The notes under the pieces: model-generated | The model's database searches: none | Told to the model about the DNA's origin: nothing | The model's input: the letters and a program-made list of their open reading frames with translations, nothing else | Shown: piece by piece, positions 1-64,000 of the stretch | How positions within the stretch are numbered: the stretch's first letter is position 1 | How the letters are laid out: every line of letters begins with the position of its first letter | DNA from: Dehalococcoidales bacterium | Lineage (GTDB): Bacteria > Chloroflexota > Dehalococcoidia > Dehalococcoidales > BS750m-G39 | DNA length: 64,000 bases | NCBI GenBank assembly: GCA_034419075.1 | Contig: DAOULR010000004.1 | Location: forward strand, 42,511-106,510 | Direction of reading: 5' to 3' | Translations under genes and position numbers: made by a program

Positions 1-223
1 ACCTGAGGCTCTTGTTGACGGTAACGTCAGCCCCGTCAAAGCGGATGCTGCCGGTAGCCGGCATTTCGAGCAGGTCGAGCAGGCGTAGCAGCGTCGTCTT
101 GCCGGCGCCGGTGGGCCCGATGAGGGCAAAGACCTCACCCGCCTCGATATCGAGGCTGACGTCTTTAAGGACATCCTGCCCGCCGTATCTCTGCCCGATA
201 TTATTCGTTTCGATTAAAGCCAT
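1..223 (-). CDS. tupC: ABC transporter ATP-binding subunit, N-terminal ~74 aa only (rest lies beyond window start); tungstate/molybdate type by operon context
   Basis: Hand translation of minus strand from ATG 221-223: [64 protein letters not shown]. Walker A is GPTGAGKTT. Start lies 1 nt after the permease stop. Track ORF 12..395(+) is its antisense shadow. Confidence 0.8.
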
Positions 224-224
224 T

Positions 225-911
225 TTACCTCTGCTGAATCCGGTTGAGCACTATATTTATTATCAGGGCGATGACGATGAGGATTATGCCCAGCGCCAGC
301 GCCAGTTCCAGGTCACCTTTGGAGGTTTCCAGCGATATGGCCGTGGTGATGGTACGCGTATAGCCACGTATGTTGCCGCCGACCATCAACGATAGGCCGA
401 CCTCGGAGATGGCCCGCCCGAAGCCCATAATCAGCGCCGCCAGCACGGCGAAGCGGGCCTCCCGAATGGTGACCAGGGCCATCTGGAGACGGCTGGCGCC
501 GAGGGAGACGGCGGTGTCGGCGATGGACTTATCAACGCCGCTAAGGGCCGAGATGGTCAGCCCGAGCATGATGGGGGAGATGAGTATGACTTGGCCGATG
601 ACCATGGCGGGGGGGCTGAACAAAATACCGAGCCCGCCCAATGGCCCAGCGCTGGAGAAGAGGACGAAGACGAAGAGCCCCACCGCTACCGTGGGCAGGC
701 TGAACATGGTCTGGATAATATTTATCAGGGTGCGCTTGCCGCGGAATTTATTGAAGTGGATAACCGTGGCCAGCGGTAAACATATCAAAGCGGCGATGGT
801 GGAGGAGGTCGCTGAAATCGCCAGCGACCTCCCCGCTATCGCCATGACCTCGGGGTCAAAGGATACTATCAGTCTTAGCGCGGTGACCAGACCGTCCCAT
901 AGCTCGGTCAA
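225..911 (-). CDS. tupB: ABC transporter permease (tungstate/molybdate type)
   Basis: 228-aa polytopic membrane protein with a permease EAA-like loop ([37 protein letters not shown]). Sits between the binding-protein and ATPase genes. Confidence 0.8.
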
Positions 912-929
912 TTTTTATCTCCGCTTGTT

Positions 930-1802
930 TTATGAAGTCGGCTCGTTGCCGGCGCAGGGGGTGAAGAGCTGCATGCCGTATTCCTCGACGCCGTATTCGC
1001 CGATAAGCTCCTGAATCTCAGGTGAGGTGAGGAAAGCCACCATGTTGTTGGCCATATCAATATTGGTGTTGGGGTCGCTTTCCGGGTTGACGGCAATCAC
1101 CGAATAGACATTGAGCAGTATCGAGCCCTGCTGCACGATGGGTACCAGGTTCAGGTCACTCTTGTAGGCGAGGAAAGTACCCATGTCGGTGAGGGTATAG
1201 CCCCCCATCTCGCTGGCCATGAGCAGGGTTGCCCCCATGCTTTTGCCCCCCTCCACATACCACTGCCCGGCGTTTCTTACCTCTTCGTAGTCATAACCGG
1301 CAGCGGCCCAGATTGCCTTCTCTTTGCCGTGCGTTCCCGAGTCGTCACCTCGGGAGATGAAGCTGGCGCTGGCCGACTGGAAGAGCGTGTCGAAGGCATC
1401 TTCGGGGCTCATGTCCATAATGCCGGCAGGGTCATCAGCGGGGCCGACGATGAGAAAGTAGTTATAGGCGAAGGGGACGCGCTCGACGCCGTAGCCATCG
1501 GCAACGAACTGAAGTTCACGGGCCTTGGAGTGGACGGTGATAACATCGACATCACCGCGCATGCCGTATTCCAGGGCGATACCGGTACCCGCCGATAGGA
1601 TATCGACCTCCACGCCGTACTCATCCTCGAACAGGGGTTCTAGGTAGCCCCAGAGGCCGGTGTCATAGAGGCTGGTGGTGGTGGCTACTCTCAGCCTTTC
1701 CTGAGCCGCCAGCGCGCCCGTCCCACCACCGCAGCCGACAAAGCCGAGCAACAGGCTAGCGATTACCAGCGTGGATATTATAACGATGGTCAGTTTTTTC
1801 AA
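930..1802 (-). CDS. tupA: Tungstate-type ABC substrate-binding lipoprotein
   Basis: 290 aa, TTG start. Lipobox signal LLLGFVGC. Periplasmic binding fold with TTTS motif (RVATTTSLYDTG), which I recall as typical of TupA-type tungstate binders. Confidence 0.75.
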   Translation of the reverse strand: MKKLTIVIISTLVIASLLLGFVGCGGGTGALAAQERLRVATTTSLYDTGLWGYLEPLFEDEYGVEVDILSAGTGIALEYGMRGDVDVITVHSKARELQFVADGYGVERVPFAYNYFLIVGPADDPAGIMDMSPEDAFDTLFQSASASFISRGDDSGTHGKEKAIWAAAGYDYEEVRNAGQWYVEGGKSMGATLLMASEMGGYTLTDMGTFLAYKSDLNLVPIVQQGSILLNVYSVIAVNPESDPNTNIDMANNMVAFLTSPEIQELIGEYGVEEYGMQLFTPCAGNEPTS

Positions 1803-1837
1803 TGGATACTCCTTATAATTCGTTTAAGCCACGCGCA

Positions 1838-1866
1838 AATAAAAAGCACCTCGGAGGAGGTGCTCG
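1838..1866 (-). terminator. Intrinsic terminator forming the expression platform of the upstream riboswitch
   Basis: Minus-strand RNA GAGCACCUCCUCCGAGGUGCUUUUUAUUU: GC-rich hairpin plus U-tract, located between the aptamer and the tupA RBS (AAGGAG). Confidence 0.6.
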
Positions 1867-1890
1867 ACATGCTATAAACGTCAGCATGAG

Positions 1891-1991
1891 CGCTCTCCTT
1901 TCCAAACACGGGAGGCACCGCCGTTTCCAACGATACCCTATCGGCCTGCACCCCCTGGCTAAGGCTTTAGGATGAGCAGGCTCGGAGAGAG
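1891..1991 (-). promoter_or_regulatory. Moco/Tuco (molybdenum/tungsten cofactor) riboswitch-like aptamer in the tupA leader
   Basis: Minus-strand RNA CUCUCUCCGAGCCUGC...GCAGGCCGAUAGGGUAUCG...GGUGCCUCCCGUGUUUGGAAAGGAGAG. P1 is CUCUCC/GGAGAG. Nested stems GCCUGC/GCAGGC and CGAUA/UAUCG. CCGAGCC and GCCUCCC boxes match my memory of the Moco RNA motif. Context is upstream of a W/Mo transporter. Confidence 0.6.
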
Positions 1992-2012
1992 TATTTAGTT
2001 TTTCAGTTGAGT

Positions 2013-2042
2013 ATATTATCACATCGGTTGGGGGGTAATCAA
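2013..2042 (-). promoter_or_regulatory. Putative promoter of the riboswitch-tupABC unit
   Basis: Minus strand has an extended -10 TGaTAATAT (2013-2021) and a weak -35 TTGATT (2037-2042, 18-nt spacer). The -35 spans the junction with the MITE-like element. Confidence 0.35.
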
Positions 2043-2264
2043 CCCCACCCCGCCATGGCGAACGTTGGTTTTTCGTCCCAACCCTGCCTCCGCCGGAGCG
2101 GCTACGCGCAGGCAGGCCTGCCCGCCCTAATGAGTAAACTCCTTAACCTGTGGGGATACGCCCCGCCACCCTACTTGCAGGGGTTTTTAAGGGGGACGCA
2201 GTCCCCCTTTACCTTAAAAGGGCGGCGGGTGGGTATAGATAAAATCGGGGTGGGGTGGTAATCA
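2034..2264. mobile_element. MITE-like palindromic element, copy A (215 bp, 2042-2256) with target-site duplication
   Basis: Perfect 11-bp terminal inverted repeats ACCCCACCCCG (2042-2052) and CGGGGTGGGGT (2246-2256). They are directly abutted by identical 8-mers GGTAATCA (2034-2041 and 2257-2264). Internal G5-loop-C5 hairpins. No coding capacity. Confidence 0.75.
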
Positions 2265-2319
2265 TTAGTTGCGCCGGAAAGAAAGAGGGGGATTAAAGGG
2301 GATTTTCCTCATCATTGCC

Positions 2320-2349
2320 TTGACGCTAAGGGAAGCGCTCTGCTAAAAT
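2320..2349 (+). promoter_or_regulatory. Sigma70-type promoter for the crotonase/hbd/thiolase block
   Basis: TTGACG, 18-nt spacer, TAAAAT, about 60 nt upstream of the 2410 start. Confidence 0.5.
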
Positions 2350-2409
2350 CCACTCGGTTACCCCTCTTTTTTACAAACTATTTTTCAGCACTGGAAAGGA
2401 AGGTCTGTC

Positions 2410-3180
2410 ATGGCAGTTGACTACAAGAAGGAAGGCCGGATCGCTATCTTCACCATCAACCGCCCCGAGGCACTGAATGCACTGAATGTTGAGGCGGTAG
2501 AAGAGTTTCACGAGGCACTGTTAGACTTCAGGGATGACCCTGAACTATGGGTCGGTATCGTTACTGGCGCTGGGGAGCGGGCTTTTTGCGCTGGCGCCGA
2601 TATAAAGGACTGGCTACCGTTCAACAAGGCGCATCGTTATGAACCTTGGTCGGCCACGCCGTCAATAATGCGGGGATTTGATATATGGAAGCCGCTTATT
2701 GCCGCTATCAATGGCCTCGCTTTAGGCGGGGGGTTGGAAATGGCCCTGGCTTGCGATATAAGAATAGCCGCGGATAATGCTCGCTTGGGCACACCTGAGG
2801 TAACTCTGGGTCTGATACCTCTCTGGGGAGGGACACAGAGACTGCCCCGAATGGTTCCTTGGTGTAAGGCGGCTGAGATACTGCTCATGGGAAAACCAGT
2901 AGACGCTCAGGAGGCCTACCGCATCGGCCTGGTGAACAAGGTGGTGCCTCAGGCCGAGGTTTTGTCCACGGCCAAGGAGTGGGCTGAGGCCATCTGCCAG
3001 GCAGGACCTCTGGCAGTTAGAGCGGCTAAAGAGGCTATGATTAGTGGTTATAACCTGACCTTGGAAGATGGCTTAAGGCTGGAGAACTCCCTTGGCGCTT
3101 ACCTCTATGGCACCGAGGACTTCACCGAGGGCACCGCGGCTTTCGTTGAGAAGAGGAAGCCGAACTACAAGGCAAAATAA
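2410..3180 (+). CDS. Enoyl-CoA hydratase (crotonase family)
   Basis: 256 aa. Crotonase-fold motifs GAGERAFCAGADIK and GLALGGGLEMALACDIR. Confidence 0.85.
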   Translation: MAVDYKKEGRIAIFTINRPEALNALNVEAVEEFHEALLDFRDDPELWVGIVTGAGERAFCAGADIKDWLPFNKAHRYEPWSATPSIMRGFDIWKPLIAAINGLALGGGLEMALACDIRIAADNARLGTPEVTLGLIPLWGGTQRLPRMVPWCKAAEILLMGKPVDAQEAYRIGLVNKVVPQAEVLSTAKEWAEAICQAGPLAVRAAKEAMISGYNLTLEDGLRLENSLGAYLYGTEDFTEGTAAFVEKRKPNYKAK

Positions 3181-3202
3181 AGTTAAGGAGAGGAGCATAT
3201 AA

Positions 3203-4060
3203 ATGGAAATCAAGAAAGTCGGGGTGGTGGGTTGCGGCTCTATGGGCGCGGGCATCGCTCAGCTCTGTGCTCAGTCGGGTTTTCCGGTGGTGGTATCGGA
3301 GATAAACGACGAGCTATTGAAAAAAGGGCTGGGCTTTATCGACAAAACCTTAGCCCGCAGCGTGGAGAAAGGCAAGCTATCGCAGCCGGACAAGGACGCT
3401 GTGATGGGGCGCATCAAGGGCACCACCAACACTAAAGATTTCGCCGACTGCGACCTGATGATTGAAGCCGCTATCGAGAACCTGGAGCTGAAGAAGAAGA
3501 TATTCGCCGAGCTGGACGGCATTTGCCCGAAAGATACAATTCTGGCCACTAACACCTCCTGCCTTTCCATCATCGATATGGCCATGGTGACCAAGCGGGT
3601 GGACAAGGTGGTGGGGCTGCACTTCTTCAACCCGGCACCGATTATGAAGCTTCTCGAAATCGTCAAGACCATCGCCACCAGCGAGGCGACGATGACTGCC
3701 AGCCAGAAGTTCGGCGAGAAGCTGGGCAAGACCACCGTCGTCGCCCAGGACGCCCCCGGCTTTATCGTTAACCGCCTCTGGATACCCTTCCTGCTTCATT
3801 GCATCCGCCTCTACGAAGAGGGAGTCGCCAGCCGTGAGGATATCGATAACGCCATCCAGCTGGGCTTAAACTACCCCATGGGCCCGCTGACCCTCTCCGA
3901 CATGGTGGGTATTGACGTGGTAAAGTTCGTTTCCGACGCCCTCTACGAGCAGCTTAAAGACCCCCGCTACATCGTGCCTACATTAGTGGACAAGATGGTG
4001 GCGGCGGGGTGGCTGGGGCGCAAGACGGGCAAGGGTTTCTACGACTACACTGATAAATAG
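3203..4060 (+). CDS. hbd: 3-hydroxybutyryl/3-hydroxyacyl-CoA dehydrogenase
   Basis: 285 aa. N-terminal Rossmann motif VGVVGCGSMGAGIAQ. FFNPAP and C-terminal 3HCDH-like region (GFIVNR). Confidence 0.85.
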   Translation: MEIKKVGVVGCGSMGAGIAQLCAQSGFPVVVSEINDELLKKGLGFIDKTLARSVEKGKLSQPDKDAVMGRIKGTTNTKDFADCDLMIEAAIENLELKKKIFAELDGICPKDTILATNTSCLSIIDMAMVTKRVDKVVGLHFFNPAPIMKLLEIVKTIATSEATMTASQKFGEKLGKTTVVAQDAPGFIVNRLWIPFLLHCIRLYEEGVASREDIDNAIQLGLNYPMGPLTLSDMVGIDVVKFVSDALYEQLKDPRYIVPTLVDKMVAAGWLGRKTGKGFYDYTDK

Positions 4061-4096
4061 CGTTTAGAGTTTAGCCAGTTATAAGGAGGCACTCTT

Positions 4097-5377
4097 ATGA
4101 CCGAGGTGGTAATTGTCAGCGGGGTGAGAACAGCCATAGCTAACTACGGCGGTGCCTTGCAGAATACACCCGTGATGAAGCTGGGCAGCATTGTTATCAA
4201 GGAGGCGCTGAAGAGGGCTGGTTTACGTCCCAAGAAGGGCTCGCCCGATGCCAGCTTCGTGCCCGGTGCGCTCAAAGGGGACGAGCTCATCGAACTGGAG
4301 AAGAAGTACTTCGACTGGGATGAATCCTCAAAAGAGGTGCAGATAGACGAGGTCATCATGGGCAACGTCCTCCAGGCGGGGCAGGGTCAGAACACCGCCC
4401 GCCAGGCGTCCATAAATGCCGGTATTCCCAAAGAGGTGAACGCCTACACGGTGAATAAGATTTGCGCCTCGGGAATGAAGGCGGTAGCGCTGGCTGCCCA
4501 GTCCATCAAGGCGGGCGATGCCGAAGCCATCGTCGCTGGCGGTATGGAGAACATGAGCGCTGTGCCTTACTACCTGCCCAGCGCCCGCTGGGGGGCCCGG
4601 ATGTTCAACGCCGAGATGATTGACGGCATGGTCCATGACGGGCTCTGGGAGATATTCTATAACTACCACATGGGTCTGACCTCGGAGAATATCGCCGAGA
4701 AATACAGCATCAGCCGCGAGGAGCAGGACAAGCTGGCTATGCTCAGCCACCAGAGGGCACTGGCGGCGGTAAAGGATGGCACCTTCCGTCAGGAGGTAGT
4801 GCCCGTCGAGGTCAAGGTCAAGAAAGAAGTCAAGCAGTTTGACACCGACGAGCACCCCCGTGAGACCAATATGGAGGCTCTGGCCAAGCTGCCCCCGGTA
4901 TTCAAGAAGGACGGCTCGGTGACGGCGGGCAACGCCTCGGGCATCACCGACGGCGCTGCCGCCATGGTAGTAATGTCGGCGGATAAGGCTAAAGAGCTGG
5001 ACTTAAAGCCGATGGCTAAGGTCAGGTCTTATGCCTCCGGTGGCGTCGACCCCGCCTATATGGGGCTGGGGGCGGTGCCCGCGACGCGTAAGGCGCTTAA
5101 ACTGGCTGGAGTTGATTTAAAGGATATCGACTGCATCGAGCTTAACGAAGCCTTTGCTTCGCAGGCTATCGGGGTGATGAAGGAGCTGGGCGTTGGCACC
5201 GACAAGGTGAATCCCCATGGCAGCGGTATCTCGTTGGGGCACCCTATCGGCTGCACGGGGGCCCGAATCATGGTTACCCTGATGTACGAGATGAGGCGGC
5301 GGAACTACCAGCTGGGGTTGGCCACGCTTTGTATCGGCGGCGGGCAGGGGATGGCGGTCGTCTTGGAAAAGGCTTAA
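4097..5377 (+). CDS. Acetyl-CoA acetyltransferase (thiolase II) with a ~40-aa insertion near the N-terminus
   Basis: 426 aa. Active-site Cys context NKICASGMKAV. GNASGITDGAAAMV, NPHGSGISLGHPIGCTGARI, CIGGGQGMA. Confidence 0.85.
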   Translation: MTEVVIVSGVRTAIANYGGALQNTPVMKLGSIVIKEALKRAGLRPKKGSPDASFVPGALKGDELIELEKKYFDWDESSKEVQIDEVIMGNVLQAGQGQNTARQASINAGIPKEVNAYTVNKICASGMKAVALAAQSIKAGDAEAIVAGGMENMSAVPYYLPSARWGARMFNAEMIDGMVHDGLWEIFYNYHMGLTSENIAEKYSISREEQDKLAMLSHQRALAAVKDGTFRQEVVPVEVKVKKEVKQFDTDEHPRETNMEALAKLPPVFKKDGSVTAGNASGITDGAAAMVVMSADKAKELDLKPMAKVRSYASGGVDPAYMGLGAVPATRKALKLAGVDLKDIDCIELNEAFASQAIGVMKELGVGTDKVNPHGSGISLGHPIGCTGARIMVTLMYEMRRRNYQLGLATLCIGGGQGMAVVLEKA

Positions 5378-5378
5378 G

Positions 5379-5555
5379 CTATTTGCCCCGCTTGGCGTAG
5401 TCGGGGCACCAGGTAGCGTTGGGCCTTTCGGGGCGGTGGCAGGTGCTGCGCCAGTCCCACTTGCAGCTATCGCAGAGGAAGACGTTCTTCCCCATCATCT
5501 TCTTGAACCGAATCTTGAGCCTATCGCCCCATGAGGGCTTAGTCTTGACTTTCAT
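5379..5555 (-). CDS. Small Cys-rich hypothetical protein (58 aa from internal ATG; track ORF extends to 5606)
   Basis: MKVKTKPSWGDRLKIRFKKMMGKNVFLCDSCKWDWRSTCHRPERPNATWCPDYAKRGK. Has CxxC plus two further Cys. GGGGA RBS before ATG 5553-5555. Convergent with the thiolase gene (1-nt gap). Confidence 0.45.
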   Translation of the reverse strand: MKVKTKPSWGDRLKIRFKKMMGKNVFLCDSCKWDWRSTCHRPERPNATWCPDYAKRGK

Positions 5556-5619
5556 GGCATCCCCGATTTCTGTATAGAATATAGCAGATAGAGTGCTATT
5601 TGGCAACGATTAATTTGGC

Positions 5620-5657
5620 TAAGACAAAGAGGCTGCACCTGAATAAGGTACAGCCTC
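5620..5657 (-). terminator. Intrinsic terminator after the 5681-6013 gene
   Basis: Hairpin GAGGCUGUACC-UUAUUCA-GGUGCAGCCUC followed by UUUGUCUU on the minus strand. Confidence 0.5.
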
Positions 5658-5680
5658 CTATTTAATCCAATACGGTCTGG

Positions 5681-6013
5681 TTATCCGGGTGGTCCGGGCA
5701 TCATTTTTTCCGCCATCTTGAAGCCCTCGATAAGGGTCTTCATTGCCGAGAAGCCTTCACTCAGCGGATAAACCTCGAAATTCGCGTAGTTGAGTATAGG
5801 TACAGCGCCTTGGTTTTTAACCCATTCTTCGGCATTTTTCTGTTCAAGGATAACCACACTACAGCCCGCGGGTGAATAGTAAAATTCTAAGAGTTCACCT
5901 GCTTTCCTCTGCTGCTCCAAGGCAGCCACGCTCACCTCCATTATCTGTCTGGCTACAGCTGGCGGAAGTGCTGATGCCGTGTCCTTCATTTTGGCTATGA
6001 CCAGGAATTTCAT
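5681..6013 (-). CDS. Hypothetical small alpha/beta protein (110 aa)
   Basis: Start chosen at ATG 6011-6013 behind AAGGAG RBS (MKFLVIAKMKD...). The track ORF to 6130 adds an implausible leader. Somewhat AT-richer than neighbours. No motif recognised. Confidence 0.5.
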   Translation of the reverse strand: MKFLVIAKMKDTASALPPAVARQIMEVSVAALEQQRKAGELLEFYYSPAGCSVVILEQKNAEEWVKNQGAVPILNYANFEVYPLSEGFSAMKTLIEGFKMAEKMMPGPPG

Positions 6014-6311
6014 TTTTCTCCTTTGGTTATAAGAATTTATTAGTGGCTGAGGTTGGTATTTGTTTTTAACTGGCATCACCTCCTTTGCCGCAAGTCTAGA
6101 TAAACAAAAAGGCACCAGCGACCACCACATTTTCTTCTGGCGGTTACCAGTGCTCTTTTCATCGGCCTCTATTGTTCCTTAAGGCTGGTTTATTTAAGGA
6201 GGATTTCATTATACCATTCGCTACGGCATTGTCAATGCTTTGAATTCAAGGTATTCCTCTATGTGCGCAATTGTGGTAGAATAGGGCGGTATTCTAGCGG
6301 GGGATAGTATT

Positions 6312-7292
6312 ATGGCCATCCCGAGAATGAGAAGAGGCAAAAAGGTCGCTCCCGAGGTAGCGCCGGAGGCGGGGAAACTCAACATTAATGCCATCACCGA
6401 GGACGAGCTGACCTGGATTAATATCGAGTCGCCGACCAAAGAGGAGACGGACTATCTGGCTGAGCACTACCCCTTCCACCCCCTCGACCTGGACGACTGC
6501 CTGAGCCGCATCCAACGGCCCAAGATAGACCGCTACGACGAATATCTTTTCCTGGTCTTTCACTTTCCCGTCTTCAGCCCCCAGGCCAGGGTGACCACAC
6601 CCAGCCAGGTTTCGGTTTTCATCGGGTCGAACTACCTTATCACCCTGCACAAGGGCGACCTGAAACCGCTGGTGAACCTGTTTAACCAGTGCCAGAGCGA
6701 AGAAGAGATAAGAAAAGAGCACTTCAGCCAGGGCTCGGGCTACCTGCTCTACCGTATCATCGACCGCCTGGTGGACTACTGCTTCCCCATACTCAATAAA
6801 ATAGGGGGCAACATCGAGGCGGTGGAGGACGCCATCTTCGCCGTGAAGGCACGGCGGACGGTGCGGGAAATCTCGACACTGCGGCGGGACGTTATCTCCT
6901 TCCGCCGCATTATCTGGCCGATGCGGGCGGTTATCGGTGGCATCGAGCCTAAAATCCGCCGCTATTCCAAGATGGACCTGGAGGTCTATTTTGGGGATAC
7001 CGTTGACCACCTGGACAAGATATGGGATGCCCTCGATGAATATAAAGAGATTATCGAAGGTCTGAATGATACCTACGATTCCCTGGCCAGCAACCGCACC
7101 AACGAGGTCATGCGCATGCTGACCGTTATCGCCACCATCCTGCTACCGCTGACGGTCATCGCCTCTATCTACGGGATGAATGTACCCCTGCCTTTCCAGG
7201 AATCGCACTATTCCTTCGTCATCGTCTTCTCCATCTGGGCGCTGGTGGTGGCTGGCATGCTCTATTTCTTCCGACGTCACCACTGGATATAA
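6312..7292 (+). CDS. corA: CorA-family magnesium/cobalt transporter
   Basis: 326 aa, two C-terminal TM helices with the signature YGMNV (GMN motif). Confidence 0.9.
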   Translation: MAIPRMRRGKKVAPEVAPEAGKLNINAITEDELTWINIESPTKEETDYLAEHYPFHPLDLDDCLSRIQRPKIDRYDEYLFLVFHFPVFSPQARVTTPSQVSVFIGSNYLITLHKGDLKPLVNLFNQCQSEEEIRKEHFSQGSGYLLYRIIDRLVDYCFPILNKIGGNIEAVEDAIFAVKARRTVREISTLRRDVISFRRIIWPMRAVIGGIEPKIRRYSKMDLEVYFGDTVDHLDKIWDALDEYKEIIEGLNDTYDSLASNRTNEVMRMLTVIATILLPLTVIASIYGMNVPLPFQESHYSFVIVFSIWALVVAGMLYFFRRHHWI

Positions 7293-7308
7293 CGGTTAAG
7301 ATATAAAG

Positions 7309-7974
7309 ATGAAGGTCTCGCACCGACTGCTTATTATCGCTGCCCTCTTTATTACCTGTTTTATCACCGCCAACATAATCTCGGTAAAGATGATAAGCCT
7401 GGGGCCCTTTATCGTCTTCGCCGGCGTTTTTATCTTCCCCATAAGCTACATCATCGGCGACGTGCTCACCGAGGTCTACGGCTACCGCATCGCCCGGCGG
7501 GTCATCTGGCTTGGTTTTGCCTGTAACCTTATCTTCGTTATCTTCGCCTGGATAGGGCAGATAGTGCCGGGAGCTTTGGGCTGGGAGCTGCAGGGCGCCT
7601 ACGAGAGCATACTGGGCTATACGCCGCGGCTGCTTCTGGCCTCGGTCTGCGGCTACCTGGTGGGGGAGTTCGCCAACTCCTACGTACTGGCCAAGATGAA
7701 GGTTTTCACCGAGGGACGCTGGCTCTGGAGCCGAACCATCGGTTCGACCATAATCGGGGAGGGGCTGGATACCGCCGTCTTTGCCACGTTGGCCACCGTC
7801 GGCACCCCCTTCTTCATGCCGACCGTAATCCTGAGCCAGTGGCTGGTGAAGGTGGTGGTGGAAGTCATCGCCACGCCCGCCACCTACGCCGTGGTCGGCT
7901 ACCTGAAGCGGAAGGAGGGCATCGACACCTACGACCGCCGCACCAATTTCAATCCCTTCCGCGTTCTAGGCTAG
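7309..7974 (+). CDS. yhhQ: Queuosine-precursor transporter (YhhQ/DUF165, VUT family)
   Basis: 221-aa polytopic membrane protein with FPISYIIGDVLTEVYGY, typical of YhhQ. Starts 16 nt after corA. Confidence 0.75.
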   Translation: MKVSHRLLIIAALFITCFITANIISVKMISLGPFIVFAGVFIFPISYIIGDVLTEVYGYRIARRVIWLGFACNLIFVIFAWIGQIVPGALGWELQGAYESILGYTPRLLLASVCGYLVGEFANSYVLAKMKVFTEGRWLWSRTIGSTIIGEGLDTAVFATLATVGTPFFMPTVILSQWLVKVVVEVIATPATYAVVGYLKRKEGIDTYDRRTNFNPFRVLG

Positions 7975-7995
7975 ACTATGGAGAGTGAGTGAAAG

Positions 7996-8763
7996 ATGAA
8001 GATTCGTTTTCTGGGGGCACACAACTGCGAGACAAAAGACACCAGGCTCATCAGCCTGCTGATTGACGATGTCTTGGCCATAGACGCTGGCGGGCTTAGC
8101 TCCGGTTTATCATTAGAGGCGCAGCATAAAATCGAGGCGGTGCTGCTCACCCACCAGCACTATGACCACGTGCGCGATATACCCACGCTGGGCATGAATC
8201 TTTTCCTGGGCGGCGCCAGTACCACCGTCTACTCCATACCGAAGGTGCTCGAGGTGGTGGAGGATAACCTGATGAACGAGGTGATTTACCCCGCTTTCCG
8301 CTTTAAAGTGCCCGATAAGCCGACCATTAAATTCAGCGTCGTCGAGCCAGATAAACCGCAAAAGATTCTGGGCTACGAAGTTTTAGCCGTTCCGGTAAAG
8401 CACAGCGTGCCCACCGTGGGCTATCAGCTCAGTGATGATAATAAGAGCTTTTTCTACACCTCGGATACGGGGCCAGGGCTGGCCGAGTGCTGGGAGAAGG
8501 TTTCGCCACAACTGCTCATCATCGAGGTCACCGGCTCCAATAGATTCATGGAGTGGGCGGCGGAGGGGGGTCACCTTACGCCCTCGCTGCTGCAGCAGGA
8601 GCTCGAGGACTTCAGGAAGCTCAAGGGCTACCTGCCCCGTACCATCATCGTGCACATGACCCCGCACCTGGAGAAGGAGATAGCGGAGGAGGTGGCCAAG
8701 GTGGCTAAAGCCCTGGACGCTTCCATAACCCTGGCCCGTGAGGGGCTGGAGATTAGCCTGTAA
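7996..8763 (+). CDS. Metallo-beta-lactamase-fold hydrolase (possibly phosphodiesterase-like)
   Basis: 255 aa with HxHxDH motif (THQHYDHVRD). Specific substrate not inferable. Confidence 0.7.
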   Translation: MKIRFLGAHNCETKDTRLISLLIDDVLAIDAGGLSSGLSLEAQHKIEAVLLTHQHYDHVRDIPTLGMNLFLGGASTTVYSIPKVLEVVEDNLMNEVIYPAFRFKVPDKPTIKFSVVEPDKPQKILGYEVLAVPVKHSVPTVGYQLSDDNKSFFYTSDTGPGLAECWEKVSPQLLIIEVTGSNRFMEWAAEGGHLTPSLLQQELEDFRKLKGYLPRTIIVHMTPHLEKEIAEEVAKVAKALDASITLAREGLEISL

Positions 8764-8782
8764 GATTCCCGTCGGGGGTGAT

Positions 8783-9262
8783 ATGTCAGACACCCCGAAG
8801 TTTATCGTCGACCATAATGTGGGCAAGCTGACCAAGTGGCTGCGGCTCATGGGCTATGACGCCCGCTTCTTCCGGGGTAAAAGCGATGCCGAGCTGGTGG
8901 CTATCGCCCTTAAAGAGGGCAGGATAATATTAACTAGGGACACCCGCATTATGCAGCGGCGGCTGGTAACCAAAGGCAGGCTCAAGGCCTTGCTTATCGC
9001 CAGCGACCAGCCCGAACAACAGATTCGTCAGCTAATCGACAGCCTGAACCTCGATTACCGCTTTAATCCCTTTAGCCTCTGCCTGGAGTGCAACCAGCCC
9101 CTGGTGGAGAGAAAAAAGGCGGAGCTGAAGGACTTGGTGCCTCCCTACGTCTTCAAGACGCAAGACCAGTTCCGGCAGTGCCCGTCCTGCCAGCGTATCT
9201 ACTGGCGGGGGACGCACTGGCGGGCGATGACGCGGAGGCTGGAGGGGCTGGGGGGTGGTTAG
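8783..9262 (+). CDS. Mut7-C/DUF82 PIN-like RNase-domain protein with C-terminal zinc ribbon
   Basis: Start at ATG 8783 (MSDTPKFIVDHNVGKLTKWLRLMGYDA). C-terminal CLECN...CPSCQRIYWRGTHW. The track start 8738 overlaps the previous gene. Confidence 0.65.
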   Translation: MSDTPKFIVDHNVGKLTKWLRLMGYDARFFRGKSDAELVAIALKEGRIILTRDTRIMQRRLVTKGRLKALLIASDQPEQQIRQLIDSLNLDYRFNPFSLCLECNQPLVERKKAELKDLVPPYVFKTQDQFRQCPSCQRIYWRGTHWRAMTRRLEGLGGG

Positions 9263-9334
9263 TACCTTTGCCTCTCTTGACCGCAGCCCAGTATATTGCT
9301 ACACTTCACAATGATAATAGTGGAGGCATAAACG

Positions 9335-10099
9335 ATGGCTTTTAAGAAGATTCTGCTGGAGAAGAAAGAGGGGGCGGCCAAGATTACTATTAACCTGCCG
9401 CCATTGAACATCCTGGATATTCCTACCCTTGAGGAGATGAACCAGGCGCTGGCCGAGCTTAGGGAGGATGATGAGGTGAAGGTGGTGGCCATTACCGGCT
9501 CGGGAGAGAAGGCTTTCTCGGCGGGGGTAGCCGTCGGCGACCACCTGGGCGATAAGCTGCCCAAGATGGTCGAGGTCTTCCACAAGCTTTTCGTAGCGCT
9601 AATCGAGGTGGATAAGCCGACCATCGCCCTGGTCAATGGGGTGGCGCTGGGTGGGGGCTGTGAGATAGTGGCTGGCTGCGATATGGCGGTGGCCTCGGAT
9701 AAGGCGAAGCTGGGCCAGCCCGAGATTAAGCTGGGGGTCTATCCGCCGCCAGCATCGGTGCTCTTCCCCAGGATAATGGGGCGGCAGAAGGCCTTCGAGC
9801 TTATCCTTTCCGGGGACAGCATCAGCGCCCAGGAGGCGGAGAGAATCGGGCTGGTCAATAAGGTTGTCCCCGCCGCCGAATTCAATAAGGGGTGCGAGGA
9901 GTTTATCAAGCGTTTTACGTCCAATAGCGGGCTGACACTGACCCAGGCGCGGCGGGCGCTTTACCGTAACTTCGACCTGAATTTCTATGAGGCTCTGGAA
10001 GCCACCGGCGTCGATGCCACTATGGTCATGGCCGGGGAGAACAGCGTCGAGGGGCTGTCCGCCTTCCTGGAGAAGAGGAAGCCAATCTGGATAAGATAG
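9335..10099 (+). CDS. Enoyl-CoA hydratase/isomerase family protein (second crotonase paralog)
   Basis: 254 aa. GSGEKAFSAGVAV and GVALGGGCEIVAGCDM crotonase-fold motifs. Confidence 0.8.
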   Translation: MAFKKILLEKKEGAAKITINLPPLNILDIPTLEEMNQALAELREDDEVKVVAITGSGEKAFSAGVAVGDHLGDKLPKMVEVFHKLFVALIEVDKPTIALVNGVALGGGCEIVAGCDMAVASDKAKLGQPEIKLGVYPPPASVLFPRIMGRQKAFELILSGDSISAQEAERIGLVNKVVPAAEFNKGCEEFIKRFTSNSGLTLTQARRALYRNFDLNFYEALEATGVDATMVMAGENSVEGLSAFLEKRKPIWIR

Positions 10100-10121
10100 T
10101 CTTTTACGGAGGTAGAGGGAA

Positions 10122-11726
10122 GTGAAAGTTCTAACTACTGACCAGATGCACCAGCTGGAACAAGATGCCATCAAGTCCGGCATAACCATGGAAATGCTCA
10201 TGGAGAACGCGGGACAGGCCGTCGCCGACGAGGCGGCACGGATCCTGGAAGATATCCGACAGCAGCAGATTCTAATTCTCATCGGGCCGGGTAACAATGG
10301 TGGGGATGGGCTGGTCGCCGCCCGACACCTTCACGACGCGGGAGCCAAGGTCTTCGTCTATTTCTTCGGGCAGAGGCCGGGGCGCGACCCCATGCTCAAG
10401 CCGCTGCGGGAGCGCCGCATCAAGCGCATTGAGGCGGAAAAGGACGAAAACCTGGATGAATTGACCAAGCTGCTGGCTTCGGTCGATGCCGTTATCGACG
10501 CCCTCTTTGGCACGGGCACCACCCGACCCTTCTCCGGACTATTGCTGATGGTACTGGACAGGGTGAGGCGGGCCAAGATTAAACGCCCCGGTATAAAAAC
10601 TATCGCCCTGGATATACCCTCGGGGCTTAACGCCGACACCGGCGAAGCCGACCCAGGCTGTCTTTATGTAGATAACACTATCACTTTAGCTTTTCCCAAG
10701 CCAGGGCTGTTTAAGTTCCCCGGCGCTGAGAGAGTAGGGGAGATAAGCGTGGTCGATATCGGCCTGCCCGGATTTGTCGAGGAGAAAGCCGGCCCGGACT
10801 ACCTGGCCGACGAGTGGGCGAAATCGGTTTTACCCGAGCGCTCCCCTCAGGCCAACAAGGGTGATTTCGGCAAGGTGATAGTGCTGGCGGGCTCCATCAA
10901 CTACCTTGGTGCGCCCTATCTCGCCTGCAACGGCGCCATGAGGGTCGGCGCGGGCCTGGTGACACTGGCCGCCACCGGGCGTTTGCAGGCCATTTTAGCC
11001 AACAAGTTAACCGAGGTTACCTATCTGCCTTTACCGGAGGTACGTCCTTGGATTATTGCCCCCGAAGCCCTGCGGCTTCTCTTTCGTCAGTTCGAGAACT
11101 ATAACGTGCTGGTTATGGGCTGCGGCATGGGTCAGAACGAAGCGGTGGTCAGGCTCATCCGCTCTATCTTGCTTACCCACCCTAAGGCCAAGACAGCCAA
11201 ACCCAAGTTGCCGTCCGTGGTTCTCGATGCCGATGGCCTCAACGCCTTGGCCAAGGTGCCCAAATGGTGGGACCTGATGCCCGAGGACGCTATCCTTACC
11301 CCCCACCCTGGTGAGATGGCTAGGCTGACGGGGATGACAGTGGACGAGGTCCAGATCGACCGGCTGGAGCTGACCAAGAGGATGGCCTCGGAGTGGCACA
11401 AGACCATCGTCCTTAAGGGGGCGCATACCGTTATCGCCGCCCCCGACGGACGCACGCAGATTAGCCATATCGCCAATGCCGGGCTGGCGTCGGCGGGGAC
11501 GGGCGATGTCCTGGCTGGGGCTATTGGCGGGCTGCTGGCGCAAGGGCTTAGCCTCTTCGATGCCGCCGCCGCTGGTGTCTATGTCCACGGCATGGCGGGG
11601 GAGGTGGTCAAAGAGAGGCTGGGCGACGCGGGTATGGTGGCTTCCGACCTCCTGCCCGAATTGCCCCTAGTCATCAAGCGGTTAAAGGCCAGCCGCCCTA
11701 GCGAAGCTACCGAAGAGGCTGACTAA
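10122..11726 (+). CDS. nnr: Bifunctional NAD(P)H-hydrate repair enzyme (epimerase + ADP-dependent dehydratase)
   Basis: 534 aa, GTG start. N-terminal YjeF_N motif GPGNNGGDG. C-terminal carbohydrate-kinase-like domain with GTGDVLAG. Confidence 0.85.
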   Translation: MKVLTTDQMHQLEQDAIKSGITMEMLMENAGQAVADEAARILEDIRQQQILILIGPGNNGGDGLVAARHLHDAGAKVFVYFFGQRPGRDPMLKPLRERRIKRIEAEKDENLDELTKLLASVDAVIDALFGTGTTRPFSGLLLMVLDRVRRAKIKRPGIKTIALDIPSGLNADTGEADPGCLYVDNTITLAFPKPGLFKFPGAERVGEISVVDIGLPGFVEEKAGPDYLADEWAKSVLPERSPQANKGDFGKVIVLAGSINYLGAPYLACNGAMRVGAGLVTLAATGRLQAILANKLTEVTYLPLPEVRPWIIAPEALRLLFRQFENYNVLVMGCGMGQNEAVVRLIRSILLTHPKAKTAKPKLPSVVLDADGLNALAKVPKWWDLMPEDAILTPHPGEMARLTGMTVDEVQIDRLELTKRMASEWHKTIVLKGAHTVIAAPDGRTQISHIANAGLASAGTGDVLAGAIGGLLAQGLSLFDAAAAGVYVHGMAGEVVKERLGDAGMVASDLLPELPLVIKRLKASRPSEATEEAD

Positions 11727-12493
11727 TGCTGTTAGCGGTCGATATCGGTAACACCAGCACCAAGCTCGGCGTCTTCGAGGGCGAGAAGCTGCGCGCTACC
11801 TGGCACATGGCTACGGGCGTTCACCGCATGGCCGACGAGTACGCGGCGCTGCTCTTTAACCTGCTGCGCCAGCAGGGGCTGGAGACCACCGATATTAAGG
11901 CGGTGGCCATGTGTAGCGTGGTACCACCGCTGATTTCGACCTTTGAGGAACTTTTCGAGCGCTATTTTCACATCACGCCGCTGGTGGTGGGGGCGGGGGT
12001 AAAGACGGGGGTGAGCATCCGCATGGATAACCCCCGCGAGGTCGGCGCCGACCGAATCGCCGATGCCGCCGCCGCCCATAAGCTCTACGGGGGGCCGGTG
12101 ATTATCATCGACCTGGGCACGGCCACCACCTTCGGCATTGTTTCTAAGGAGGGGGACTACATCGGCGGTATTATCGCCACCGGTATCGCCACTGCCGCCG
12201 AGGCGCTCTTCACCCGTACGGCGCAGCTGCCCCGCGTGGAACTGGCCCAACCCAAGCACGTCATCGGCACCAATACGGTGGCGGCCATACAGTCGGGGAT
12301 TATCTACGGCTACGCCTCACTAGTGGAGGGGATGCTGGAACGCATCCACAAGGAGCTTGGGGGCAAGTTCAAGGTAGTGGCCACGGGTGGCTACGGCGAG
12401 CTTATCGCCAAGGTAACCGACGTCATCGATGTGGTCAACCCCGACCTGACCCTGATTGGACTGAGGCTCATCTACGAGATGAACAAGGGCTGA
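11726..12493 (+). CDS. coaX: Type III pantothenate kinase
   Basis: 255 aa. LAVDIGNT, GADR, DLGTATT motifs. ATG overlaps the nnr stop (TAATG). Confidence 0.85.
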   Translation: MLLAVDIGNTSTKLGVFEGEKLRATWHMATGVHRMADEYAALLFNLLRQQGLETTDIKAVAMCSVVPPLISTFEELFERYFHITPLVVGAGVKTGVSIRMDNPREVGADRIADAAAAHKLYGGPVIIIDLGTATTFGIVSKEGDYIGGIIATGIATAAEALFTRTAQLPRVELAQPKHVIGTNTVAAIQSGIIYGYASLVEGMLERIHKELGGKFKVVATGGYGELIAKVTDVIDVVNPDLTLIGLRLIYEMNKG

Positions 12494-12495
12494 AA

Positions 12496-13683
12496 ATGCT
12501 GAAAGAAAAAACCATAATACTGGGCATAACCGGCAGCATCGCCGCTTACAAGGCGGCTGACCTCGCCAGCCGTCTGACCAAGGGGGGGGCTAAGGTGGAG
12601 GTGGTTATGACCAAGGCCGCCACCTGGTTTATCGCCCCGCTCGCCCTAAGCAGCATTACGGGGCGGAGGGTGTTTACTGACGTGTTCGAGCCCGAGTCGG
12701 AGCGCAACATCGAGCATATCGCCCTGGCCGAGGCGGCCGACGCGGTGGTTATCGCCCCGGCGACGGCCTCCCTGATTGCCAAGCTGGCGGCGGGCATCGC
12801 CGACGAAATGCCAGCCCTAGTGGTGCTGGCGACCAAAGCCCCCATTGTCCTGGCGCCGGCCATGCACACCAACATGTACCTGAACCCCATAACGCAGGAG
12901 AACCTAGTCAAGCTTAGGGCCCGCGGCTTTACCGTCGTCGAGCCCGAGAGCGGGCGACTGGCTTCGGGTGGGGTGGGGCCGGGGCGGCTGGCCAATAGCG
13001 ATAAGATTATGGACACAATCAAGCAGGTTTTGGTGAGGAAAGGCGATTTGGTGGGTAAGAAGGTGGTGGTGACGGCGGGGGGAACTCAGGAACCTATCGA
13101 CCCGGTGAGGCATATCACCAACCCTTCGTCGGGGAAGATGGGCTACGCCATTGCCGAAGCCGCCCGCGACCGCGGCGCTGAGGTTGTATTGGTCAGCGCA
13201 CCCACTTCGCTGCCTCAACCCGCGGAGGTGAAGGTTATGCCGGTAAGGACTACCGCCGAAATGCAAAAAGCGGTATCTAAAGCGGTAACCAAAGCCGATG
13301 CCCTGATTATGGCGGCGGCGGTTACCGACTACCAGCCCAAGACCACATCCAAAGAAAAGCTCAAGAAAGATACCCCCGAGCTAAAGCTGGAACTGGTGAG
13401 AACGCCCGACATCCTGGCCGAGGTCAAGGGCGCTTTTATCAAGGTCGGTTTTGCTGCCGAGAGTAACGACATTATTGCCAACGCCAAGAAGAAGCTGAAG
13501 AATAAAAAGCTGGATATGATAGTGGCCAACGATATTACCGCCACCGACAGCGGCTTCGGCGTTGACACCAATAGGGTCATCATCATCGACAAGAAGGGTG
13601 GGGTGGAAGAACTGCCCTTATTAAGCAAGCGCGAGGTGGCCGAGCGGATACTGGACGGGGTGGTGGGGTTGGTCAAGCGCTAA
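12496..13683 (+). CDS. coaBC: Bifunctional phosphopantothenoylcysteine decarboxylase/synthetase
   Basis: 395 aa. N-terminal flavoprotein motif ILGITGSIAAYKA. C-terminal CoaB region (AAAVTDY). Confidence 0.85.
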   Translation: MLKEKTIILGITGSIAAYKAADLASRLTKGGAKVEVVMTKAATWFIAPLALSSITGRRVFTDVFEPESERNIEHIALAEAADAVVIAPATASLIAKLAAGIADEMPALVVLATKAPIVLAPAMHTNMYLNPITQENLVKLRARGFTVVEPESGRLASGGVGPGRLANSDKIMDTIKQVLVRKGDLVGKKVVVTAGGTQEPIDPVRHITNPSSGKMGYAIAEAARDRGAEVVLVSAPTSLPQPAEVKVMPVRTTAEMQKAVSKAVTKADALIMAAAVTDYQPKTTSKEKLKKDTPELKLELVRTPDILAEVKGAFIKVGFAAESNDIIANAKKKLKNKKLDMIVANDITATDSGFGVDTNRVIIIDKKGGVEELPLLSKREVAERILDGVVGLVKR

Positions 13684-13713
13684 TCGCCAGATTATTAAGG
13701 AGATACCCCCTTA

Positions 13714-16398
13714 ATGACCGAGTCGACTGAAATGCATAGCGACATGCCCAAAGCCTATGAGCCGCAAAAAGTAGAGCGGAAGTGGTACCAGTTCTGGCTG
13801 GATAAGGGCTATTTCCGGGCCGAGATAGACCCCAAGAAAAAGCCCTTCGTCGTCATCATGCCCCTGCCCAACGTCACCGGCGGGCTGCACATGGGACACG
13901 TCTGCTTCCTCACTCCCGAAGACGTGATGACCCGCTGGCACCGCATGAAGGGGGACTCCGCCCTCTGGCTGCCGGGCATCGACCACGCTGGCATCGCCGC
14001 CCAGGTGGTGGTGGAGCAACAGCTGGCCCAGGAGGGGACGGACCGCCATAAGATAGGCCGAGAGAAGTTCCTGGGAAGAATGTATAAGTGGGCTAAGGAA
14101 TGCCGCCAGACGATAACCGAGCAGGAGCAGCGGGTAGGGGCTTCCTGCGACTGGAGTCGTGAGAAATTTACCCTGGAGGAGGGGCCGAGCCGAGCGGTGC
14201 GCACCGCCTTCGTCAGGCTCTACGAAAAGGGCTTAATCTACCGCGGGGAGCGCATCATCAACTGGTGCCCGCGCTGCGCCACGGCGCTTTCCGACCTGGA
14301 GACCGACCACAAGGACATACAGGGGAACCTCTACTACGTGCGCTATCCTTTGGTAGGTAGCGACGAGTTCATCACCGTAGCCACCACCCGCCCCGAAACG
14401 ATACTGGGGGATACGGCGGTGGCCGTCAATCCCAAGGACAAGCGCTTCAAGAGGGTGGTGGGTAAGAAAGTCATACTGCCCGCCGTCAAGCGCGAGATAC
14501 CGATTATCGCTGATGAGGCCGTTGACCCCGAGTTCGGCACGGGGGCGGTAAAGATTACCCCCGCCCACGACCCCGTTGACTTCGAGGTCGCCCAGCGCCA
14601 CGACCTGCCGCTGGTAAATATACTCAACCCTGACGTCACCATGAACGAAAACGCGGGCAAATATCAGGGACTTGACCGCTTCAAATGCCGCGAGGCGATA
14701 GTCGCCGACCTGAAAAAATCGGGGCAGCTGGTCAAGATAGAGCCCTACGGGCATTCGGTGGGTCACTGCATGCGCTGCCAGACAATTATCGAGCCCACCG
14801 CCAGCCGCCAGTGGTTCATCAAGACCGAGCCGCTGGCCAAGCCGGCCATAGAGGCTGTCACCAGCGGGCGCATCAACATTATCCCCGAGCGCTTCACCAA
14901 GGTCTACCTCAACTGGATGGAGAACATCCGCGACTGGTGTATCAGCCGCCAGCTCTGGTGGGGTCATAGAATACCCGTCTGGTACTGCGCGAAATGCGGC
15001 GAGCTGACGGTATCGGTGGACGAGGTCAAGAAGTGCGCCCACTGCGGCTCGGCCAAAGTGGAGCAGGACCCCGATGTGCTCGATACCTGGTTCTCCTCGG
15101 CGCTCTGGACTCACTCCACACTGGGCTGGCCCGACGACACCGAAGACCTGCGCTATTTCTACCCGACCACGGTGATGGAGACGGGCTACGACATCCTCTT
15201 TTTCTGGGTAGCCAGAATGATTATGATGGGGCTGGAGGACGTGGGCGATATCCCCTTCAGCACCGTTTACCTGCACGGTTTGTTGCGGGACGAGAAGGGA
15301 GAGAAGATGAGCAAGGTGAGGGGCAACGTGCTCGACCCGCTGGACACTATGGATAAATATGGCACCGACGCCCTGCGCTTTGCCCTTTCTACCGACGTCT
15401 CGCCGGGCAACGATATCAACCTGACCAAGGCCAGGCTGGAGGCGGGGCGAAACTTTGCCAATAAGCTCTGGAACGCCGCCCGCTTCGTGGTGAGAAGCCT
15501 TGAGAAAGAAGATATCGCTCTCGAAATCAAGCAGGAGGGGCTGGGGGTGGAGGAGCGCTGGATATTGAGCCGCCTTAGCCGCACCAACGCCAGCGTCGTC
15601 AAGCTGATGGATAACTTCCAGTTCGGCGAAGGCTTAAAGCAATTGCACGACTTTATCTGGGGGGAGTTCTGCGACTGGTATATCGAGTTCGCCAAGATTC
15701 GCCTCTCTGCTGGCGATAGTTCGCCATTACCAGTCCTGGTCTATGTGCTGGAAAACTCGCTGCGGCTGCTGCACCCCTTTATGCCCTTCATTACCGAGGA
15801 ATTGTGGCAGCAGCTAAAACAGCGCCTGCCCGCCGACTGGCAGAAGACTGACTCCATAATGATTGCCGCCTACCCTGAGGCCGATACAAAAGCCGTTGAC
15901 GCCGAGGCGGAGAAAGTCATGGAAGCCATAATTGATATAGTCCACAATATTCGTAATGTACGGGCGGAACACAAAGTGGAGGTCAACAAGTGGGTAGAGG
16001 CTGAGGTCTATGCTGGAGAGCTTACCTCTGCTATTGCCGAACATTCAACGACAATTCAGACGCTGGCCCGGGCAAGGCCGGTTAGTTTCCACGATATCCG
16101 TCAGGAAGGCGTTCAAATCCCGTCGGAGGGAAATGATAGAATAATAGTGCTTCCAAACGCGGTAACAGTCAGGATTCCTATGGAGAGCATGGTCGACCTC
16201 AATGCCGAGCGCAAGCGTCTTGAAGGTGAAATTGCCCGTAGCCAGGCATTAATTGCTTCGCTGGAAAGCAGGCTCAAGGATAAAGCCTTCCTGTCCAAAG
16301 CGCCATCGACGGTGGTGGCTAAAGAGCGGGAAAAGCTGGCCGAGCGAAAGGATAAGCTGAAGAGGCTGAGAGAGCAGCTGGGGCGCTTTAAGTCTTGA
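13714..16398 (+). CDS. valS: Valine--tRNA ligase
   Basis: 894 aa. Class I HIGH variant PNVTGGLHMGH, KMSKS as EKMSKVRGN, C-terminal coiled coil. Confidence 0.95.
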   Translation: MTESTEMHSDMPKAYEPQKVERKWYQFWLDKGYFRAEIDPKKKPFVVIMPLPNVTGGLHMGHVCFLTPEDVMTRWHRMKGDSALWLPGIDHAGIAAQVVVEQQLAQEGTDRHKIGREKFLGRMYKWAKECRQTITEQEQRVGASCDWSREKFTLEEGPSRAVRTAFVRLYEKGLIYRGERIINWCPRCATALSDLETDHKDIQGNLYYVRYPLVGSDEFITVATTRPETILGDTAVAVNPKDKRFKRVVGKKVILPAVKREIPIIADEAVDPEFGTGAVKITPAHDPVDFEVAQRHDLPLVNILNPDVTMNENAGKYQGLDRFKCREAIVADLKKSGQLVKIEPYGHSVGHCMRCQTIIEPTASRQWFIKTEPLAKPAIEAVTSGRINIIPERFTKVYLNWMENIRDWCISRQLWWGHRIPVWYCAKCGELTVSVDEVKKCAHCGSAKVEQDPDVLDTWFSSALWTHSTLGWPDDTEDLRYFYPTTVMETGYDILFFWVARMIMMGLEDVGDIPFSTVYLHGLLRDEKGEKMSKVRGNVLDPLDTMDKYGTDALRFALSTDVSPGNDINLTKARLEAGRNFANKLWNAARFVVRSLEKEDIALEIKQEGLGVEERWILSRLSRTNASVVKLMDNFQFGEGLKQLHDFIWGEFCDWYIEFAKIRLSAGDSSPLPVLVYVLENSLRLLHPFMPFITEELWQQLKQRLPADWQKTDSIMIAAYPEADTKAVDAEAEKVMEAIIDIVHNIRNVRAEHKVEVNKWVEAEVYAGELTSAIAEHSTTIQTLARARPVSFHDIRQEGVQIPSEGNDRIIVLPNAVTVRIPMESMVDLNAERKRLEGEIARSQALIASLESRLKDKAFLSKAPSTVVAKEREKLAERKDKLKRLREQLGRFKS

Positions 16399-16402
16399 AA
16401 GC

Positions 16403-16437
16403 AAACCGCCCTCCCCGCTTAGAGGAGAGCGGTTTTT
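16403..16437. terminator. Hairpin terminator between convergent valS and the NSS-transporter operon
   Basis: AAACCGCCCTCC-loop-GGAGAGCGGTTTTT: GC-rich stem with a T-run on the plus strand. Sits between two convergent units. Confidence 0.6.
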
Positions 16438-16465
16438 CGCTTTTTGGGGCTTTATCGAGTGGGGT

Positions 16466-16573
16466 TTAGTCTTCCCACTTACCGCCTTTACCGATACGGG
16501 TGAAGCAGAAAACCAAGCCGACGATAAACACCAAACTCATAACAATCGTAGTGACTATGGCCGCTGTTGTCAT
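16466..16573 (-). CDS. 35-aa single-TM micro-protein, candidate NSS-transporter small subunit (MetS-like)
   Basis: Hand translation: MTTAAIVTTIVMSLVFIVGLVFCFTRIGKGGKWED. Its ATG overlaps the transporter stop (ATGA, 16570-16573). Below the ORF-track length cutoff. Confidence 0.55.
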   Translation of the reverse strand: MTTAAIVTTIVMSLVFIVGLVFCFTRIGKGGKWED

Positions 16574-18105
16574 TTCTCCTTCACCTCCTTGGCTAGCTTA
16601 GGCCCTCGGGTCTTGGCGGCTTGCAGCCAGAAGCTAAAGCCCAGCGTGGCGACCAGTATTATCCATATGATATGAGAGCCGTTTAGTGGCCCGATCATAT
16701 AGCCGCCGTAGCCGGGATCGGGTATGTCGTTCTTGAAGCCGCCGTAGATGACCACAAAGAGCAGTCCGGCGGGCACGACGACTTTAATCAGCCAGTCGAA
16801 CCAGGCTCCGACCTTGAAGTCCGAGGTCGCGTTGATGTGCTCTCTGAGCTTCTTGGCGCCGTAGAACCAGCCGACGACAATACAGGCCAGGGCGCCGGTT
16901 ATAAGTAGTCCGTAGAAGGCGGTAGCTCTATCTACCATATCTAACCAGTAGAGACCGCCACCGGTACAGTAAAGGAGACCGATAACGAGGCCGAGAGCAC
17001 AGATAAAGGCGGTGACTTTGGCCCGACCCCAGCCGAATTTATCCCGCAGCGGGGCGATAACACCACCGTAGGTCAGGAAGAAGGCCGAATCTATGCCCAG
17101 GAAGAAGAAGCAGACGAAGAAGATGACCCCCGTAACGGCCGCCATAGCCGGCATCATGGAGATTGCCACCGGGTAGGTAACAAAAGCCAGTCCTAAACCG
17201 GAAGCGCTGACCTCGCCCACCGGGATAGACAGCGCCTGCATGATGAAGCCGACGATACTGAATACGGCAAAGCCAGCGAAGAAGCTGGTAGCGCAGTTGG
17301 TAAACGAGGTGATGAAGGCGTTGTTGTTGATGTCAGCTTTCTTGGCGACAAAGCTGCCGTAGGCGAACATCCCGGCCATGCCCAGTGAAAGAGTAAAGGC
17401 AATCTGGCTGAAGGCCCCGAACCATAAATCGGGATTGCTCAGGGCACCCCAATCCGGCGCCAGATAGTAGTTGAGCCCGTCAACTGCTCCTGGTAGCGTC
17501 AACCCCCTTATCAGCAGGACAATGAGCAAAGCCCAGGGGATGATTACCGTCCAGACGGCGACCCTGCCAATTACCTTGGCCCCTTTGAACATGATGAAGA
17601 ACAGGATGATCCAGACTCCTGCTAGGGCGCCGACTATGGGCCACTGCAGACCGCCGAGAGCGGTGGGTCCGGAGGAAAGGTTCAGTACGTCCCCGAAGAA
17701 ATAACCGGCGGCTCCGGACGCGCCGGCCTCACCTGTTCCCCAGGCAACGGTAGCCGAGCTAGCCGCATAGTTCAGGGACCAGGATATGACCACGGAGTAG
17801 TAGGTGACGATGAGGAAGGCAACGAAGACGGGCCACCAGCCCAGCCATTCCCACTTCTTGCTGATGCCTTCGAATACGCCGGGAGAGCCTTTCTGGAAAA
17901 GGCGCCCCATGCCGAACTCCATCATCATCCAGGGGATGCCCAGGATAATAAGGCCGATAATCCAGGCAATCAAAAAGGCTCCGCCACCATATTCATAGGT
18001 CAAATAGGGGAATCGCCAGACATTGCCCAGACCTATTGCGGAGCCCATCGCGGCGAACAGGAAAAAAGCCCTGCCGCCCCATCTTTCCCTTGTTAGTTCC
18101 GCCAA
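16570..18105 (-). CDS. Sodium-dependent neurotransmitter:sodium symporter (NSS/SNF) family transporter
   Basis: 511 aa, TTG start behind AAAGGAGG. Signature GLGNVWRFPY. About 12 TM segments. Confidence 0.9.
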   Translation of the reverse strand: MAELTRERWGGRAFFLFAAMGSAIGLGNVWRFPYLTYEYGGGAFLIAWIIGLIILGIPWMMMEFGMGRLFQKGSPGVFEGISKKWEWLGWWPVFVAFLIVTYYSVVISWSLNYAASSATVAWGTGEAGASGAAGYFFGDVLNLSSGPTALGGLQWPIVGALAGVWIILFFIMFKGAKVIGRVAVWTVIIPWALLIVLLIRGLTLPGAVDGLNYYLAPDWGALSNPDLWFGAFSQIAFTLSLGMAGMFAYGSFVAKKADINNNAFITSFTNCATSFFAGFAVFSIVGFIMQALSIPVGEVSASGLGLAFVTYPVAISMMPAMAAVTGVIFFVCFFFLGIDSAFFLTYGGVIAPLRDKFGWGRAKVTAFICALGLVIGLLYCTGGGLYWLDMVDRATAFYGLLITGALACIVVGWFYGAKKLREHINATSDFKVGAWFDWLIKVVVPAGLLFVVIYGGFKNDIPDPGYGGYMIGPLNGSHIIWIILVATLGFSFWLQAAKTRGPKLAKEVKEK

Positions 18106-18242
18106 ATCCTCATCCTCCTTTCGTCAAGATTTATCGAACAAGAGGACACAAATTTGCTCGATGTAGCTACCTCCTTTCTTTTTCGGGTTATTTAATGTTA
18201 AGAATGGTTAGCTAGAATAACGACCTACTCGTTGTCGGAATT

Positions 18243-18956
18243 TTACTCGCCTAAAAGCGGGATGTCAATAGTCTGCCGCTCGAATCCGTTGCGGCTTAAC
18301 CGTTCCAGCGCCTTTTTAGTGTCGCTGGCGACCCTGGCCTTGTCGCACTGCTGGAGCCGATATTTAAAGAGCCAGTAGTTGAATTCCTTAAGCTCGGCCA
18401 GGCTGGTGGACTTGAGCTGGGGGTAGCGTTTTTGGCGGCGGAAGCGCTTGAGCAGTATCGCCTTGGTTGAGCCGTAGATGCGGCGGTAGGCCTCGTTGGC
18501 CAGGTTCTCTTCACCAGCGTAGCCGGAGATGCGTTTTTCCTTGCGTACCTCTTCCTGCACCGCTTGGAGCAATGCCTCTTCCACGGTGACGCCGTAGAAA
18601 TAGTTGAGGTACTGGTGGTATTTGCCACTGCCGATGAGCTTCTTGAACTCTTTGGCGTTCATCTTTACCGGTGGCCGGCCGTTAAAGAGCAGGGCAACCC
18701 TTTCTTCTTCGGGGATGAGTTTTGCGACCTCACGGCAGAGCCTTTCCGCCAGCAGCAGCCAATCAAAGGCCTCGCCGTCGATGAGGTAGCGGTAGTGGCG
18801 TCCCTTATAATTTTCTTCGGCACTGGTCCAGAGGGCGATGGCTCCGAGCAGGGCGATATACCAGTTTTTGCCGCTGGCTATCTCCTGTTTGAGGTGGGTG
18901 ATAGCCCGGTTGTCGGCGGTGGGGGTTGTTTCGGTGGCTATCAGTTGGTTGTCCAC
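18243..18956 (-). CDS. Hypothetical protein (237 aa), no recognised domain
   Basis: Long ORF with host-like GC, last gene of the string following secA. Charged C-terminal half (KRFRRQKRYPQLK...). The antisense ORF 18564..18977 is rejected. Confidence 0.6.
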   Translation of the reverse strand: MDNQLIATETTPTADNRAITHLKQEIASGKNWYIALLGAIALWTSAEENYKGRHYRYLIDGEAFDWLLLAERLCREVAKLIPEEERVALLFNGRPPVKMNAKEFKKLIGSGKYHQYLNYFYGVTVEEALLQAVQEEVRKEKRISGYAGEENLANEAYRRIYGSTKAILLKRFRRQKRYPQLKSTSLAELKEFNYWLFKYRLQQCDKARVASDTKKALERLSRNGFERQTIDIPLLGE

Positions 18957-18962
18957 GGGTTT

Positions 18963-19232
18963 TCAGTCCTGTGGTGATTCGGCCTTGAGCTTTTCGTAGT
19001 ATTCGAGCTTGCCGGTGGTTACCATCTCGGTCAGTTTTTTGCTGATGGCTTCGCCGGCGCCGGGGATTTCGTTTAAGCGGTTTTCTTTGACTAATTGCTC
19101 CACGGGCACGGGCAGGCTTTCAATTGAGCGGGCCACCTTCTGGTAGGCCCTGATTTTGAAGATATTCTCCTTTTTGGCCATGAGCCTTTGGGCGATGTCG
19201 TCAAAGATGGCGGATATCTCTGAGTTTTTCAT
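18963..19232 (-). CDS. Stand-alone helix-hairpin-helix protein resembling the PolX/Pol-beta N-terminal 8-kDa domain
   Basis: Start at ATG 19230-19232 (MKNSEISAIFDDIAQRLMAKKENIFKIRAYQKVARSIESLP...LNEIPGAGEAISKKLTEMVTTGKLEYYEKL). Pattern recalled from PolX N-termini. The track start 19322 would overlap the upstream gene. Confidence 0.55.
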   Translation of the reverse strand: MKNSEISAIFDDIAQRLMAKKENIFKIRAYQKVARSIESLPVPVEQLVKENRLNEIPGAGEAISKKLTEMVTTGKLEYYEKLKAESPQD

Positions 19233-19242
19233 GAGGATACCA

Positions 19243-19467
19243 CTAAATTTCCTCGAACTTAGACACTCCCCAAGCGTGGCACTCGGGGCAACCGACTGGT
19301 TGGCCGATTTCTGCATCGCCAAAGTCTCTGTTCTTCACCCAGTCGGGGCAATCCTCGATATATTCGGGTGCTTCCTCGTTCGAGGCAACGCAATAGCTAT
19401 AATCAGTGAATTGGTAAATCAGCTTGTTCCCACTATAGCCGCAGTTCAAACACTTATATTGCATCAT
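19243..19467 (-). CDS. Zinc-ribbon protein (74 aa)
   Basis: CLNC near the N-terminus and CPEC near the C-terminus (MMQYKCLNCGY...GCPECHAWG). Acidic middle. Sits in the AT-richer islet with the EVE gene. Confidence 0.55.
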   Translation of the reverse strand: MMQYKCLNCGYSGNKLIYQFTDYSYCVASNEEAPEYIEDCPDWVKNRDFGDAEIGQPVGCPECHAWGVSKFEEI

Positions 19468-19509
19468 ATCTCCTCCTACAATTTTCTCATCCCCTTTGCC
19501 TCCGAGATA

Positions 19510-20325
19510 TTAAATGCCAAGCCCCTTTTCGAAATCCATATAAGATTTCTTGCGGTTATAGAGTTCTTCTACCTTATCCAATTCAATAGGTTTCACGTAA
19601 TCTCTAATTTCGTGAAAAGTCCCTGAGAGCAAATTCTCAGCCTTTTTGAGGTCTGCCTCGGATGCCACGATAAAAATACGGCTGTTCCATAAATCAAAAG
19701 CGTGTTTCAGTTTCGCTAATGCGTGATAAATATCCCCGCCAACTTGAACCTCAAAGACGTATGTAGGTACAGAATTTGTTACTCTTCTCCAGACGACGTC
19801 TAGTTTTCCTATATCAAATTGGTATTCTTGTTCGGCAATAAAGTTTTGGAGTTTACCGATTTCAATTAATTTTTGTTTAACTTGCTGGTGTAAAGATAAG
19901 GCTTGTTCAGCGCTGGGCGTTGGAGCTGGTTGGAGTTGCGAAACCATCTGTTGTGCAAATTCTGGCTCTAGCGAATGAAAGCCCATCCCAGCCTTAAGTT
20001 TTAAGGCATCGGAGGTTACTTGCTGCGTATTCCATGCATTAGGCGGGAGGCAATAACCCACGTTAAATTCGAAACGTAGCGGCCATTTTACGTTTCCCTC
20101 AGAAATTTCTTGGGGCCAAAGTGGTCTATCTTGCCGAAATTTGGCTTGAACGGTGCCGTATCCAATCAGTCCACTAATGGGCTTTGTGACGTAGAATAGT
20201 ACTAAGTCATTCTCGGCAAGACCATTCCACCAATGTTTTTGCCTTGTGGTTAGGCCCCAAATACCTCCTTGCTCCAAAGCAATTTCCCAATTTTCAGGAG
20301 GGCCCACAGCTAGCCAGTAATTCAT
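19510..20325 (-). CDS. EVE/ASCH-type PUA-like domain fused to a restriction-endonuclease-like C-terminal domain (candidate modification-dependent nuclease)
   Basis: 271 aa. N-terminal MNYWLAVGPPENWEIALEQGGIWGL...NDLVLFYVTKPISGLIGYGTV fits the EVE/PUA-like pattern. C-terminal GKLDVVW...YVFEVQVGG resembles a D...ExK/Q nuclease core. Visibly AT-rich. RBS GGAGGTGA overlaps the secA stop. Confidence 0.6.
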   Translation of the reverse strand: MNYWLAVGPPENWEIALEQGGIWGLTTRQKHWWNGLAENDLVLFYVTKPISGLIGYGTVQAKFRQDRPLWPQEISEGNVKWPLRFEFNVGYCLPPNAWNTQQVTSDALKLKAGMGFHSLEPEFAQQMVSQLQPAPTPSAEQALSLHQQVKQKLIEIGKLQNFIAEQEYQFDIGKLDVVWRRVTNSVPTYVFEVQVGGDIYHALAKLKHAFDLWNSRIFIVASEADLKKAENLLSGTFHEIRDYVKPIELDKVEELYNRKKSYMDFEKGLGI

Positions 20326-20328
20326 TCC

Positions 20329-22987
<2,659 letters not shown>

Positions 22988-22995
<8 letters not shown>

Positions 22996-23233
22996 TTTCT
23001 TCTTCCCCGATTAACCTTCTGGCCTCCTCGGCTTTCGATTCGCTGACCATGACCTTATACTCCCCCATCCCGTCCACCGTGAATACGTGCACGGAGGGCG
23101 CGGCATGGGATTTGAGGATGGAGGGTATGCCGTTAGCCTCCAGCAGGCTCTTGATGATGAGGGCATCGGCTTCGCCGAGAGCCTTATATACTTCCACTAG
23201 TTTTAGCTGTTTGCCCATATTGTCTCTATTCAA
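22988..23233 (-). CDS. DUF2007-like small protein
   Basis: 81 aa (or 76 from MGKQ at 23218). LVEVYKALGEADALIIKSLLEANGIPS...KVMVSESKAEEARRLI fits the DUF2007 pattern. Overlaps the secA start by 8 nt. Confidence 0.55.
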
Positions 23234-24164
23234 ACATAGCCCCGATAGATAGCCCGGTATGGATGCGGTGGATGGCTTCGCCCAGCAGCGGGGCTATGGG
23301 CAGGACGGTAATCTTATCCAGCTTCTTTTTGCCGCCAATGGGGACGGTGTCGGTGACCACCACCTCTTTGATGGGGGCGTCGGCTATCTTTTGTACCGCC
23401 GAGCCGGAGAATATGGGGTGGGTGCAACAGGCGTATGTCTCCTTGACGCCGCGCTTTTCCAGCGCCTTAACCACGCTTATCAAAGAGCCAGCGGTGTCTA
23501 TCTCGTCGTCCACGGTGAGGGCCACCTTGCCGGATACCTCACCGATGACGTTCATCGTTTCCGCCTCATCAAGGTTGCCTATCCGCCTCTTTTCCATGAT
23601 GGCCAGGGAGGCATCAAGTGCGGCGGCCAGGTCCCGCGCCCGCTTGGTGATGCCGATATCGGTGGCGACTACCACCAGGTCTTTGAGATTCTTGGCCTTG
23701 AAGTAGTTGACGAAGAGCTTAAGGGCGGTGAGCTCGTCGACGGGTATGTTGAAGAAACCCTGAATCTGGGCGGCGTGCAGGTCCACCGTAAGCAGGCGGT
23801 TGGCGCCGGCCACAGTGAGCAAATCGGCCACCAGTCGGGCCGTTATGGGTACGCGGGGCTGGTCTTTCTTGTCGGTGCGCCCGTAGCCGTAGTGCGGGAC
23901 AACGGCGGTGATACGCCCCGCCGAGGCTCGCTTCAGGGCGTCGAGCATGATGAGCAGCTCTACCAGGTTGTTGTTTACCGGCGAGCAGAGAGGCTGGATA
24001 ACGAAGGTGTCCCGCTGGCGGACGTTTTCCAGGATGCGGACGAATATATTCTCGTTCTTGAAGGTGAAAACCTCGCATTTTCCCAGTGGTATCTTGAGAT
24101 ATTCCGCCACCGCTTTGGCCAGGGTAGGGTGGGCATTACCGGTGAATACCTTTAGCTCATCCAT
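23226..24164 (-). CDS. prs: Ribose-phosphate pyrophosphokinase
   Basis: 312 aa. PRPP-synthetase motifs (GYGRTDKK, VDLHAAQIQGFF, PRPP-binding loop DDEIDTAGS). Confidence 0.92.
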   Translation of the reverse strand: MDELKVFTGNAHPTLAKAVAEYLKIPLGKCEVFTFKNENIFVRILENVRQRDTFVIQPLCSPVNNNLVELLIMLDALKRASAGRITAVVPHYGYGRTDKKDQPRVPITARLVADLLTVAGANRLLTVDLHAAQIQGFFNIPVDELTALKLFVNYFKAKNLKDLVVVATDIGITKRARDLAAALDASLAIMEKRRIGNLDEAETMNVIGEVSGKVALTVDDEIDTAGSLISVVKALEKRGVKETYACCTHPIFSGSAVQKIADAPIKEVVVTDTVPIGGKKKLDKITVLPIAPLLGEAIHRIHTGLSIGAMFE

Positions 24165-24238
24165 ACTCGTTGTCTCCTCTCGAATACGGCTTTAACTCAT
24201 TATAGCACTATTGTTTATCTGGCTCATCCCCTTTTTGG

Positions 24239-24485
24239 CCCCACCCCTTGTTTGGCGAATGTGTGATTTTCCTACCCAACCTCCCCACTCTGTCGGCGTA
24301 CGTTGTTCTGACCCGCCCTGCCCACCCAACAGAAGTCTTTCTAAGAGGGGGCAAAGCCCCCTCTTAAACTCCCCCAAGGTAAAGAAGCTATGAACGTGAC
24401 CCTTGAAGGGGGATATCTAAGGGGCACCACCCTTGTAGGGTGGGTATTGGGTGGGAAAGAAAGACGTACGCTAAACAGGGGGTAG
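24239..24485. repeat. MITE-like palindromic element, copy B (~247 bp)
   Basis: Left terminus is CCCCACCCCTTGTTTGGCG. The right arm (24408-24485) is the reverse complement of the arm seen at 25805 and 53667. Internal GGGGGCAAAGCCCCC hairpin. No clear TSD. Confidence 0.65.
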
Positions 24486-24492
24486 CGCTTCC

Positions 24493-25737
24493 TTAATCAT
24501 CAATGCCGGGCACGGGGAAGCGGGCGCACATCTCGGCGACTTCTTGTGCCGCCTTTTTCTGCACACCAGCATCGTCGATGTGGCTGATTACATCAATAAC
24601 CAGCGCGGCAATCTTTTTCATTTCTTCTTTGCCGAAACCGCGCGTGGTCACGGCGGGGGTGCCTAAGCGTATGCCGCCGGTGATGCGGGGCGGGTTGGGG
24701 TCGAAGGGGACGGTGTTGCGGTTGACCACGATGCCCACTTTGCCTAAAGCTTCCTCAGCCTGCTTACCGGTGACGCCCGTTTCGGCCAGGTCGACCAGCA
24801 CCATGTGGTTATCGGTGCCGCCCGAGACGAGGCGCAGGCCGTTCTGTTGCAGCCCCGCCGCCAGCGCTTTAGCGTTATCCAGCACCGCCCGCTGGTAGTC
24901 GGTAAAGGCGGGCTGCATCGCCTCGTGGAAGCAGACCGCCTTGGCGGCGATAACCTGCATCAGGGGGCCACCCTGCATGCGGGGGAAAACGCCGTCGTCA
25001 ACAGCCGCGGCGTAGTCTTTCCAGGAGAGGATAAAGCCACTCCTCGGCCCGCGCAGCGTCTTGTGAGTCGTCGAGGTGACGACCTCGGCATAGGGGATGG
25101 GGGTGGGGTGTAGGCCCACCGCCACCAGCCCCGCGATGTGGGCCATATCCACCATCAGCTTTGCCCCCACCGAGTCGGCGATGTTCCGTAAGCGCTCGAA
25201 ATCTATAATCCGTGGGTAGGCGCTGGCTCCAGCCACAATCAGCTTGGGCTTGTGCTTTTTGGCCAGTTTTTCAATCTCTGGGTAGTCCATCCGCTCCGTT
25301 TCGCGGTTGACACCGTAGTGGATGAATTTATAGTCCTTGCCCGAAAAGCTGACCCTGTCGCCGTGGGTGAGGTGGCCGCCGTGGGCCAGGCTCATGCCCA
25401 TGACGGTGTCGCCGTGCTCCAGCAGGGCGTAGTAGGCCGCCATATTGGCTTGAGAGCCGCTGTGGGGCTGGACGTTGGCGTGGTCGGCGCGGAACAATTC
25501 TTTAGCCCGCTCGGTGGCCAGTTTTTCCAGGAGGTCCATATTTTCGCAGCCACCGTAGTAACGCTGGCTGGGGTAGCCTTCAGCGTATTTGTTGGTCAGG
25601 AAGGTGCCTTCGGCCTGCATGACCGCACGGCTGGCGTAGTTTTCCGAGGCGATGAGGTTGATGGTCTCTTTCTGGCGTTTGCCTTCAAGGGCGATGACAC
25701 GGCTGATTTCGGGGTCGACTTTGCCTAAAGAATCCAT
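24493..25737 (-). CDS. glyA: Serine hydroxymethyltransferase
   Basis: Start at ATG 25735-25737 behind GAGGAGAA ([14 protein letters not shown]...). PLP-Lys motif [10 protein letters not shown]. The track start 25794 adds 19 unlikely residues. Confidence 0.93.
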
Positions 25738-25762
25738 GGCTTCTCCTCTTCTGCTTTGATAA

Positions 25763-25791
25763 AGTCTACAACTGCGGTTAGTTAGTGTCAA
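25763..25791 (-). promoter_or_regulatory. glyA promoter
   Basis: Minus strand TTGACA, 17-nt spacer, TAGACT, about 25 nt upstream of the glyA ATG. Confidence 0.55.
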
Positions 25792-25804
25792 CAAATAATT
25801 ATAG

Positions 25805-25889
25805 CCCCACCCCCACCTTGTTTAGCATACGTATTATCTTCCCACCCAATACCCACCCTATAAGGGGGTGTGCCCCTTATATATCCTCC
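25805..25889. repeat. Solo arm of the MITE-like element, copy C
   Basis: CCCCACCCCCACCTTGTTTAGCATACGT...CCCACCCAATACCCACCCTATAAGGGGGTGTGCCCCTTATATATCC. About 85% identical by eye to 53667-53745 and to the reverse complement of 24408-24485. Confidence 0.65.
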
Positions 25890-25936
25890 TTAGAGTTGCC
25901 CCACCTATTCCCTGATGGAGGCTGTAGTGCTATTAT

Positions 25937-26308
25937 ATGGGTATGAGTCACCGAAGAGGCAATAAAATAGTCCTTTTGGCAAGCACCCTGATAATAGTGT
26001 GTCTTTTTATGCCCGCCTTATTCATCTCATGCGAACCAGGCGGTGAACCTATAATTGAGAACCAGACCAGTCAAGATGTTAACATTTACATAATAGATGT
26101 TCTTAGTGATGGCACTTTGGGAGAAGCAATAGATTACGGAGTCATTTTAGCCCATAGTACCAAGCAGATAGCTAGTATCATCTTTATAAAACCCGAATGG
26201 GTGTATAGAATTCAAGCAAAAGATCCATCAGGTAAAGTCGTGTTTTCGCATGATTACAATTATTATGACCTCGAAGAGATATCTTGGAGGATAACGATAC
26301 CGCCATAG
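25937..26308 (+). CDS. Orphan putative lipoprotein (123 aa), AT-rich
   Basis: Signal/lipobox-like LFISC after a hydrophobic segment. No recognisable domain. Composition clearly AT-richer than its flanks. Confidence 0.5.
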   Translation: MGMSHRRGNKIVLLASTLIIVCLFMPALFISCEPGGEPIIENQTSQDVNIYIIDVLSDGTLGEAIDYGVILAHSTKQIASIIFIKPEWVYRIQAKDPSGKVVFSHDYNYYDLEEISWRITIPP

Positions 26309-26369
26309 GCTCTGTCCCCCCAGTGAAAAGTTTGCCAGCCGAAGGCCGCTCCCGCCCCAAAATTTTCAA

Positions 26370-26398
26370 TTGACTTGACATATTGCCCGTGCTATCAT
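26370..26398 (+). promoter_or_regulatory. Promoter for udg-rnj-ftsK string
   Basis: TTGACT, 17-nt spacer, TATCAT, 13 nt before the first candidate start. Confidence 0.5.
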
Positions 26399-26411
26399 AA
26401 TTAAAAGGCTG

Positions 26412-27011
26412 GTGAGTATGTCGGCTCTCAGTGAGCTAAATAAAGAGATTGCGCTTTGCCAGCAGTGTGAAATAGCTAAATATCGAAATAGGGTGGTGCC
26501 TGGAGAAGGGGCGGAGGCTGCCGATATCATGTTTATTGGTGAGGCGCCTGGCTGGCACGAAGACCAGCAGGGGCGACCTTTCGTGGGGCCGGCGGGGAAA
26601 TACCTCGACGAACTGCTAGCAACCATCGGACTGAAGCGGGCACAGGTTTACATCGCCAACGTGATAAAGTGCCGTCCTCAGGGGAACCGAGACCCCTTGC
26701 CCATGGAAATCCAGAATTGCCGCTTATGGCTGGAACGCCAGATTGAGATTATCAGTCCCAGGATGATTGTCACCTTAGGGCGTTACTCCATGGCCATGTT
26801 CTTCCCCGGCAAGAGCATCAGCAAGATTCACGGCACCGTGCAGAAGCGGGATGACGTGCTCTATTACGCCATGTATCACCCCGCGGCGGCCTTACATCAA
26901 GGCAGCCTGCGCCAGGAGATAGAGACGGATATGCTCAAGATACCGACACTGCTCAAACAGTCAGAGACAATTAAGGAGGAAAAACCACCAGAGCAGTTAA
27001 CCATGTTCTAG
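26412..27011 (+). CDS. udg: Family-4 uracil-DNA glycosylase
   Basis: 199 aa (GTG 26412 or ATG 26418). Motif A GEAPG (FIGEAPGWHEDQQGRPFVGPAG), Cys cluster CQQC, motif B HPAA. Confidence 0.85.
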   Translation: MSMSALSELNKEIALCQQCEIAKYRNRVVPGEGAEAADIMFIGEAPGWHEDQQGRPFVGPAGKYLDELLATIGLKRAQVYIANVIKCRPQGNRDPLPMEIQNCRLWLERQIEIISPRMIVTLGRYSMAMFFPGKSISKIHGTVQKRDDVLYYAMYHPAAALHQGSLRQEIETDMLKIPTLLKQSETIKEEKPPEQLTMF

Positions 27012-27022
27012 GTGAAACCAAG

Positions 27023-28699
27023 TTGAGAAAACCAAAAAACAGAAACCAATCAAAACTTAAGATAATCCCCTTGGGGGGGTTATCCGAAATCGGCAAGAAC
27101 ATGATGGCGTTGGAATACGAAAACGACATCATGATTATCGATGCCGGTCTTATGTTCCCCGGGGAGGAAATGCTGGGCATCGACCTGGTAATCCCCGACA
27201 TCAGCTACTTGCTGGAGAATAAGGAGAAGGTGCGGGGTATCGTTATTACCCACGGCCATGAAGACCATATCGGCGCCTTGCCCTATCTCCTGCCCCAGCT
27301 TAATGTGCCCGTCTATTCCACCAAGCTACCCCACGGCTTAATCTCGGTGAAGCTCAAGGAGAGAAAGGCGCTGGAGGGGGCCAAGCTCAAGGCGGTGGAC
27401 TACAACCAGCCGATATCGCTGGGCAGATTTAATGTGGAGTTATTCCCGGTCTGCCACAGCATACCCGACGCCGCCGGGCTGATTATACATACCCCGATAG
27501 GCACCATCGTCCACAGCGGTGATTTTAAGCTGGACTATACCCCGGTTCACGGCAAACCCACCGACCTTTCCCGGCTGGCGCGACTGGGGGCGCAGGGAGT
27601 GTTATTGCTCATGGCCGATTCCACCTACTCCGAGCTGCCCGGTTATACCCCGTCGGAGAGAGTGGTGGGGGAGACGCTGGACAGGGTGATGGCCGAGGCG
27701 CCGGGGAGGGTGATTGTGACCACCTTCTCCTCGCTGGTATCGCGCATCCAGCAGGTCATTGACGCCGCCGCAAAACACAATAGACGGGTCTTCGTCGTCG
27801 GGCGCAGCATGACTGATATCGTCAAGATGACGCTGGAGCTGGGTTACCTCAAGGCGCCCAACGGCATACTGGCTAATATAGACGATCTTAAAAAGATGCC
27901 GCGCAATAGAGTGGTCCTGGTGACCACGGGCAGCCAGGGCGAGCCGACCTCGGCGCTGGTGCGCATCGCCAATAGAGACCACCGCCACGTCCATATCCTC
28001 AAAGGGGACACCGTAGTCCTCTCGGCGACGGCGGTGCCGGGCAACGAGGCCCTGATTAACCGCACCGTGGACTCCCTGTTTAAGCAGGGGGCGCAGGTGC
28101 TCTACGATAAAGTAGCCAAGGTGCACGTGCACGGACACGGCAGCCAGGAAGAGCTGAAGCTGCTGCTTAACCTGGTGAGGCCAAGGTTCTTTATCCCCGT
28201 CCACGGCGAGTACCGCCACCTCAGCCTGCACGCTCAATTAGCCGAGTCGGTGGGTATTCCCAGGTCGAATATCTTCGTCCTCGAGGACGGCGATATCCTA
28301 GAGCTGGGACCCAGCGGGGGCAAGGTAATGGGCAAGGTCAGCTCGGGCAACGTCTATGTTGACGGCCTGAGCGTGGGCGACATCGGCAGCGTTGTTCTGC
28401 GCGACCGCAGAATGCTATCGCGGGATGGGGTGGTTATGGTGGTTATTACGGTTAACCGGCAGACGGGGAAGCTGGTAGGGCGCCCGGATATCATCTCCCG
28501 CGGCTTTGTCGAGCCTGGAGAGACTAAGGATATGATAGATAAAAGCCGCGACCTGGTGGCTAAAACCCTGGACCACAGCGGCGTGCGTCCCGCTGAGTGG
28601 GGCTATATCAATGCCAAGGTCAGGGATATATTGCATAAATACTACTACGACCAGACCAAACGCCGACCCATGATACTGCCGGTTATGGTCAAGGTGTAA
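27023..28699 (+). CDS. rnj: Ribonuclease J
   Basis: 558 aa, TTG start. Beta-lactamase/beta-CASP with ITHGHEDHIG. Typical LKIIPLGGLSEIGKN N-terminus. Confidence 0.9.
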   Translation: MRKPKNRNQSKLKIIPLGGLSEIGKNMMALEYENDIMIIDAGLMFPGEEMLGIDLVIPDISYLLENKEKVRGIVITHGHEDHIGALPYLLPQLNVPVYSTKLPHGLISVKLKERKALEGAKLKAVDYNQPISLGRFNVELFPVCHSIPDAAGLIIHTPIGTIVHSGDFKLDYTPVHGKPTDLSRLARLGAQGVLLLMADSTYSELPGYTPSERVVGETLDRVMAEAPGRVIVTTFSSLVSRIQQVIDAAAKHNRRVFVVGRSMTDIVKMTLELGYLKAPNGILANIDDLKKMPRNRVVLVTTGSQGEPTSALVRIANRDHRHVHILKGDTVVLSATAVPGNEALINRTVDSLFKQGAQVLYDKVAKVHVHGHGSQEELKLLLNLVRPRFFIPVHGEYRHLSLHAQLAESVGIPRSNIFVLEDGDILELGPSGGKVMGKVSSGNVYVDGLSVGDIGSVVLRDRRMLSRDGVVMVVITVNRQTGKLVGRPDIISRGFVEPGETKDMIDKSRDLVAKTLDHSGVRPAEWGYINAKVRDILHKYYYDQTKRRPMILPVMVKV

Positions 28700-28701
28700 G
28701 C

Positions 28702-30915
28702 ATGGCCAGGAAGCGAGCCACTACCAACCGCCAACCCCGCTCTCAACCCAGGTCCAAAAAGGGTTCGGGGGGCAACCGCTTTTTTCGTTTCGTCTTTTCG
28801 GCGCCGGTGCGGCGACTGATACTGACCGTCATCTTCCTGGGGCTGATTATCTGGCAGTGGACGAATATAACTAACTGGCTGGATAGCGTCTGGACGGGCA
28901 CCACCGACCTCTTCGGCTGGGGGCTGCTCTTCTTCTTTCTGGCCCTGGGCTTTATCATCGGGGTGATTTGGGGGCGGCGGGTGCTCTCCGTTATCTACCA
29001 CTGGAACCAGTGGCTGGGCGCCGTCGCTTTTATCTTTGTCGTCTGGGGGATACTGGGCTTCGCCGGGATGGGGGGCAGCTTCGGCGAGGGTATTATCGGC
29101 ACCTCTGGATTCGGCGGAGTCTTCCGGCTGCTGGGGCTGACGCTTCTGGGCTTTATCCTCATCGCCCCCGGCTTTTGCTGGCGGCAGTTGAAGCGATTCC
29201 TGGGCTGGGTGGGGATACAACTGCGTAAGCGCCCTGAGCCCGAAGCGGTCTATCCCGAGCCTTCGTCTCTCGATAGACCTTTAGAACCTCCCGTAATTAC
29301 CCCGCCGCTGACCAAGCCGCCCGACGCCGAAACCACCACGCCCGTGTTGACACCACCACCGGCGGCTGCCGCAGCGGCAGGAATGACGCCTACCCCCGGT
29401 CAGCAGGAATTGCGGCAGGTGGCCCAGGAAGTCTGGAAGAAGTACGGCGAATCTCCCTCGCTGGTTACCGTTGACGGCTGGAGACTACCGCCTATCGATA
29501 TACTGGATAACATCCCCGACGTGGAGTTCGGGCAGGCGGATAACATGCAGCGGGCGCGCCTCATCGAGGAGGCCTTGGCCAGCTACGGCGTGGCCGCTAA
29601 GGTAGTGCAGATAAACGCCGGGCCGGTGGTGACCCAGTTCGGCGTCGAGCCGGGCTGGGACCGCAAGGTGAAAGAGGTCAGGGAGCGGGACAAGGACGGC
29701 AACATCAAGGTCAAGCAGGAGGAGGTTTCCAAGACCCGGGTCAAGGTGGAGCGAATTACCTCTCTCTCCAACGACCTGGCTTTAGCCCTGGCCGCCCCCA
29801 GCATCCGCATCGAAGCCCCGGTGCCGGGAAAATCACTGGTCGGCATTGAGGTGCCCAACACTATCTACGGGCTGGTGAGCCTGCGCGGGGTGGTGGAGAC
29901 CAGCGTCTTCCAGAAGCTCATGCCCAAATCCAAGCTGACGCTGGCGCTGGGCAAGGGGGCGGGGGGGGAGGCAGTGGCCGCCGACCTTTCCCGGATGCCC
30001 CACCTGCTTATCGCCGGGGCGACGGGCAGCGGCAAGACCGTCTGCCTCAACTCCATTATCTGCTGCCTGCTGCTGCACTATACGCCCAACGACCTGCGCT
30101 TCATCATGATTGACCCCAAGCGGGTGGAGATGACGCCCTTCAACAGCATACCGCACCTGGCCACGCCGGTTATCGTTGATACCAACAAGGCGCTGGGCAC
30201 GTTGCGCTGGCTCAATCAGGAGATGGATAAGCGCTACCAGAGGCTGGCCGCCGACGGCGCGCGCAACATCGAGGGCTATAACAAGAGCCGCGGGGGCGAT
30301 GAGAAGCTGCCCTACCTGGTGCTGGTCATCGACGAGCTGGCCGACCTGATGATGGCCGGCTTCGACGAGGTGGAGCACGTCCTCTGCCGATTGGCCCAGC
30401 TGGCCCGCGCCACAGGGATTCACCTTATCGTGGCCACGCAGCGTCCCTCCGTGGACGTGGTCACGGGCCTAATCAAGGCCAACTTCCCCACCCGCATCAG
30501 CTTCGCCGTCACCTCCCAGGTGGACTCGCGAACGATTCTGGATATGGGGGGCGCCGAGAAGCTTTTGGGCAGGGGGGATATGCTCTATATGCCCACCGAG
30601 GCGGCCAAGCCCAAGAGACTGCAGGGCTGTTACGTCTCCGACAATGAGAGGGAGAGGCTGGTCTATTTCTGGGGCAGCCAGCAGCAGGAAGAAGCGGCGT
30701 CGCTGAAAATCGAGGAGATTAGCACCCCCTCAATGGGTAGGGGAGACTACCCGCCCGACCCGCTGCTCGAAGCCGCCCGGCAGCTGGCGCGGGAACACCA
30801 GCACATCTCCACCTCTTTCCTGCAGAGGCGGCTGCACATCGGCTATCCCCGGGCCGCCCGCATTATGGACCAGCTCGAGGAAGAGGGCTTCCGGCGGGAC
30901 GAGAGCCAGGGCTAA
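28702..30915 (+). CDS. ftsK: DNA translocase FtsK/SpoIIIE
   Basis: 737 aa. N-terminal TM helices, Pro-rich linker, Walker A GATGSGKT, Walker B VLVIDELADL, gamma winged-helix end ...YPRAARIMDQLEEEGF. Confidence 0.92.
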   Translation: MARKRATTNRQPRSQPRSKKGSGGNRFFRFVFSAPVRRLILTVIFLGLIIWQWTNITNWLDSVWTGTTDLFGWGLLFFFLALGFIIGVIWGRRVLSVIYHWNQWLGAVAFIFVVWGILGFAGMGGSFGEGIIGTSGFGGVFRLLGLTLLGFILIAPGFCWRQLKRFLGWVGIQLRKRPEPEAVYPEPSSLDRPLEPPVITPPLTKPPDAETTTPVLTPPPAAAAAAGMTPTPGQQELRQVAQEVWKKYGESPSLVTVDGWRLPPIDILDNIPDVEFGQADNMQRARLIEEALASYGVAAKVVQINAGPVVTQFGVEPGWDRKVKEVRERDKDGNIKVKQEEVSKTRVKVERITSLSNDLALALAAPSIRIEAPVPGKSLVGIEVPNTIYGLVSLRGVVETSVFQKLMPKSKLTLALGKGAGGEAVAADLSRMPHLLIAGATGSGKTVCLNSIICCLLLHYTPNDLRFIMIDPKRVEMTPFNSIPHLATPVIVDTNKALGTLRWLNQEMDKRYQRLAADGARNIEGYNKSRGGDEKLPYLVLVIDELADLMMAGFDEVEHVLCRLAQLARATGIHLIVATQRPSVDVVTGLIKANFPTRISFAVTSQVDSRTILDMGGAEKLLGRGDMLYMPTEAAKPKRLQGCYVSDNERERLVYFWGSQQQEEAASLKIEEISTPSMGRGDYPPDPLLEAARQLAREHQHISTSFLQRRLHIGYPRAARIMDQLEEEGFRRDESQG

Positions 30916-30942
30916 GGCAGAGAATTCAAGGGGGGATGGGCC

Positions 30943-31317
30943 ATGTCCAACAATGCCAAGGTAGGCGGGGTTTTATCTATAGTTGCCGGTGGTGTTGGCG
31001 TTTTTTGGGCAGTTTTCCTGGTATTCGTCAACACTTGGTTCGAATACTCGACCCATGTAAATGAATCCCAGTACGATGATTTCTTCAGCTTTATCTTCTT
31101 TTTCTACGCCGTTATCGGCACAATCGTGTTGTTTATCAGCGTGCTGGGGATAATCGGCGGCATTTATGCACTGCGTAGGAAGCGCTGGGGACTAGCTCTG
31201 GCTGGGGCTATAGCCAGTTGCTTGACCTTCCTTCCCTGCGGGGTACCAGCCGTCGTCTTTGTGTCTATGGGTAAGCCTGAGTTTTCCGCCAATAACCCAT
31301 CTGGCCCTCCACTCTAA
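30943..31317 (+). CDS. Small polytopic membrane protein (124 aa), unknown function
   Basis: Four predicted hydrophobic helices. RBS-like GGGGGGA upstream. Bracketed by the two copies of the ftsK 3'-end sequence. Confidence 0.6.
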   Translation: MSNNAKVGGVLSIVAGGVGVFWAVFLVFVNTWFEYSTHVNESQYDDFFSFIFFFYAVIGTIVLFISVLGIIGGIYALRRKRWGLALAGAIASCLTFLPCGVPAVVFVSMGKPEFSANNPSGPPL

Positions 31318-31331
31318 GCGCGGGGGCTTGT

Positions 31332-31385
31332 ATCATGGACCAGCTCGAAGAGGAGGGGTTCAAGTGGGGAGGGGAAGAGCTCTAG
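31332..31385 (+). pseudogene. Relic duplicate of the ftsK 3' end
   Basis: ATC ATG GAC CAG CTC GAA GAG GAG GGG TTC encodes IMDQLEEEGF, as does ftsK 30862-30891. The two differ only at 4 synonymous third positions, then diverge (KWGGEEL*). Confidence 0.55.
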
Positions 31386-31388
31386 CTG

Positions 31389-31631
31389 CTATTCCTTGGC
31401 CGCAACGTAGGCGCAGAGCCACGACCACAGGCCCCAGATAAAGAGGGCAATGGCTATCAGGAACCATTCCGTCGACCATAACTCGAAGACGGCTTCATAC
31501 TTGACGCCACTTACTATGCCAATCACCAGGCAGGCGAAGGCCAGAATCTCCATGATGAAAGCCACCGTGGCGTGGAACTTGGGACCCATACCGAAGAGCA
31601 GGAACTTTAGATTTTTGGGAACTGCCGCCAT
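31389..31631 (-). CDS. Small two/three-TM membrane protein, paralog 1 (80 aa)
   Basis: MAAVPKNLKFLLFGMGPKF...LIAIALFIWGLWSWLCAYVAAKE. GGAGG RBS. Paralogous to 31696-31947. Confidence 0.6.
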   Translation of the reverse strand: MAAVPKNLKFLLFGMGPKFHATVAFIMEILAFACLVIGIVSGVKYEAVFELWSTEWFLIAIALFIWGLWSWLCAYVAAKE

Positions 31632-31662
31632 TTTGTTGCCTCCTTAGAGTTTACTGCCCTTA

Positions 31663-31690
31663 ATTGTACTGATGAATCAAGCGTTGTCAA
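31663..31690 (-). promoter_or_regulatory. Promoter of paralog 1
   Basis: Minus strand TTGACA, 16-nt spacer, TACAAT, followed by TAA. Same architecture as 31980-32007. Confidence 0.55.
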
Positions 31691-31695
31691 TGGGT

Positions 31696-31947
31696 CTAGC
31701 TCTCCTTGCCTGTGGTGTAGGCCAGAAGCCAAGACCATAAACCCCCCACCCAGAGCGCAATGGCTATCAGCAGCCAGTGGGTCGGGTCCAGCCCAAGCTC
31801 TCTGCCCATAGCGGCGGCGATGATGCCCACCGCCAGGCAGGCCGTGCCCAGAATGTCCAGAGCCAGCGCTATCCAGGCGTGCCACAGATACCACTTTTTC
31901 CCTTTGCCGAAGAGCAGGAGCAGCGGGTCTTTGAGAATTGCGGCCAT
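31696..31947 (-). CDS. Small membrane protein, paralog 2 (83 aa)
   Basis: Start at ATG 31945-31947 behind AAGGAGA (MAAILKDPLLLLFGKGKKW...LIAIALWVGGLWSWLLAYTTGKES). The track start 32007 lies inside the promoter. Confidence 0.6.
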   Translation of the reverse strand: MAAILKDPLLLLFGKGKKWYLWHAWIALALDILGTACLAVGIIAAAMGRELGLDPTHWLLIAIALWVGGLWSWLLAYTTGKES

Positions 31948-31979
31948 ATCGGTCTCCTTGACGGGTGTTGTTGCTTTTA

Positions 31980-32007
31980 ATTGTACTATGGGATTAGGGG
32001 GTGTCAA
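31980..32007 (-). promoter_or_regulatory. Promoter of paralog 2
   Basis: Minus strand TTGACA, 16-nt spacer, TACAAT, followed by TAA. Confidence 0.55.
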
Positions 32008-32061
32008 TGAGGGGTAAAAGTTTGGGGCGGGAAGTCTGCGAAGGTAAAGTGAATTAGCTTG

Positions 32062-32802
32062 TTACTTTGGTTTTGTGTTAGAAGAATTAAATTGGACTAA
32101 TGCATTCCAATTTATTGCACCGTTAGTTACAAATTTATCACTGAACTCGGATGTAAATCTATTCACTATTTGAGCATATTCTTTGTAAAACTCCGAGTTC
32201 CTCTGTTTAGCCGAATGTCCGAGAGGCTCAATTATCTTTAGGTATAAATCGGGATTACCGGAAATGAACTCCCAGAACGTTTGACCACAATATTTAAAAT
32301 AATCACCTTTGTCAGGTTTTGAATCCCGTCCATAACAACATCCGTTCACAGATACTATATGTATGTTAGAATTGCTAGTGCGGAGGGTCTTCTGTGCCTT
32401 TCGGAAATCTTCTTTCATTTTTCTGATCTGGCTGCTATTACCCCAGTTTGGTCCTGACTTAATCGCTATGATGAAACGGGTCCTGTCCTTATCGAATTCT
32501 AAATCTATGCCTTGTGCGGACGATTTCCAGCCACCATATACTTTTTTATTTATGAAAATGGCCAATCCTTCGAGGAAATCCCCAAATATAGTCTCCTCCT
32601 GTGAGGATAAGTAAGCGTCAAGTAGGATTCTAACTAGGTCTTGAGCAAGCAGTATATTTTTTGCTTTGAATAGATACGGGTTTTTCCTCCGTAGCACAGT
32701 ATTGAGTTTTAGTTTCTTAATACTTTCCAACCTAGCTTTGTGAAAGCTACCAATATTCCCTTTTACGTATTCGCTAACCTCTGTTATTTCAATAGAGCCC
32801 AT
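32062..32802 (-). CDS. Putative type II restriction endonuclease (246 aa)
   Basis: Immediately downstream of, and overlapping (19 nt), a DNA methyltransferase gene in a strongly AT-rich islet. No catalytic motif confidently assigned. Family not recognised from memory. Confidence 0.55.
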   Translation of the reverse strand: MGSIEITEVSEYVKGNIGSFHKARLESIKKLKLNTVLRRKNPYLFKAKNILLAQDLVRILLDAYLSSQEETIFGDFLEGLAIFINKKVYGGWKSSAQGIDLEFDKDRTRFIIAIKSGPNWGNSSQIRKMKEDFRKAQKTLRTSNSNIHIVSVNGCCYGRDSKPDKGDYFKYCGQTFWEFISGNPDLYLKIIEPLGHSAKQRNSEFYKEYAQIVNRFTSEFSDKFVTNGAINWNALVQFNSSNTKPK

Positions 32803-33656
32803 GAGTCCATTTTCCTGGCTTTGACGTTATTTTTTGTCTCCCAGATTTCAATCGAGTCCTGCGCTAATTGGTAGTAGTTATCCATTGTTTCTATGCCAAT
32901 GTAGTGTCTCTTTAGATTCAAACAGGCGATTGCAGTTGTTCCTGAGCCTATAAATGGATCAAGTACTACATCATCTTCCTTGGTAAATAATTTTATAAAC
33001 CAGGTGGGTAGAGATATGGGAAAAGAAGCACTATGCCCACGGTTAGCGCACTCTGTAGGAAGATGTAACACATTGGTAGGATAAACATACTTTTTCCCAA
33101 GCCAATTTGAGATATTTTTACCAAAGCCACTGCCGACTTTGGATTCGTCTCTTATGAGATCTGTTGCGCTAAGTTTAGATAGTCTCTTTTTACTCCAATT
33201 ACCTATTGGAACCATGACGGCTTCTTGGTACATATTAAATTTCTTCTGCTTATTGAATTGTAAGCATCTTTCCCACGCATCTCTGAAACGGTTAGGCCAT
33301 TTCCCAGGATAGCAGTTTTTCTTATGCCAGATATATTCTTCTGTCCAGAGCCAACCTTGTTTTTTCATTTCAAGTATTAACTCAAGTACATATGTCTGGC
33401 GTTCGCCATTTTCTGCCCTTTCTTTAATGTTTAGGATAAAAGTGCCGTCATTTTTTAGGACGCGTTTTAACTCTGAAGATATTGGTAAAAACCAGTTTAC
33501 ATAGTTCTTAATTGGGATCCCTTTATATGTTTTTTTCCGATTGTCGGCGTAAGGTGGCGATGTGAATATGAGGTCAACACATGAGTTTGGAAGTGTTTTT
33601 AATTGTTCGAGAGAATTGCCCTTTAAAATGCTGTCTAGTTCAAACATTGTTGACAA
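32784..33656 (-). CDS. Beta-class DNA amino-methyltransferase (N4-cytosine or N6-adenine)
   Basis: 290 aa. Motif IV FTSPPYA near the N-terminus and motif I DPFIGSGTT near the C-terminus (beta permutation). SPPY favours N4-cytosine specificity. Confidence 0.85.
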   Translation of the reverse strand: MSTMFELDSILKGNSLEQLKTLPNSCVDLIFTSPPYADNRKKTYKGIPIKNYVNWFLPISSELKRVLKNDGTFILNIKERAENGERQTYVLELILEMKKQGWLWTEEYIWHKKNCYPGKWPNRFRDAWERCLQFNKQKKFNMYQEAVMVPIGNWSKKRLSKLSATDLIRDESKVGSGFGKNISNWLGKKYVYPTNVLHLPTECANRGHSASFPISLPTWFIKLFTKEDDVVLDPFIGSGTTAIACLNLKRHYIGIETMDNYYQLAQDSIEIWETKNNVKARKMDSWALLK

Positions 33657-33724
33657 TACCTTTAATACTCACGCGGTTTATATTAGTTTACTAAATAATT
33701 AGTTTTTTGAAAATAGGCTGTTAC

Positions 33725-33868
33725 TCACCTCCCCCTCCCCAATCTCTTTAAAATCGCATCCATGTAAACCCGTGCCAGGTTCTTGCCGTGCTTGGACATG
33801 CGCTCCCGCTTCTTCTTGAGCTTCTTCTCGCGGCGCTCCTGTTTGGTCTCCAGCTCGTCGTCGCTCAT
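33725..33868 (-). CDS. 47-aa basic micro-ORF translationally coupled to uvrB
   Basis: Hand translation: [50 protein letters not shown] overlaps the uvrB stop (ATGA at 33865-33868). Host-like GC. Different frame from track ORF 33699..33917. Confidence 0.35.
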
Positions 33869-35862
33869 TTCTCCATCTCCACAATCTCCACCGGCTCGAA
33901 CTCCTTGCGCAGCTCAACGATGCGGTCCCGGATTAGCGCCGCCTTTTCGAACTCCAGGTTGCGGGCGGCGGTCTTCATCTGGCCCTCTAATTCCTTGATG
34001 AGGCGGGTGACGTCCTCGCGGGTGGGTGGGGCTTCGGCGCTATAGACGGCGCGGACCTCGGCGGCGACCTTGACGCGCTCGGTGATGTCCCTGATGGCCT
34101 TGCGGATGCCCTGCGGGGTGATGCCGTGCTCCTGGTTAAAGTCCTCCTGGATGCGGCGGCGGCGCTGGGTCTCGTCGATGGCGGCCTGCATGGACTTGGT
34201 GATGGTGTCGGCGTACATGATGACGTGGCCGTCAATGTGGCGGGCGGCGCGGCCCATCGTCTGAATCAAAGCCCCCTCCGACCTGAGGTAGCCCTCCTTG
34301 TCGGCATCGAGAATAGCCACCAGGCTGACCTCGGGCAAATCGAGCCCTTCGCGCAGCAGGTTTATGCCCACCACCACGTCGTAGACGCCCAGGCGCAGGT
34401 CGCGCAGGATTTCCACCCTCTCCAGGGTATCAATCTCCGAATGCAGATAGTGGGTCTTGACGCCCATCTCAATGAGGTAGTCGGCCAGCTCCTCGGCCAT
34501 GCGCTTGGTCAGCGTGGTCACCAGGCAGCGCTCCTTCTTGTCCACGCGCGCCTTAATCTGCTCCATGAGGTCGTCAATCTGCCCCTTGGTCGGCTTGATT
34601 TCCACCGTCGGCTCCAAAAGCCCGGTGGGGCGGACTAATTGCTCGACGACCTGCTGGCTGTGCTGGTACTCGTATTCGCCGGGGGTGGCTGAGGTATAGA
34701 CGACCTGGTTGATGCGCTGGCCGAACTCGGTAAAATTCAGGGGGCGGTTGTCCAGAGCGGAGGGCAGGCGAAAGCCGTACTCCACCAGCGTTTCCTTGCG
34801 GGCGACATCGCCGTGGTACATGCCGCGTATCTGGGGGATGGTCATGTGCGACTCGTCAATAAAGAGGAGGAAGTCTTTGGGGAAGTAGTCCAAAAGCGTC
34901 GAAGGGGGGCTGCCGGGAGGTCGCTGCGCCAGGTGGCGGGAGTAGTTCTCCACGGCGTGGCAGTAGCCCGCCTCACGCAGCATCTCCATATCATAGTTGG
35001 TGCGGGCCTCCAGCCGGGCGGCCTCCAAGAGCTTACCCTGGCCTTTGAGCTCGACAAGGCGCTCGGCAAGCTCCTCCTTAATGCTGTCAATGGCCGTGAG
35101 CAGCTTGTTGTGAGAGGTGACGAAATGCTTGGCGGGGTAGATATCCACCGCCTCCATCTCGTTGAGCATTTCGCCGGTGAGGGGGTCAATCTCAATGATG
35201 CGCTCCAGCGTGTCGCCGAAGAACTCGATGCGCAGGGCCAAATCCTCGTATGAGGGCTGAATCTCAAGGGTGTCGCCGCGGACGCGGAACTTGCCCCGGG
35301 TGAAATCAATGTCGTTGCGCTCGTACTGCATGTCCACCAGCTGCCGCAGCAGATCGCGGCGGGAGTAGCTCTCACCCTTCTTGAGGCTCAAAACGAAGCT
35401 GCGGTATTCCTCGGGCTCGCCCAGGCCGTAGATGCAGGAGACCGAAGCCACGATGACCACGTCCCGCCGCTGGAAGAGGGAACGGGTGGCGGCGTGGCGC
35501 AGCTTGTCGATTTCCTCGTTGATGTCAATCTCCTTCTCGATGAAGGTGTCGGTGCGGGGAAGGTAGGCCTCGGGCTGGTAATAATCGTAGTAGCTGACGA
35601 AGTACTCCACGGCGTTTTCGGGGAAGAACTCCTTGAACTCGGTGGAGAGCTGGGCGGCCAAAGTCTTGTTGTGGCAGATGACCAGCGTGGGGCGCTGCAC
35701 GCGGGCGATGACGTTGGCCATGGTGAAGGTCTTGCCGCTGCCCGTAACGCCGAGCAGCGTCTGGTGCTTATAGTCCTTTTCCAGACCCTCCACCAGCCTG
35801 TCCACCGCCTGGGGCTGGTCGCCGGTCATCTTAAAGTCAGAGACAATCTTGAAGTCGGGCAT
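33865..35862 (-). CDS. uvrB: Excinuclease ABC subunit B
   Basis: 665 aa. Walker A GVTGSGKT, helicase motifs, C-terminal UVR domain ([13 protein letters not shown]). Confidence 0.95.
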
Positions 35863-35984
35863 ACTAATAGTATAGCTTTTGAGGCTAGCGCTGACAATGC
35901 TATTGAGCTATTGACAGGACGCCGCATATCTTATAGACTGTGTATTCACATACAGGAATGGCTTTAAAAGAAAAGGAGGCTAAT

Positions 35985-36197
35985 ATGTCGGAGAGCGTTT
36001 ACAAGATAATCACTCTGGTGGGCACCAGCACCAATTCGTGGGAGGACGCAGCCCGGGAGGCGGTGGAGACCGCGGGCAAGACGCTGCGCGACCTGCGCAT
36101 CGCCGAGATCGAAGAGCTGGACATGCAGATTGACAAGGGCAAGGTTATCAACTACCGGGCCAAGGTAAAGTTATCCTTTAAGTACGAAGGCAAATAG
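35985..36197 (+). CDS. Dodecin-family flavin-binding protein
   Basis: 70 aa from ATG 35985 behind AAAGGAGG. MSESVYKIITLVGTSTNSWEDAAREAVETAGKTLRDLRIAEI matches the dodecin pattern. Confidence 0.75.
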   Translation: MSESVYKIITLVGTSTNSWEDAAREAVETAGKTLRDLRIAEIEELDMQIDKGKVINYRAKVKLSFKYEGK

Positions 36198-36232
36198 GCT
36201 GATAGCTTAGCAACCTAATACCAGGAGACGTC

Positions 36233-36266
36233 GGGGAGGGGCGTTTACCCCTCCCTGATTTTTTTA
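36233..36266. terminator. Bidirectional hairpin terminator
   Basis: GGGGAGGGG-CGTTTA-CCCCTCCC followed by T7. Lies between convergent dodecin and the 36264-36530 gene. Confidence 0.65.
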
Positions 36267-36530
36267 TGATTGGGAGTATTTGCGGCAGCCGTACCAGTAA
36301 ACAACCCAGAACGTCAGCCCGTAGCCAGCTATCCTGACGGCGTACAGGAGGCCTTCCAGCGTCTCTTTCAGGTCGAGGAGGGTGAACAGGTGCGAGACGC
36401 CGAAGAACCCGAAGGCGGCGCCCAGCAGCAGGGCCCACGTCCTTCGATTTTTGATGTAGGCGGTGACGCCCATGGAGAGGATGATGACGCAGAAGATGAA
36501 GTTGGTGAGGATTTGGGGGTCTATATCCAT
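36264..36530 (-). CDS. Small three-TM membrane protein (88 aa)
   Basis: MDIDPQILTNFIFCVIILSMGVTAYIK... hydrophobic helices. No family recognised. Confidence 0.5.
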   Translation of the reverse strand: MDIDPQILTNFIFCVIILSMGVTAYIKNRRTWALLLGAAFGFFGVSHLFTLLDLKETLEGLLYAVRIAGYGLTFWVVYWYGCRKYSQS

Positions 36531-36573
36531 TTTTAGCTCCTTTGGGGGGAAGGTTGGGCTACTGCGAGGATTA

Positions 36574-37215
36574 CTATTTAATTAGCTGAAGTGCCCTTCT
36601 AGGCCTTATTACTTCGAGATGATATCTTTCCCTTAATTCTTTCCCGAGGTTTAGAAGGTCTCCATCCATAGTTACAAAATACGCTGCCTTCTGTAATATT
36701 GCGGTTATAACCAGTATTGCATCTTGAGTTCTTAGCGTAGGATAGAGAAAGACTAGGGAAGAGTAGATGTCAAAGTAATCTGCTGTATCAGATGGGGTAG
36801 TTGTCGATATTATTTCAATTTTACGCTCGAATAAAGTATCGAATCCCTTCGAAGCTAATTCATAAAGCTTTCTTGAGAGTTCCTGTGGGAAACTAACTTC
36901 TTTTGTCTCCCTTTTATAGCTCCATCTAGAGATTGGTATTCCTTTCGTGAACATAATAATACTGCGAACTTCATCTCTTATGCCTGAAAATACTTCTGAT
37001 AAGGAAAGCTCGGTGACTAAAAGTTGCTGGTTGTTATCTGAAAGTTCCAACGCTCTATCAATGAAATCACACGATTCCTTGTATCGGTTTCTGTAGACGT
37101 CCCCAAATTCTTGGGCTAAATGGAACTCCTGTGTCACGAATTCCATAACCTTGTTGGTCATCAGCCAGTGGACTATTACGTTTGTATCTATGAGCCACTT
37201 GTGTATAGTAGCCAT
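36574..37215 (-). CDS. Enlarged PIN-like domain protein (213 aa)
   Basis: N-terminal LIDTNVIVHWL (first PIN acidic residue). Further acidic positions in VTELSLSEV, TQDAILV, TMDGD. About 80 aa longer than a typical VapC. AT-rich. Confidence 0.6.
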   Translation of the reverse strand: MATIHKWLIDTNVIVHWLMTNKVMEFVTQEFHLAQEFGDVYRNRYKESCDFIDRALELSDNNQQLLVTELSLSEVFSGIRDEVRSIIMFTKGIPISRWSYKRETKEVSFPQELSRKLYELASKGFDTLFERKIEIISTTTPSDTADYFDIYSSLVFLYPTLRTQDAILVITAILQKAAYFVTMDGDLLNLGKELRERYHLEVIRPRRALQLIK

Positions 37216-37352
37216 TACTTCTTTGTCCGCTTTTTAGGAGACCAAAGACCTTTTATCTGTCCCCTTTGACCTCCGCTCGTAGTCTTCCCTCTTACGGAGT
37301 AATATTTCTTAGTAACGGGGTTATATATTCTTTTAGTCCTTCTACTTGCCAT
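37215..37352 (-). CDS. 45-aa ultra-basic micro-ORF overlapping the PIN start
   Basis: Hand translation: MASRRTKRIYNPVTKKYYSVRGKTTSGGQRGQIKGLWSPKKRTKK. Its stop overlaps the PIN ATG (TAATG). GAGG lies 11 nt upstream. Confidence 0.45.
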   Translation of the reverse strand: MASRRTKRIYNPVTKKYYSVRGKTTSGGQRGQIKGLWSPKKRTKK

Positions 37353-37411
37353 TAAACTAGACCTCATTGATTAGCTTTTTATAAAAATCTTTCCCTGTTT
37401 GATTGGCATGT

Positions 37412-37531
37412 TTACTCTGGGGTAGACCTGCGGAAAGGCTTTACTGTGACCGTTTTCCGTGTCTTACCTGGCTTAGCTCTTTTGTATTCACGTACAGGGA
37501 CAATCTTCTTTCCTTCTTTTGTCTTGGCCAC
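37412..37531 (-). CDS. 39-aa ultra-basic micro-ORF, paralog of 37215-37352
   Basis: GTG start 8 nt after AAAGGAGG: (M)AKTKEGKKIVPVREYKRAKPGKTRKTVTVKPFRRSTPE. Shares [KR]I..PV...Y....GKT with the neighbouring micro-ORF. Confidence 0.45.
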   Translation of the reverse strand: MAKTKEGKKIVPVREYKRAKPGKTRKTVTVKPFRRSTPE

Positions 37532-37578
37532 TATAACCACCTCCTTTTTGTTTACTCCCCCCAAATATTATACCACCC

Positions 37579-38070
37579 CTAATCCCCTTTCCCCTCCCCA
37601 CCCTCAACCTCCTCAGCAATGCCGATGCGCTTCACCGAAAGGGGCACATAGTTGACCATCTTGCACTCAATCAGGTCTTTAAGCTCCTTCTCGGCGGGAG
37701 TAAGCGCCGCCTTTTCCGTCTTGACCTCGATGAAGTCAACGCCCTCGCCGTACTTGATGCCGACGAAGTCAACGGGCTCGCCGCCGAGATAAAAGAGACG
37801 GTCATAATGCGTCAGCTCCAGAGTGGCCAATAGCTCGTTGAGCTTACCCGCCCTGACGGCCTCGCTGGAGGTAATAGATTTGAGGACATCGCGGGGCAGG
37901 CTTTCCAAAATGCGCTGAATCTCCCGCACCGAGTCCGCCGAAGCCAGAGCGAAGCGCAGCTTTTCGGCCAGCTGGTCAACGTCGGTGGCGGGGGCCTTCC
38001 TCATCCGAAAGATTAAGACTATGATTACAATGACGAGGAGGAAGATTACGGCCAGGAGGGCGTATTCCAT
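37579..38070 (-). CDS. Membrane-anchored endonuclease-like protein related to archaeal Holliday-junction resolvase (COG4741-like)
   Basis: 163 aa. N-terminal TM helix. C-terminal GGEPVDFVGIKYGEGVDFIEVKTEKAALTPAEKELKDLI, with an E-x-K core as recalled for COG4741. Confidence 0.55.
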   Translation of the reverse strand: MEYALLAVIFLLVIVIIVLIFRMRKAPATDVDQLAEKLRFALASADSVREIQRILESLPRDVLKSITSSEAVRAGKLNELLATLELTHYDRLFYLGGEPVDFVGIKYGEGVDFIEVKTEKAALTPAEKELKDLIECKMVNYVPLSVKRIGIAEEVEGGEGKGD

Positions 38071-38081
38071 CTTGTCTCCTT

Positions 38082-38294
38082 TTAGAGTTCTTCCTGGGCG
38101 ACCTTCAGCTTTATCTCCTTGGGGGTGGCTTTATCTATCTTGTCGGGGGGAATGAAATAGCCGGCCTCGGTGGGGTCGGTGGTGACCTGAAACTTGCTGA
38201 TTTCGCCCGTCCAGGAGTCCCTTATGATGTTGTTAACCGTCCCCAGCAGCTTGCCATTCTTGTCCTTTACCTTGGCGCCGTACTCAATCTGCAT
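38082..38294 (-). CDS. PRC-barrel-like small protein (70 aa)
   Basis: Start at ATG 38292-38294 behind GGGAGG. GAKVKDKNGKLLGTVNNIIRDSWTGEISKFQV fits the PRC-barrel pattern. Confidence 0.45.
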   Translation of the reverse strand: MQIEYGAKVKDKNGKLLGTVNNIIRDSWTGEISKFQVTTDPTEAGYFIPPDKIDKATPKEIKLKVAQEEL

Positions 38295-38345
38295 AGCAAT
38301 ACCTCCCATCAAAAGCTATTCACGTTATCTTTAAGCTAAAAGCGG

Positions 38346-38927
38346 TTACTTGGCGGCGAAAAAGCCAAGCGCCAGCTTTATCTTTTCCTCTAGGGTCAGG
38401 TCGGGGTCGGGGGGGATGGTGGCAATAGCGCGGGTGGCTTCCCGCAACGAGTAGCCCAGGGCGGTGAGGGCGCCTAGGACCTCGGCGTTTTCCTCGGCGA
38501 ACTCGGGGGGTGGGGTTACCCAGCCGGCACCTATCTTCTCTTTAAGCTCCAGTATGATGCGTTGCGCCGTCTTTTTGCCCACACCCGGTATTTCGGCCAG
38601 GAGGTTGGCGTTACCGGTGGCGATGGTCATGGCCAGCTTTTCGGCGCTCATCGCCGAGAGCATGGACAGCGCCAGCTTGGGGCCCAGCCTGGATACGGAA
38701 ATCAAAGTCTGGAAAAGCCCCAGCTCTTCGGGGGCGGCGAAGCCATAGAGGGCAGCAATGTCTTCCCGGAGATGGAAGTGGGTATGCAACTCGACATCCT
38801 CTCCTTTAGCGCCCAGAGTGGAGAGGGTGGAGGTGGGCATAAAGACCTTGAAGCCGACGCCGTTGACGTCAATGACGGCCCAGTCGCTGCCTATCGTCTC
38901 CAGCTTTCCTTTAAGAGAGGCTATCAC
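38346..38927 (-). CDS. ruvA: Holliday junction branch-migration complex subunit RuvA
   Basis: 193 aa. MIASLKGKL...VNGVGFKV OB start. Two HhH motifs (IPGVGKKTAQRI). Confidence 0.92.
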   Translation of the reverse strand: MIASLKGKLETIGSDWAVIDVNGVGFKVFMPTSTLSTLGAKGEDVELHTHFHLREDIAALYGFAAPEELGLFQTLISVSRLGPKLALSMLSAMSAEKLAMTIATGNANLLAEIPGVGKKTAQRIILELKEKIGAGWVTPPPEFAEENAEVLGALTALGYSLREATRAIATIPPDPDLTLEEKIKLALGFFAAK

Positions 38928-39430
38928 CTTTTCTCCTCGCTTTCGGCTACCAGGCTTTCCAGGTGCATTCGGCGCAGGTGGCAGATAGCTACGGCCAGGG
39001 CGTCGGCGGCGTCGGTGGGGTGGGGGGCTTCGGTCAGGTTTAATTGTAGTTTTACCATCTCCTGTACCTGCTCCTTGGTGCTGACGCCGTAGTCGGTAAC
39101 CCGCTTTTTGACCTCGGCGGGGGAGTATTCGTAGGCGGTGATTTTCACCTCGGCGGCGGCCAGGATGGCGATGGCCTGCGCTCGACCTATGGCCAGCGCC
39201 GTCCTGACGTTCATGGCCACAAATGGGCTCTCGATGGCGATGACGTCGGGGTTAAAGCGGGCAATTACCTCCCGGAGTCCCTGGTATATATAGCTCAAAC
39301 GCTCCCCGATGGGGGAGCGCTCGGAGGCGGTCAGGGCGCCGCAGTCAACAAAGGTTGCCTCATCGTCTTCGGCCTTGATGACCCCGTAGCCCGTGGTTAT
39401 CGTGCCCGGGTCAATGCCTAATATTATCAT
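38924..39430 (-). CDS. ruvC: Crossover junction endodeoxyribonuclease RuvC
   Basis: 168 aa. ILGIDPG start, RNase H-like fold, AADALAVAICH. 4-nt overlap with ruvA. Confidence 0.92.
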   Translation of the reverse strand: MIILGIDPGTITTGYGVIKAEDDEATFVDCGALTASERSPIGERLSYIYQGLREVIARFNPDVIAIESPFVAMNVRTALAIGRAQAIAILAAAEVKITAYEYSPAEVKKRVTDYGVSTKEQVQEMVKLQLNLTEAPHPTDAADALAVAICHLRRMHLESLVAESEEKR

Positions 39431-39440
39431 CGGGGCTGGC

Positions 39441-40190
39441 TCACGATTGGTATTTCTCCAGTATGGCGTCGGAGAAGTCGGCGTTGCAGGCGACGCTTTG
39501 CACCTCGTCCAGTTCCTCCAGCATATCGAGCAATTTTAGGGTCTGCAGGGCGGCCTTTTCTTCCAGTTCGACGACGCTCTTGGGCACCAGGCAGACCTCG
39601 GCCGAGTTGACGGTCATCTTCTTCTGCTCCAGCGCTTCCCGGACCTTTTCCAACTCGGCGGGTTTGGTGTAGACCTCCAGGTATTTGTTCTCTATCTTGA
39701 CGTCGTCGGCGCCGGTGTCGATGGCCTCAAGCGCCAGTTCTTCGGCGTCCTGGGCGTTGGTGGGGACGGTGATTAAGCCGCGCGAATCGAAGAGCCAGGC
39801 GACACTGCCGCTTTCACTCAGGTTGCCGCCGTGGCGGGTAAAGATATTCCTCACCTCTTGCAGGGTGCGGTTACGGTTGTCACTGAGCGCCTGTACCAGT
39901 ATGGCCACGCCGCTGGGGCCGTAGCCTTCGAGGACCATCTCGACCAGGACGGCGCCTTCGGCGCGGCCGCTGCCTCGTTTGATGGCGCGCTCAATGTTGT
40001 CCAGGGGCATGCTGTTGTCGCGGGCTTTCTGCACCGCCAGCCTCAAGCGGAAGTTAGCCTCGGGGTTGGGACCACCCTCCCGCACCGCCACGATAATCTC
40101 GCGGGCCAGCTTGGTGAAGAGCTGACCGCGGCGGTCGTCAGCCACCCCTTTTTTCCGCTTGATAGTTGACCACTTGGAATGACCCGACAT
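39441..40190 (-). CDS. yebC: YebC/PmpR-family DNA-binding regulator
   Basis: Start at ATG 40188-40190 (MSGHSKWSTIKRKKG..., hallmark N-terminus). 249 aa. Confidence 0.9.
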   Translation of the reverse strand: MSGHSKWSTIKRKKGVADDRRGQLFTKLAREIIVAVREGGPNPEANFRLRLAVQKARDNSMPLDNIERAIKRGSGRAEGAVLVEMVLEGYGPSGVAILVQALSDNRNRTLQEVRNIFTRHGGNLSESGSVAWLFDSRGLITVPTNAQDAEELALEAIDTGADDVKIENKYLEVYTKPAELEKVREALEQKKMTVNSAEVCLVPKSVVELEEKAALQTLKLLDMLEELDEVQSVACNADFSDAILEKYQS

Positions 40191-40241
40191 AGCTACCTCT
40201 TTAGTAGATTCTAGCACCTCGCCTGTTGGGGGTCAAAGGGT

Positions 40242-40607
40242 TCATTTCGTATCGCCAATGGCGATGGCGATAGCGTATTCCTTGGAGTGGGAGAGGCTGA
40301 CGGTAAGATTTTCTAAGCCCAGCGCTTTGGCTTGGTTTTGTGCCTCGCCGTAGAGGTTGACCAGGGGTTTACTCTTATCGTCAGCCAGTATCTCGATGTC
40401 TTTGAGGCTAGCGCCCGCCGTCGGTTTGCCCAGTGCCTTTATCACCGCTTCCTTGGCGGCGAAGCGCGCCGCCAGCGAGGGCAGCTTCCAGCGGTAGGCT
40501 TTTATCTCGGCGCCGGTGTAAATCCGCTGGAGGAAGGCTTCTCCCTGGCGGGCGATGGCCGCTTTTATACGGGCGATTTCAATTATATCAACGCCGATAG
40601 CGTGCAT
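40242..40607 (-). CDS. acpS: Holo-[acyl-carrier-protein] synthase
   Basis: 121 aa. GVDIIEIARI start and FAAKEAVIKA motif. Confidence 0.88.
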   Translation of the reverse strand: MHAIGVDIIEIARIKAAIARQGEAFLQRIYTGAEIKAYRWKLPSLAARFAAKEAVIKALGKPTAGASLKDIEILADDKSKPLVNLYGEAQNQAKALGLENLTVSLSHSKEYAIAIAIGDTK

Positions 40608-40666
40608 GTGTTGGGATTATAGTCTATTTGCGGGGGGTGTTCAAGGGTGGAAAGGTTGATTTACTG

Positions 40667-40874
40667 CCCCACCCCCGGGTCTTTTTACCCACACCAGACC
40701 GCCCACAAAGGTCTTTCAAAGGGGGGCTACGCCCCCCTTAAGAACCTCCCAAAAATCTTTGGAACTGGCGTTTGTTTTGATTCCTCAACCGTCTGGGGGT
40801 TTGAAAGGGGGCTTTGCCCCTTTCTACCTTAAAAGGGTGGTGGGTGGGAATAGATAAAATCGGGGTGGGAGGGG
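40667..40874. repeat. MITE-like palindromic element, copy D (~208 bp)
   Basis: Left CCCCACCCCCGGG... with hairpin GGGGGGCTACGCCCCCC. Right arm GGGGGTTTGAAAGGGGGCTTTGCCCCTTTCTACCTTAAAAGGGTGGTGGGTGGGAATAGATAAAATCGGGGTGGGAGGGG. Only a partial flank match (ATTT). Confidence 0.65.
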
Positions 40875-40975
40875 ATTTGGAATTTGGTTGCCGCAGGTGT
40901 TAAAATTAGGGGCGGAGTAAGTCCGTATTTTTTTATAATTATTGAACTATGGGTTGTTTCTAGAAAGAGGACTTA

Positions 40976-41782
40976 ATGAACTACAGGCTGTTGGTGGTAG
41001 ATATTGACGGCACCTTGCTGGGCAGCGAGGGCGGCATCTCGGATAAGGATAAGAAAGCGCTGGCCGCGGCCAGGCGGGCGGGGGTGAAGGTCTGCCTCTC
41101 CACGGGGCGGGCGGCCCAGGGTTGCCATTGGATTGTGGATGAGCTTTCGCTGGACGGCTATCACATATTCTTCGATGGGGCGCTGGTATCAGGGCCGAAT
41201 AAGGAGCTCTACGTCGAGCCGCTGGAGAGGGGGGTGGTCAAGGAGGTGGTTGATTTCGTCCGTAAGAACGATATCTATCTGGAGCTTTATTCGGCGAAGG
41301 ACTACTTCGTCGAGCGGGAGAACTGGGCGACGGAGATTCACCGCAGTTACTTTAAGCTGGAGCCTATGGTGGTAGATTTTACTAAACTGAGGGGTGGTCA
41401 GAGGTTTATCAAGGGGGGGCTGATAACGCGCGACGACGAGGAGGTGGCTAAGGCGAAGAGCTTCCGTAACCACTTCGACCGCAGCCTGCGTTTTTCGGTG
41501 GCCCGCTCGCCAGCCTATCCCGGCGTGGAGTTCATCAACGTGGTGGCCCCTGAGGTTTCCAAGGGGAAGGCGCTGACGGGGCTGGCTTCGCACTTGGGGG
41601 TATCGCTGAGCGAGGTTATGGCTATCGGGGACGGCACCAATGACATCAGCCTGCTATCCATCGCCGGGCTGGCGGTGGCTATGGGCAATGCCCCCGATGA
41701 GGTCAAGGCGGTGGCCCACCGCGTTACTGATGAGGTGGGGAAGAGCGGGGTGGCGGCGGCGATTAATAAGTTTTTGCTTTGA
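40976..41782 (+). CDS. Cof-type HAD-IIB phosphatase
   Basis: 268 aa. Motif I VVDIDGTLL. Motif IV GDGTNDISLL. Confidence 0.85.
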   Translation: MNYRLLVVDIDGTLLGSEGGISDKDKKALAAARRAGVKVCLSTGRAAQGCHWIVDELSLDGYHIFFDGALVSGPNKELYVEPLERGVVKEVVDFVRKNDIYLELYSAKDYFVERENWATEIHRSYFKLEPMVVDFTKLRGGQRFIKGGLITRDDEEVAKAKSFRNHFDRSLRFSVARSPAYPGVEFINVVAPEVSKGKALTGLASHLGVSLSEVMAIGDGTNDISLLSIAGLAVAMGNAPDEVKAVAHRVTDEVGKSGVAAAINKFLL

Positions 41783-41808
41783 TGGGGTGTTATGTAGGTT
41801 GACTGCCT

Positions 41809-41818
41809 GTGCTATAAT
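41809..41818 (+). promoter_or_regulatory. Extended -10 promoter element for the collagen-propeller gene
   Basis: TGC-TATAAT (TGn extended -10). No good -35 at 17 nt. Implies a ~145-nt leader. Confidence 0.4.
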
Positions 41819-41887
41819 ATTCGTTAATGGCTTTTTAATCACTCAGAGAGATTATAAAAGCAGAAAGCGATTGTCAGTGAGAAATTT

Positions 41888-41934
41888 GGGGTGTTCATGG
41901 TCTGGATTTTCGGCTATGATACCCCAATTTTTTT
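41888..41934 (+). promoter_or_regulatory. Terminator-like hairpin inside the 5' leader (possible attenuator)
   Basis: GGGGTGTTCATGG...CTATGATACCCC imperfect stem followed by AATTTTTTT, 36 nt before the ATG at 41971. Confidence 0.4.
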
Positions 41935-41970
41935 ATGCCATAGGGAGATAGAACAGCCTGGGAGAGAGAA

Positions 41971-43176
41971 ATGAAGCAAGCAGTTAAGGTAGTCGTTTTT
42001 CTGGTGATTCTGGCATTGATTATGGTGCCGCTGGCGGCCTGCGACCTGGAGCAGGATGGGCAGGTGGCGCAGGTGGAGCAGGGTCCAGCAGGGCCACAGG
42101 GGCCGGCAGGGCCAGCGGGTCCAGCGGGGCCAAGAGGATCGCAGGGTCCAGCGGGGCCACAGGGACCGCAGGGAGAGCCAGGGCCAGCGGGGCCTCAGGG
42201 ACCAGCGGGGGCGCAGGGAGCCATCGGGCCACAGGGTGCCACTGGGCTAATGGGACCTCCAGGTCCAGCGGGAGAGGCAGGGGCGGCGGGGACTTCGTTG
42301 AACCCGATGCAGATTGCCCTGCTGCGGTGGTGGGAAGCCAATGAGACGGGCATAACCTACAGCGTGGGCGCGAGCACCAACCCCGTGGGCATCTGCTTCG
42401 ACGGCGAGAACATCTGGACCGCCAATAATGCCAGTGCTAATGTGACCAAGCTTAAAGCCATCGACGGCACCGAGTGTGCCGGCAGTCCCTACGCTGTGGG
42501 TAATGCCCCCAACGGTATATGCTTCGACGGGAAATACATCTGGACTGCCAATTACGCCAGCAATAATGTAACCAAGCTCCTGGCCAGCGACGGCAGCTTG
42601 GTCGGCACCTATCCCGTCACCGAACCCCTGGCCATCTGCTTCGACGGCGCTAACATCTGGGTCACCCAATACTCCAGCACTAATGTCCACAAGCTGAGAC
42701 CCAGCGACGGTGTTGTGCTGGGTACCTATACTGTGGGCTACGACCCCTATGGAATCTGCTTCGACGGCGAGAACATCTGGGTCTCTGGTAACGGCCCTGA
42801 CACGGTAACCAAGCTTAGAGCCAGCGACGGTGCTTGGCTCGGCACCTACAATGTGGGCGACTCTCCCCACGACATATGTTTCGACGGGGAGAACATCTGG
42901 GTAACCAATCAAGTAGACGGCACAGTGACCAAGCTGAGAGCCAGCGACGGCAGCTTGGTCGGCACCTACAATGTGGGCACCAATCCCATGTACATCTGCT
43001 TCGACGGTGAGAACATCTGGGTAGTTAACCACAACGACAATACGGTAACCAAGCTGAAAGCCAGCGACGGTAGCCCGGTCGGCACCTACAACGTCGGTAC
43101 TAACCCTCACGGCATCTGCTTCGATGGTGCCAATATCTGGGTTACTAATAGCGATGGTACGGTAAGCAAGCTCTAG
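41971..43176 (+). CDS. Collagen-like lipoprotein with C-terminal seven-blade beta-propeller (NHL/Vgb-like repeats)
   Basis: 401 aa. Lipobox signal MVPLAAC. 23 Gly-X-Y triplets (nt ~42082-42291). Seven ~40-aa repeats P..ICFDG.NIWV.N....VTKL.ASDGS.VGTYNVG. Confidence 0.85.
42376..43173 (+). repeat. Seven tandem ~120-bp coding repeats (propeller blades)
   Basis: ATCTGCTTCGACGG..A.ATCTGG recurs at 42391, 42517, 42634, 42754, 42874, 42994 and 43114 (spacing 126, 117, 120, 120, 120, 120). Confidence 0.85.
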
Positions 43177-43200
43177 GAGGGATTTGAGAGAAAGTCAACC

Positions 43201-43230
43201 GAGAGCCAGGGTTTTTAGGCCCTGGCTCTC
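43201..43230. terminator. Hairpin terminator between convergent genes
   Basis: GAGAGCCAGGG-TTTTTAG-GCCCTGGCTCTC: perfect 11-12-bp stem. Confidence 0.6.
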
Positions 43231-43274
43231 AGCTTATTCGGTTTTGATTTAGGGCCGCTTGATTAACAGGCGGT

Positions 43275-44126
43275 TTATTCTTTGCTGCGGACGGCCTTAA
43301 CGACTCCGGTCGCCACCAGGGCCGCGCCCACGACTATGGCAATCCAGAAGCCATAGACCGATAGCCAAAGTATGAGGCTGCGATTGCCTTGGGCATCATC
43401 AACCAGCTCGTCTATGGTATCGTCGTCGAAGACTATGCTGGAAATATAGTAGGGCATCTTGGTTTCGGGCCCGACGACCATACTGTAGGTCGAATTGCTC
43501 ATGGTGTAAACGGTGGTACCGGTTACCGGCTCCACCTTCAGGCTGATGTCTATGTCCAAAACCTGAGGGATACCGGTCCCTTCCTGGGCGCCAATGTCCA
43601 GGTCCTGCTCGCTGATGGCGAAGTCGTAGACGGTCAGGCCGTGGAATTCTTCTTCACCGGTAAAGGCGGCTTCCAGGGGACGCCCGGCACTGAGAATCCA
43701 TATGGAGTAGCTTTCCTTTTCTAAATCGGAAGGGAAGCAGAACTGGCCGCTACGTGGCATACCATCAGCTTGGTTGGCCACAAACGCCCGGGTAGAGCGG
43801 TCAACACTCATCTCCCCATAGGCACCAAAATCGGGCAGTTCCATGCCAGCCAGGGCGTGGGTGCAGGTAACCGTCTCACTGATGGTGAGCACGTTGTCCT
43901 GGACGCCCATTGCATCTTGCAATCGCTGTACGAGCACCGGAATTTCGTCCAGCGTTTGGGTATCGGGGTTGAGCACGTAATAGGTGCCCTCGAAGTTGAT
44001 GTCTCTGTGGTGGTCTGCGGGGATTTTGACCATGCCGGGGAAGATGGCCAACAGCCAGACCAGGGCGAAAACGACCAGGACCAGACCAATGACGGTCAGG
44101 CTCAGGCTCCCACCTTTCATTCTCAT
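43275..44126 (-). CDS. DUF3068-like membrane-anchored protein
   Basis: 283 aa, N- and C-terminal TM helices flanking a large extracytoplasmic domain. N-terminal pattern (FPGMVKIPADHHRDINFEGTY) recalled from DUF3068. Assignment tentative. Confidence 0.5.
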   Translation of the reverse strand: MRMKGGSLSLTVIGLVLVVFALVWLLAIFPGMVKIPADHHRDINFEGTYYVLNPDTQTLDEIPVLVQRLQDAMGVQDNVLTISETVTCTHALAGMELPDFGAYGEMSVDRSTRAFVANQADGMPRSGQFCFPSDLEKESYSIWILSAGRPLEAAFTGEEEFHGLTVYDFAISEQDLDIGAQEGTGIPQVLDIDISLKVEPVTGTTVYTMSNSTYSMVVGPETKMPYYISSIVFDDDTIDELVDDAQGNRSLILWLSVYGFWIAIVVGAALVATGVVKAVRSKE

Positions 44127-44177
44127 TGCGATAAACCTCCTTACGTTTACCTAGCGTTAATAGGTATATAGTGGAGC

Positions 44178-44206
44178 ATTATACAGTGCAGATGAAACTT
44201 TTGCAA
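44178..44206 (-). promoter_or_regulatory. Promoter of the DUF3068-like gene
   Basis: Minus strand TTGCAA, 17-nt spacer, TATAAT. Confidence 0.55.
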
Positions 44207-44285
44207 TAGTTAGCTTTAAAGAGGTGGAGTTATATGGAGTTAAATAACGTCAGCTTTGGTGAGTTACCGTGACCCTGGCGATGTC

Positions 44286-45266
44286 TTAAAGGTGGAGCTC
44301 GATAATATCGCCGTCCTTTAAGATATGGTCGCGTCTGGCCATGACGCCGTCGTGCTTGGCCGAGCCCCAGATGCGGGCGTACTTCATCTTAGCGCGGAAG
44401 TCCTTGTGCACCGCTTCGGCGGCGTCGGCCAGGGTGCTGCCCTTCTTCAGGATGATGGGGTCGTTGGGGTCGGGCTTTTTGCCGGGGGCCTTGGTGTAGA
44501 CGCGGATGATATCTAATACTTCGTAGATTTTGCCCCTAAGCTCCTCTAATCCCGCGCCCTCGGTGGCGGAGATGGCGATGAGGGGGAAACGCTTGCCGTA
44601 TTCGGTCTTCAGAATCGCGAAATTACGCCCGTCTGTGTCCAAATCGCTCTTGTTGCCGACGACGAGCGCCTTCTGGTGCCAGACGGTGAACTCGGGGTCT
44701 AATTCGGTATCACCTTCGCCAATCAATATCCTCATCTTCTTGAGCTGCTCGGTGACGGCCTGCATCTGCTCCAGCGGTTCGGCGCTCAAATCAATAATGA
44801 CGAGCAGGGCGTCGGCTCTTCGGAGCAGCGGCGGCATCCAGAACTCGGTAGTCTGGGGGGCGAGGGGTGGGGTATCGATGAGCTGAATCTTGATGTTCTC
44901 GAACTCCATCATGCCGGGGAGGGCCTGGTGGGTGGTGAAGGGATAGTCGGCGACGGGCGGGGAGGCATTGGTGATAGCGGCCACGATTTGAGACTTGCCC
45001 GCGTTGGGCAGGCCAGCCAGCGCCAGCTGGGCAGCGCCTTCCTTTTCGATAACCAAAGATGCCCGCCGTGCGCCGCTCTTCTTGGCGGCCTGCTGACTGA
45101 GCTTGGCGATGCGACCTCTCAGCTCGGCGCGGAGGTGGTCGGTGCCCTTGTGCTTGGGCATGATGGCCAGCATCTCTTCCAGGGCGGCTATCTTTTCCAG
45201 GGGGTCTTTGGCCTCCCGGAAGGCCTTTTCGGCCTCGAAGTATTGCGGCGGCAGGTTAGCCGGCAT
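44286..45266 (-). CDS. DRG/Rbg1-like OBG-family GTPase with C-terminal TGS domain
   Basis: 326 aa. G1 GLPNAGKSQ, G3 DTPP, G4 NKSD. C-terminal TGS-like IRVYTKAPGKKPD...ARIWGSAKHDG...LKDGDIIELH. Confidence 0.8.
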   Translation of the reverse strand: MPANLPPQYFEAEKAFREAKDPLEKIAALEEMLAIMPKHKGTDHLRAELRGRIAKLSQQAAKKSGARRASLVIEKEGAAQLALAGLPNAGKSQIVAAITNASPPVADYPFTTHQALPGMMEFENIKIQLIDTPPLAPQTTEFWMPPLLRRADALLVIIDLSAEPLEQMQAVTEQLKKMRILIGEGDTELDPEFTVWHQKALVVGNKSDLDTDGRNFAILKTEYGKRFPLIAISATEGAGLEELRGKIYEVLDIIRVYTKAPGKKPDPNDPIILKKGSTLADAAEAVHKDFRAKMKYARIWGSAKHDGVMARRDHILKDGDIIELHL

Positions 45267-45269
45267 TTT

Positions 45270-47087
45270 CTAGAGATACTCCTTTATCTTTTGCGCTAGA
45301 CTCTCCGTTATCCTACTGACTTTAGCCAGCTCTTCAACGCTGGCTTCACGTATACCTTTTAGCGAGCCGAAATGACGAATTAAGGCCTTCTTACGCTTGG
45401 CGCCGATACCGGGGACGCTATCCAGTACCGAGGCAAAGCTCTCCCTTTTTCTTATTCTATGATGATAACCGAGGGCAAAGCGGTGAGCCTCGTCCCTAAG
45501 ACGCTGCAACAGCTGCAGTCCGGGGGAGGAGGGGGGCAAAACGATGGGCTTGGCCCGGCCGGGGATAAAAAGCTCCTCGTTTTCCTTGGTCAGCCCGGCG
45601 GCGGGGATGGCCTCGGCTCCCATTTCCCGCATCGCTTTGATGGCGGCGCTTAGCTGCCCCTTGCCGCCGTCGATGAGCACCATGTCGGGCTTAATCGCCC
45701 ATGTTCCCGAAGCGGCCTCCGCCCGTTTGAAGCGCCTTTTGAGTACCTCGGCGAGCATGGCGTAGTCGTCGGCGCCGCTAACGCTCTTTATCTTGAAACG
45801 TCGGTAGTGCGCTGGCTTGGGTTTGCCCTTGTCGAAGACGACCATGCTGCCCACCGCCGCCATTCCCTGAATATCGGAAATATCATAGCCCTCGATGCGG
45901 TCGGGGGAGTGGGGGAGGTTAAGCTCTTCCTTAATCTCCGCTAGTGCTGCCGAAAGCGCTTTGGGAGAAGCCAGCTGCTTTATCTTCAACTGCTCCAGAC
46001 CCTGTTTGGCATTCTGGGCCACGATATCTACTAATTGCTTTTTGTTGCCCCGTTGTGGCACCTGAATCTTGACGGCGCCGCCCCGCTTGTCGGAAAGCCA
46101 CTTTTGCAGGGTGTCCTTATCCTCCACCGGGTGCTGGAGTAAAAGTAGGGGAGGGATGTGGGGGGCGGAAGAATAAAACTGCTGGATAAAACTTGACATA
46201 ATACTATTCGGCTCTTCGTGGCGGGTGCCCTGGAGGACAAAGCTTTCACGGCCTATCAATTTGCCGTTGCGGATGAAAAACACCTGGACGTAAGCCCGGT
46301 CCCTCTCGGCGCTGAAGGCGATGACGTCCTGCTCACCTCTCGTCTTAGTGGCGATGCGCTGACCCTCGACCACCGCCTCCACCGCCTGAATCTGGTCGCG
46401 GAGGCGGGCGGCTTTCTCAAAGTCCATATTTTCCGCCGCCTGATTCATCCTGTTTTCCAGCTGCTTAACCACCTTCTCCTGCTTGCCCTCAAGAAAGAGG
46501 ATGACTTGCTTGATGAGCTCGTCGTATTCGGTACGGCTGACCTTACCGATGCAGGGGGCCAGGCAGTGGCCAATGTCGTATTGGAGGCAGGCTCTGGGGT
46601 CGTCTCCGCTAATCTGGCGGGTGCAGGAGCGGAAGGGGAAGATGCCTTTTAGCAGCTTTAGGGTCTGGCGTATTGACTTGGCGCTGGCGAAGGGACCGAA
46701 ATAGCGCCCGCCGTTTTCCACCAGTTTTCGGGTGATGTGGACACGGGGCCAGTCTTCGCCCAAGTCTATCTTGAGGTAGGGGAAGGTCTTATCGTCCCTG
46801 AGGCGGGCGTTGTAGCGAGGGTGGTGCTGCTTGATAAGGTTCAGCTCCAGGATCAGGGCTTCCTGCTCCGAGGCGGTGACGAAGTACTCCAGGTCTTTGA
46901 CCTGACTCACCATGCGCCGAGTTTTGGGTGTCAACTTTTGCTCGGAGCCGAAGTAGGAGCTTACCCGATGGCGCAGGCTGGCGGCTTTGCCTACATAGAT
47001 GATGTTGCCCTCGGCGTCTTTGAAGAGGTAGACACCGGGGGTGGGTGGTAGCCCTTTTATCTGTTCCGTAATATAGCTGGTCGTCAT
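45270..47087 (-). CDS. uvrC: Excinuclease ABC subunit C
   Basis: 605 aa. GIY-YIG (GVYLFKDAEGNIIYVGKA), UVR domain, C-terminal HhH pair. Confidence 0.93.
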   Translation of the reverse strand: MTTSYITEQIKGLPPTPGVYLFKDAEGNIIYVGKAASLRHRVSSYFGSEQKLTPKTRRMVSQVKDLEYFVTASEQEALILELNLIKQHHPRYNARLRDDKTFPYLKIDLGEDWPRVHITRKLVENGGRYFGPFASAKSIRQTLKLLKGIFPFRSCTRQISGDDPRACLQYDIGHCLAPCIGKVSRTEYDELIKQVILFLEGKQEKVVKQLENRMNQAAENMDFEKAARLRDQIQAVEAVVEGQRIATKTRGEQDVIAFSAERDRAYVQVFFIRNGKLIGRESFVLQGTRHEEPNSIMSSFIQQFYSSAPHIPPLLLLQHPVEDKDTLQKWLSDKRGGAVKIQVPQRGNKKQLVDIVAQNAKQGLEQLKIKQLASPKALSAALAEIKEELNLPHSPDRIEGYDISDIQGMAAVGSMVVFDKGKPKPAHYRRFKIKSVSGADDYAMLAEVLKRRFKRAEAASGTWAIKPDMVLIDGGKGQLSAAIKAMREMGAEAIPAAGLTKENEELFIPGRAKPIVLPPSSPGLQLLQRLRDEAHRFALGYHHRIRKRESFASVLDSVPGIGAKRKKALIRHFGSLKGIREASVEELAKVSRITESLAQKIKEYL

Positions 47088-47161
47088 ACCGATTTATTTT
47101 AGCATAGCCTGTGAGCGGGGCAAAGTTTGGGAGGGTTAGTCCGGAAAAGGGGTAAAAATCG

Positions 47162-47190
47162 TTGACGCTGGCTATGTTCGTTGCTATAAT
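47162..47190 (+). promoter_or_regulatory. Strong sigma70-type promoter of the collagen-like triplet
   Basis: TTGACG, 17-nt spacer, TATAAT, 43 nt before the ATG at 47233. Confidence 0.65.
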
Positions 47191-47232
47191 CCCAGCAGCG
47201 TGTTTGTATTTAGAGACGGCTAAGGAGGCGAG

Positions 47233-48027
47233 ATGAAGCGAGCGAGCAAGATAATCGTCTTTTTGTTAGTTATCGCCTTAGTCCTGGTGCCGCTGACGGC
47301 CTGCGAGCTGTCGGTAGGACCGCAGGGAGAGCCGGGGCCGCAGGGGGCAGCGGGACCGCAGGGAGAAGAAGGGCCACCGGGGCCTCGGGGCCGAACGGGC
47401 GAGCCAGGGCCGGCGGGTCCGGCAGGGGCGGCGGGGCCACAGGGAGAGCAGGGGCCAGCGGGGCCGGCGGGATCACAGGGGCCGCAGGGCAGCCCGGGGG
47501 TGGAGGGGCCGCAGATAGTGGCTACCTGGGCGAATGTGGCGACGAAAGGGTCCGGCGGCGAGTTCGGCGATTTCAGCATGGAGTCCCCTTATTCGGGGCC
47601 GTTTGCAATAACCGATGTTACCGTGTGGGCCTACGGGGAGGGAAGCTATCCGCCGCCTTACGGGCCGGCCTGGGTGCGGATTAAAGGCTCGGGCTTCGAC
47701 CCCGGGGCTATAGTGACCTTGACCATCTGTGAGGACGATTACGTCCTCGACCTGTATATCGCAGATTACGTGGTCGGTGACGGCATACCGCTTGACGATA
47801 TCCCTGACTACATAGTCGCTAACGAATGCGGCGCCTTCGAGGTTTTCACCTACATGCCCGATATCTGGCCGGAGCTGGGTGCGCAGACTGCGGTGGTCCA
47901 CACCTCGGTGAAGGCTTACGTTAGCGGCATACTGCAGGCTTCCTGGGCGTTAGAAGTCTGGGATTTCAGTTCATTTGATGAGGCTTCTTACAATCACTTG
48001 ATGATGCTGATGGATGGGGAAGGCTAA
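47233..48027 (+). CDS. Collagen-like lipoprotein paralog 1 (264 aa)
   Basis: Lipobox VPLTAC. 22 Gly-X-Y triplets (47317-47514). Neck [10 protein letters not shown]. Conserved core [12 protein letters not shown]...LTICEDD...[17 protein letters not shown]...[17 protein letters not shown]. Confidence 0.85.
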
Positions 48028-48059
48028 CCCTGTTAATGAGGAACCTGAGGATTGTTTAA

Positions 48060-48830
<771 letters not shown>

Positions 48831-48857
48831 TCTTTTAGGATTGTTTAAGGAGGCGAG

Positions 48858-49649
48858 ATGAAGCGAGCGAGCAAGATAATCGTCTTTCTGGTTATGATAG
48901 CCTTAATTCTGGTGCTGCTGGCGGCATGCCAGGGGCCGCGGGGGCCGCAGGGCGAGACGGGGCCGGTGGGGCCGACGGGGCCGATAGGCGACACGGGGCC
49001 GCAGGGGCCTCCGGGTCGAGCCGGTGAGACGGGGCCGCAGGGCGACCCGGGGCTGGCGGGGCCGGCGGGGCCCCAGGGGGAGGTGGGGCCGGTAGGGGAG
49101 CAGGGTCTGCCCGGCGACCAGGGACCGCAGATAGCGGCTACTTGGGCCAATATTTGGTGGGATGACCAGGCTTATATGTATCTTTTAATCGACCGCGTCA
49201 TCGGCCCCTTCGATATCGTGGACGTTACCGTCAGGGATTATGATTTCAGCGAACCCCAGACGGGGATTCACCCTAGCTGGGCATGCTGGGTGCGGATTAA
49301 GGGCTCGGGCTTCAATCCCGGAGAGATGGTGGTGCTGACTATCTGTGAAAGCGACACTGTCCTCAACCTCTATAGCTACGATTACAATATCGACGATGGT
49401 TACCTGACCGATATTGCCGACTTAATCACCGCCGACGAATGCGGCGCCTTCGAGGTCTTCACCTACATGCCCAATATCTGGCCGGAGCTGGTTACCGACC
49501 AGGAGGGCTATGCGGTGGTGGAACACACCGCGGTGAAGGCCTACGTCGACGGCGTGCTGCAGGCTTCCTGGCCGTTGGACGTCTGGAACGACGCAATCGG
49601 AGCCTTTGATTGGGATATCTACTACTACCTGTTAGACATTATAATGTAA
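48858..49649 (+). CDS. Collagen-like lipoprotein paralog 3 (263 aa)
   Basis: Lipobox LLAAC. 22 triplets (48933-49130). Same neck and core motifs ([39 protein letters not shown]). Confidence 0.85.
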
Positions 49650-49708
49650 AAACAGCCGATGACGGCGTTTTTTGCGGCGCTTCCCCTAAAGGAGGCGCCG
49701 AATTTTTT
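49648..49708 (+). terminator. Two stacked intrinsic terminators after the collagen-like triplet
   Basis: AAAACAGCCG-ATGA-CGGCGTTTTTT, then GGCGCTTCC-CCTAAA-GGAGGCGCC followed by GAATTTTTT. Confidence 0.6.
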
Positions 49709-49777
49709 GTGGGGTAGCTGAATTTTCCCGATGATTATGTTAAAATACATAATATCACAGGTTAGTGAAGGAGAGCG

Positions 49778-50686
49778 GTGAAAGAAGCGGTTGATAACTT
49801 CCTGGACTACCTGGCGGTGGAGAAGGGCTTTTCGGCCAACACCATAGCCGCCTACCGTAACGACCTGCACCAGCTGGCCAGCTACATCGAGGAAGAGGCG
49901 GCCAAGCGGGGCACCATTCCACCCTGGGTGGCTTTCGACCGTCAGGCGATGATGAGCTACCTGCTCGACCTTAAGGGGCGGGGCTATGCCGCCGCCACCG
50001 TCGCCCGCAAGGTCGCCGCCGTCAAGTCCTTCTTCGGCTTCATGGTCGCCGAGGGGATGATGAAGGATAACCCCACCGAGGGGGTGGCTTCCTCTAAGGT
50101 GGGCAAATCGCTGCCCAAGCCGATTTCCATAGCCCAGGTGCACAAGCTCTTAGAGCAGCCAGCCAAGCAGGGCGGCTCCGAAGCCAAGCGGGATAGCGCC
50201 ATGCTGGAACTGCTCTACGCCACCGGCATGAGGGTTAGCGAGCTGGTCTCCCTGAACCTGGCTGATCTGGATACCGAAGGCGGCTACGTGCGCTGTTTCG
50301 GCAAGGGGCATAAAGAGAGGCTTATCCCCGTCCACGAACGGGCGGTTAAAGCGGTAAAGGAATACCTGAAAGAGGTGAGGCCAAGGCTGGGGCGGGGTGG
50401 GGACGAAAAAGCGGTCTTCTTAAACCGCCGCGGCGAGAGGCTGACGCGGCAGGGTTTGTGGCAGATACTTAAGGGCTACGCCAAAGCCGCTGAGCTGGGC
50501 ACGGAGATTACCCCCCATACGCTGCGGCACAGCTTTGCCACCCATATGCTGGGGGGCGGTGCCGACCTGAGGTCGGTGCAGGAGCTTTTGGGACACGCTA
50601 ATATCTCCACCACCCAGGTCTATACCCACCTCACCACCGAGCACGTCCGCCGCGCTTACCAGAAATCTCACCCTAGGGCTAAATAG
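49778..50686 (+). CDS. xerD: XerC/XerD-type tyrosine recombinase
   Basis: 302 aa, GTG start. N-terminal SAM-like domain (FLDYLAVEKGFSANTIAAYRNDL). Catalytic region ...ATGMRVSEL..., HTLRHSFATHML, LGHANISTTQVYTH. Confidence 0.85.
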   Translation: MKEAVDNFLDYLAVEKGFSANTIAAYRNDLHQLASYIEEEAAKRGTIPPWVAFDRQAMMSYLLDLKGRGYAAATVARKVAAVKSFFGFMVAEGMMKDNPTEGVASSKVGKSLPKPISIAQVHKLLEQPAKQGGSEAKRDSAMLELLYATGMRVSELVSLNLADLDTEGGYVRCFGKGHKERLIPVHERAVKAVKEYLKEVRPRLGRGGDEKAVFLNRRGERLTRQGLWQILKGYAKAAELGTEITPHTLRHSFATHMLGGGADLRSVQELLGHANISTTQVYTHLTTEHVRRAYQKSHPRAK

Positions 50687-50695
50687 GAGTCTAGT

Positions 50696-51001
50696 ATGTC
50701 AGGCAAATCGAGAAGGCGGGGCCGAAGACTATCCCGCAGCCAGAGGAGAAAAGCGGGCAGGGTTATTGCCACCCCGGTGGTTGAAACAGCAGCACCGGCG
50801 GCACAGAAGCCTGCGCCTATGTCGCCGTCGCCGACACCACGAGCGGCGCCGCCCGTTGCCGCCAAGGCGCCAGTTGCCAAGACGGTGGTAGTCGAGCCTC
50901 CCCACATAGCGGGCGAGTTGAAGCGAATTGGGGTGGTGGGGGGATTAATGGTGGTGCTGCTGGTGGTGGCCTATTTCGTTTTGCCTTTGATTTTAGGCTA
51001 A
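50696..51001 (+). CDS. Tail-anchored Arg-rich/Pro-Ala-rich hypothetical protein (101 aa)
   Basis: MSGKSRRRGRRLSRSQRRKAGR, then a P/A-rich spacer, then a C-terminal TM helix (VVGGLMVVLLVVAYFVLPLILG). No family recognised. Confidence 0.45.
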   Translation: MSGKSRRRGRRLSRSQRRKAGRVIATPVVETAAPAAQKPAPMSPSPTPRAAPPVAAKAPVAKTVVVEPPHIAGELKRIGVVGGLMVVLLVVAYFVLPLILG

Positions 51002-51021
51002 CGCTCCGAGTGGGTGCCTAT

Positions 51022-51669
51022 ATGGACTTGGATTTTGAGGTCGCTAGGGCTGAGTTAATCGACAATCTCAGCACCGAGATCAAGGATAAGCGGGTACTGG
51101 CGGCCATGCGTTCCATACCCCGCGAGCATTTTGTCCCCCGGGAGAGCCGACACTTGGCTTACCAAGATAGACCATTGCCCATCGGTTACGACCAGACGAT
51201 TTCCCAGCCCTTCATTATCGCCCTGATGACCGAAGCGCTGGAGCTCAAAGGAGGGGAGAAGGTGCTGGAGGTGGGCACGGGCAGCGGCTACCAGGCGGCT
51301 ATCTTGGCGCGGCTGGCCCGACTGGTGATTACCACCGAGCGGGTGCCGGCTTTGGCCGGGCGGGCGGAAAAGCTGCTCGACGAGCTGGGCTTTAACAATG
51401 TCGAGGTGCACCAGGCGGAGAGTACACTGGGCTGGCGGCGGGGGGCGCCCTATGACGCCATAATGGTTACCGCCGCCGCCCCCAAGGTGCCGCCCTCGCT
51501 TTTGTCGCAACTGGCCATCGGGGGGAGGATGGTGGTCCCCGTGGGCTCGCGCCATATCCAGGAGCTGTGTAAGGTCAGCAAGACTAGCCAAAAAACGTCT
51601 ATTCGCAACCTGGGCGGCTGCCGTTTCGTGGCTCTTATCGGGCGGGACGCCTGGGAGGAAGAGAAGTGA
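51022..51669 (+). CDS. pcm: Protein-L-isoaspartate O-methyltransferase
   Basis: ATG 51022 (GTG 51010 possible). SAM motif LEVGTGSGYQAAIL. Substrate motif TISQPFI. Confidence 0.88.
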   Translation: MDLDFEVARAELIDNLSTEIKDKRVLAAMRSIPREHFVPRESRHLAYQDRPLPIGYDQTISQPFIIALMTEALELKGGEKVLEVGTGSGYQAAILARLARLVITTERVPALAGRAEKLLDELGFNNVEVHQAESTLGWRRGAPYDAIMVTAAAPKVPPSLLSQLAIGGRMVVPVGSRHIQELCKVSKTSQKTSIRNLGGCRFVALIGRDAWEEEK

Positions 51670-52253
51670 GGGAGTTTAATGTGGAAGCATTAGAGGCTAT
51701 TAGAAAGAGGAGAAGTATCCGCCGTTTTAAGACCACTCCGGTGGAAGACGAGAAAGTCGAAATGGTCTTGGAGGCCGCCCGGCAGGCGCCTTCCTGGGCT
51801 AATACCCAGTGCTGGCGGTTCGTGGTGGTGCGGGACGCCGATATGAGGAACCGTCTGGCCGATACCGGTTTCGGGGTGGGTGGGGCCCACCCCAATGTGG
51901 CCACCGAGGCGATGCGGGTGGCACCCGTAACCATTGTCGCCTGCGCCGAGCTGGGCAAGGCGGGCTGCAGCTATAGGGAGCCCCGCGAGCCAGTTACCGA
52001 TAAGGGCGACTGGTTTATGTTTGATACCGCTCTAGCCATGGAGAATATGGTTTTAGCGGCCACGGCACTGGGGCTGGGCACGGTCTACATCGGCGCCTTC
52101 GATTCGGTGGCGGCGGAGAAGGTGCTGGGGGTGCCCGAGGGTTACAAGGTCGTCTCGATGACGCCGCTGGGCTATCCCGACGAGGATCCCAAGCCGAGAC
52201 CGAGAAAAGAGCTTAACGAGATAGTTTTTCACGACAAATTCGGCGCTAGATAG
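51666..52253 (+). CDS. Nitroreductase-family protein
   Basis: 195 aa. IRKRRSIRRF and APSWANTQCWRFVVV are typical nitroreductase N-terminal motifs. Confidence 0.8.
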   Translation: MREFNVEALEAIRKRRSIRRFKTTPVEDEKVEMVLEAARQAPSWANTQCWRFVVVRDADMRNRLADTGFGVGGAHPNVATEAMRVAPVTIVACAELGKAGCSYREPREPVTDKGDWFMFDTALAMENMVLAATALGLGTVYIGAFDSVAAEKVLGVPEGYKVVSMTPLGYPDEDPKPRPRKELNEIVFHDKFGAR

Positions 52254-52280
52254 GCTTTATATAGTTAAGGAGGCTGTCCG

Positions 52281-52766
52281 ATGAGCGAACTGGGACTGGT
52301 AGCTCCTTTCTGGGTGATTGTACTGGTATGGCTGGCCAAGGTGGTGCTGCTCGCCTTCATTTCCGGTCTGCTGGCCTGGTTCGGGGTGTTGACGCTGGAC
52401 GCACTGACCCCACACATTCATGAGCGCCAGCGTATCGGGGAGAGTCCGGTGGCGGTGGGCATTTTTATCGCCGGCTTTTTTATCTTTGTGGGGCTGGTTA
52501 TCCACGGCTCTGTCAGCGCCCTGACCGCGGTCACGGCACCCATTGTCTGGTATATCTTCGATTTCAGGACCTGGGGGCTGCTGGCAATAAGCTTCCTGGT
52601 GAGTCTGCTGGTGGGGGTGGCCGTGTTCTACATACTGGACTGGCTGACGCCTAAAATACCCTTTTTGAGCATAAACCGCAGCCCGGTGGCGGTGGGGGTG
52701 TTTGTGGGGGGCTACCTCGTCTTCTTCGGGCTGATACTGCACGCGGCACTGACGGGGCCGTTTTGA
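52281..52766 (+). CDS. DUF350-type membrane protein with internal duplication
   Basis: 161 aa. Two similar halves (LDALTPHIHERQRIGESPVAVGIFIAGFFIFVGLVIHG and LDWLTPKIPFLSINRSPVAVGVFVGGYLVFFGLILHA). Confidence 0.6.
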   Translation: MSELGLVAPFWVIVLVWLAKVVLLAFISGLLAWFGVLTLDALTPHIHERQRIGESPVAVGIFIAGFFIFVGLVIHGSVSALTAVTAPIVWYIFDFRTWGLLAISFLVSLLVGVAVFYILDWLTPKIPFLSINRSPVAVGVFVGGYLVFFGLILHAALTGPF

Positions 52767-53629
52767 AAAGAATCGCTATTATAATTAGTTTAGCCTTCAT
52801 CCTCTTGAGCGGGCTGACTGGAGCCGGCTATGCCTGGGCGTCTTCGTCGCAGGGGTTCTACGAGGTTGACGGCGAAATCTTCGACGACTGGGTGGTATGC
52901 CGCACGCGCTCCTTCGGCGAGGACGGGTTTTACCAGGTGACCCCGACCGATTTCCGCCCCATTATCGCCTTCGAGAGCCTGGGGGAGAACGCCGACATCG
53001 CCTACAGCCTGGGGCAGGAGTTTGCCGAGGAGTACCCCGACCCCATCCGGAGGGCAGAGGCGGTTTTTAATTACGTGCGGGATAGGGTGAGGTATACCAC
53101 CGATATCGACCTGTTTGGCTATGAAGAGTTCGCCCAGAACGCCGACGAGCTGGCGGGTATTATGGCTGAGCAGAACGGGCGGGGCTATGGCGATTGCGAG
53201 GACAGTGCCGTGCTGCTGGCGGTGATATGCAAGGGGGCGGGGCTACGCTCGGCGATAGCCATTGGTGAGGAGCATACCGCTGCCCTCATCTTTCTGCCCG
53301 ATTACGACCAGGCCACCGCCTTTTTCGAGCTTTCGGGGGAGACGGGCTGGATATGGGCCGAGGCTACAGGGCGGGATAATTCGCTGGGCTGGGTGCCCAG
53401 TGAGTTTCTCTACTCTAGCCTGGCTGCCTACGAGGTGACCGAGGAGGCGTTAGCCCGCGCTGAGGATGCCCCCGGGCCGGAGGTTACCGAGGCACAGGCC
53501 AATGGTGGGGCTGGGGGCGGGGGTGGTGGCAGTAATTTTTCCATGCTTTTCCCCTTTTTGGGGGTGGTTTTCTTTTTGTGGTTCATTTCTTCTTTGTTCC
53601 GCATGGGGAAGCGGACTAGAAAAGGTTAG
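52763..53629 (+). CDS. Transglutaminase-like (Cys protease fold) exported protein with C-terminal TM anchor
   Basis: 288 aa, TTG start. Signal peptide. GYGDCEDSAVLLAVICKGAGLRSA resembles the transglutaminase-core Cys motif. Gly-rich linker plus C-terminal TM. Confidence 0.6.
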   Translation: MKRIAIIISLAFILLSGLTGAGYAWASSSQGFYEVDGEIFDDWVVCRTRSFGEDGFYQVTPTDFRPIIAFESLGENADIAYSLGQEFAEEYPDPIRRAEAVFNYVRDRVRYTTDIDLFGYEEFAQNADELAGIMAEQNGRGYGDCEDSAVLLAVICKGAGLRSAIAIGEEHTAALIFLPDYDQATAFFELSGETGWIWAEATGRDNSLGWVPSEFLYSSLAAYEVTEEALARAEDAPGPEVTEAQANGGAGGGGGGSNFSMLFPFLGVVFFLWFISSLFRMGKRTRKG

Positions 53630-53660
53630 ACTCCTTTTAGCTCCTTATTAAGGGGTAACA

Positions 53661-53855
53661 CCCACCACCCCACCTTGTTTAGCGTAAGTCTTTCTGTCCC
53701 ACCCAATACCCACCCTATAAGGGTGGTGCCCCTTATATATCCCCCTGTATATGTCTTACCCACCTTATTTGAGGGGGTTTGAAGGGGGGTTTTACCCCCT
53801 TTCTACCTTAAAAGGGTGGTGGGTGGGAAAAGATAGAAAACGGGGTGGGGTGGGG
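53661..53855. repeat. MITE-like palindromic element, copy E (chimeric arms)
   Basis: The left arm (53667-53745) matches copy C and the reverse complement of B-right. The right arm (53771-53855) matches the right arms of copies A and D, ending CGGGGTGGGGTGGGG. No matching flank duplication. Confidence 0.65.
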
Positions 53856-53865
53856 CAACGACAAC

Positions 53866-53894
53866 TTGCTCTATGAAGCGGCGGTGATTATAAT
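53866..53894 (+). promoter_or_regulatory. Promoter of the EF-G paralog
   Basis: TTGCTC, 17-nt spacer, TATAAT, 11 nt after the repeat element. Confidence 0.5.
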
Positions 53895-53927
53895 AGGGGG
53901 GTTAACTTAGAGAGTAGGTGGCATTAG

Positions 53928-55988
53928 ATGCAACAGTACGGACTGGAGAATATCAGGAACGTGGTCTTGCTGTCTCACAGCGGCGCAGGCAAGACGTCGG
54001 CCTCGGAGGCAATGCTCTTTGGCGCCGGAGCCATCAAGCGGCTGGGCAAGGTTGAGGACGGCAGCACCACTTCGGACTACGACCCCGACGAGCTGAAGCG
54101 GCAGATAAGCATAAGCCTGTCCCTGCTGCCCTTTGAGTGGAAGGGGGCCAAGCTGAATATTGTCGATACCCCTGGCTATTCCGATTTCGTCGGCGAGGTC
54201 AGGGCGGCGATGCGGGTTTGCGAGGGGGCGGTGATTATGGTCTGTGCAGCGTCGGGGGTAGAGGTGGGCACCGACCAGGTGTGGGGATACTGTGAAGAGA
54301 GCAGCTTACCCCGACTTATCTTTATCAACAAGATGGACCGGGAGAACGCCGACTTTAACAAGACGGTGGGGCAGATACAGGAGCGCTTCGGCAATAAATG
54401 CTTGCCGTTGCAGTTACCCATCGGCGCTCAAGCCAGCTTCGAGGGTGTGGTCAATCTGCTGACGATGAAGGCCTACAGCGGTACCGATGCCAAGGAGGGC
54501 GAGGTGCCTGAAGCACTCCAGTCCCAGGCCAGCTCTTTACGAGAGAAGCTGATTGAGGCAGTGGCCGAGGTCGACGACAAGCTAATCGAAAAATATCTTG
54601 AAGGACAGGAGCTGAGCCAGGAGGAAATCGGGATGGGGCTGCGCCAGGCGATAGTGGCCGGCAAGATGGTGCCTATCCTGACTGGCTCGGCCTTAAAGAA
54701 CATTGGTATCGGTATGCTCAGGGACGCTATACACGGCTACCTGCCTTCGGCCAAAGAGGGCAAAGTGGTGGCTTTAAGCAATTCCAAGGAGCAGACATCG
54801 GAGCCGAGCGCGGATGGGCCACTGGCGGCTCTCGTTTTTAAGACCACCGCCGACCCCTACGTGGGCAAGCTTACCTATTTCCGCGTCTATAACGGCGCTA
54901 TGAGCAGCAACTCGCAGGTCTGGAACGCCAACCGCAAGGGTAATGAGCGCATCGGGCAGCTGTTTATGGTTCGGGGTAAGAACCAGGAACCGGTACCCCA
55001 GGTGGGGGCGGGGGATATGGGGGCGGTGGCCAAGCTGAACACGACCAATACCGGTGATACCCTGTGTACACAGGCTAAGCAGCTCAAGATTGCCCCTATC
55101 AAGTTCCCCGAGCCTGTTTTCAGCCTGGCGGTCCACCCCAAGACCAAGGCCGATGTGGATAAGCTGGGGGCGGCGATGACCAGGCTTACCGAGGAGGATC
55201 TCACCATCGAGGTGCACCGCGAGACGGGCACCAACGAGACGATTATATCGGGAATGGGCGAATCGCAGCTTGAGGTTGCCGCCGACAGGATGCAGCGTAA
55301 GTTCGGTGTCGGCGTTAAGCTGGAAGTGCCCAAGGTTCCCTATAAGGAGACGATTACGGTCGGCTCAAAAGCCGAGTATAAACATAAGAAGCAGACGGGG
55401 GGGCACGGCCAGTACGGCCATGTGCTGCTGGAGCTGGAGCCCTTGCCCAGGGGCAGCGGCCACGAGTTCGCCGATAAGATTGTCGGCGGCGCCATACCCC
55501 GCAACTATGTCCCCGCCGTGGAGAAGGGGGTCAACGAGGCTATCCAGGAAGGGGTGCTGGCGCGCTACCCGGTAATTGACGTAAGGGCGACGGTCTACGA
55601 CGGCAGCTTCCACCCGGTGGATTCCTCGGAGATATGCTTTAAGATTGCCGGGGCGGGGGCGTTCAAGAAGGGCCTGGCCGAGGGGCAGCCCATCCTGCTG
55701 GAGCCGATAATGAATATTGAGGTTACTGTCCCCGAGGACTACACCGGGGATATTATCGGCGACCTGAACACCAAGCGGGCGCGGGTGCAGGGGATGAACC
55801 CGGGGGGTGGCTATAACGTCATCGAGGCTCAGGTGCCGCAGGCCGAGATTTTGCGCTATTCCATCGACCTGAAATCAATCACCCAGGGGCGGGGCAGCTA
55901 TAAGGCCAGCTTCAGCCACTATGAAGAGGTGCCTGCCCATATCGCCGAGAAGATCATCGCCGCGCATCAGGCGGAAAAAGCCGCTTAA
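53928..55988 (+). CDS. Elongation factor G paralog (EF-G2-like)
   Basis: 686 aa, five-domain EF-G architecture. Divergent P-loop SHSGAGKTS (canonical AHIDAGKTT). DTPGYSDF and NKMD present. Not in an rpsL-rpsG-fusA-tuf context. Confidence 0.85.
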   Translation: MQQYGLENIRNVVLLSHSGAGKTSASEAMLFGAGAIKRLGKVEDGSTTSDYDPDELKRQISISLSLLPFEWKGAKLNIVDTPGYSDFVGEVRAAMRVCEGAVIMVCAASGVEVGTDQVWGYCEESSLPRLIFINKMDRENADFNKTVGQIQERFGNKCLPLQLPIGAQASFEGVVNLLTMKAYSGTDAKEGEVPEALQSQASSLREKLIEAVAEVDDKLIEKYLEGQELSQEEIGMGLRQAIVAGKMVPILTGSALKNIGIGMLRDAIHGYLPSAKEGKVVALSNSKEQTSEPSADGPLAALVFKTTADPYVGKLTYFRVYNGAMSSNSQVWNANRKGNERIGQLFMVRGKNQEPVPQVGAGDMGAVAKLNTTNTGDTLCTQAKQLKIAPIKFPEPVFSLAVHPKTKADVDKLGAAMTRLTEEDLTIEVHRETGTNETIISGMGESQLEVAADRMQRKFGVGVKLEVPKVPYKETITVGSKAEYKHKKQTGGHGQYGHVLLELEPLPRGSGHEFADKIVGGAIPRNYVPAVEKGVNEAIQEGVLARYPVIDVRATVYDGSFHPVDSSEICFKIAGAGAFKKGLAEGQPILLEPIMNIEVTVPEDYTGDIIGDLNTKRARVQGMNPGGGYNVIEAQVPQAEILRYSIDLKSITQGRGSYKASFSHYEEVPAHIAEKIIAAHQAEKAA

Positions 55989-55989
55989 A

Positions 55990-56886
55990 TCAGGTAGACC
56001 TTATCTCCTGCCGCATAAAGACCACGTAGCTGATGGCGAAGCAGATAGCGGTTAAGGCGATCAATGCTGTGAGCTGGGGCCAGACGATAAGCAAGCTCTG
56101 GTCCAGAGACAGGGGGTTGGCCAGCATCGAGCTGGTGGTGGTAGAGGTTAAGAGCCCATATCCTCTCCATATTGGGATGAGGAGCACCTGCGTCGCCTCT
56201 TGGAAGAGGAAATAGGGGGAGATGCGGGCTATCATCAACTGTACGCCTATGGAATTGCTTACTGCGGGCACGAAGAAGCTGATGTAGGGGTTGAAAATAG
56301 AGGCGGGGATACCGAACAATATCCAGATAGCCATCGGGAAGAGCAGGGAAACAGCCAGATTGCGGAAGAGCACCGAAAAGAGGATAGCCAGCCCCATCCA
56401 GAAGGCGCCGTAGATAACCGCCGCGATGAAGTAGATAAAGATTCTGATGATTTCCTCGGCGCCGGGGGGCACGCCGATCATCCTCAGGCCGTAGCCGCCA
56501 ACGATGAGTATGATAGCCCCTATCATGATGGCCATAGTAACTATGCCCGCCAGGAACTTGCCGTTGATGACGCTGTCCCGGTAGATGGGCTGGGAGAGGA
56601 TGCGGTTAAGCGTGCCGCTGGAGCGCTCGCCGTTTATGGCGTCGAAGCCCAGGGCGATACCGATTATGGGCACGAGCAGGGCAATGAATACGGTTAGCGA
56701 AGGTAAGTCTTCACCAGTGGTGAACAGTTTAATGAAAACGGGTCCGGGGTCGATTGACGCCTCACGGATGCCGCTGTAGGCGGCATAGATGGCGACGGCG
56801 CTGGCGATAAATACCAGCAGAAAGAGGATGAAACACCTTACGCTGGTGAAGTAGTCAGCCAGTTCTTTGCGCAGGATGGTCAGCAT
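55990..56886 (-). CDS. ABC-2 family transporter permease
   Basis: 298 aa, about 6 TM helices. Downstream of, and 4 nt from, the ABC ATPase gene. Confidence 0.75.
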   Translation of the reverse strand: MLTILRKELADYFTSVRCFILFLLVFIASAVAIYAAYSGIREASIDPGPVFIKLFTTGEDLPSLTVFIALLVPIIGIALGFDAINGERSSGTLNRILSQPIYRDSVINGKFLAGIVTMAIMIGAIILIVGGYGLRMIGVPPGAEEIIRIFIYFIAAVIYGAFWMGLAILFSVLFRNLAVSLLFPMAIWILFGIPASIFNPYISFFVPAVSNSIGVQLMIARISPYFLFQEATQVLLIPIWRGYGLLTSTTTSSMLANPLSLDQSLLIVWPQLTALIALTAICFAISYVVFMRQEIRST

Positions 56887-56890
56887 TTAT

Positions 56891-57829
<939 letters not shown>

Positions 57830-57832
57830 ATT

Positions 57833-58702
57833 CTACCGTCGGCCGAAGCGCATGAAGATAACGGCCAGTCCCACGATTACCAGTGCGATGATGCCGATGC
57901 CCACCCATCCCCAGACAGCGGACGTCTTTACGGTAACCCTGATTTCCAGGCTGTCCGAAGCCTGCGTGCCCGCTGCCCGGACGATGATTTCGTAGTCACC
58001 GGCGATGGCGTCAGCGGGCGTCTTGATGTTCATCTCTACGGTCTGGAAATTGCCCGCCGTCAGGGAGTTTATGTTGGTTAGGGAGAGTTCAACCGTCCAC
58101 CCCTTCGGTTTATTGGTGGAGAGGCTGATATTGTCGATATCGCCGGTGCCGTTGTTGGCTACGGCCAGCGTGAAGTAGTTATCCTTACCCGCCTGGGCCG
58201 TGGTGCTGAGGACACCGTCGGGCGTGGTCAGGTAGAGGGTGTAGCTAGGGGGTACAGAGGTTACCAACACCGTGAACTCGATGGTGCTGGTGAGGTCGCC
58301 CGAGCTTGCCCCCACCGTTATCGTGTATTCGCCCACTTCGGGGGTGACGTAGGCGACAGGGGTAGCGGTAACGACTATCTGCTCTACGCTAGCTTCCTCG
58401 CCCTCCCCTGGAGGCTCCATCCTTATATCCAGTATCTGTCGGTCACGGGGATAGGAGGGGGTAATCGAGAGCGTCCAGTCGGCGGGTCCCGTAGCCGTCA
58501 GGTCAAAGACCCGCGCCACATCCCCCGTATAGTTCAAGTCGATAGTGAAATTGACGCTGTTCCCTGAGACTATCTCCACCTTGTAAGAGTCAGCGGTAAG
58601 CTCGATGGTGGCGTCATCGTCCTGAGCTAGGACGGGGCTTAAGGGGAGAAGAATCATTAAACAGACCACTAAGATGCCGAAAGCTAACAGTCTTCTTTTC
58701 AT
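57833..58702 (-). CDS. Exported beta-rich protein with C-terminal TM anchor (NEW3/COG1470-like), first gene of the ABC-2 operon
   Basis: 289 aa. Signal peptide ...SPVLAQDD. Two similar Ig-like halves (DLTATGPADWTLSITP and LSTNKPKGWTVELS). C-terminal TM plus RFGRR. Confidence 0.55.
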   Translation of the reverse strand: MKRRLLAFGILVVCLMILLPLSPVLAQDDDATIELTADSYKVEIVSGNSVNFTIDLNYTGDVARVFDLTATGPADWTLSITPSYPRDRQILDIRMEPPGEGEEASVEQIVVTATPVAYVTPEVGEYTITVGASSGDLTSTIEFTVLVTSVPPSYTLYLTTPDGVLSTTAQAGKDNYFTLAVANNGTGDIDNISLSTNKPKGWTVELSLTNINSLTAGNFQTVEMNIKTPADAIAGDYEIIVRAAGTQASDSLEIRVTVKTSAVWGWVGIGIIALVIVGLAVIFMRFGRR

Positions 58703-58779
58703 CGTTTTGCCCCCTTGGCTAAATTGTTTCGTATCATAGCAGAGCCGCCAGCGGGTATCAAGTGATTGCCGTCACGGTT

Positions 58780-59778
58780 TTAATCGGCCAGCAGTTTTTT
58801 GACCTTCTCGGTGAAGGCGGGCAGCGCCTTCTTCCAGTCGCCGACCACGCCAAAACGGGCTTCCCGGAAGATATTGGCTTCGGGGTCTTTGTTGATGGCG
58901 ACTATGGTCTTGGAGCCGGAGCAGCCTGACATATGCTGGCTGGAACCGGAAAGGGCGACGGCGATATAGAGCTCGGGAGCCACAATCTTTCCGGTAAGGC
59001 CTATCTGGGCGCCCGCAGCCACCCATTCGTTGTCGCAGGGCGGGCGGGTGGCACCTACCGCGCCTTTGAGAAGCTTGGCTAATTCCTCTAGCTGGACGAA
59101 GCCCTCGGCGCTGCCGATGCCCCGGCCGCCGCAGACAATGACCTCGGCGTCTTCCAGCTTGATACCCTCCATCTTTTCCGCCACCTTCTCCAGCACCTTG
59201 GTCCTTATCTTCGACGGGTCGAGTCCGGCGTCAATCTTGACCACCTCGCCTTTTCGGGAGGCATCGGGCTCTAAGGGCGTCATCGCCTTGGCCCTGACGG
59301 TGGCTATCTGGGGAAAAGAATCGGTGACGAAAACAGCCTGAGCGTTGCCGCCGTAGACGGGCTTGGTCTGCAGTAATTTCTTCGAACCGGGGTCTATATC
59401 CAGCTCCAGGCAGCCCAGAGAGGCCGCTGTCTTGAGCCGGAAGGCCAGCGCCGGCGCCAGGTTACGCCCCAGTGAGGTCTGACCCAATAATATAATCTGG
59501 GGTGGTGCCTGCCCGACTACCTTTTCCATAACTGCCAGGTAAGCGTCGGTCTGGAAGTCCTTGAGCTGGGCATCATCGACGACGTAGACCTTGTCAGCGC
59601 CGTAGGCGATAGCTTCTTTAGCCAGCTCGGCTATGCCGCTGCCGATCACTACCGCCGCCAGCTCCTGCCCCAGGTCGTCGGCCAGCTTGCGGCCGCAGCC
59701 TAAAAGCTCGGTGGCGATGGTTGCCAGTTTGCCTTCTTTGGTTTCACAATAGATGAGAACGCCTTTATTTTCAGCCAT
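58780..59778 (-). CDS. etfA: Electron transfer flavoprotein alpha subunit
   Basis: 332 aa. C-terminal FAD-binding region ([26 protein letters not shown]). Confidence 0.9.
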
Positions 59779-59788
59779 TGTCCTACTC

Positions 59789-60589
59789 CTATAATACCTT
59801 TACTTCGCGTAGTTTTGCCGCCAGGTTAGCCGCCGCTTCTTCGGGGCTTTCGCCCTCGATAATCTCACATTTGCCTTCACGCACGGGCTGGAAGAGTTTC
59901 TGCAGCTTGATGTGCCGACCCTGAGCGCCTATCTGGGAGGTTTCGACACCGATGTCGGCGGGCTTCCAGATGATGGGTTCAATTTTCTTGGCGCCCATGA
60001 TGCCCTTGATGGTGGGGTAGCGGGGCTCGCCGATTTCGTTGCTGACGGTAACGACGCAGGGCAGGGAGACCTCGACGACCTCGTAGCCGTCGTCGGTGAT
60101 ACGTTCCAGCTTGGCCTTGCCGTCGGCGGACTCTATCTTCTTGACCAGGGTGACGCTGGGCAGCCCCAATATCTCGGCGATACCCGAACCGACCTGACCC
60201 GCGTTCCAGTCGGAGGCCTCGCGGCCGCAGAAGATGATGTCGTATTCGCCTATCTTCTTGATGGCCATGGCCAGGGCGTAGGCGGTGGACCAGCTGTCGC
60301 CGCCGTCGAAGGCTTCGTCTTCCAGTAAAACCAGTTCATCGGCACCCATGGCCAGCGGTTTCTTGACGATGTCGCGGAGCTGGTTGGTGCCCAGGCTTAA
60401 GGCGGTTATCTTGCCGCCCTGGGCGTCCTTAATCTTGAGCGCCGCCTCGACGCCGTATTCGGCGTAGGGGTCGATTACGGGCGATACCCCCTGGGGAGGC
60501 ACCACCTTGTTGCTGGCCGCGTCAATCTTGAAGCTGGCGGGGGGCGCTTCGGGGTCGATTACTTGCTTGATGCAGACAATCATATTCAT
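59789..60589 (-). CDS. etfB: Electron transfer flavoprotein beta subunit
   Basis: 266 aa. MNMIVCIKQVIDPE start, typical of EtfB. Confidence 0.9.
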   Translation of the reverse strand: MNMIVCIKQVIDPEAPPASFKIDAASNKVVPPQGVSPVIDPYAEYGVEAALKIKDAQGGKITALSLGTNQLRDIVKKPLAMGADELVLLEDEAFDGGDSWSTAYALAMAIKKIGEYDIIFCGREASDWNAGQVGSGIAEILGLPSVTLVKKIESADGKAKLERITDDGYEVVEVSLPCVVTVSNEIGEPRYPTIKGIMGAKKIEPIIWKPADIGVETSQIGAQGRHIKLQKLFQPVREGKCEIIEGESPEEAAANLAAKLREVKVL

Positions 60590-60664
60590 AAAGCTCTATT
60601 CCTCCTGATTATTAAGGGCTTGGAAAGTCCAACTAAATAATTTAGCATCGGGGCTTGAGCAGTG

Positions 60665-61243
60665 TCAAGGCGAGGCGGGGGGTACGTCGATATCGATGAT
60701 AATGCCCTCGCATTTAACGGGGACTTCGAGGATGTCTTGGGGGTTTTGCTTGATTATCTCCCGGCCGCCGACATCACCGCTTAAACGGGATAGCTGTGCC
60801 TGGTATTTACGGTCGAAGATGAGGGGGTGGCCCCTCTGCTTCCTGTAGGTAGGTATGGCGATGCCCTTATTATTACTACCGAAGGCGTCAATCAAACGGT
60901 TGATGGTGGGACTGTCGACGTAGGGCTGGTCGCCGAGGACGAGCATGACTGCCTGCGCTTGGCGGTCAACGAATCTCAGTCCAGCGGCGATGGAGGAGCC
61001 CATCCCCTTTCGGTAGAGCGGGTTGACTACCACCTTGACGGGGCGACCCGAAAGCCTTTTCGTTATCTCTTCGGCTTTGTGCCCCAGCACCACGATGACC
61101 TCGGCCACCGTTGAGTCGAGTAGGTTTTTCAGGGTCTGTTCCAGAATAGTGCTTTTGCCCAGCGGCATCAGCTGCTTGAGTTTGCCCATGCGGCTGGACT
61201 TGCCCGCCGCCAACACTATCGCCGAGACTGGGCTCGCCTCCAT
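60665..61243 (-). CDS. MobA-like NTP transferase (molybdenum cofactor cytidylyl/guanylyl-transferase family)
   Basis: 192 aa. N-terminal AIVLAAGKSSRMG..K nucleotide-binding motif. Confidence 0.75.
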   Translation of the reverse strand: MEASPVSAIVLAAGKSSRMGKLKQLMPLGKSTILEQTLKNLLDSTVAEVIVVLGHKAEEITKRLSGRPVKVVVNPLYRKGMGSSIAAGLRFVDRQAQAVMLVLGDQPYVDSPTINRLIDAFGSNNKGIAIPTYRKQRGHPLIFDRKYQAQLSRLSGDVGGREIIKQNPQDILEVPVKCEGIIIDIDVPPASP

Positions 61244-62089
61244 TTATTTGGCCACCTTTTCTCTAGCCAAACTAAGGCTTACCACCCGTTCGATGCCGCT
61301 TAAATCAGTTAAAATCTCTATAGCGCCGTTGGGGAAAATGCTCTTGAGCAGAGTTGTTATCGTCTGGCTTTGACCTTGGCCTATCTCCAGCAGCATCGAG
61401 CCGCCGTCGGCGAGTTTATCCTTCGCCTGTCGACATAGCTTGGCTATCATTTCCGCACCCTCGGCGCCGCCGTCGAGGGCGAGCCTTGGCTCAAAGTTGG
61501 GGTTTAGCTCTGACTCATTGACATAGGGAAGGTTGGCCACGATAAGGTCAACGGCTTCAGGCAAAGGCTCCAGCATATCGCCCGGTAATAAAATAACCTT
61601 GTCGGCTACATCATATCGCTGACAGTTTGCTCTGGCTACCTCAAGGGCAGGGGTGGAGATATCAGTGGCGTAGATTTTGGCCTGGGGTAGTTCCAGTGCC
61701 AGACTTATGGCAATAGCACCGCAGCCTGTGCCGATGTCGGCGATGGTATGCCGTTGACGTTCGTGCGCCAGTTTCAGTACTGTTTCCACAAGCAGCTCGC
61801 TCTCAGGGCGGGGGATAAGGGTATTTTGGTTGACCTGGAATTCCCGCCCGTAAAATTCGCGATGGCCGACAATATAGGCGGTCGGCTCGCCGTTTAGGCG
61901 CCGCTCGACTAATTCTCTAAATGCTTTTTCTTCTTCAGGGCTTAGTTCACGTTCGGGGTCAATGTATAGCTGCGTGCGATTTATCTTCAAGACGTGCCGC
62001 AGCAGCAGCTCGGCTTCCAGGGAGGCATCTTCGATGGCGTTTTGGGACAGGACAGTACGACCGTGTTTTAGGGCTGTGGCAAGCTTCAC
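61244..62089 (-). CDS. prmC: Release-factor glutamine N5-methyltransferase
   Basis: 281 aa. SAM motif DIGTGCGAI. Catalytic NPPY variant ANLPYV. 4-nt overlap with prfA. Confidence 0.88.
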
Positions 62090-63156
62090 GCCAGCTGCCT
62101 TTCCAGCTGTTTGGCCTGCTCGCTGGCGGCCAGCGTATCGATAAGCTCGTCGAGCTCACCGTCCATGATGTGGGGCAGGTTGCGCAGGTTCTTGTCCAGG
62201 CGGTGGTCGGATAGGCGGTCCTGGGGGAAGTTATAGGTCCTTATCTTTTCGGCGCGGTCGCCCGTGCCCACCTGGGAACGGCGTTGCTGGGTGATAGCGG
62301 CTTCCTGCTTGGTGCGCTCAATGTCCAGGAGACGGGCGCGGAGCACGGACATCGCCTTGTTGCGGTTGCGGAGCTGGGAGCGTTCGTCCTGGCAGGTGCT
62401 GACCATGCCGGTGGGGAGGTGGGTGATACGCACGGCGGTGGCGACCTTGTTTACATTCTGCCCCCCCGCCCCGCGGCTGTGATAAAAGTCTATTTTAAGG
62501 TCGTCGGGGTTAATGTCCACCTCCACCTCATCAGCCTGGGGGAGGACAGCCACCGTCGCTGTCGAGGTGTGTAGCCTTCCCGAGGACTCAGTAACGGGCA
62601 CCCTTTGTACGCGGTGGACGCCTCTTTCGTACTTGAGACGGCTGAAGGCGCCCTTGCCCCTGACCTCAAAGATAATCTCCTTGAAGCCACCGATGCCGCT
62701 CTCGTTGCTGTCGATAACATCCACCTCCCAGCCCTTGGACTGGGCGTAGCGGGAATACATGCGGAAGAGATCGGCGGCGAACAGTCCGGCTTCATCGCCG
62801 CCAGCGCCGGCCCTAATCTCCATAATGATGTCGCGCTCGTCTTTGGCGTCCTTGGGCAGCAGGGCCAGCTTCAATTCTTCTAGCAGGCTTTCCTGCTGAG
62901 ATTCGAGCTTGGCTATCTCCTGCTTAGCCATGGCGGCCATCTCTTCGTCAAGTTCACCTTCGAGCATAGCCTTGGTGTCTTCCAGCTGCTTGGTGGTCGC
63001 CTTATATTTGCGGTAGCTGACGACAATATCCTCAAGGCCCGCGCGTTCCTGAGCCAGCGATTGCACCTTCTTCAGGTCGGTGGCGACTTCGGGCTGAGCG
63101 ATTTGCTTATTTAGCTCTTCGTAGCGTTTTTCTATTTTTTCCAGTCTGTCCCACAT
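62086..63156 (-). CDS. prfA: Peptide chain release factor 1
   Basis: 356 aa. GGQ motif ([12 protein letters not shown]). RF1-type P-x-T tripeptide (PVTES). Confidence 0.93.
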
Positions 63157-63185
63157 AGTTAGACTCCGATGAAAATTATAACACA

Positions 63186-63247
63186 GGGGTGGGGGGTGCT
63201 CAAATTAAGAGTTATGCTCCACCTTGTTTGGCGAAGGTTGTTTTGTC
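63186..63247. repeat. Fragmentary termini of the MITE-like family, copy F
   Basis: GGGGTGGGGGG (63186-63196) and CTCCACCTTGTTTGGCGAAGGTTGTTTTGTC (63217-63247) resemble right and left termini of the family. No arms or hairpins retained. Confidence 0.4.
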
Positions 63248-63255
63248 AGAGCATC

Positions 63256-63284
63256 TTGACAGGCGGTAGTTGCGATTGTATTAT
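63256..63284 (+). promoter_or_regulatory. Promoter of the 63340 gene
   Basis: TTGACA, 17-nt spacer, TATTAT. Confidence 0.55.
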
Positions 63285-63339
63285 CTATCTCCCCAGATAC
63301 AATATGCTGGTCAAAAATATCTTAAAAAGGAGGCGAAAA

Positions 63340-63723
63340 ATGGCAGAGAAGAAAAAGGGGATGTCCAAGACGCAGAAGGTCCTCGGCTATATTGGTATGG
63401 CCGCCTTCAGCTTCGGTATTGTGTTTGCGATAATCTACGGAGTCGTTTCTCGGGACAACGCTAACGTAATCTTGGCACTGGTCATTCTAGGCATCGTTGT
63501 TGGCTTCCTGAACATTACCAGAAGGGAGATGGCTCTGCTTCTCCTCACTGCTGTCGCCCTCATCGTGGTGGGCAAAGCTAGCTTTTCCCCACTGAATGAC
63601 TTGGCGGACGGGCTCGGCACAAGTCTTAATGGCATTGTGAGCTATTTAGCTGTCTTCATGGCCCCGGCTGCCGTCATCACCGCTGTCCGTGCCATCTGGG
63701 CCGTGGCCCGCCCTGGGGACTAG
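63340..63723 (+). CDS. Four-TM membrane protein (127 aa), unknown function
   Basis: ATG 63340 behind AAAAGGAGG (MAEKKKGMSKTQKVLGYIGMAAFSF...). The track start 63169 runs through the promoter. Confidence 0.6.
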   Translation: MAEKKKGMSKTQKVLGYIGMAAFSFGIVFAIIYGVVSRDNANVILALVILGIVVGFLNITRREMALLLLTAVALIVVGKASFSPLNDLADGLGTSLNGIVSYLAVFMAPAAVITAVRAIWAVARPGD

Positions 63724-63821
63724 CTACTAACTAAAGTATGCTATCAAGTGATAGGACGAGCAAGCGGGCTGGGGGTTTGTACCCTTTAACCCTCTGATTC
63801 TTTGGGGAGTTACGCCCCGCT

Positions 63822-64000
63822 CTAGTGAGTAGAGGCCATCCCGTAACGCCGATAAAGCATCGGCATATCTATGTTGTGGTGCACCAGGTTCTTATTGCTG
63901 CCAGAGGTAGGCTTCGGATAGGAGTCCCTGGGCTTGACTTTCGAACCGTCACTCCTTATCCCGTAACGTCGGTAAAGCATCGGCAGGTCTACGACGTGGT
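63822..64000 (-). CDS. C-terminal 59 codons of a repeat-containing protein (gene continues beyond window end)
   Basis: Hand translation: ...HVVDLPMLYRRYGIRSDGSKVKPRDSYPKPTSGSNKNLVHHNIDMPMLYRRYGMASTH*. 43-nt blocks at 63838-63880 and 63958-64000 repeat with a 120-bp period. Confidence 0.4.
   Translation of the reverse strand, partial: HVVDLPMLYRRYGIRSDGSKVKPRDSYPKPTSGSNKNLVHHNIDMPMLYRRYGMASTH

Follow-up and report, generated by a model that had tools for sequence, protein, structure and literature searches.

The Correia elements of Neisseria are bacterial MITEs. REP units measure 20-40 nt and are typically located in transcribed 3′ regions, and RAYT is the Y1 HUH transposase associated with REPs, while IS200/IS605-derived palindrome-associated elements have subterminal hairpins, no inverted-repeat requirement and a replication-related strand bias. 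The sequence of the Neisseria pilE G-quadruplex is G3TG3TTG3TG3. A role of this G-quadruplex in initiating pilin gene conversion has been described (PMC3547852, PMC13463697), as have GTAG- and CGTC-tagged REP repeats (PMC3733652). Here, we analyzed a 215-bp repeat, copy A, located in a 64,000-nucleotide stretch of a Dehalococcoidales contig (the whole stretch is referred to as the window), together with its relatives. The family to which it belongs mixes traits that are usually divided between MITEs and REP/BIME elements: some 8-bp duplications, modular hairpin arms, a probable replication-strand bias, G-quadruplex-type boxes and a core found in two phyla.

The elements show several of the features by which MITEs are recognized, being shorter than ~500 bp, non-coding and dispersed in several copies, with empty orthologous sites. 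Like Correia-type MITEs, they measure 150-250 bp, contain no ORF, have inverted ends and fold back, and many intergenic copies lie beside promoters, some with a flanking direct repeat and with no enzyme encoded nearby. In contrast to Correia-type MITEs, the ends here belong to two arm types (identical over ~11 nt in copy A), the arms are found solitary or exchanged, a duplication can be seen at 2 of the 40 elements scored, the orientation tracks GC skew, and a parent IS was not found for the family. With REP, BIME and REPIN repeats the family has in common an extragenic location, high copy number, hairpin units arranged in mosaics and inverted doublets, persistence at orthologous sites and, usually, no target duplication. 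It differs from them in that its units are 70-95 nt long with G/C-tract boxes, rather than 20-40 nt, its hairpins are of the AAGAGGGG or TATAAGGGG type without a GTAG or CGTC tag, divergent promoter spacers are favored, two copies have 8-bp repeats, and RAYT was not found. The likeness to IS200/IS605-derived elements lies in subterminal hairpins at both ends, no inverted-repeat requirement and an orientation bias with respect to replication; however, the hairpin flanks are inverted here (left C-rich, right G-rich), there is no conserved target tetranucleotide at the left flank, and neither TnpA nor TnpB was found. Finally, the G strand of the T1 inner box, GGGTGGG-N2-4-GGGTGGG, has the same tract and loop pattern as the pilE G-quadruplex and lies at sites of sequence replacement, whereas T2 arms are without the canonical motif; by analogy, the pilE-like pattern in T1 inner boxes may serve as a lead.

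The coordinates of copy A, its surroundings and the other copies are collected in Table 1. The first-pass annotation of this DNA had described copy A as ending in perfect inverted 11-mers, ACCCCACCCCG and CGGGGTGGGGT, with identical GGTAATCA octamers directly abutting both ends, and this was borne out. The inverted identity of the two ends breaks off after 11 nt, because the two arms of copy A are of different types; nhmmer arm matches within the element extend over 2058-2159 and 2181-2253. In the window, CCCCACCCC occurs 14 times (1.55 expected) and GGTAATCA five times (1.3 expected), two of these five being the flanks of copy A. The left repeat is present as GGTAATCA in L038 and as GGTAAGCA in L081 and L082 (related loci are numbered with the prefix L), and the right repeat is degenerate in the orthologues, reading GGCAATTA in L038 and GGCAAAAG in L082. 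A mini-hairpin splits the C-tract box of the left arm; L080 has the same arm without it, and similar mini-inserts also break the T2 arms of L033 and L082. Copy A is positioned exactly between two divergent -35 hexamers, those of the riboswitch promoter and of the enoyl-CoA hydratase promoter, and the position earlier given for the former, at the junction of octamer and terminal inverted repeat, was right.

Table 1. Features of the repeat family and its surroundings in the window (positions counted from the first letter of the window).
Feature	Position	Strand	Remarks
Moco/tungsten riboswitch	1879..1999	minus	sole Rfam match in the window
Riboswitch promoter, TTGATT-16-GATAAT	2042..2015	minus	consensus scan
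Left 8-bp direct repeat, GGTAATCA	2034..2041	.	overlaps -35 hexamer of the tungstate/Moco-riboswitch promoter
Copy A, T1-variant arm (~2042-2165) plus T2 arm (~2166-2256)	2042..2256	+	215 bp
Left terminal 11-mer of copy A, ACCCCACCCCG	2042..2052
Nested mini-hairpin insertion, CCTGCC...GGCAGG type	2089..2121	+	~33 nt; splits the left-arm C-tract box
T2 hairpin, AAGGGGGAC-GCA-GTCCCCCTT	2189..2209	.	followed by TA spacer
T2 core, CCTTAAAAGGGCGGCGGGTGGGTATAGATAA	2212..2242	+	31 nt
Outer terminal box, CGGGGTGGGGT	2246..2256	+	inverse of 2042-2052
Right 8-bp direct repeat, GGTAATCA	2257..2264	.
Remnant of older repeat module, GAGGGGGATTAAAGGGGATTTTCC type	2265..2320	.	between copy A and the hydratase promoter
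Enoyl-CoA hydratase promoter, TTGACG-18-TAAAAT	2320..2349	plus	consensus scan
Copy B, T1(+) fragment, T3(+), T1(-)	24239..24485	.	blastn, nhmmer
Canonical G-quadruplex motif, T1 type	24438..24455		on the G strand
Copy C, solo T1 arm	25805..25889	+	blastn, nhmmer
Canonical G-quadruplex motif, T1 type	25841..25858		on the G strand
Copy D, T3(+) plus T2(+)	40667..40874	.	nearly symmetric; blastn, nhmmer
Left flank of copy E, GGGGTAAC	53652..53659
Copy E, canonical T1+T2 element	53660..53851	+	blastn, nhmmer
Canonical G-quadruplex motif, T1 type	53698..53715		on the G strand
Right flank of copy E, GGGGCAAC	53852..53859
Copy F, G-box plus first ~30 nt of a T1 arm	63186..63247	.	deletion remnant

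Analysis with blastn and iterated nhmmer profiles showed that the family consists of mosaics of separable arms, each 70-95 nt long and built to one plan: an outer C4AC2-4 box, an AT-rich spacer, an inner CCCRCCC-N-CCCRCCC box and a GC hairpin. The T1 arm reads CCCCACC-TTGTTTAGCG...-CCCACCCAATACCCACCC-hairpin TATAAGGGG/CCCCTTATA and the T2 arm reads hairpin AAGAGGGGC/GCCCCTCTT-TA-CCTTAAAAGGGYGGYGGGTGGG-AAWAGATAAAATC-GGGGTGGGG; T3 is near an inverted T2, and a T1-variant makes up the left arm of copy A. The termini of the family are ACCCCACCCC... and ...GGGGTGGGGT. Beyond the terminal box the ends of the two arm types differ in sequence and spacing, though the box architecture is common to both, and in most arms the T2 core comes after a perfect hairpin and a TA spacer. 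In ~0.9 Mb of Dehalococcoidales loci plus the window, nhmmer identified 91 T1, 84 T2, 27 T3 and 14 T1-variant arms. A typical element pairs a T1-type arm with an inverted T2-type arm over 150-250 bp, and T1+T2, exemplified by copy E, is the commonest architecture (29 clusters); single arms and other combinations are frequent, with arms occurring alone, in direct pairs and in inverted pairs. When folded as single-stranded DNA, copies A, D and E are predicted to form long imperfect hairpins, at -49.5 kcal/mol (z = -2.3) for copy A and with z = -2.9 and -5.0 for copies D and E, respectively. The simple unit of terminal inverted repeats and target-site duplication first proposed did not hold, since T1, T2, T3 and other modules are separable and combined as mosaics, and what stood was a multi-copy, non-coding, palindrome-forming repeat family, as supported by blastn, nhmmer, motif excess and folding.

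The five further loci that had been listed for the window were found to be related to copy A and to one another at 70-89% identity in blastn, with nhmmer support in addition, and repeat finding gave 74 nt at 93% for the closest pair of arms. All six loci are intergenic, in agreement with the earlier description, and both the 31-nt T2 core and the T1 box occur three times in the window against an expectation of 0. Copy F is related to the family as proposed, but it is only the deletion remnant of an element of which the orthologous site in L071 keeps the full version of ~255 nt. At the site orthologous to copy E, the T2 arm is present in L015, L028, L002 and L026. A 26-nt match to copy A at 50385-50410, inside a XerC/D-type recombinase gene, was treated as coincidental.

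A metagenome scan with the hydratase protein provided 80 syntenic loci, and the search for empty sites advised in the first-pass annotation was run on the orthologous riboswitch-hydratase spacers among them, with empty sites found in many related contigs. The spacer from the riboswitch to the hydratase ATG measures 410 nt in the window versus 133-158 nt in the empty relatives, and no repeat is present in the spacers of L083, L084, L087, L089, L090, L096, L104, L132 and L148, empty alleles having two -35 hexamers ~10-15 nt apart (...TAAGCAACCCTTCTTGACGC...). In comparison to the empty allele, the window has in addition copy A, a second GGTAATCA and the 56-nt remnant at 2265-2320, to which nothing corresponds in the empty alleles and which looks like the alternative hairpin module of L003, L012, L019, L056, L063 and L066. 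The same short spacer has been filled with different repeats, independently, in the clade of the window and in L091, L093, L103 and L106. A direct comparison is offered by L103 and L104, whose flanks are ~99% identical: L103 has a 269-nt block with GGCAACCC at both edges, and GGCAACCC is single-copy in L104 opposite this block. Two other alleles that appear empty opposite filled sites are unclean, having 12-13 nt of unrelated filler. Judged from these alignments, copy A together with the older remnant is inserted DNA and not conserved RNA, because the orthologous spacers are empty in many relatives; a structured RNA conserved at orthologous sites of distant relatives, named earlier as the finding that would contradict a mobile element, was not seen, as the distant relatives are empty and no Rfam family was matched. 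The exact left boundary of copy A is uncertain because AACCC at its left edge resembles the ancestral empty-site sequence.

When orthologous sites were compared between sister genomes whose flanks are 83-90% identical, different arms or opposite orientations were seen at the same position. Site D holds T3+T2 in the window versus T1+T2 with an extra inverted T1 in L072, and differences in arms or orientation were also seen for L044 versus L047, L036 versus L070 and L050, and L048 versus L050. At site A, the left junction GGGTAA(T/G)CAACCCC(R)CCCC is common to the window, L038, L081 and L082, and the arms beyond it differ. L005 carries glyA, the gene separating copies B and C, in inverted form, and the breakpoints coincide with the outer repeat edges. 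The best-matching paralogues have one arm in common, not a whole element. These allele comparisons showed elements that were remodeled in place after insertion, with arms swapped, flipped, duplicated, interrupted by a mini-hairpin or deleted. Most of the large indels at syntenic loci are gene insertions, not element insertions, and look-ups with exact proteins for near-identical strains with fresh insertions returned only the sample SRR14802572 or nothing.

Flanking duplications were scored in several ways. When 79 right ends were scanned for exact matches, a repeat of at least 7 nt appeared at copy A only, and allowing mismatches and free boundaries did not bring out an overall excess of flanking repeats. 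When 40 elements were scored at the fixed geometry of copy A (8-mer, one base, terminal box ... terminal box, one base, 8-mer), copy A matched at 8/8 and copy E at 7/8 positions, where controls predict 0.02 elements out of 40 with at least 7 matches; the remaining 38 of the 40 looked like controls, with no duplication above the control level. The orthologues of copy A retain 5-6 of the 8 duplicated positions. The right GGTAATCA is followed by the older remnant and not by the ancestral continuation, so that explaining the duplication at copy A calls for an additional event beforehand. The 8-bp target-site duplication proposed as a transposition footprint is supported at copy A (8/8 against 0.02 expected), but not at 38 of the 40 elements, and a check of the other copies added one at copy E (7/8) that had been missed. 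Overall, an 8-bp duplication is statistically credible for copies A and E and is not general.

The elements encode nothing, and overlap with a long ORF was seen for only 8 of 111 clusters. They are found preferentially in divergent spacers, which hold 37 of the 69 clusters with two assignable neighbors compared to 70 of 360 intergenic gaps (Fisher p = 2.6e-8). Asymmetric T1-to-T2 elements are co-oriented with the local GC skew in 23 of 30 orthology groups (23:7, p = 0.005). The GC skew of the window probably reflects the replication strand, because it is positive throughout, whatever the gene direction. With respect to the boxes, CCC-N1-CCC-N2-4-CCC-N1-CCC is present in 76 of 91 T1 and 12 of 14 T1-variant arms, against 0.3 expected in shuffles, and the C3 tracts of the T1 inner boxes are conserved while their loops vary. 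Scanning for the canonical G-quadruplex motif (four G3 tracts, G3+ N1-7, loops of at most 7 nt) identified T1-type motifs in the window (Table 1) and none in the 84 T2 arms. The suggestion that the element ends are G-quadruplex-prone is thus kept, as potential predicted from sequence, for the T1-type inner boxes, but not for T2 arms nor for the ends of copy A, which fit the motif only with a 13-nt loop. Many canonical motifs also occur within genes of the G-skewed window and are not unique to the repeats.

An exact-pattern scan of the T2 core in one genome per species returned 79 loci, most of them from ~18 Dehalococcoidales/Dehalococcoidia MAG assemblies and several syntenic with the window at 78-90% identity; Logan contigs of run SRR14802572 match the window itself at 100% identity. 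The 31-nt core is also present in a few gut Clostridia MAGs (including JAFYOP01 and JAZUMK01), here as the inverted ends of ~190-nt palindromic repeats. In both groups a perfect hairpin stands before the core, mostly with a 2-nt TA spacer, and the stems are unrelated between the phyla, being of the AAGAGGGG type in Dehalococcoidales and of the TCTTCGCC or GCTTTTCC type in Clostridia. More distant Dehalococcoidia (L080-L159), sampled without reference to the element, have 0.49 arms per 10 kb, without the T2 core. A phage or plasmid origin was rejected, as viral contigs searched with the core pattern gave 0 matches and plasmids searched by blastn with the Clostridia-type arm gave none. A literature search on MITE, REP or hairpin repeats of Dehalococcoidia returned nothing relevant. 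The family is real and apparently undescribed, with no match among the known families tested.

A mobilizing enzyme was sought among ORFs of the window and in related loci. A Pfam scan of 18 window ORFs, including the genes adjacent to the repeats, contained no transposase, which agrees with what had been noted from the ORF list; these ORFs are mostly housekeeping (tungstate-binding protein, enoyl-CoA hydratase, PRPP synthetase, SHMT, ACPS, HAD hydrolase, YebC, EF-G and release factor). The scanned ORFs also comprise a XerC/D-type tyrosine recombinase at 49778-50686, and a low-GC restriction-modification island is also present in the window. Across ~0.96 Mb of related loci, the search for a recurrent transposase-like ORF gave none, and clustering of ORFs of at least 200 aa from the 79 loci gave recurrent families of a housekeeping kind (ABC ATPase, SDR, NuoN, RNase PH and others). 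The earlier proposal to look for a full-length IS was followed up, and neither the window nor the 0.96 Mb of loci yielded an autonomous IS sharing the termini. The only inverted pair of arms 0.6-4 kb apart, in L011, encloses an ordinary gene, and the spaces between cores in the Clostridia loci hold a lipoprotein gene and a Dus-like gene, so both were rejected as autonomous elements. Searching the same 0.96 Mb by tblastn for Y1/RAYT proteins, a weak test, gave nothing below E = 0.6.

The explanation we prefer, and to which we assign about an even chance, is that of a MITE-like, non-autonomous repeat family of an uncultured Dehalococcoidales clade, mobilized in trans, with copies later remodeled by recombination. 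A candidate trans-acting transposase would bind the terminal boxes and make 8-bp staggered cuts, leading to insertion and leaving GGTAATCA around copy A and the pair GGGGTAAC/GGGGCAAC around copy E; at site A, insertion would have placed the element just upstream of the riboswitch promoter's -35, without damage to either promoter. The T1-type and inverted T2-type arms would let the element fold back on itself, arms would be exchanged between copies through recombination or gene conversion, and cruciform- and G-quadruplex-prone sequences may help this exchange. Against the MITE-like model stand the missing transposase, the mostly missing duplications, the unclean empty alleles, the unlike ends, the many single arms and the GC-skew bias, of which a plain DDE-type cut-and-paste model gives no prediction. 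A REP/REPIN/BIME-like origin, unlikely in our estimate but a rival to be taken seriously, accounts better for arms that behave as modules, a hairpin conserved in shape, the missing duplications and the strand bias. A domesticated HUH enzyme (RAYT-like), or another structure-specific one, would here read the hairpin arms in single-stranded form, and inverted-arm doublets would spread without target duplication, the two 8-bp repeats being coincidence or by-products. Such an origin is consistent with the mosaic organization with arms alone or in alternating orientation, with the 38 of 40 elements lacking a duplication above control, with the 23:7 orientation ratio, as expected for insertion into one template strand, and with the single arm (74 nt, 93%) that the most similar paralogues have in common; the perfect hairpin, fixed at 2 nt from a conserved, single-strand-like motif and built on stems that are unrelated between the two phyla, suggests recognition of shape rather than of sequence. 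It does not account well for the repeats that flank copies A (8/8) and E (7/8) in one common geometry, where 0.02 would be expected, and the arms of 70-95 nt are longer than REPs, carry no GTAG or CGTC tag and lie mainly in divergent, presumably untranscribed spacers; tblastn of 0.96 Mb, a weak test, also gave no Y1-type gene.

The elements may alternatively be structural DNA useful to the host, with cruciform/G-quadruplex cassettes kept by selection as supercoil sinks, insulators or recombination hot spots. The excess of clusters in divergent spacers, the four C3 tracts kept in 76 of 91 T1 arms with varying loops (0.3 expected), the conservation of arms and T2 core at site E across orthologues where the neighboring spacer is not alignable, and the rearrangement breakpoints at element edges (the glyA inversion and the arm swaps) all fit this possibility, which we nevertheless regard as distinctly unlikely, given that many relatives function with empty sites, that copies are freely lost or truncated (L080; site F), and that conservation is estimated with a bias, because the initial loci were collected by exact core match; selfish spread and host benefit are, moreover, not mutually exclusive. 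That the repeats are a structured non-coding or cis-regulatory RNA, such as a terminator or leader, is highly improbable: the predicted folds are stable and a T2 arm has a weak, sub-threshold match to Clostridiales-2 RNA (22.7 bits against a gathering score of 58.6), but cmscan of the window, arm sub-regions and Clostridia loci found no Rfam family at threshold apart from the Moco riboswitch, copies lie mostly between divergent promoters and in both orientations, no T-run follows the hairpins, and the site is empty in relatives with the same riboswitch and promoters. An intrinsic terminator or outward promoter within T2 was likewise rejected, with no T-run after the hairpin and hexamers matching at only 4/6 and 4/6. 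A last and unlikely option is a new structure-dependent mobile or recombining module, in which a hairpin 2 nt from a G-tract motif would be read by shape on one replication strand and G-quadruplex-type boxes would initiate pilE-like gene conversion. If true, this would account for the 31-nt core shared with unrelated stems by Chloroflexota and Clostridia, and also for the co-orientation with GC skew and the arm-by-arm replacement at fixed sites.

Whether the MITE-like explanation or one based on structure applies, the mobilizing enzyme, once found, could reveal a new MITE-IS pair or a structure-specific mobilization route. Dehalococcoidales genomes are small, streamlined and mostly known from MAGs, and dense recombining repeats lie in their promoter spacers. 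These repeats explain assembly breaks, as in the Logan contig L160, which ends inside copy B, and they mark rearrangement breakpoints. They also call for care in annotating promoters and small ORFs, an example being the 84-aa ORF called at 2007-2261, which runs across copy A.

Rearrangement was found at the palindromic intergenic repeats when related loci were compared with the window. The gene for serine hydroxymethyltransferase that lies between repeat copies B and C (window 24493-25794) is inverted in L005, a contig of a related MAG, and this inversion has its breakpoints at the repeats' outer edges. A Logan contig from run SRR14802572 (L160), which corresponds to window 24346-26813, terminates within copy B; such an end of a short-read contig fits with assemblies being broken by the repeats.

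The window and its relatives also differ in blocks of sequence. L072 carries a 190-nt block of the T1 arm type (2965-3152) at the ACPS stop codon; in its place the window has 12 nucleotides of unrelated sequence (40243-40254), and because of this the ACPS proteins of the two loci end differently. With L080 and L082 as the reference, window 5611-6270 is a 659-nt insertion, flanked by CAACGATT and GTGGTAGAA; its small ORF had no match in Pfam. A low-GC island (about 41% GC) encoding a restriction-modification system is absent from the syntenic loci L011 and L018, and in L011 its position is occupied by an arm of the T2 type. L018 (JAUVYB010000007.1) carries the label of a Deltaproteobacteria MAG, but at 78-82% identity it is syntenic with the 27-36 kb part of the window, which points to mis-binning or mislabelling.

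Coordinates of coding and repeat features in the window
Feature	Position	Strand
Small ORF in the 659-nt insertion	5681-6130	minus
EcoO109I-like type II restriction endonuclease and N4/N6 DNA methylase (low-GC island)	within 32065-33656	
Tandem repeats, six of 120 nt	42375-43160	
Paralogous units, three of about 800 nt	47221-49650	
XerC/D-type tyrosine recombinase gene	49778-50686	

A second hairpin repeat family, distinct from that of copy A, was seen in L001, L011, L068, L073, L090, L091, L103 and L157. Its ends resemble TTATCWACCTCACCCCCTGTATCCCC, its hairpin is CCCCTCTCC/GGAGAGGGG, and it occupies some of the same spacers as the family of copy A, including that of the recent L103 insertion. 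A further hairpin, GATTGCTTCG...CGCAATGACA, adjoins the repeats in Dehalococcoidales MAGs (L002, L003, L026, L044, L055 and L063) and also in the Clostridia MAG loci L008, L045 and L069, and is a second module common to the phyla of Dehalococcoidales and Clostridia.

The coding region at window 41959-49650 contains internal repeats and numerous G-tract motifs. Within the XerC/D-type recombinase gene, a 26-nt match to the left arm of copy A (50385-50410) appears to be coincidental.

Follow-up and report, generated by a model that had tools for sequence, protein, structure and literature searches.

What kind of gene has been placed directly behind secA in this Dehalococcoidales bacterium, and does it belong to an anti-phage system? 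The window analyzed here is a stretch of 64,000 nt (GCA_034419075.1, DAOULR010000004.1, positions 42,511-106,510, forward strand), in which secA is followed on the minus strand by a gene for a 271-aa protein, designated EVE-X, and then by one for a 74-aa protein, designated ZnR74. EVE-Y denotes an alternative fusion found in the same slot, and L numbers are labels of the compared relatives' loci, with L094 being the nearest relative. As developed below, EVE-X most likely belongs to an already known type of anti-phage enzyme, as predicted from its sequence and modeled fold. The features of the locus are as follows.

20329-22995, minus strand: secA, from the ORF call.
20326-20345, minus strand: end of secA (K H C C G R), TGA stop, and 3-nt spacer, read directly.
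19510-20325, minus strand: EVE-X ORF, 271 aa, from the ORF call.
19479-20325, minus strand: 847-bp cassette exchanged relative to L094, comprising the EVE-X gene and a further 31 nt on its 3' side, from blastn.
19936-20325, minus strand: EVE-X residues 1-130, EVE/YTH/ASCH-type PUA-like domain, a predicted modified-base reader (AF2, Foldseek).
19513-19914, minus strand: EVE-X residues 138-271, a long linker helix and then a predicted restriction-endonuclease-like (PD-(D/E)xK-fold) domain (AF2, Foldseek).
19243-19467, minus strand: ZnR74, 74-aa zinc-ribbon protein (ORF call, 28 homologs).
18963-19232, minus strand: 89-aa ORF with HHH_8 only, a DNA polymerase X (PolX) remnant bounding the slot on its right (Pfam, NCBIfam).
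18243-18956, minus strand: orf237, a conserved protein, given for context only (tblastn).

Direct reading of the junction (...TGT TGT GGG AGG TGA GGA ATG) confirmed the proposal of the first-pass annotation that the ribosome-binding site of EVE-X is built from the end of secA and its stop codon. A GGAGG lies inside the final secA codons, 6 nt before the EVE-X ATG, and this ATG stands 3 nt past the secA stop. The identical junction type was found ahead of EVE-X in L018, L032, L095, and L174, and ahead of another gene, Zn61, in L094 and L081. Because the junction serves a different first gene in the latter two loci, the arrangement of stop, 3 to 5 nt, and ATG is a property of the slot and not of the EVE-X gene. 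Whichever gene comes first in the slot would be cotranscribed with secA and translated from a Shine-Dalgarno sequence that the Gly-Arg-stop codons of secA provide. Intergenic gaps from secA through orf237 measure 3, 42, 10, and 6 nt, and a search for a minus-strand terminator between these two genes found none. At the far end of the slot, the 89-aa remnant matched Pfam HHH_8 (5e-17) and the NCBIfam model for PolX, and full-length PolX of 571-574 aa occupies its place in L081, L100, L101, and L090. In tblastn searches, orf237 always lay after PolX and before valS, an order kept at 18 loci from genomes and at many from metagenomes.

Comparison of the window with L094 by blastn gave approximately 85% DNA identity on both sides of the cassette and nothing between. 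L094 carries 1170 bp in the same place (Zn61 and EVE-Y), without similarity to the 847-bp cassette of the window. The breakpoints of the swap fall at the secA stop, where collinearity with L094 ends at position 20326, and just upstream of the ZnR74 ribosome-binding site. Neither an integrase nor repeats were seen at these breakpoints, and the replacement is ORF-precise. A third type of content, a type II methyltransferase (PADLOC, 3e-95) together with an HNH type II restriction enzyme (2e-7), was found in L101, L104, and L099; a defense-type context is supported because the slot holds these two genes in sister genomes. The secA-PolX interval is a swap-prone restriction-cassette slot and not a one-off islet. 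Near-identical flanks enclosing three different restriction-type cassettes constitute a natural experiment, and streamlined Dehalococcoidia genomes evidently keep a swap-prone defense slot wired to secA.

The EVE-X gene itself has been exchanged horizontally as an AT-rich cassette. Its ORF shares 83.7% DNA identity with EVE-X of L081, at a locus where secA shares only 72.7%, and horizontal exchange is supported because the ORF is closer to L081 than its flanks are. As the first annotation had noted, the ORF is AT-richer than secA, with a GC content of 0.429 (GC3, 0.40) compared to 0.604 (GC3, 0.80). Measured against 816-bp windows of the 64 kb, EVE-X has a GC z score of −2.8, within the lowest 3.3%, and in 71 of 78 loci the gene is AT-richer than its flanks, with a mean difference of 8 GC points. 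All slot cassette types have a GC content of 0.40-0.44, and the flanks have one of 0.50-0.60.

A selfish homing-type endonuclease gene that spreads into preferred sites without benefit to its host could also leave such a pattern. ORF-precise replacement lacking a visible integrase or repeats, AT richness everywhere, the adjoining truncated methyltransferase or restriction enzyme genes at some loci, and the presence of I-Bth0305I, a PD-(D/E)xK homing endonuclease, among the fold matches all speak for this explanation. The slot, however, also takes the unrelated EVE-Y and the methyltransferase-HNH pair, and because unrelated cassettes fill it too, it is a general hotspot rather than a homing site of EVE-X. 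Strong purifying selection acts across the whole protein, EVE domain included, and modified-base readers are not usual in homing enzymes. We consider the homing explanation very unlikely and return to EVE-X as a predicted anti-phage enzyme.

The N-terminal half had been assigned to the EVE/ASCH PUA-like domains from its pattern of residues. Sequence-level evidence for an EVE-like domain is weak: Pfam EVE (PF01878) gave EVE-X 18.1 bits (E = 0.0028), short of its gathering score of 23, NCBIfam PRK00809 matched at 4e-7, the PDB sequence match was UPF0310 (E = 0.027), and the EVE-X family profile matched PH1033 at 9e-5. Many close homologs carry a precomputed PF01878 match. The assignment is clear by fold, as the AF2 model of residues 1-130 (pLDDT of about 87-90) retrieved PH1033 (1.8e-7) and MJECL36 (4.7e-6) from the PDB with Foldseek, followed by YTHDF2, YTHDC1, Mmi1, ASCH, and the EVE domain of VcaM4I (6yex). 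The modeled N-terminal half thus clearly adopts an EVE/YTH-type PUA fold. EVE domains take up a flipped modified base in a hydrophobic or aromatic pocket, to which W4, W13, W23, and W70, all invariant in the family alignment, and the nearly invariant Y45 and F44 may contribute.

For the C-terminal half, profile searches of Pfam, NCBIfam, PADLOC, PHROGs, and PDB returned no match, and the protein as a whole has no model in PADLOC, PHROGs, or Pfam. This domain was modeled separately because Foldseek with the full-length query gave N-terminal domain matches only. The resulting AF2 model (pLDDT 92) has the topology alpha-beta-beta-beta-alpha-beta-alpha-beta-alpha, with elements H2-22, E26-33, E36-43, E52-57, H62-76, and E79-84, and contains the alpha-beta-beta-beta-alpha-beta core of PD-(D/E)xK nucleases. 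The nuclease-like character suggested earlier therefore held up, and a non-nuclease fold was not what the model revealed. In the viral library BFVD, Foldseek matched a PD-(D/E)XK nuclease (5.5e-4) and a restriction endonuclease (1.3e-3) with TM scores of 0.5-0.6, as well as MmcB-like, VRR-NUC, Mrr, and Vsr proteins, the last weakly. Among solved structures, the top PDB matches (R2 RLE, Can2, 3ijm, I-Bth0305I, and EcoT38I) were weak, none falling below an E value of 0.02, and shared the same fold. The models support the view that EVE-X joins an EVE reader and a restriction-endonuclease-fold domain in one protein. The same C-terminal domain occurs elsewhere joined to HARE-HTH, DUF1802, or DUF5655, and also stands alone.

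Conservation of the C-terminal domain was counted over 131 diverse representatives sharing 50% identity or less. D176, on strand 2, was kept in all 131 and E192, on strand 3, in 128; position 194, a Gln in EVE-X, was Q in 93, H in 27, and otherwise N or E. Lys never occurred there; this domain family does without the canonical Lys of (D/E)xK. K207, which together with K205 lies on the helix after strand 3, was kept in 123. The first-pass annotation had described a D-x14-E-V-Q arrangement: D176 and E192-V-Q194 are present and conserved, but the spacing is x15. Candidate active-site residues are E167, D176, E192, Q194, and K205/K207, and it is plausible from the alignment that EVE-X has a known variant of the D...(D/E)xK pattern in which K207 or K205 may stand in for Lys. 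The type II enzyme BglII has a D...E-x-Q active site and is active with this ExQ variant. It resembles EVE-X in carrying Gln at the canonical Lys position, in the third motif, and differs from it in its sequence specificity, in being paired with a methyltransferase, and in lacking a reader domain.

The missing Lys, with Q, H, N, or E in its place, and the weak matches to solved nuclease structures would also suit a catalytically dead domain, leaving EVE-X as a DNA- or RNA-binding regulator only. Against this, conservation of D176, E192, and K207 at 94-100% is hard to explain without catalysis, and BglII provides an active precedent; we regard a dead domain as highly improbable.

Taken as an active enzyme, EVE-X probably represents an uncharacterized family of the known EVE-nuclease class, with a predicted role in type IV-like (modification-dependent) restriction. 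The EVE domain would recognize incoming DNA by flipping and binding a modified base, and nearby cleavage would fall to the C-terminal domain via D176 and E192, with Q194 in place of the canonical Lys and K205/K207 of the next helix completing the active site. By analogy to VcaM4I, the nuclease may be kept in check by the linker helix. Anti-phage or modification-dependent activity is what we infer for EVE-X; its target could be RNA.

The architecture has precedents. Bell, Wolf and Koonin (2020; PMC7641849, section 9, Fig. 7) list EVE-PD(D/E)XK among the predicted type IV architectures, and EVE-X resembles this class in its N-terminal EVE reader and predicted C-terminal restriction-endonuclease-fold domain on a single polypeptide, in a fast-diverging EVE domain found mainly by sensitive methods, and in its defense-type context. 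It differs in that its C-terminal domain has no Pfam nuclease match and carries E-x-Q/H in place of (D/E)xK. Another precedent is the EVE-HNH enzyme VcaM4I, which flips 5mC and 5hmC (PMC7897488). Together with TspA15I (PMC6765204), it shares with EVE-X the order of EVE domain, linker helix, and nuclease and, as a rule, the lack of a cognate methyltransferase adjoining the gene; the nuclease of these enzymes is HNH, in contrast to the PD-(D/E)xK fold predicted for EVE-X, and the specificity of VcaM4I for 5mC and 5hmC has been demonstrated, whereas modified-base reading by EVE-X is a prediction. YenY4I (EVE-DUF3427-PD-(D/E)XK; PMC6765204, section 18) likewise combines a PUA-superfamily reader with a PD-(D/E)XK catalytic domain, but it is longer (approximately 600 aa), has a nuclease of the DUF3883 type, and carries DUF3427 as a middle domain, compared to 271 aa and no middle domain in EVE-X. 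The UPF0310 proteins PH1033 and MJECL36 (PDB 1wmm and 2p5d), which match the N-terminal domain best in both sequence and structure, are stand-alone archaeal EVE proteins of approximately 145 aa without a nuclease domain.

EVE-Y (L094:5024-5989) also combines an EVE/DCD-like N-terminal domain with a nuclease, is AT-rich, and sits in the post-secA slot ahead of the same zinc-ribbon gene, but it has a canonical D...E-L-K motif. Only the N-terminal domains of EVE-X and EVE-Y aligned with hhalign, and weakly (E = 4.6e-4, probability 33%); profile comparison found no alignment of the C-terminal halves, and homology of the two nuclease domains therefore cannot be called. If the prediction for EVE-X is true, it defines a compact, 271-aa modification-dependent nuclease family from poorly studied anaerobes, with a divergent catalytic domain (E-x-Q plus helix Lys) that is missed by current domain or defense databases and with a modified-base specificity possibly useful as a reagent.

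The search yielded 1715 full-length homologs, and the EVE-X ORF is therefore not a chance reading frame. In a collection of 185,579 species, each represented by a single genome, 122 relatives were found, ranging over Chloroflexota, Acidobacteriota, Zixibacteria, Planctomycetota, and archaea; the family is rare and patchy across several bacterial phyla and archaea. The placement behind secA, which had been considered unusual, is shared by approximately 30 Dehalococcoidia species genomes, and this widespread position rules out a recent one-off islet. Pairwise distances in secA correlated well with those in prs (r = 0.87) and less with those in EVE-X (r = 0.56, Spearman 0.32). This weak congruence, together with the swap relative to L094, rules out strictly vertical inheritance at the secA locus. 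Horizontal acquisition, as first proposed, is borne out by the clean swap, the low GC content of the family, the weak congruence with secA, and the pattern of identity to L081. Searches of IMG/VR, PLSDB, and INPHARED turned up no relative and hence no transfer vehicle. A search of a limited literature collection returned no paper on the EVE-X family, the zinc-ribbon family, or a secA-linked hotspot.

Synteny after secA in so many species, combined with high conservation (mean column identity of 57%), could also be expected of a housekeeping protein that reads modified RNA, has an RNase-like effector domain, and is kept beside secA for coexpression. Homologs bear the JGI label "predicted RNA-binding protein," the fold matches include YTH domains, which read m6A in RNA, the core family never varies at Y200, H201, K205, and K207, and slow-evolving housekeeping EVE proteins have been described by Bell et al. 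(PMC7641849). Yet the nearest relative has another cassette in place of EVE-X, the family's rarity among species genomes and weak congruence with secA fit poorly, the slot alternates with restriction-modification systems, and Y200 and H201 are not conserved across the wider C-terminal domain family. A housekeeping gene at a conserved secA-linked position would further be expected to have host-like composition; the position is indeed widespread, but the composition of EVE-X is never host-like and the slot's contents are swapped. We judge the housekeeping explanation to be quite unlikely and retain modification-dependent restriction as the preferred reading.

PADLOC-DB v2 gave no significant match to EVE-X, the sole match being PDC-M12A (E = 0.011, 40 residues). 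Roughly 8 to 11 of 48 loci away from secA adjoin methyltransferase or type II restriction enzyme ORFs, with a methyltransferase beside EVE-X in L041, L049, L065, and L066. EVE-X may be read as a type II restriction-modification accessory that is an orphan in the window; it could sense the methylation state or, like Vsr beside Dcm, be a nicking enzyme directed to lesions or mismatches. Its gene overlaps an upstream N6_N4 methyltransferase-like ORF in L041, L049, and L066, an overlap that one would not expect if the enzyme were purely modification-dependent; in L041 the gene is flanked by a methyltransferase and NgoMIV, and in L062, L068, and L056 it adjoins EcoO109I-family enzymes; the window's own genome has an N6_N4 methyltransferase and an EcoO109I-family enzyme at 32062-33656; and Vsr is among the weak fold matches. 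At most loci, however, no methyltransferase adjoins EVE-X, which applies to the window (nearest at 32784-33656) and to all secA-linked loci, and the truncated-looking restriction-modification ORFs next to EVE-X in L065 and L056 fit decaying defense loci better than a working partnership. An accessory role is unlikely in our view. The window's EVE-X is a predicted reader-nuclease fusion without a cognate methyltransferase, and its slot provides a variable, horizontally exchanged defense-locus context, both of which agree with type IV-like restriction.

The 74-aa CxxC...CxxC protein following EVE-X had been put forward as its partner. ZnR74 is present as described, with its own AGGAGG ribosome-binding site, and its cysteines C6, C9, C60, and C63 are invariant in 28 homologs, as is C26. 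A partnership with EVE-X did not survive the neighborhood survey: a ZnR74 homolog stood beside EVE-X in none of 80 genome loci, which rules out a conserved pairing. PADLOC-DB v2 contains no match to ZnR74. In the window's lineage the gene is part of the conserved right flank, with approximately 85% DNA identity to L094, the same as the flanks. The family is small and recurs behind unrelated restriction genes, its upstream neighbors including HNH, HinfI, HinP1I, a type III Res subunit, and both EVE fusions. ZnR74 may be a portable accessory of restriction cassettes, possibly controlling nuclease expression or activity, and as such is a candidate missing small component of restriction systems. 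Only tentatively, and with more doubt than confidence, do we suggest that the post-secA slot is a dedicated dock that couples unrelated restriction cassettes to an essential gene, with ZnR74 as its portable accessory.

The 271-aa protein EVE-X, which has an EVE-type N-terminal half and a nuclease-fold C-terminal half, is encoded in the window within the following gene order.

Genes around secA in the window
23226-24164, minus strand, prs
22988-23233, minus strand, DUF2007 protein
20329-22995, minus strand, secA
19510-20325, minus strand, EVE-X, 271-aa ORF
19243-19467, minus strand, ZnR74, 74-aa four-cysteine zinc-ribbon ORF
18963-19232, minus strand, HHH_8-only ORF, 89 aa
18243-18956, minus strand, orf237
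16570-18105, minus strand, SNF-family transporter
13714-16398, plus strand, convergent, valS

The genes from secA to orf237 are separated by 3, 42, 10, and 6 nt, and no terminator-like site was found on the minus strand over this interval. The secA/EVE-X junction reads ...TGT TGT GGG AGG TGA GGA ATG. EVE-X has a GC content of 0.429 (GC3 0.40) compared to 0.604 (GC3 0.80) for secA, and lies 2.8 SD under the window mean. ORFs, junction, and GC were re-read in the window, and the AT-rich islet reported by the first-pass annotation was confirmed; its spacing of 14 residues between D176 and E192 was wrong, as 15 were counted. The HHH_8-only ORF is a remnant of DNA polymerase X (PolX), for which full-length genes (571-574 aa) occupy the matching place in the related loci L081, L100, L101, and L090. 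Because the truncated form is conserved in L083, L093, and L094 (83-86% amino acid identity), it may still be functional. Between PolX and valS, orf237 is conserved at a constant position in the clade, with 56-74% amino acid identity across genome loci and at most 82% in the nearest metagenome relatives, and no family match was found for it. The SNF-family transporter sits between orf237 and valS as an insertion that is common only to the nearest relatives, L093 and L094 (88-90% amino acid identity), and is missing from the remaining syntenic loci.

The EVE-X gene is one interchangeable cassette of a defence slot, the interval between secA and PolX, that is wired to secA. EVE-X was located downstream of secA in about 30 Dehalococcoidia genomes, in a frame consisting of prs, the DUF2007 protein, secA, a variable stretch, EVE-X, a small ORF, PolX, orf237, and valS. 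Pairwise distances of secA correlated with those of prs at r = 0.87 and with those of EVE-X at r = 0.56 (Spearman 0.32). Identity to the window copy of EVE-X was 57-60% in the closest secA relatives and 68-74% in more distant genomes, and DNA identity between the window and L081 was 83.7% for the EVE-X ORF versus 72.7% for secA. Over two stretches of the window, 24999 to 20326 and 19478 to 13258, the metagenome contig L094 aligns collinearly at about 85% DNA identity, and the aligned parts take in the truncated PolX as well as the SNF transporter. In place of the intervening 847 bp of the window, L094 has 1170 bp without similarity, coding for Zn61 (61 aa, cysteine-rich) and EVE-Y, a different EVE-like protein with a canonical D...E-L-K motif. 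In L101, L104, and L099, the slot is occupied by an N6/N4 methyltransferase and an HNH enzyme; PADLOC assigns the first to the type II methyltransferases (3e-95) and the second to the type II restriction enzymes (2e-7). Every cassette type has a GC content of 0.40-0.44, against 0.50-0.60 in the flanks. The junction of secA stop, 3-5 nt, and ATG, with its GGAGG or GGAAGG drawn from secA Gly-Arg codons, is conserved irrespective of whether the first gene is Zn61, as in L094 and L081, or EVE-X, as in the window, L018, L032, L095, and L174. The earlier interpretation of an acquired defence module piggybacking on secA is partly supported: the secA linkage is real, yet belongs to the slot.

The secA-to-EVE-X gap ranges from 7 to 1567 nt across Dehalococcoidia genomes and holds small cysteine-rich ORFs, an FmdB zinc ribbon, coiled-coil ORFs, and toxin-antitoxin pairs. 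From their translations, read without a family search, the pair at L016:5014-5608 is taken to be an antitoxin with a PIN-type toxin and that at L006:340-842 to be HicB/HicA-like; such pairs add to the evidence that mobile cargo builds up in this interval. Zn61 belongs to a cysteine-rich family of 61-70 aa (TCDKCG...YACHxDCWDG; L081:2802-2987, L094:4821-5003, and 13 genome loci) that is absent from the window and gave no match in Pfam, PHROGs, or PADLOC. In many relatives a Zn61 gene directly follows secA, preceding EVE-X or EVE-Y. Between EVE-X and PolX, most genome loci carry a family of 75-81 aa (MLDR...EDDYYEWLKDNFKSFF...PDW; L081:3857-4102, L032:6894-7121, and 18 genome loci), in place of which the window has ZnR74.

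A protein search recovered 1715 full-length EVE-X homologs of about 270 aa, annotated at best as 'hypothetical' or 'predicted RNA-binding protein', and an alignment of 49 sequences contained fifty invariant positions. Matches to EVE at the sequence level were weak. In the AlphaFold model (pLDDT 87), the N-terminal domain most resembled the stand-alone EVE proteins PH1033 and MJECL36, followed by YTH, ASCH, and the EVE domain of VcaM4I. The C-terminal 134 residues, modeled separately (pLDDT 92), form a long helix and then the beta-beta-beta-alpha-beta core typical of PD-(D/E)xK nucleases. Solved structures gave weak matches (best E 0.02), the top ones nearly all of restriction-endonuclease fold (R2 RLE, Can2, 3ijm, I-Bth0305I, EcoT38I, YaeQ, and Mus81). 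Predicted viral structures matched better and uniformly, as PD-(D/E)XK nuclease (5.5e-4), restriction endonuclease (1.3e-3), and MmcB-like, VRR-NUC, Mrr, and Vsr proteins. Conservation, counted over 131 of 521 clusters, was 113/131 for E167, 131/131 for D176, 128/131 for E192, 103/131 for K205, and 123/131 for K207, with position 194 being Q in 93 and H in 27. The resulting motif, E...D...E-x-Q followed by a Lys-rich helix, is a plausible non-canonical candidate nuclease site; E-x-Q is in use in BglII. A profile of the C-terminal domain alone recovered these clusters, 521 or more at the 50% identity level, and the domain family is unannotated. It occurs behind HARE-HTH or DUF1802, in front of DUF5655, and alone in proteins of about 140 aa (proteins P0263, P0291, P0247, P0215, and P0249), and these varied fusions are the behaviour of effector nuclease modules.

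Scanning one genome per species yielded 122 EVE-X relatives, the majority in Dehalococcoidia and other Chloroflexota and the others in Acidobacteriota, Zixibacteria, Planctomycetota, Saccharibacteria, Gammaproteobacteria, and several archaea; none were found in IMG/VR, PLSDB, or INPHARED. An archaeal copy is 57% identical to the window protein, as close as the copies of the window's nearest secA relatives. In 71 of 78 loci the GC content of EVE-X lies below that of the flanks, by a mean of 8 points and a maximum of 23. Outside Dehalococcoidia its neighbours are heterogeneous, and roughly 8-11 of 48 loci adjoin restriction-modification ORFs: overlapping ORFs in the order methyltransferase, EVE-X, NgoMIV (L041), an overlapping methyltransferase (L049, L066), Eco29kI-family (L047) or EcoO109I-family (L062, L068, L056) ORFs, and a truncated methyltransferase (L065). 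Signs of decay were seen near some copies, namely, a 134-aa N-terminal methyltransferase fragment abutting EVE-X (L065:5569-5973), a 123-aa EcoO109I-like fragment after it (L056:6971-7342), and an EVE-X split into two ORFs (L077:2626-3594).

On this evidence EVE-X is best placed as an uncharacterised family within the EVE-plus-nuclease class. Proteins of that class have been described before as predicted type IV restriction enzymes (PMC7641849, section 9), and the EVE-HNH protein VcaM4I is the studied precedent (PMC7897488). The fold, conservation, mobility, and context of EVE-X are shown; its substrate, modification specificity, and catalysis we infer. Four rival readings together fall somewhat short of an even chance: a housekeeping RNA reader, an accessory of restriction-modification systems or a repair nuclease, a homing gene of the selfish kind, and a binding protein without catalysis. 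The main value of the locus lies in a clean cassette-swap slot, an unannotated nuclease domain family, and a zinc-ribbon rider.

That rider, ZnR74, had been proposed as a partner of EVE-X. Only 28 homologs were present in the protein collection, none of 80 genome loci with EVE-X had one, and in the window's lineage ZnR74 is part of the conserved right flank. Scanning for ZnR74 relatives added another 80 loci. Same-strand upstream neighbours in the 79 informative loci were an HNH enzyme (20 loci, in most cases preceded by a methyltransferase), EVE-Y (18), a methyltransferase (4), EVE-X (3, with two more from the window and L174), an 86-aa protein (3), and other ORFs (31), including R.HinP1I, a type III Res helicase, GHKL ATPases, and a recurrent coiled-coil protein of about 90 aa. 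The 86-aa protein comes after a HinfI system in L085/L086, the only context fully read. ZnR74 is accordingly a rider of restriction cassettes generally in this census, but not the partner of the EVE-X family, and any role for it would be putative. The coiled-coil protein (about 85-100 aa; ...KERKSWSGAKGP...LKELILIKQQILYRIEDAKLLKDKREESFN...) recurs immediately 5' of ZnR74-family genes (L113:5217-5525, L115:5593-5895, L116, L121, L124, L125, L137, and L141), and similar ORFs lie in the secA/EVE-X gap of L020, L001, L033, and L034.

Elsewhere in the window, a type II restriction-modification pair adjoins uvrB (32062-33656, minus strand; GC 0.37, the most AT-rich stretch), comprising an N6_N4 methyltransferase (Pfam 5.9e-46) and an EcoO109I-family endonuclease (1.5e-90) that is 72% identical to the ORF directly after EVE-X in L062. 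Another AT-rich islet (36201-38070, GC minimum 0.39) encodes a PIN-domain protein (36574-37215) and an 'endonuclease related to archaeal Holliday junction resolvase' protein (37579-38070).

Follow-up and report, generated by a model that had tools for sequence, protein, structure and literature searches.

The open reading frame at 41971-43176 (+), in the 64,000-nucleotide stretch of Dehalococcoidales DNA analysed here (the window), starts with ATG and encodes 401 amino acids in which a lipid anchor, a collagen-like stalk and a seven-blade propeller head follow each other. This is the architecture of a probable cell-surface lipoprotein, and it raises the question of what such a protein would do at the surface: bind, catalyse or build. 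The features of this gene (the propeller gene) and of its neighbourhood are listed in Table 1. A consensus scan found no sigma-70 promoter upstream of the gene.

Table 1. Features of the propeller gene and its neighbourhood, in window coordinates
Feature	Position	Strand	Remarks
Lipoprotein signal peptide	41971..42042	+	Residues 1-24; lipobox L-A-A-C, Cys24; GGGAG-type ribosome-binding site upstream
13-residue acidic spacer, from predicted lipid anchor to collagen run	42043..42081	+	
Collagen-like stalk, uninterrupted Gly-X-Y triplets	42082..42297	+	Residues 38-109; Pfam Collagen
Neck	42298..42351	+	Residues 110-127; conserved linker before the propeller
Seven-blade beta-propeller head	42352..43173	+	Residues 128-401; AlphaFold2, Foldseek, PDB sequence search
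Sequence repeats of the head (approximate)	42364-42489, 42490-42606, 42607-42726, 42727-42846, 42847-42966, 42967-43086, 43087-43173	+	
Stop codon	43174..43176	+	
Two terminator-like hairpins	43197..43276	.	Between the convergent propeller and PorA-like genes; consensus matches only, 3 found against 1.2 expected
PorA/DUF3068 family membrane protein	43275..44126	-	Neighbour; Pfam PF11271, E 1.4e-28
Three tandem paralogues (47233-48027, 48069-48830, 48858-49649)	47233..49649	+	Same signal peptide type, different beta-rich head of about 170 aa

Signal peptide and N-terminal module

A signal was considered to be of the lipoprotein type if it had a positively charged n-region, a hydrophobic h-region and a lipobox. 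In the propeller gene these are MKQAVK, a 14-residue h-region and LAAC, the latter agreeing with the lipobox pattern [LVI][ASTVI][GAS]C. The mature protein would then begin with a lipidated Cys24.

Signals of identical length and Cys position are encoded by three tandem genes starting at 47233, 48069 and 48858 (the triplet genes), which are separated from the propeller gene by 4,057 bp. The signals of the propeller gene and the triplet genes are aligned without gaps, with 58-67% identity on the protein level and 72-76% on the DNA level. The other two predicted lipoproteins of the window (930-1802, minus strand, and 25937-26308, plus strand) have unrelated signals, and thus the likeness is specific rather than generic. 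The original prediction had noted the resemblance of the signals across 4 kb and had assigned the four genes to one family; both observations are borne out, Cys24 and the N-terminal module being common to all four.

The 13-residue spacer is kept in one orthologue (L002). A similar spacer occurs in P0240, a chimeric protein from sediment metagenomes, in which signal, spacer and collagen of the propeller-gene type are fused to a head of the triplet type. This chimera supports head exchange, and with it the modular design with an exchangeable head that had been proposed from the sequence. The same logic is seen in phage contigs, where genes have N-termini in common and swapped neck and propeller tips. 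The AlphaFold2 model of the triplet head itself (pLDDT 52) is too poor to classify or to search with.

The collagen-like stalk

The stalk contains 24 uninterrupted Gly-X-Y triplets, or 23 if the terminal GTS is excluded. The stalks of the triplet genes have 22, 14+8 (two runs separated by one additional residue) and 22 triplets. Thus the earlier count of 23 against 22 holds without the final GTS, but the complete run has 24 triplets, and the run of the middle triplet gene is interrupted. The region matches Pfam Collagen (PF01391) with 57.5 bits, the cut-off being 27.2 (E 1.1e-15), and proline occupies 15 of the 24 X positions. In orthologues whose collagen sequences are only 60-79% identical the glycine periodicity is retained without frame shifts. 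Such retention despite divergence is what a true triple helix would show, and speaks against a loose linker. With the rise of 0.286 nm per residue that is characteristic of the collagen triple helix, the stalk would span about 20.6 nm.

The NCBIfam models of SclB, Lcl and SclA match the stalk with scores far below their family cut-offs (54 vs 325, 47 vs 500). PHROG hits listed above 33 bits, mostly to tail-fibre families, all fall within the collagen part. No recognised trimerisation domain was found in the propeller protein.

The length of the stalk behaves differently in proteins with different heads. In the known triplet-head proteins Cys24 is present in 15 of 15, and 14 have about 21-23 triplets, the remaining one having 18. 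Propeller orthologues that share the locus have stalks of 22, 24, 24, 26, 27 and 30 triplets, and propeller relatives in other Dehalococcoidia have 0, 5, 12, 19, 21 or 34, the stalk of 12 being that of L005, an orthologue in a Dehalogenimonas MAG; in P0120 the lipobox is joined directly to the propeller. In the wider family of proteins with the neck and propeller, collagen stalks have 5-93 triplets. Thus the fixed-length spacer that had been postulated describes the triplet-head family, but not the propeller orthologues with their 0-34 triplets. Since some Dehalococcoidia relatives have 5, 12 or no triplets, the propeller head may not need a stalk to function, and might do so as a monomer.

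The propeller head

The head consists of seven repeats of about 40 aa centred on ICFDG and starting at residues 141, 183, 222, 262, 302, 342 and 382; its DNA has a tandem period of 120 bp. The AlphaFold2 model of the head has 28 strands forming seven four-stranded blades (mean pLDDT 94.2, pTM 0.90), in agreement with the seven-blade propeller of the original prediction. Judging by strand order in the model, the N-terminal strand ITYS (128-131) appears to be the fourth strand of the last blade, forming a "velcro" closure. The neck is modelled as a short helix of low confidence.

The closest solved folds in a Foldseek search of PDB are 1l0q (E 2.5e-18, TMq 0.80), Vgb (2z2o, TM 0.81) and YncE (3vgz), and 1l0q is also the best match in the PDB sequence search (E 1.4e-14). 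Four-stranded blades, the closure and the likeness to solved members place the head in the YVTN/NHL class of seven-blade propellers. The profile search that had been suggested for the propeller gave a mixed result: Pfam NHL scores above its cut-off on the whole protein (26.3 bits vs 20), but the YVTN repeat model TIGR02276 (13.7 bits vs 27.85) and the NCBIfam model of VgbA, NF000022 (70.3 bits vs 600, E 1.5e-19), stay below theirs, which leaves the protein outside the Vgb family. The head repeats form a family related to YVTN but distinct from it, for which no curated model exists.

In 102 relatives the same scaffold residues, including GTF.VG..P.G, recur in every blade, and positions in the D-A and B-C loops are at most 30% conserved. 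No conserved residue specific to one blade was found among these relatives. The tryptophan of the neck (construct position 16) is nearly invariant in them.

The neck and propeller in cells and phages

The module formed by the neck and the propeller is widespread, with 1,927 clusters at E<=1e-30, and none of the libraries scanned contains a model of this family. Among the matches listed in two homologue searches, collagen directly precedes the neck in 99 of 225 protein clusters. The N-terminal modules of these collagen-neck clusters are CBM96, CBM5/12 or discoidin; carbohydrate-binding modules at the N-terminus would be in keeping with a carbohydrate-active enzyme too. The best viral fold matches to the head are two Klosneuvirus proteins named "collagen triple helix repeat".

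Phage tail-fibre tips in IMG/VR contigs L062, L063 and L065 have a CFDG propeller of 41-46% identity and a neck, Q-I/V-A-x-L-R-W-Y-x-x-N, that is likewise homologous. L063 encodes a 900-aa protein that gives tail-fibre PHROG hits and has the neck and propeller at its end, together with a portal and an internal virion protein. The L065 contig carries terminase and major head protein genes. L062 contains three tandem paralogues with a tail-fibre-like N-terminus. The neck motif is present in the L062 and L065 proteins as well. The neck and propeller occupy the C-terminal, distal end of the fibre, and the N-terminal modules are common to adjacent genes.

The phage proteins and the propeller gene differ in two respects. 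The N-terminal part of the former serves for virion attachment or forms the fibre shaft, whereas the latter has a lipid anchor and collagen in its place; and the phage fibre genes adjoin portal, terminase and capsid genes, whereas the propeller gene does not. The propeller protein itself does not group with phage tail fibres in PHROG searches, as the strong hits cover only the collagen, and two hits to the propeller are weak and concern families of unknown function. The head is nevertheless homologous to the phage fibre tips. No report of phage fibre tips with this neck and propeller was found in the full-text literature, in searches not specifically aimed at the pairing.

Locus and divergence

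The flanking genes are housekeeping ones (UvrB, RuvA, RuvC, YebC, AcpS, HAD, GTPase, UvrC), with no phage genes among them. The G+C content of the head, 56.4%, equals that of the window. The propeller gene is chromosomal and syntenic in four Dehalococcoidales MAGs, as is its PorA/DUF3068 neighbour (52-93% identical). A phage derivation, which the original prediction had named as one of the outcomes that would speak against it, is not observed: the flanks, the same position in four MAGs and the composition are those of a cellular gene. Recent horizontal transfer was rejected because the G+C content of the head is that of the window, and prophage origin was rejected on context, signal peptide and composition.

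The propeller gene is 53-69% identical in these MAGs, against 70-97% for matched flanking genes, with one exception. Most of this divergence falls in the predicted top-face loops. In close orthologues these loops are only 21-45% identical, compared to 74-81% for the scaffold and 83-94% for the neck, the flanking genes being mostly 77-97% identical.

Comparison with known systems

Most of what is known of collagen-like proteins in bacteria comes from pathogens, where they are anchored through LPXTG or to the exosporium. Scl1/Scl2 of Streptococcus pyogenes, BclA of Bacillus anthracis and Lcl of Legionella resemble the propeller protein in having a hydroxyproline-free Gly-X-Y stalk and a globular head, forming a surface-attached "lollipop". 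However, Scl and BclA proteins are attached through a C-terminal LPXTG or to the exosporium, and have V domains or C1q-like jelly rolls as heads, whereas the propeller protein has an N-terminal lipobox and a C-terminal seven-blade propeller. Its C-terminus, ...NSDGTVSKL, contains no LPXTG, and the score of NF038329 is 54 with a cut-off of 325, so it is not an adhesin of the Scl1/Scl2 type. Propellers and lipoproteins are both absent from a 2022 review of collagen-like proteins in prokaryotes. Literature searches for collagen with propeller, lipoprotein, Dehalococcoidia or Chloroflexi gave no report of an anchor-stalk-propeller architecture. The propeller protein adds to the bacterial collagen-like surface proteins a new form with a predicted lipid anchor and a propeller head.

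The YVTN propeller of the Methanosarcina mazei surface-layer protein (1l0q) has the same seven blades and a repeat of about 40 residues, and likewise belongs to a cell-surface protein. However, it is only 22% identical to the propeller head, and the archaeal protein has PKD domains and neither a collagen stalk nor a lipid anchor. Streptogramin B lyase Vgb (2z2n/2z2o) is also seven-bladed, of the same size (TM 0.81, rmsd 2.1), and has a blade motif in common with the head. Vgb is also described as a soluble intracellular enzyme. Its metal-binding and catalytic residues, which we take to be H228, E268, H270 and E284 (numbering checked against the 2z2n alignment), are not conserved in the propeller head: they align to M340, N378, H380 and S394, and the position of H380 is occupied by H, R or M in orthologues.

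Class A scavenger receptors including MARCO, collectins and C1q are anchored N-terminally, in the membrane or in a cluster, and continue with a collagen stalk and a short neck to C-terminal recognition heads presented in threes. The working logic is the same as that proposed here. However, this is an analogy only, as these animal proteins have unrelated heads (SRCR, C-type lectin, gC1q), depend on hydroxyproline and have no evolutionary link to the propeller protein. A precedent is the endosialidase tailspike of phage K1F, a homotrimer in which each chain has a beta-propeller domain, on a trimeric stalk (PMC12632334).

Function

The propeller protein is probably a trimeric, stalked surface-binding lipoprotein, whose head serves for binding rather than catalysis; we give this reading a probability of about 0.55. 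Following Sec export, Cys24 would be lipidated and the signal peptide removed, as suggested by the lipobox. Three chains may then zip their Gly-X-Y triplets into a collagen triple helix of about 20 nm, presumably nucleated from the C-terminal neck and head, and the stalk would keep three seven-blade propellers clear of the membrane. According to the canonical topology of propellers, and not to model coordinates, the neck would enter the conserved bottom face, and the variable top face with its D-A and B-C loops would be turned outward as the putative ligand-binding surface. Candidate ligands are a polysaccharide, a particle or the surface of another cell. The top face diverges fast, which points to lineage-specific ligands or to selection by phages.

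One alternative is that the stalk displays an enzyme, such as a polysaccharide lyase or hydrolase, a lactonase or a Vgb-like lyase, acting on extracellular polymers. The fold class does include Vgb, with the TM-score and the VgbA E-value given above; CBM96, CBM5/12 and discoidin modules accompany the relatives as they do carbohydrate-active enzymes; and catalytic propellers are possible on phage tailspikes (PMC12632334). However, the VgbA score is far below its cut-off, the Vgb residues are replaced with even the histidine position being variable, and no residue is conserved in one particular blade. Moreover, the channel-lining P-x-G position is at most 30% conserved in the 102 relatives, in contrast to K1F, where mutation-intolerant positions cluster in the central channel (PMC12632334). 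Thus a lyase or lactonase of the Vgb or SMP-30 kind, which the original prediction had listed among the options, was rejected on the VgbA score and the catalytic residues, and a surface enzyme in general seems unlikely. It is similarly doubtful that the protein is structural, so that together with the three paralogues it would provide lipid-anchored pillars of set height building or supporting an S-layer-like coat, the propellers being lattice-forming or canopy-binding units and not receptors. The origin of 1l0q from an archaeal surface layer, the 22-24 triplets in all four genes, the narrow range in the triplet-head family, and the conserved bottom face and neck are consistent with such a role. 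On the other hand, stalk length is far from constant in the propeller orthologues, L001 and L004 have no triplet genes, and rapid divergence of exposed loops is unlike what lattice contacts would show.

Another possibility is that the Gly-X-Y region is an extended proline-rich tether that forms no triple helix, so that the propeller head would belong to a monomeric lipoprotein. Relatives with 5-12 triplets or with a lipobox next to the propeller (P0120), the low confidence of the modelled neck, and the failure to identify a trimerisation domain agree with this. However, glycine at every third position over 72 residues, kept in orthologues despite 21-40% sequence change, and the abundance of proline in X positions are difficult to reconcile with a tether; and the same propeller is found on phage tail-fibre proteins, which are a trimeric class. 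We regard a monomeric tether as quite improbable. Finally, the PHROG tail-fibre hits (E-values down to 1.6e-21) and the homologous tips in phage contigs could be taken to mean that the gene is a tail-fibre gene of a prophage or a phage remnant and not a cellular one. This is very hard to maintain, as the strong PHROG hits are limited to the collagen residues (about 20-113), a lipoprotein signal is present, and the genomic position, flanks and composition described above are cellular.

Implications

To our knowledge, the surface biology of Dehalococcoidia, an environmentally important class that is hard to culture, is poorly known. If the propeller protein is the stalked binding lipoprotein proposed here, a bolder extension, which we offer as a speculation with the odds against it, is that the four lipobox-collagen genes are what is visible of a surface system specific to Dehalococcoidia and made of trimeric, lipid-anchored pillars of about 19-21 nm with interchangeable heads, one of the heads being the receptor-binding propeller of phage tail fibres. 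Should this be the case, such a "tail-fibre-like" attachment organelle would hold partner cells or particles, or would be a decoy or target in an arms race with phages, and a C1q-like heterotrimer could be built from the three tandem paralogues. Engineers of recombinant collagen may also take an interest in the stalk, which is short, free of hydroxyproline and followed by a C-terminal folding unit.

The family with the neck and propeller links secreted CBM-collagen proteins, collagen proteins of giant viruses and the tips of phage tail fibres. The ligand of the propeller, once established, would annotate thousands of proteins, and would also demonstrate a receptor-binding module common to cells and phages.

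Domain architecture and head of the propeller protein

The propeller gene encodes a protein of 401 aa from an ATG start. The 24 N-terminal residues combine a charged n-region with a hydrophobic core and the lipobox LAAC (Cys24), and are followed by a 13-residue acidic spacer, the Gly-X-Y stalk, a neck of 18 residues and seven repeats of about 40 aa centred on ICFDG.NIW. The signals of the three triplet genes, which lie 4,057 bp downstream and carry a different head, are of equal length with Cys24 in all three, and align to the propeller-gene signal without gaps at 58-67% protein and 72-76% DNA identity. The signals of the remaining two predicted lipoproteins within the window are unrelated to it. 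Thus the resemblance, already noted in the original prediction, stems from shared ancestry of the N-terminal module rather than from generic composition.

Coordinates of the features discussed
Feature	Sequence	Coordinates	Strand
Propeller gene	window	41971-43176	+
Triplet genes	window	47233-48027, 48069-48830, 48858-49649	+
PorA/DUF3068 gene	window	43275-44126	-
Resolvase-related gene, 163 aa	window	37579-38070	-
ORF of 213 aa	window	36574-37215	-
Antisense ORF in propeller gene	window	42247-43110	-
Antisense ORFs in triplet genes	window	47220-47579, 48056-48355, 48845-49150	-
Triplet orthologues	L002, Dehalococcoidales MAG	14154-16582	
Two tandem collagen-propeller paralogues	L001, Dehalococcoidales MAG	5711-8137	
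Chimera P0240	L102, metagenome	1605-2396	
Three tandem paralogues	L062, IMG/VR	5791-8888	
ORF of >2,500 aa after these paralogues	L062, IMG/VR	9385-16887	

The DNA encoding the head has a 120-bp period (Tandem Repeats Finder). The AlphaFold2 model, built from residues 105-401 and 101 relatives, contains 28 strands in seven four-stranded blades (mean pLDDT 94.2, pTM 0.90), in agreement with the predicted seven-repeat propeller. Strand order suggests that ITYS (128-131), the first strand, serves as the outer one of the final blade. The best solved match is the YVTN propeller 1l0q of a Methanosarcina surface-layer protein (Foldseek E 2.5e-18, sequence E 1.4e-14); further fold matches are the streptogramin lyase Vgb (TM 0.81) and YncE. 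None of the curated profile models searched claims the head: NHL of Pfam passes weakly, PQQ_2 stays under its cut-off, the YVTN repeat TIGR02276 scores 13.7 (cut-off 27.85) and VgbA 70 (cut-off 600).

The metal-binding and catalytic residues of Vgb, which we take to be H228, E268, H270 and E284 (the numbering matches the 2z2n alignment), can be placed on the blades. H228 and H270 both occupy x in the blade motif P-x-G-I, and E268 precedes it by two positions. Their blade-for-blade equivalents in the propeller protein are M340, H380 and N378, respectively, and E284 corresponds to S394; the position of H380 is occupied by H, R or M among orthologues. In 102 relatives the same residues, a 16-letter motif and GTF.VG..P.G, are conserved alike in each blade, and no blade-specific conserved residue was found. 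The lyase or lactonase option (Vgb, SMP-30) of the original prediction is thus not supported, and from its sequence the head does not resemble an enzyme. Conservation is at most 30% at the P-x-G residue, between VG and P, and at the five residues following W-V-x-N. In canonical propeller topology the D-A and B-C loops form the top face, the site of the Vgb active centre. By this topology the variable positions would be these loops, and the conserved FDG and RASDG turns would lie on the bottom face, the entry side of the N-terminal neck.

Stalk length and exchange of heads

The stalk has 24 triplets without interruption (residues 38-109), or 23 if the final GTS is left out, as in the original count of 23 against 22. 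The triplet genes have 22, 14+8 and 22, the middle stalk being interrupted by one inserted residue. The rise of the collagen triple helix is 0.286 nm per residue, which would give about 20.6 nm for the 72 residues of the propeller protein and about 18.9 nm for 66 residues in the triplet genes.

A fixed-length spacer is confirmed for the triplet-head family and, roughly, within this genome. This family comprises 15 proteins among 5.8 billion, all with Cys24; 14 have stalks of about 21-23 triplets and one reads 18, and interruptions of the types 14+8 and 10+11 recur. Among propeller proteins, however, length varies. Orthologues in syntenic loci have 22, 24, 24, 26, 27 and 30 triplets, and those elsewhere in Dehalococcoidia have 34, 21, 19, 12, 12, 5 or none, the propeller of the stalkless relative following the lipobox almost directly. 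In the wider family 5-93 triplets immediately precede the neck in 99 of the 225 protein clusters listed across two homologue searches. Thus fixed length is not general to propeller proteins.

The triplet genes of the window and of L002 form three distinct orthologue groups in the same order, and the one-residue interruption of the middle gene is conserved at equal triplet counts. With three adjacent chains of matching collagen length, the arrangement is reminiscent of the C1q A/B/C heterotrimer.

The predicted exchangeability of heads is upheld by P0240, a protein from sediment metagenomes. Its N-terminus is of the propeller-gene type (24 residues, acidic spacer, 22 triplets ending GPMGPPGPPG) and its head of the triplet type. 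This natural chimera is direct evidence of head exchange. Its gene neighbourhood differs: in a metagenome from a sulfate-methane transition zone, it adjoins genes for MTTB methyltransferase and B12 binding.

Genomic setting and divergence

One flank of the propeller gene contains UvrB, a Holliday-resolvase-like protein, RuvA, RuvC, YebC, AcpS and a HAD hydrolase. The other contains a PorA/DUF3068 membrane protein, a GTPase with a TGS domain and UvrC, and further out the triplet genes and, read by eye, a XerC-like recombinase. The G+C content of the head equals that of the window (56.4%). A scan of 185,579 species genomes yielded syntenic orthologues in four Dehalococcoidales MAGs (L001, L002, L004, L054). 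The matched flanking genes are mostly 77-97% identical in the two closest, L001 and L002, except for one small ORF (72%) and the PorA-like gene of L001 (52%), and 64-92% identical in L004. The propeller gene itself is merely 53-69% identical. Compared with L002 and two L001 paralogues, identity is 74-81% in the scaffold, 83-94% in the neck and 21-45% in the predicted top-face loops. The propeller gene is therefore cellular, keeps its position and evolves fast on one face.

The locus is plastic, a hot spot of gain and loss for collagen surface genes. In L001 the triplet genes are missing and two collagen-propeller paralogues, with 27 and 26 triplets, stand in tandem; L004 also lacks the triplet genes, and L002 has them with 22, 14+8 and 21 triplets.

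The PorA/DUF3068 gene always adjoins the propeller gene in syntenic MAGs, in swapped order in L002. It has diverged very unevenly, with an identity of 93% in L002 and of 52% in both L001 and L054. The resolvase-related gene lies directly downstream of ruvA/ruvC on the same strand, encodes a hydrophobic N-terminal segment and a domain related to archaeal Holliday-junction resolvases (PF10107, 27 bits), and is 92-95% conserved in related MAGs. For the 213-aa ORF neither Pfam nor PHROG gave a match, and the syntenic MAGs L001, L002 and L004 lack a counterpart. The long antisense ORFs are most likely artefacts of repetitive, stop-poor sequence, not genes.

Relatives in bacteria and viruses

A phmmer search with the neck and propeller against 1.84 billion representatives gave 23,531 matches at E<=1e-3 and 1,927 at E<=1e-30, including giant multi-propeller proteins. 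Genomes matched in the species-genome scan include Acidobacteriota, Verrucomicrobiota, Planctomycetota and Chloroflexota. In many bacterial relatives the signal is followed by a CBM96, CBM5/12, discoidin or unnamed FTYQGRL domain, and this in turn by collagen, neck and propeller. The conserved FTYQG(R/K)L domain (about 180 aa) follows the signal peptide in the relatives P0003, P0004, P0018 and many others, in the place of CBM96 or collagen elsewhere; in P0003, the one member scanned, it has no Pfam match. The CBM96 family was established for modules that bind alginate (PMC9971899).

Among viral proteins the fold is matched best by two from Klosneuvirus KNV1 that are annotated as "collagen triple helix repeat" proteins (BFVD A0A1V0SKR9 and A0A1V0SKV3; 30% identity, TMq 0.86 for the closest structural match). 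They could represent a genuine fibre of the giant virus, or bacterial sequence contaminating the viral bin. Neck-propeller relatives are encoded in 41 IMG/VR loci. The L063 contig has portal and internal virion protein genes, and its 900-aa protein matches PHROG tail fibres at about 140-600 and ends in neck and propeller. In L065, which has terminase, protease and major head protein genes, the N-terminus of a 347-aa neck-propeller protein is common to the preceding gene. The L062 paralogues (about 340 aa each) have a tail-fibre-like N-terminus (P.DWN..H.I), neck and Cys-rich propeller (CCFDG). Five L062 proteins tested, including the third paralogue, had no PHROG match of assigned function, one weakly matching a family of unknown function; thus L062 is only putatively viral. 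Fibres thus repeatedly have this module as their distal unit.

Function

There is ample precedent for collagen-like bacterial surface proteins, for YVTN propellers and for lipoproteins separately. The literature searched contained no report of their combination, nor of cells and phage fibres sharing such a propeller. Propellers and lipoproteins are both absent from a 2022 review of collagen-like proteins in prokaryotes.

An enzyme displayed on the surface is an unlikely reading of a head that has Vgb as a fold match and no blade-specific conservation. Equally unlikely is a structural pillar of an S-layer-like coat; the closest solved propeller is from a surface-layer protein, and the predicted top face is the most divergent part. 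A monomer on a non-helical tether is slightly less probable still. The modelled neck is a short helix only, of low confidence; the stalk matches Pfam Collagen (57.5 bits, cut-off 27.2) and has proline in 15 of 24 X positions. Despite the phage relatives, a phage remnant between housekeeping genes is very improbable.

Phage fibres are generally trimeric. The K1F endosialidase tailspike is a homotrimer with a beta-propeller domain per chain and a trimeric stalk, its functionally constrained residues lying in the central channel (PMC12632334). Best supported is the reading of the propeller protein as a lipid-anchored, collagen-stalked surface protein, probably homotrimeric, with lipidation, trimerisation, orientation and a ligand all putative. 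On such a stalk the propellers would expose a variable face for binding at about 20 nm, plus the spacer, from the membrane.
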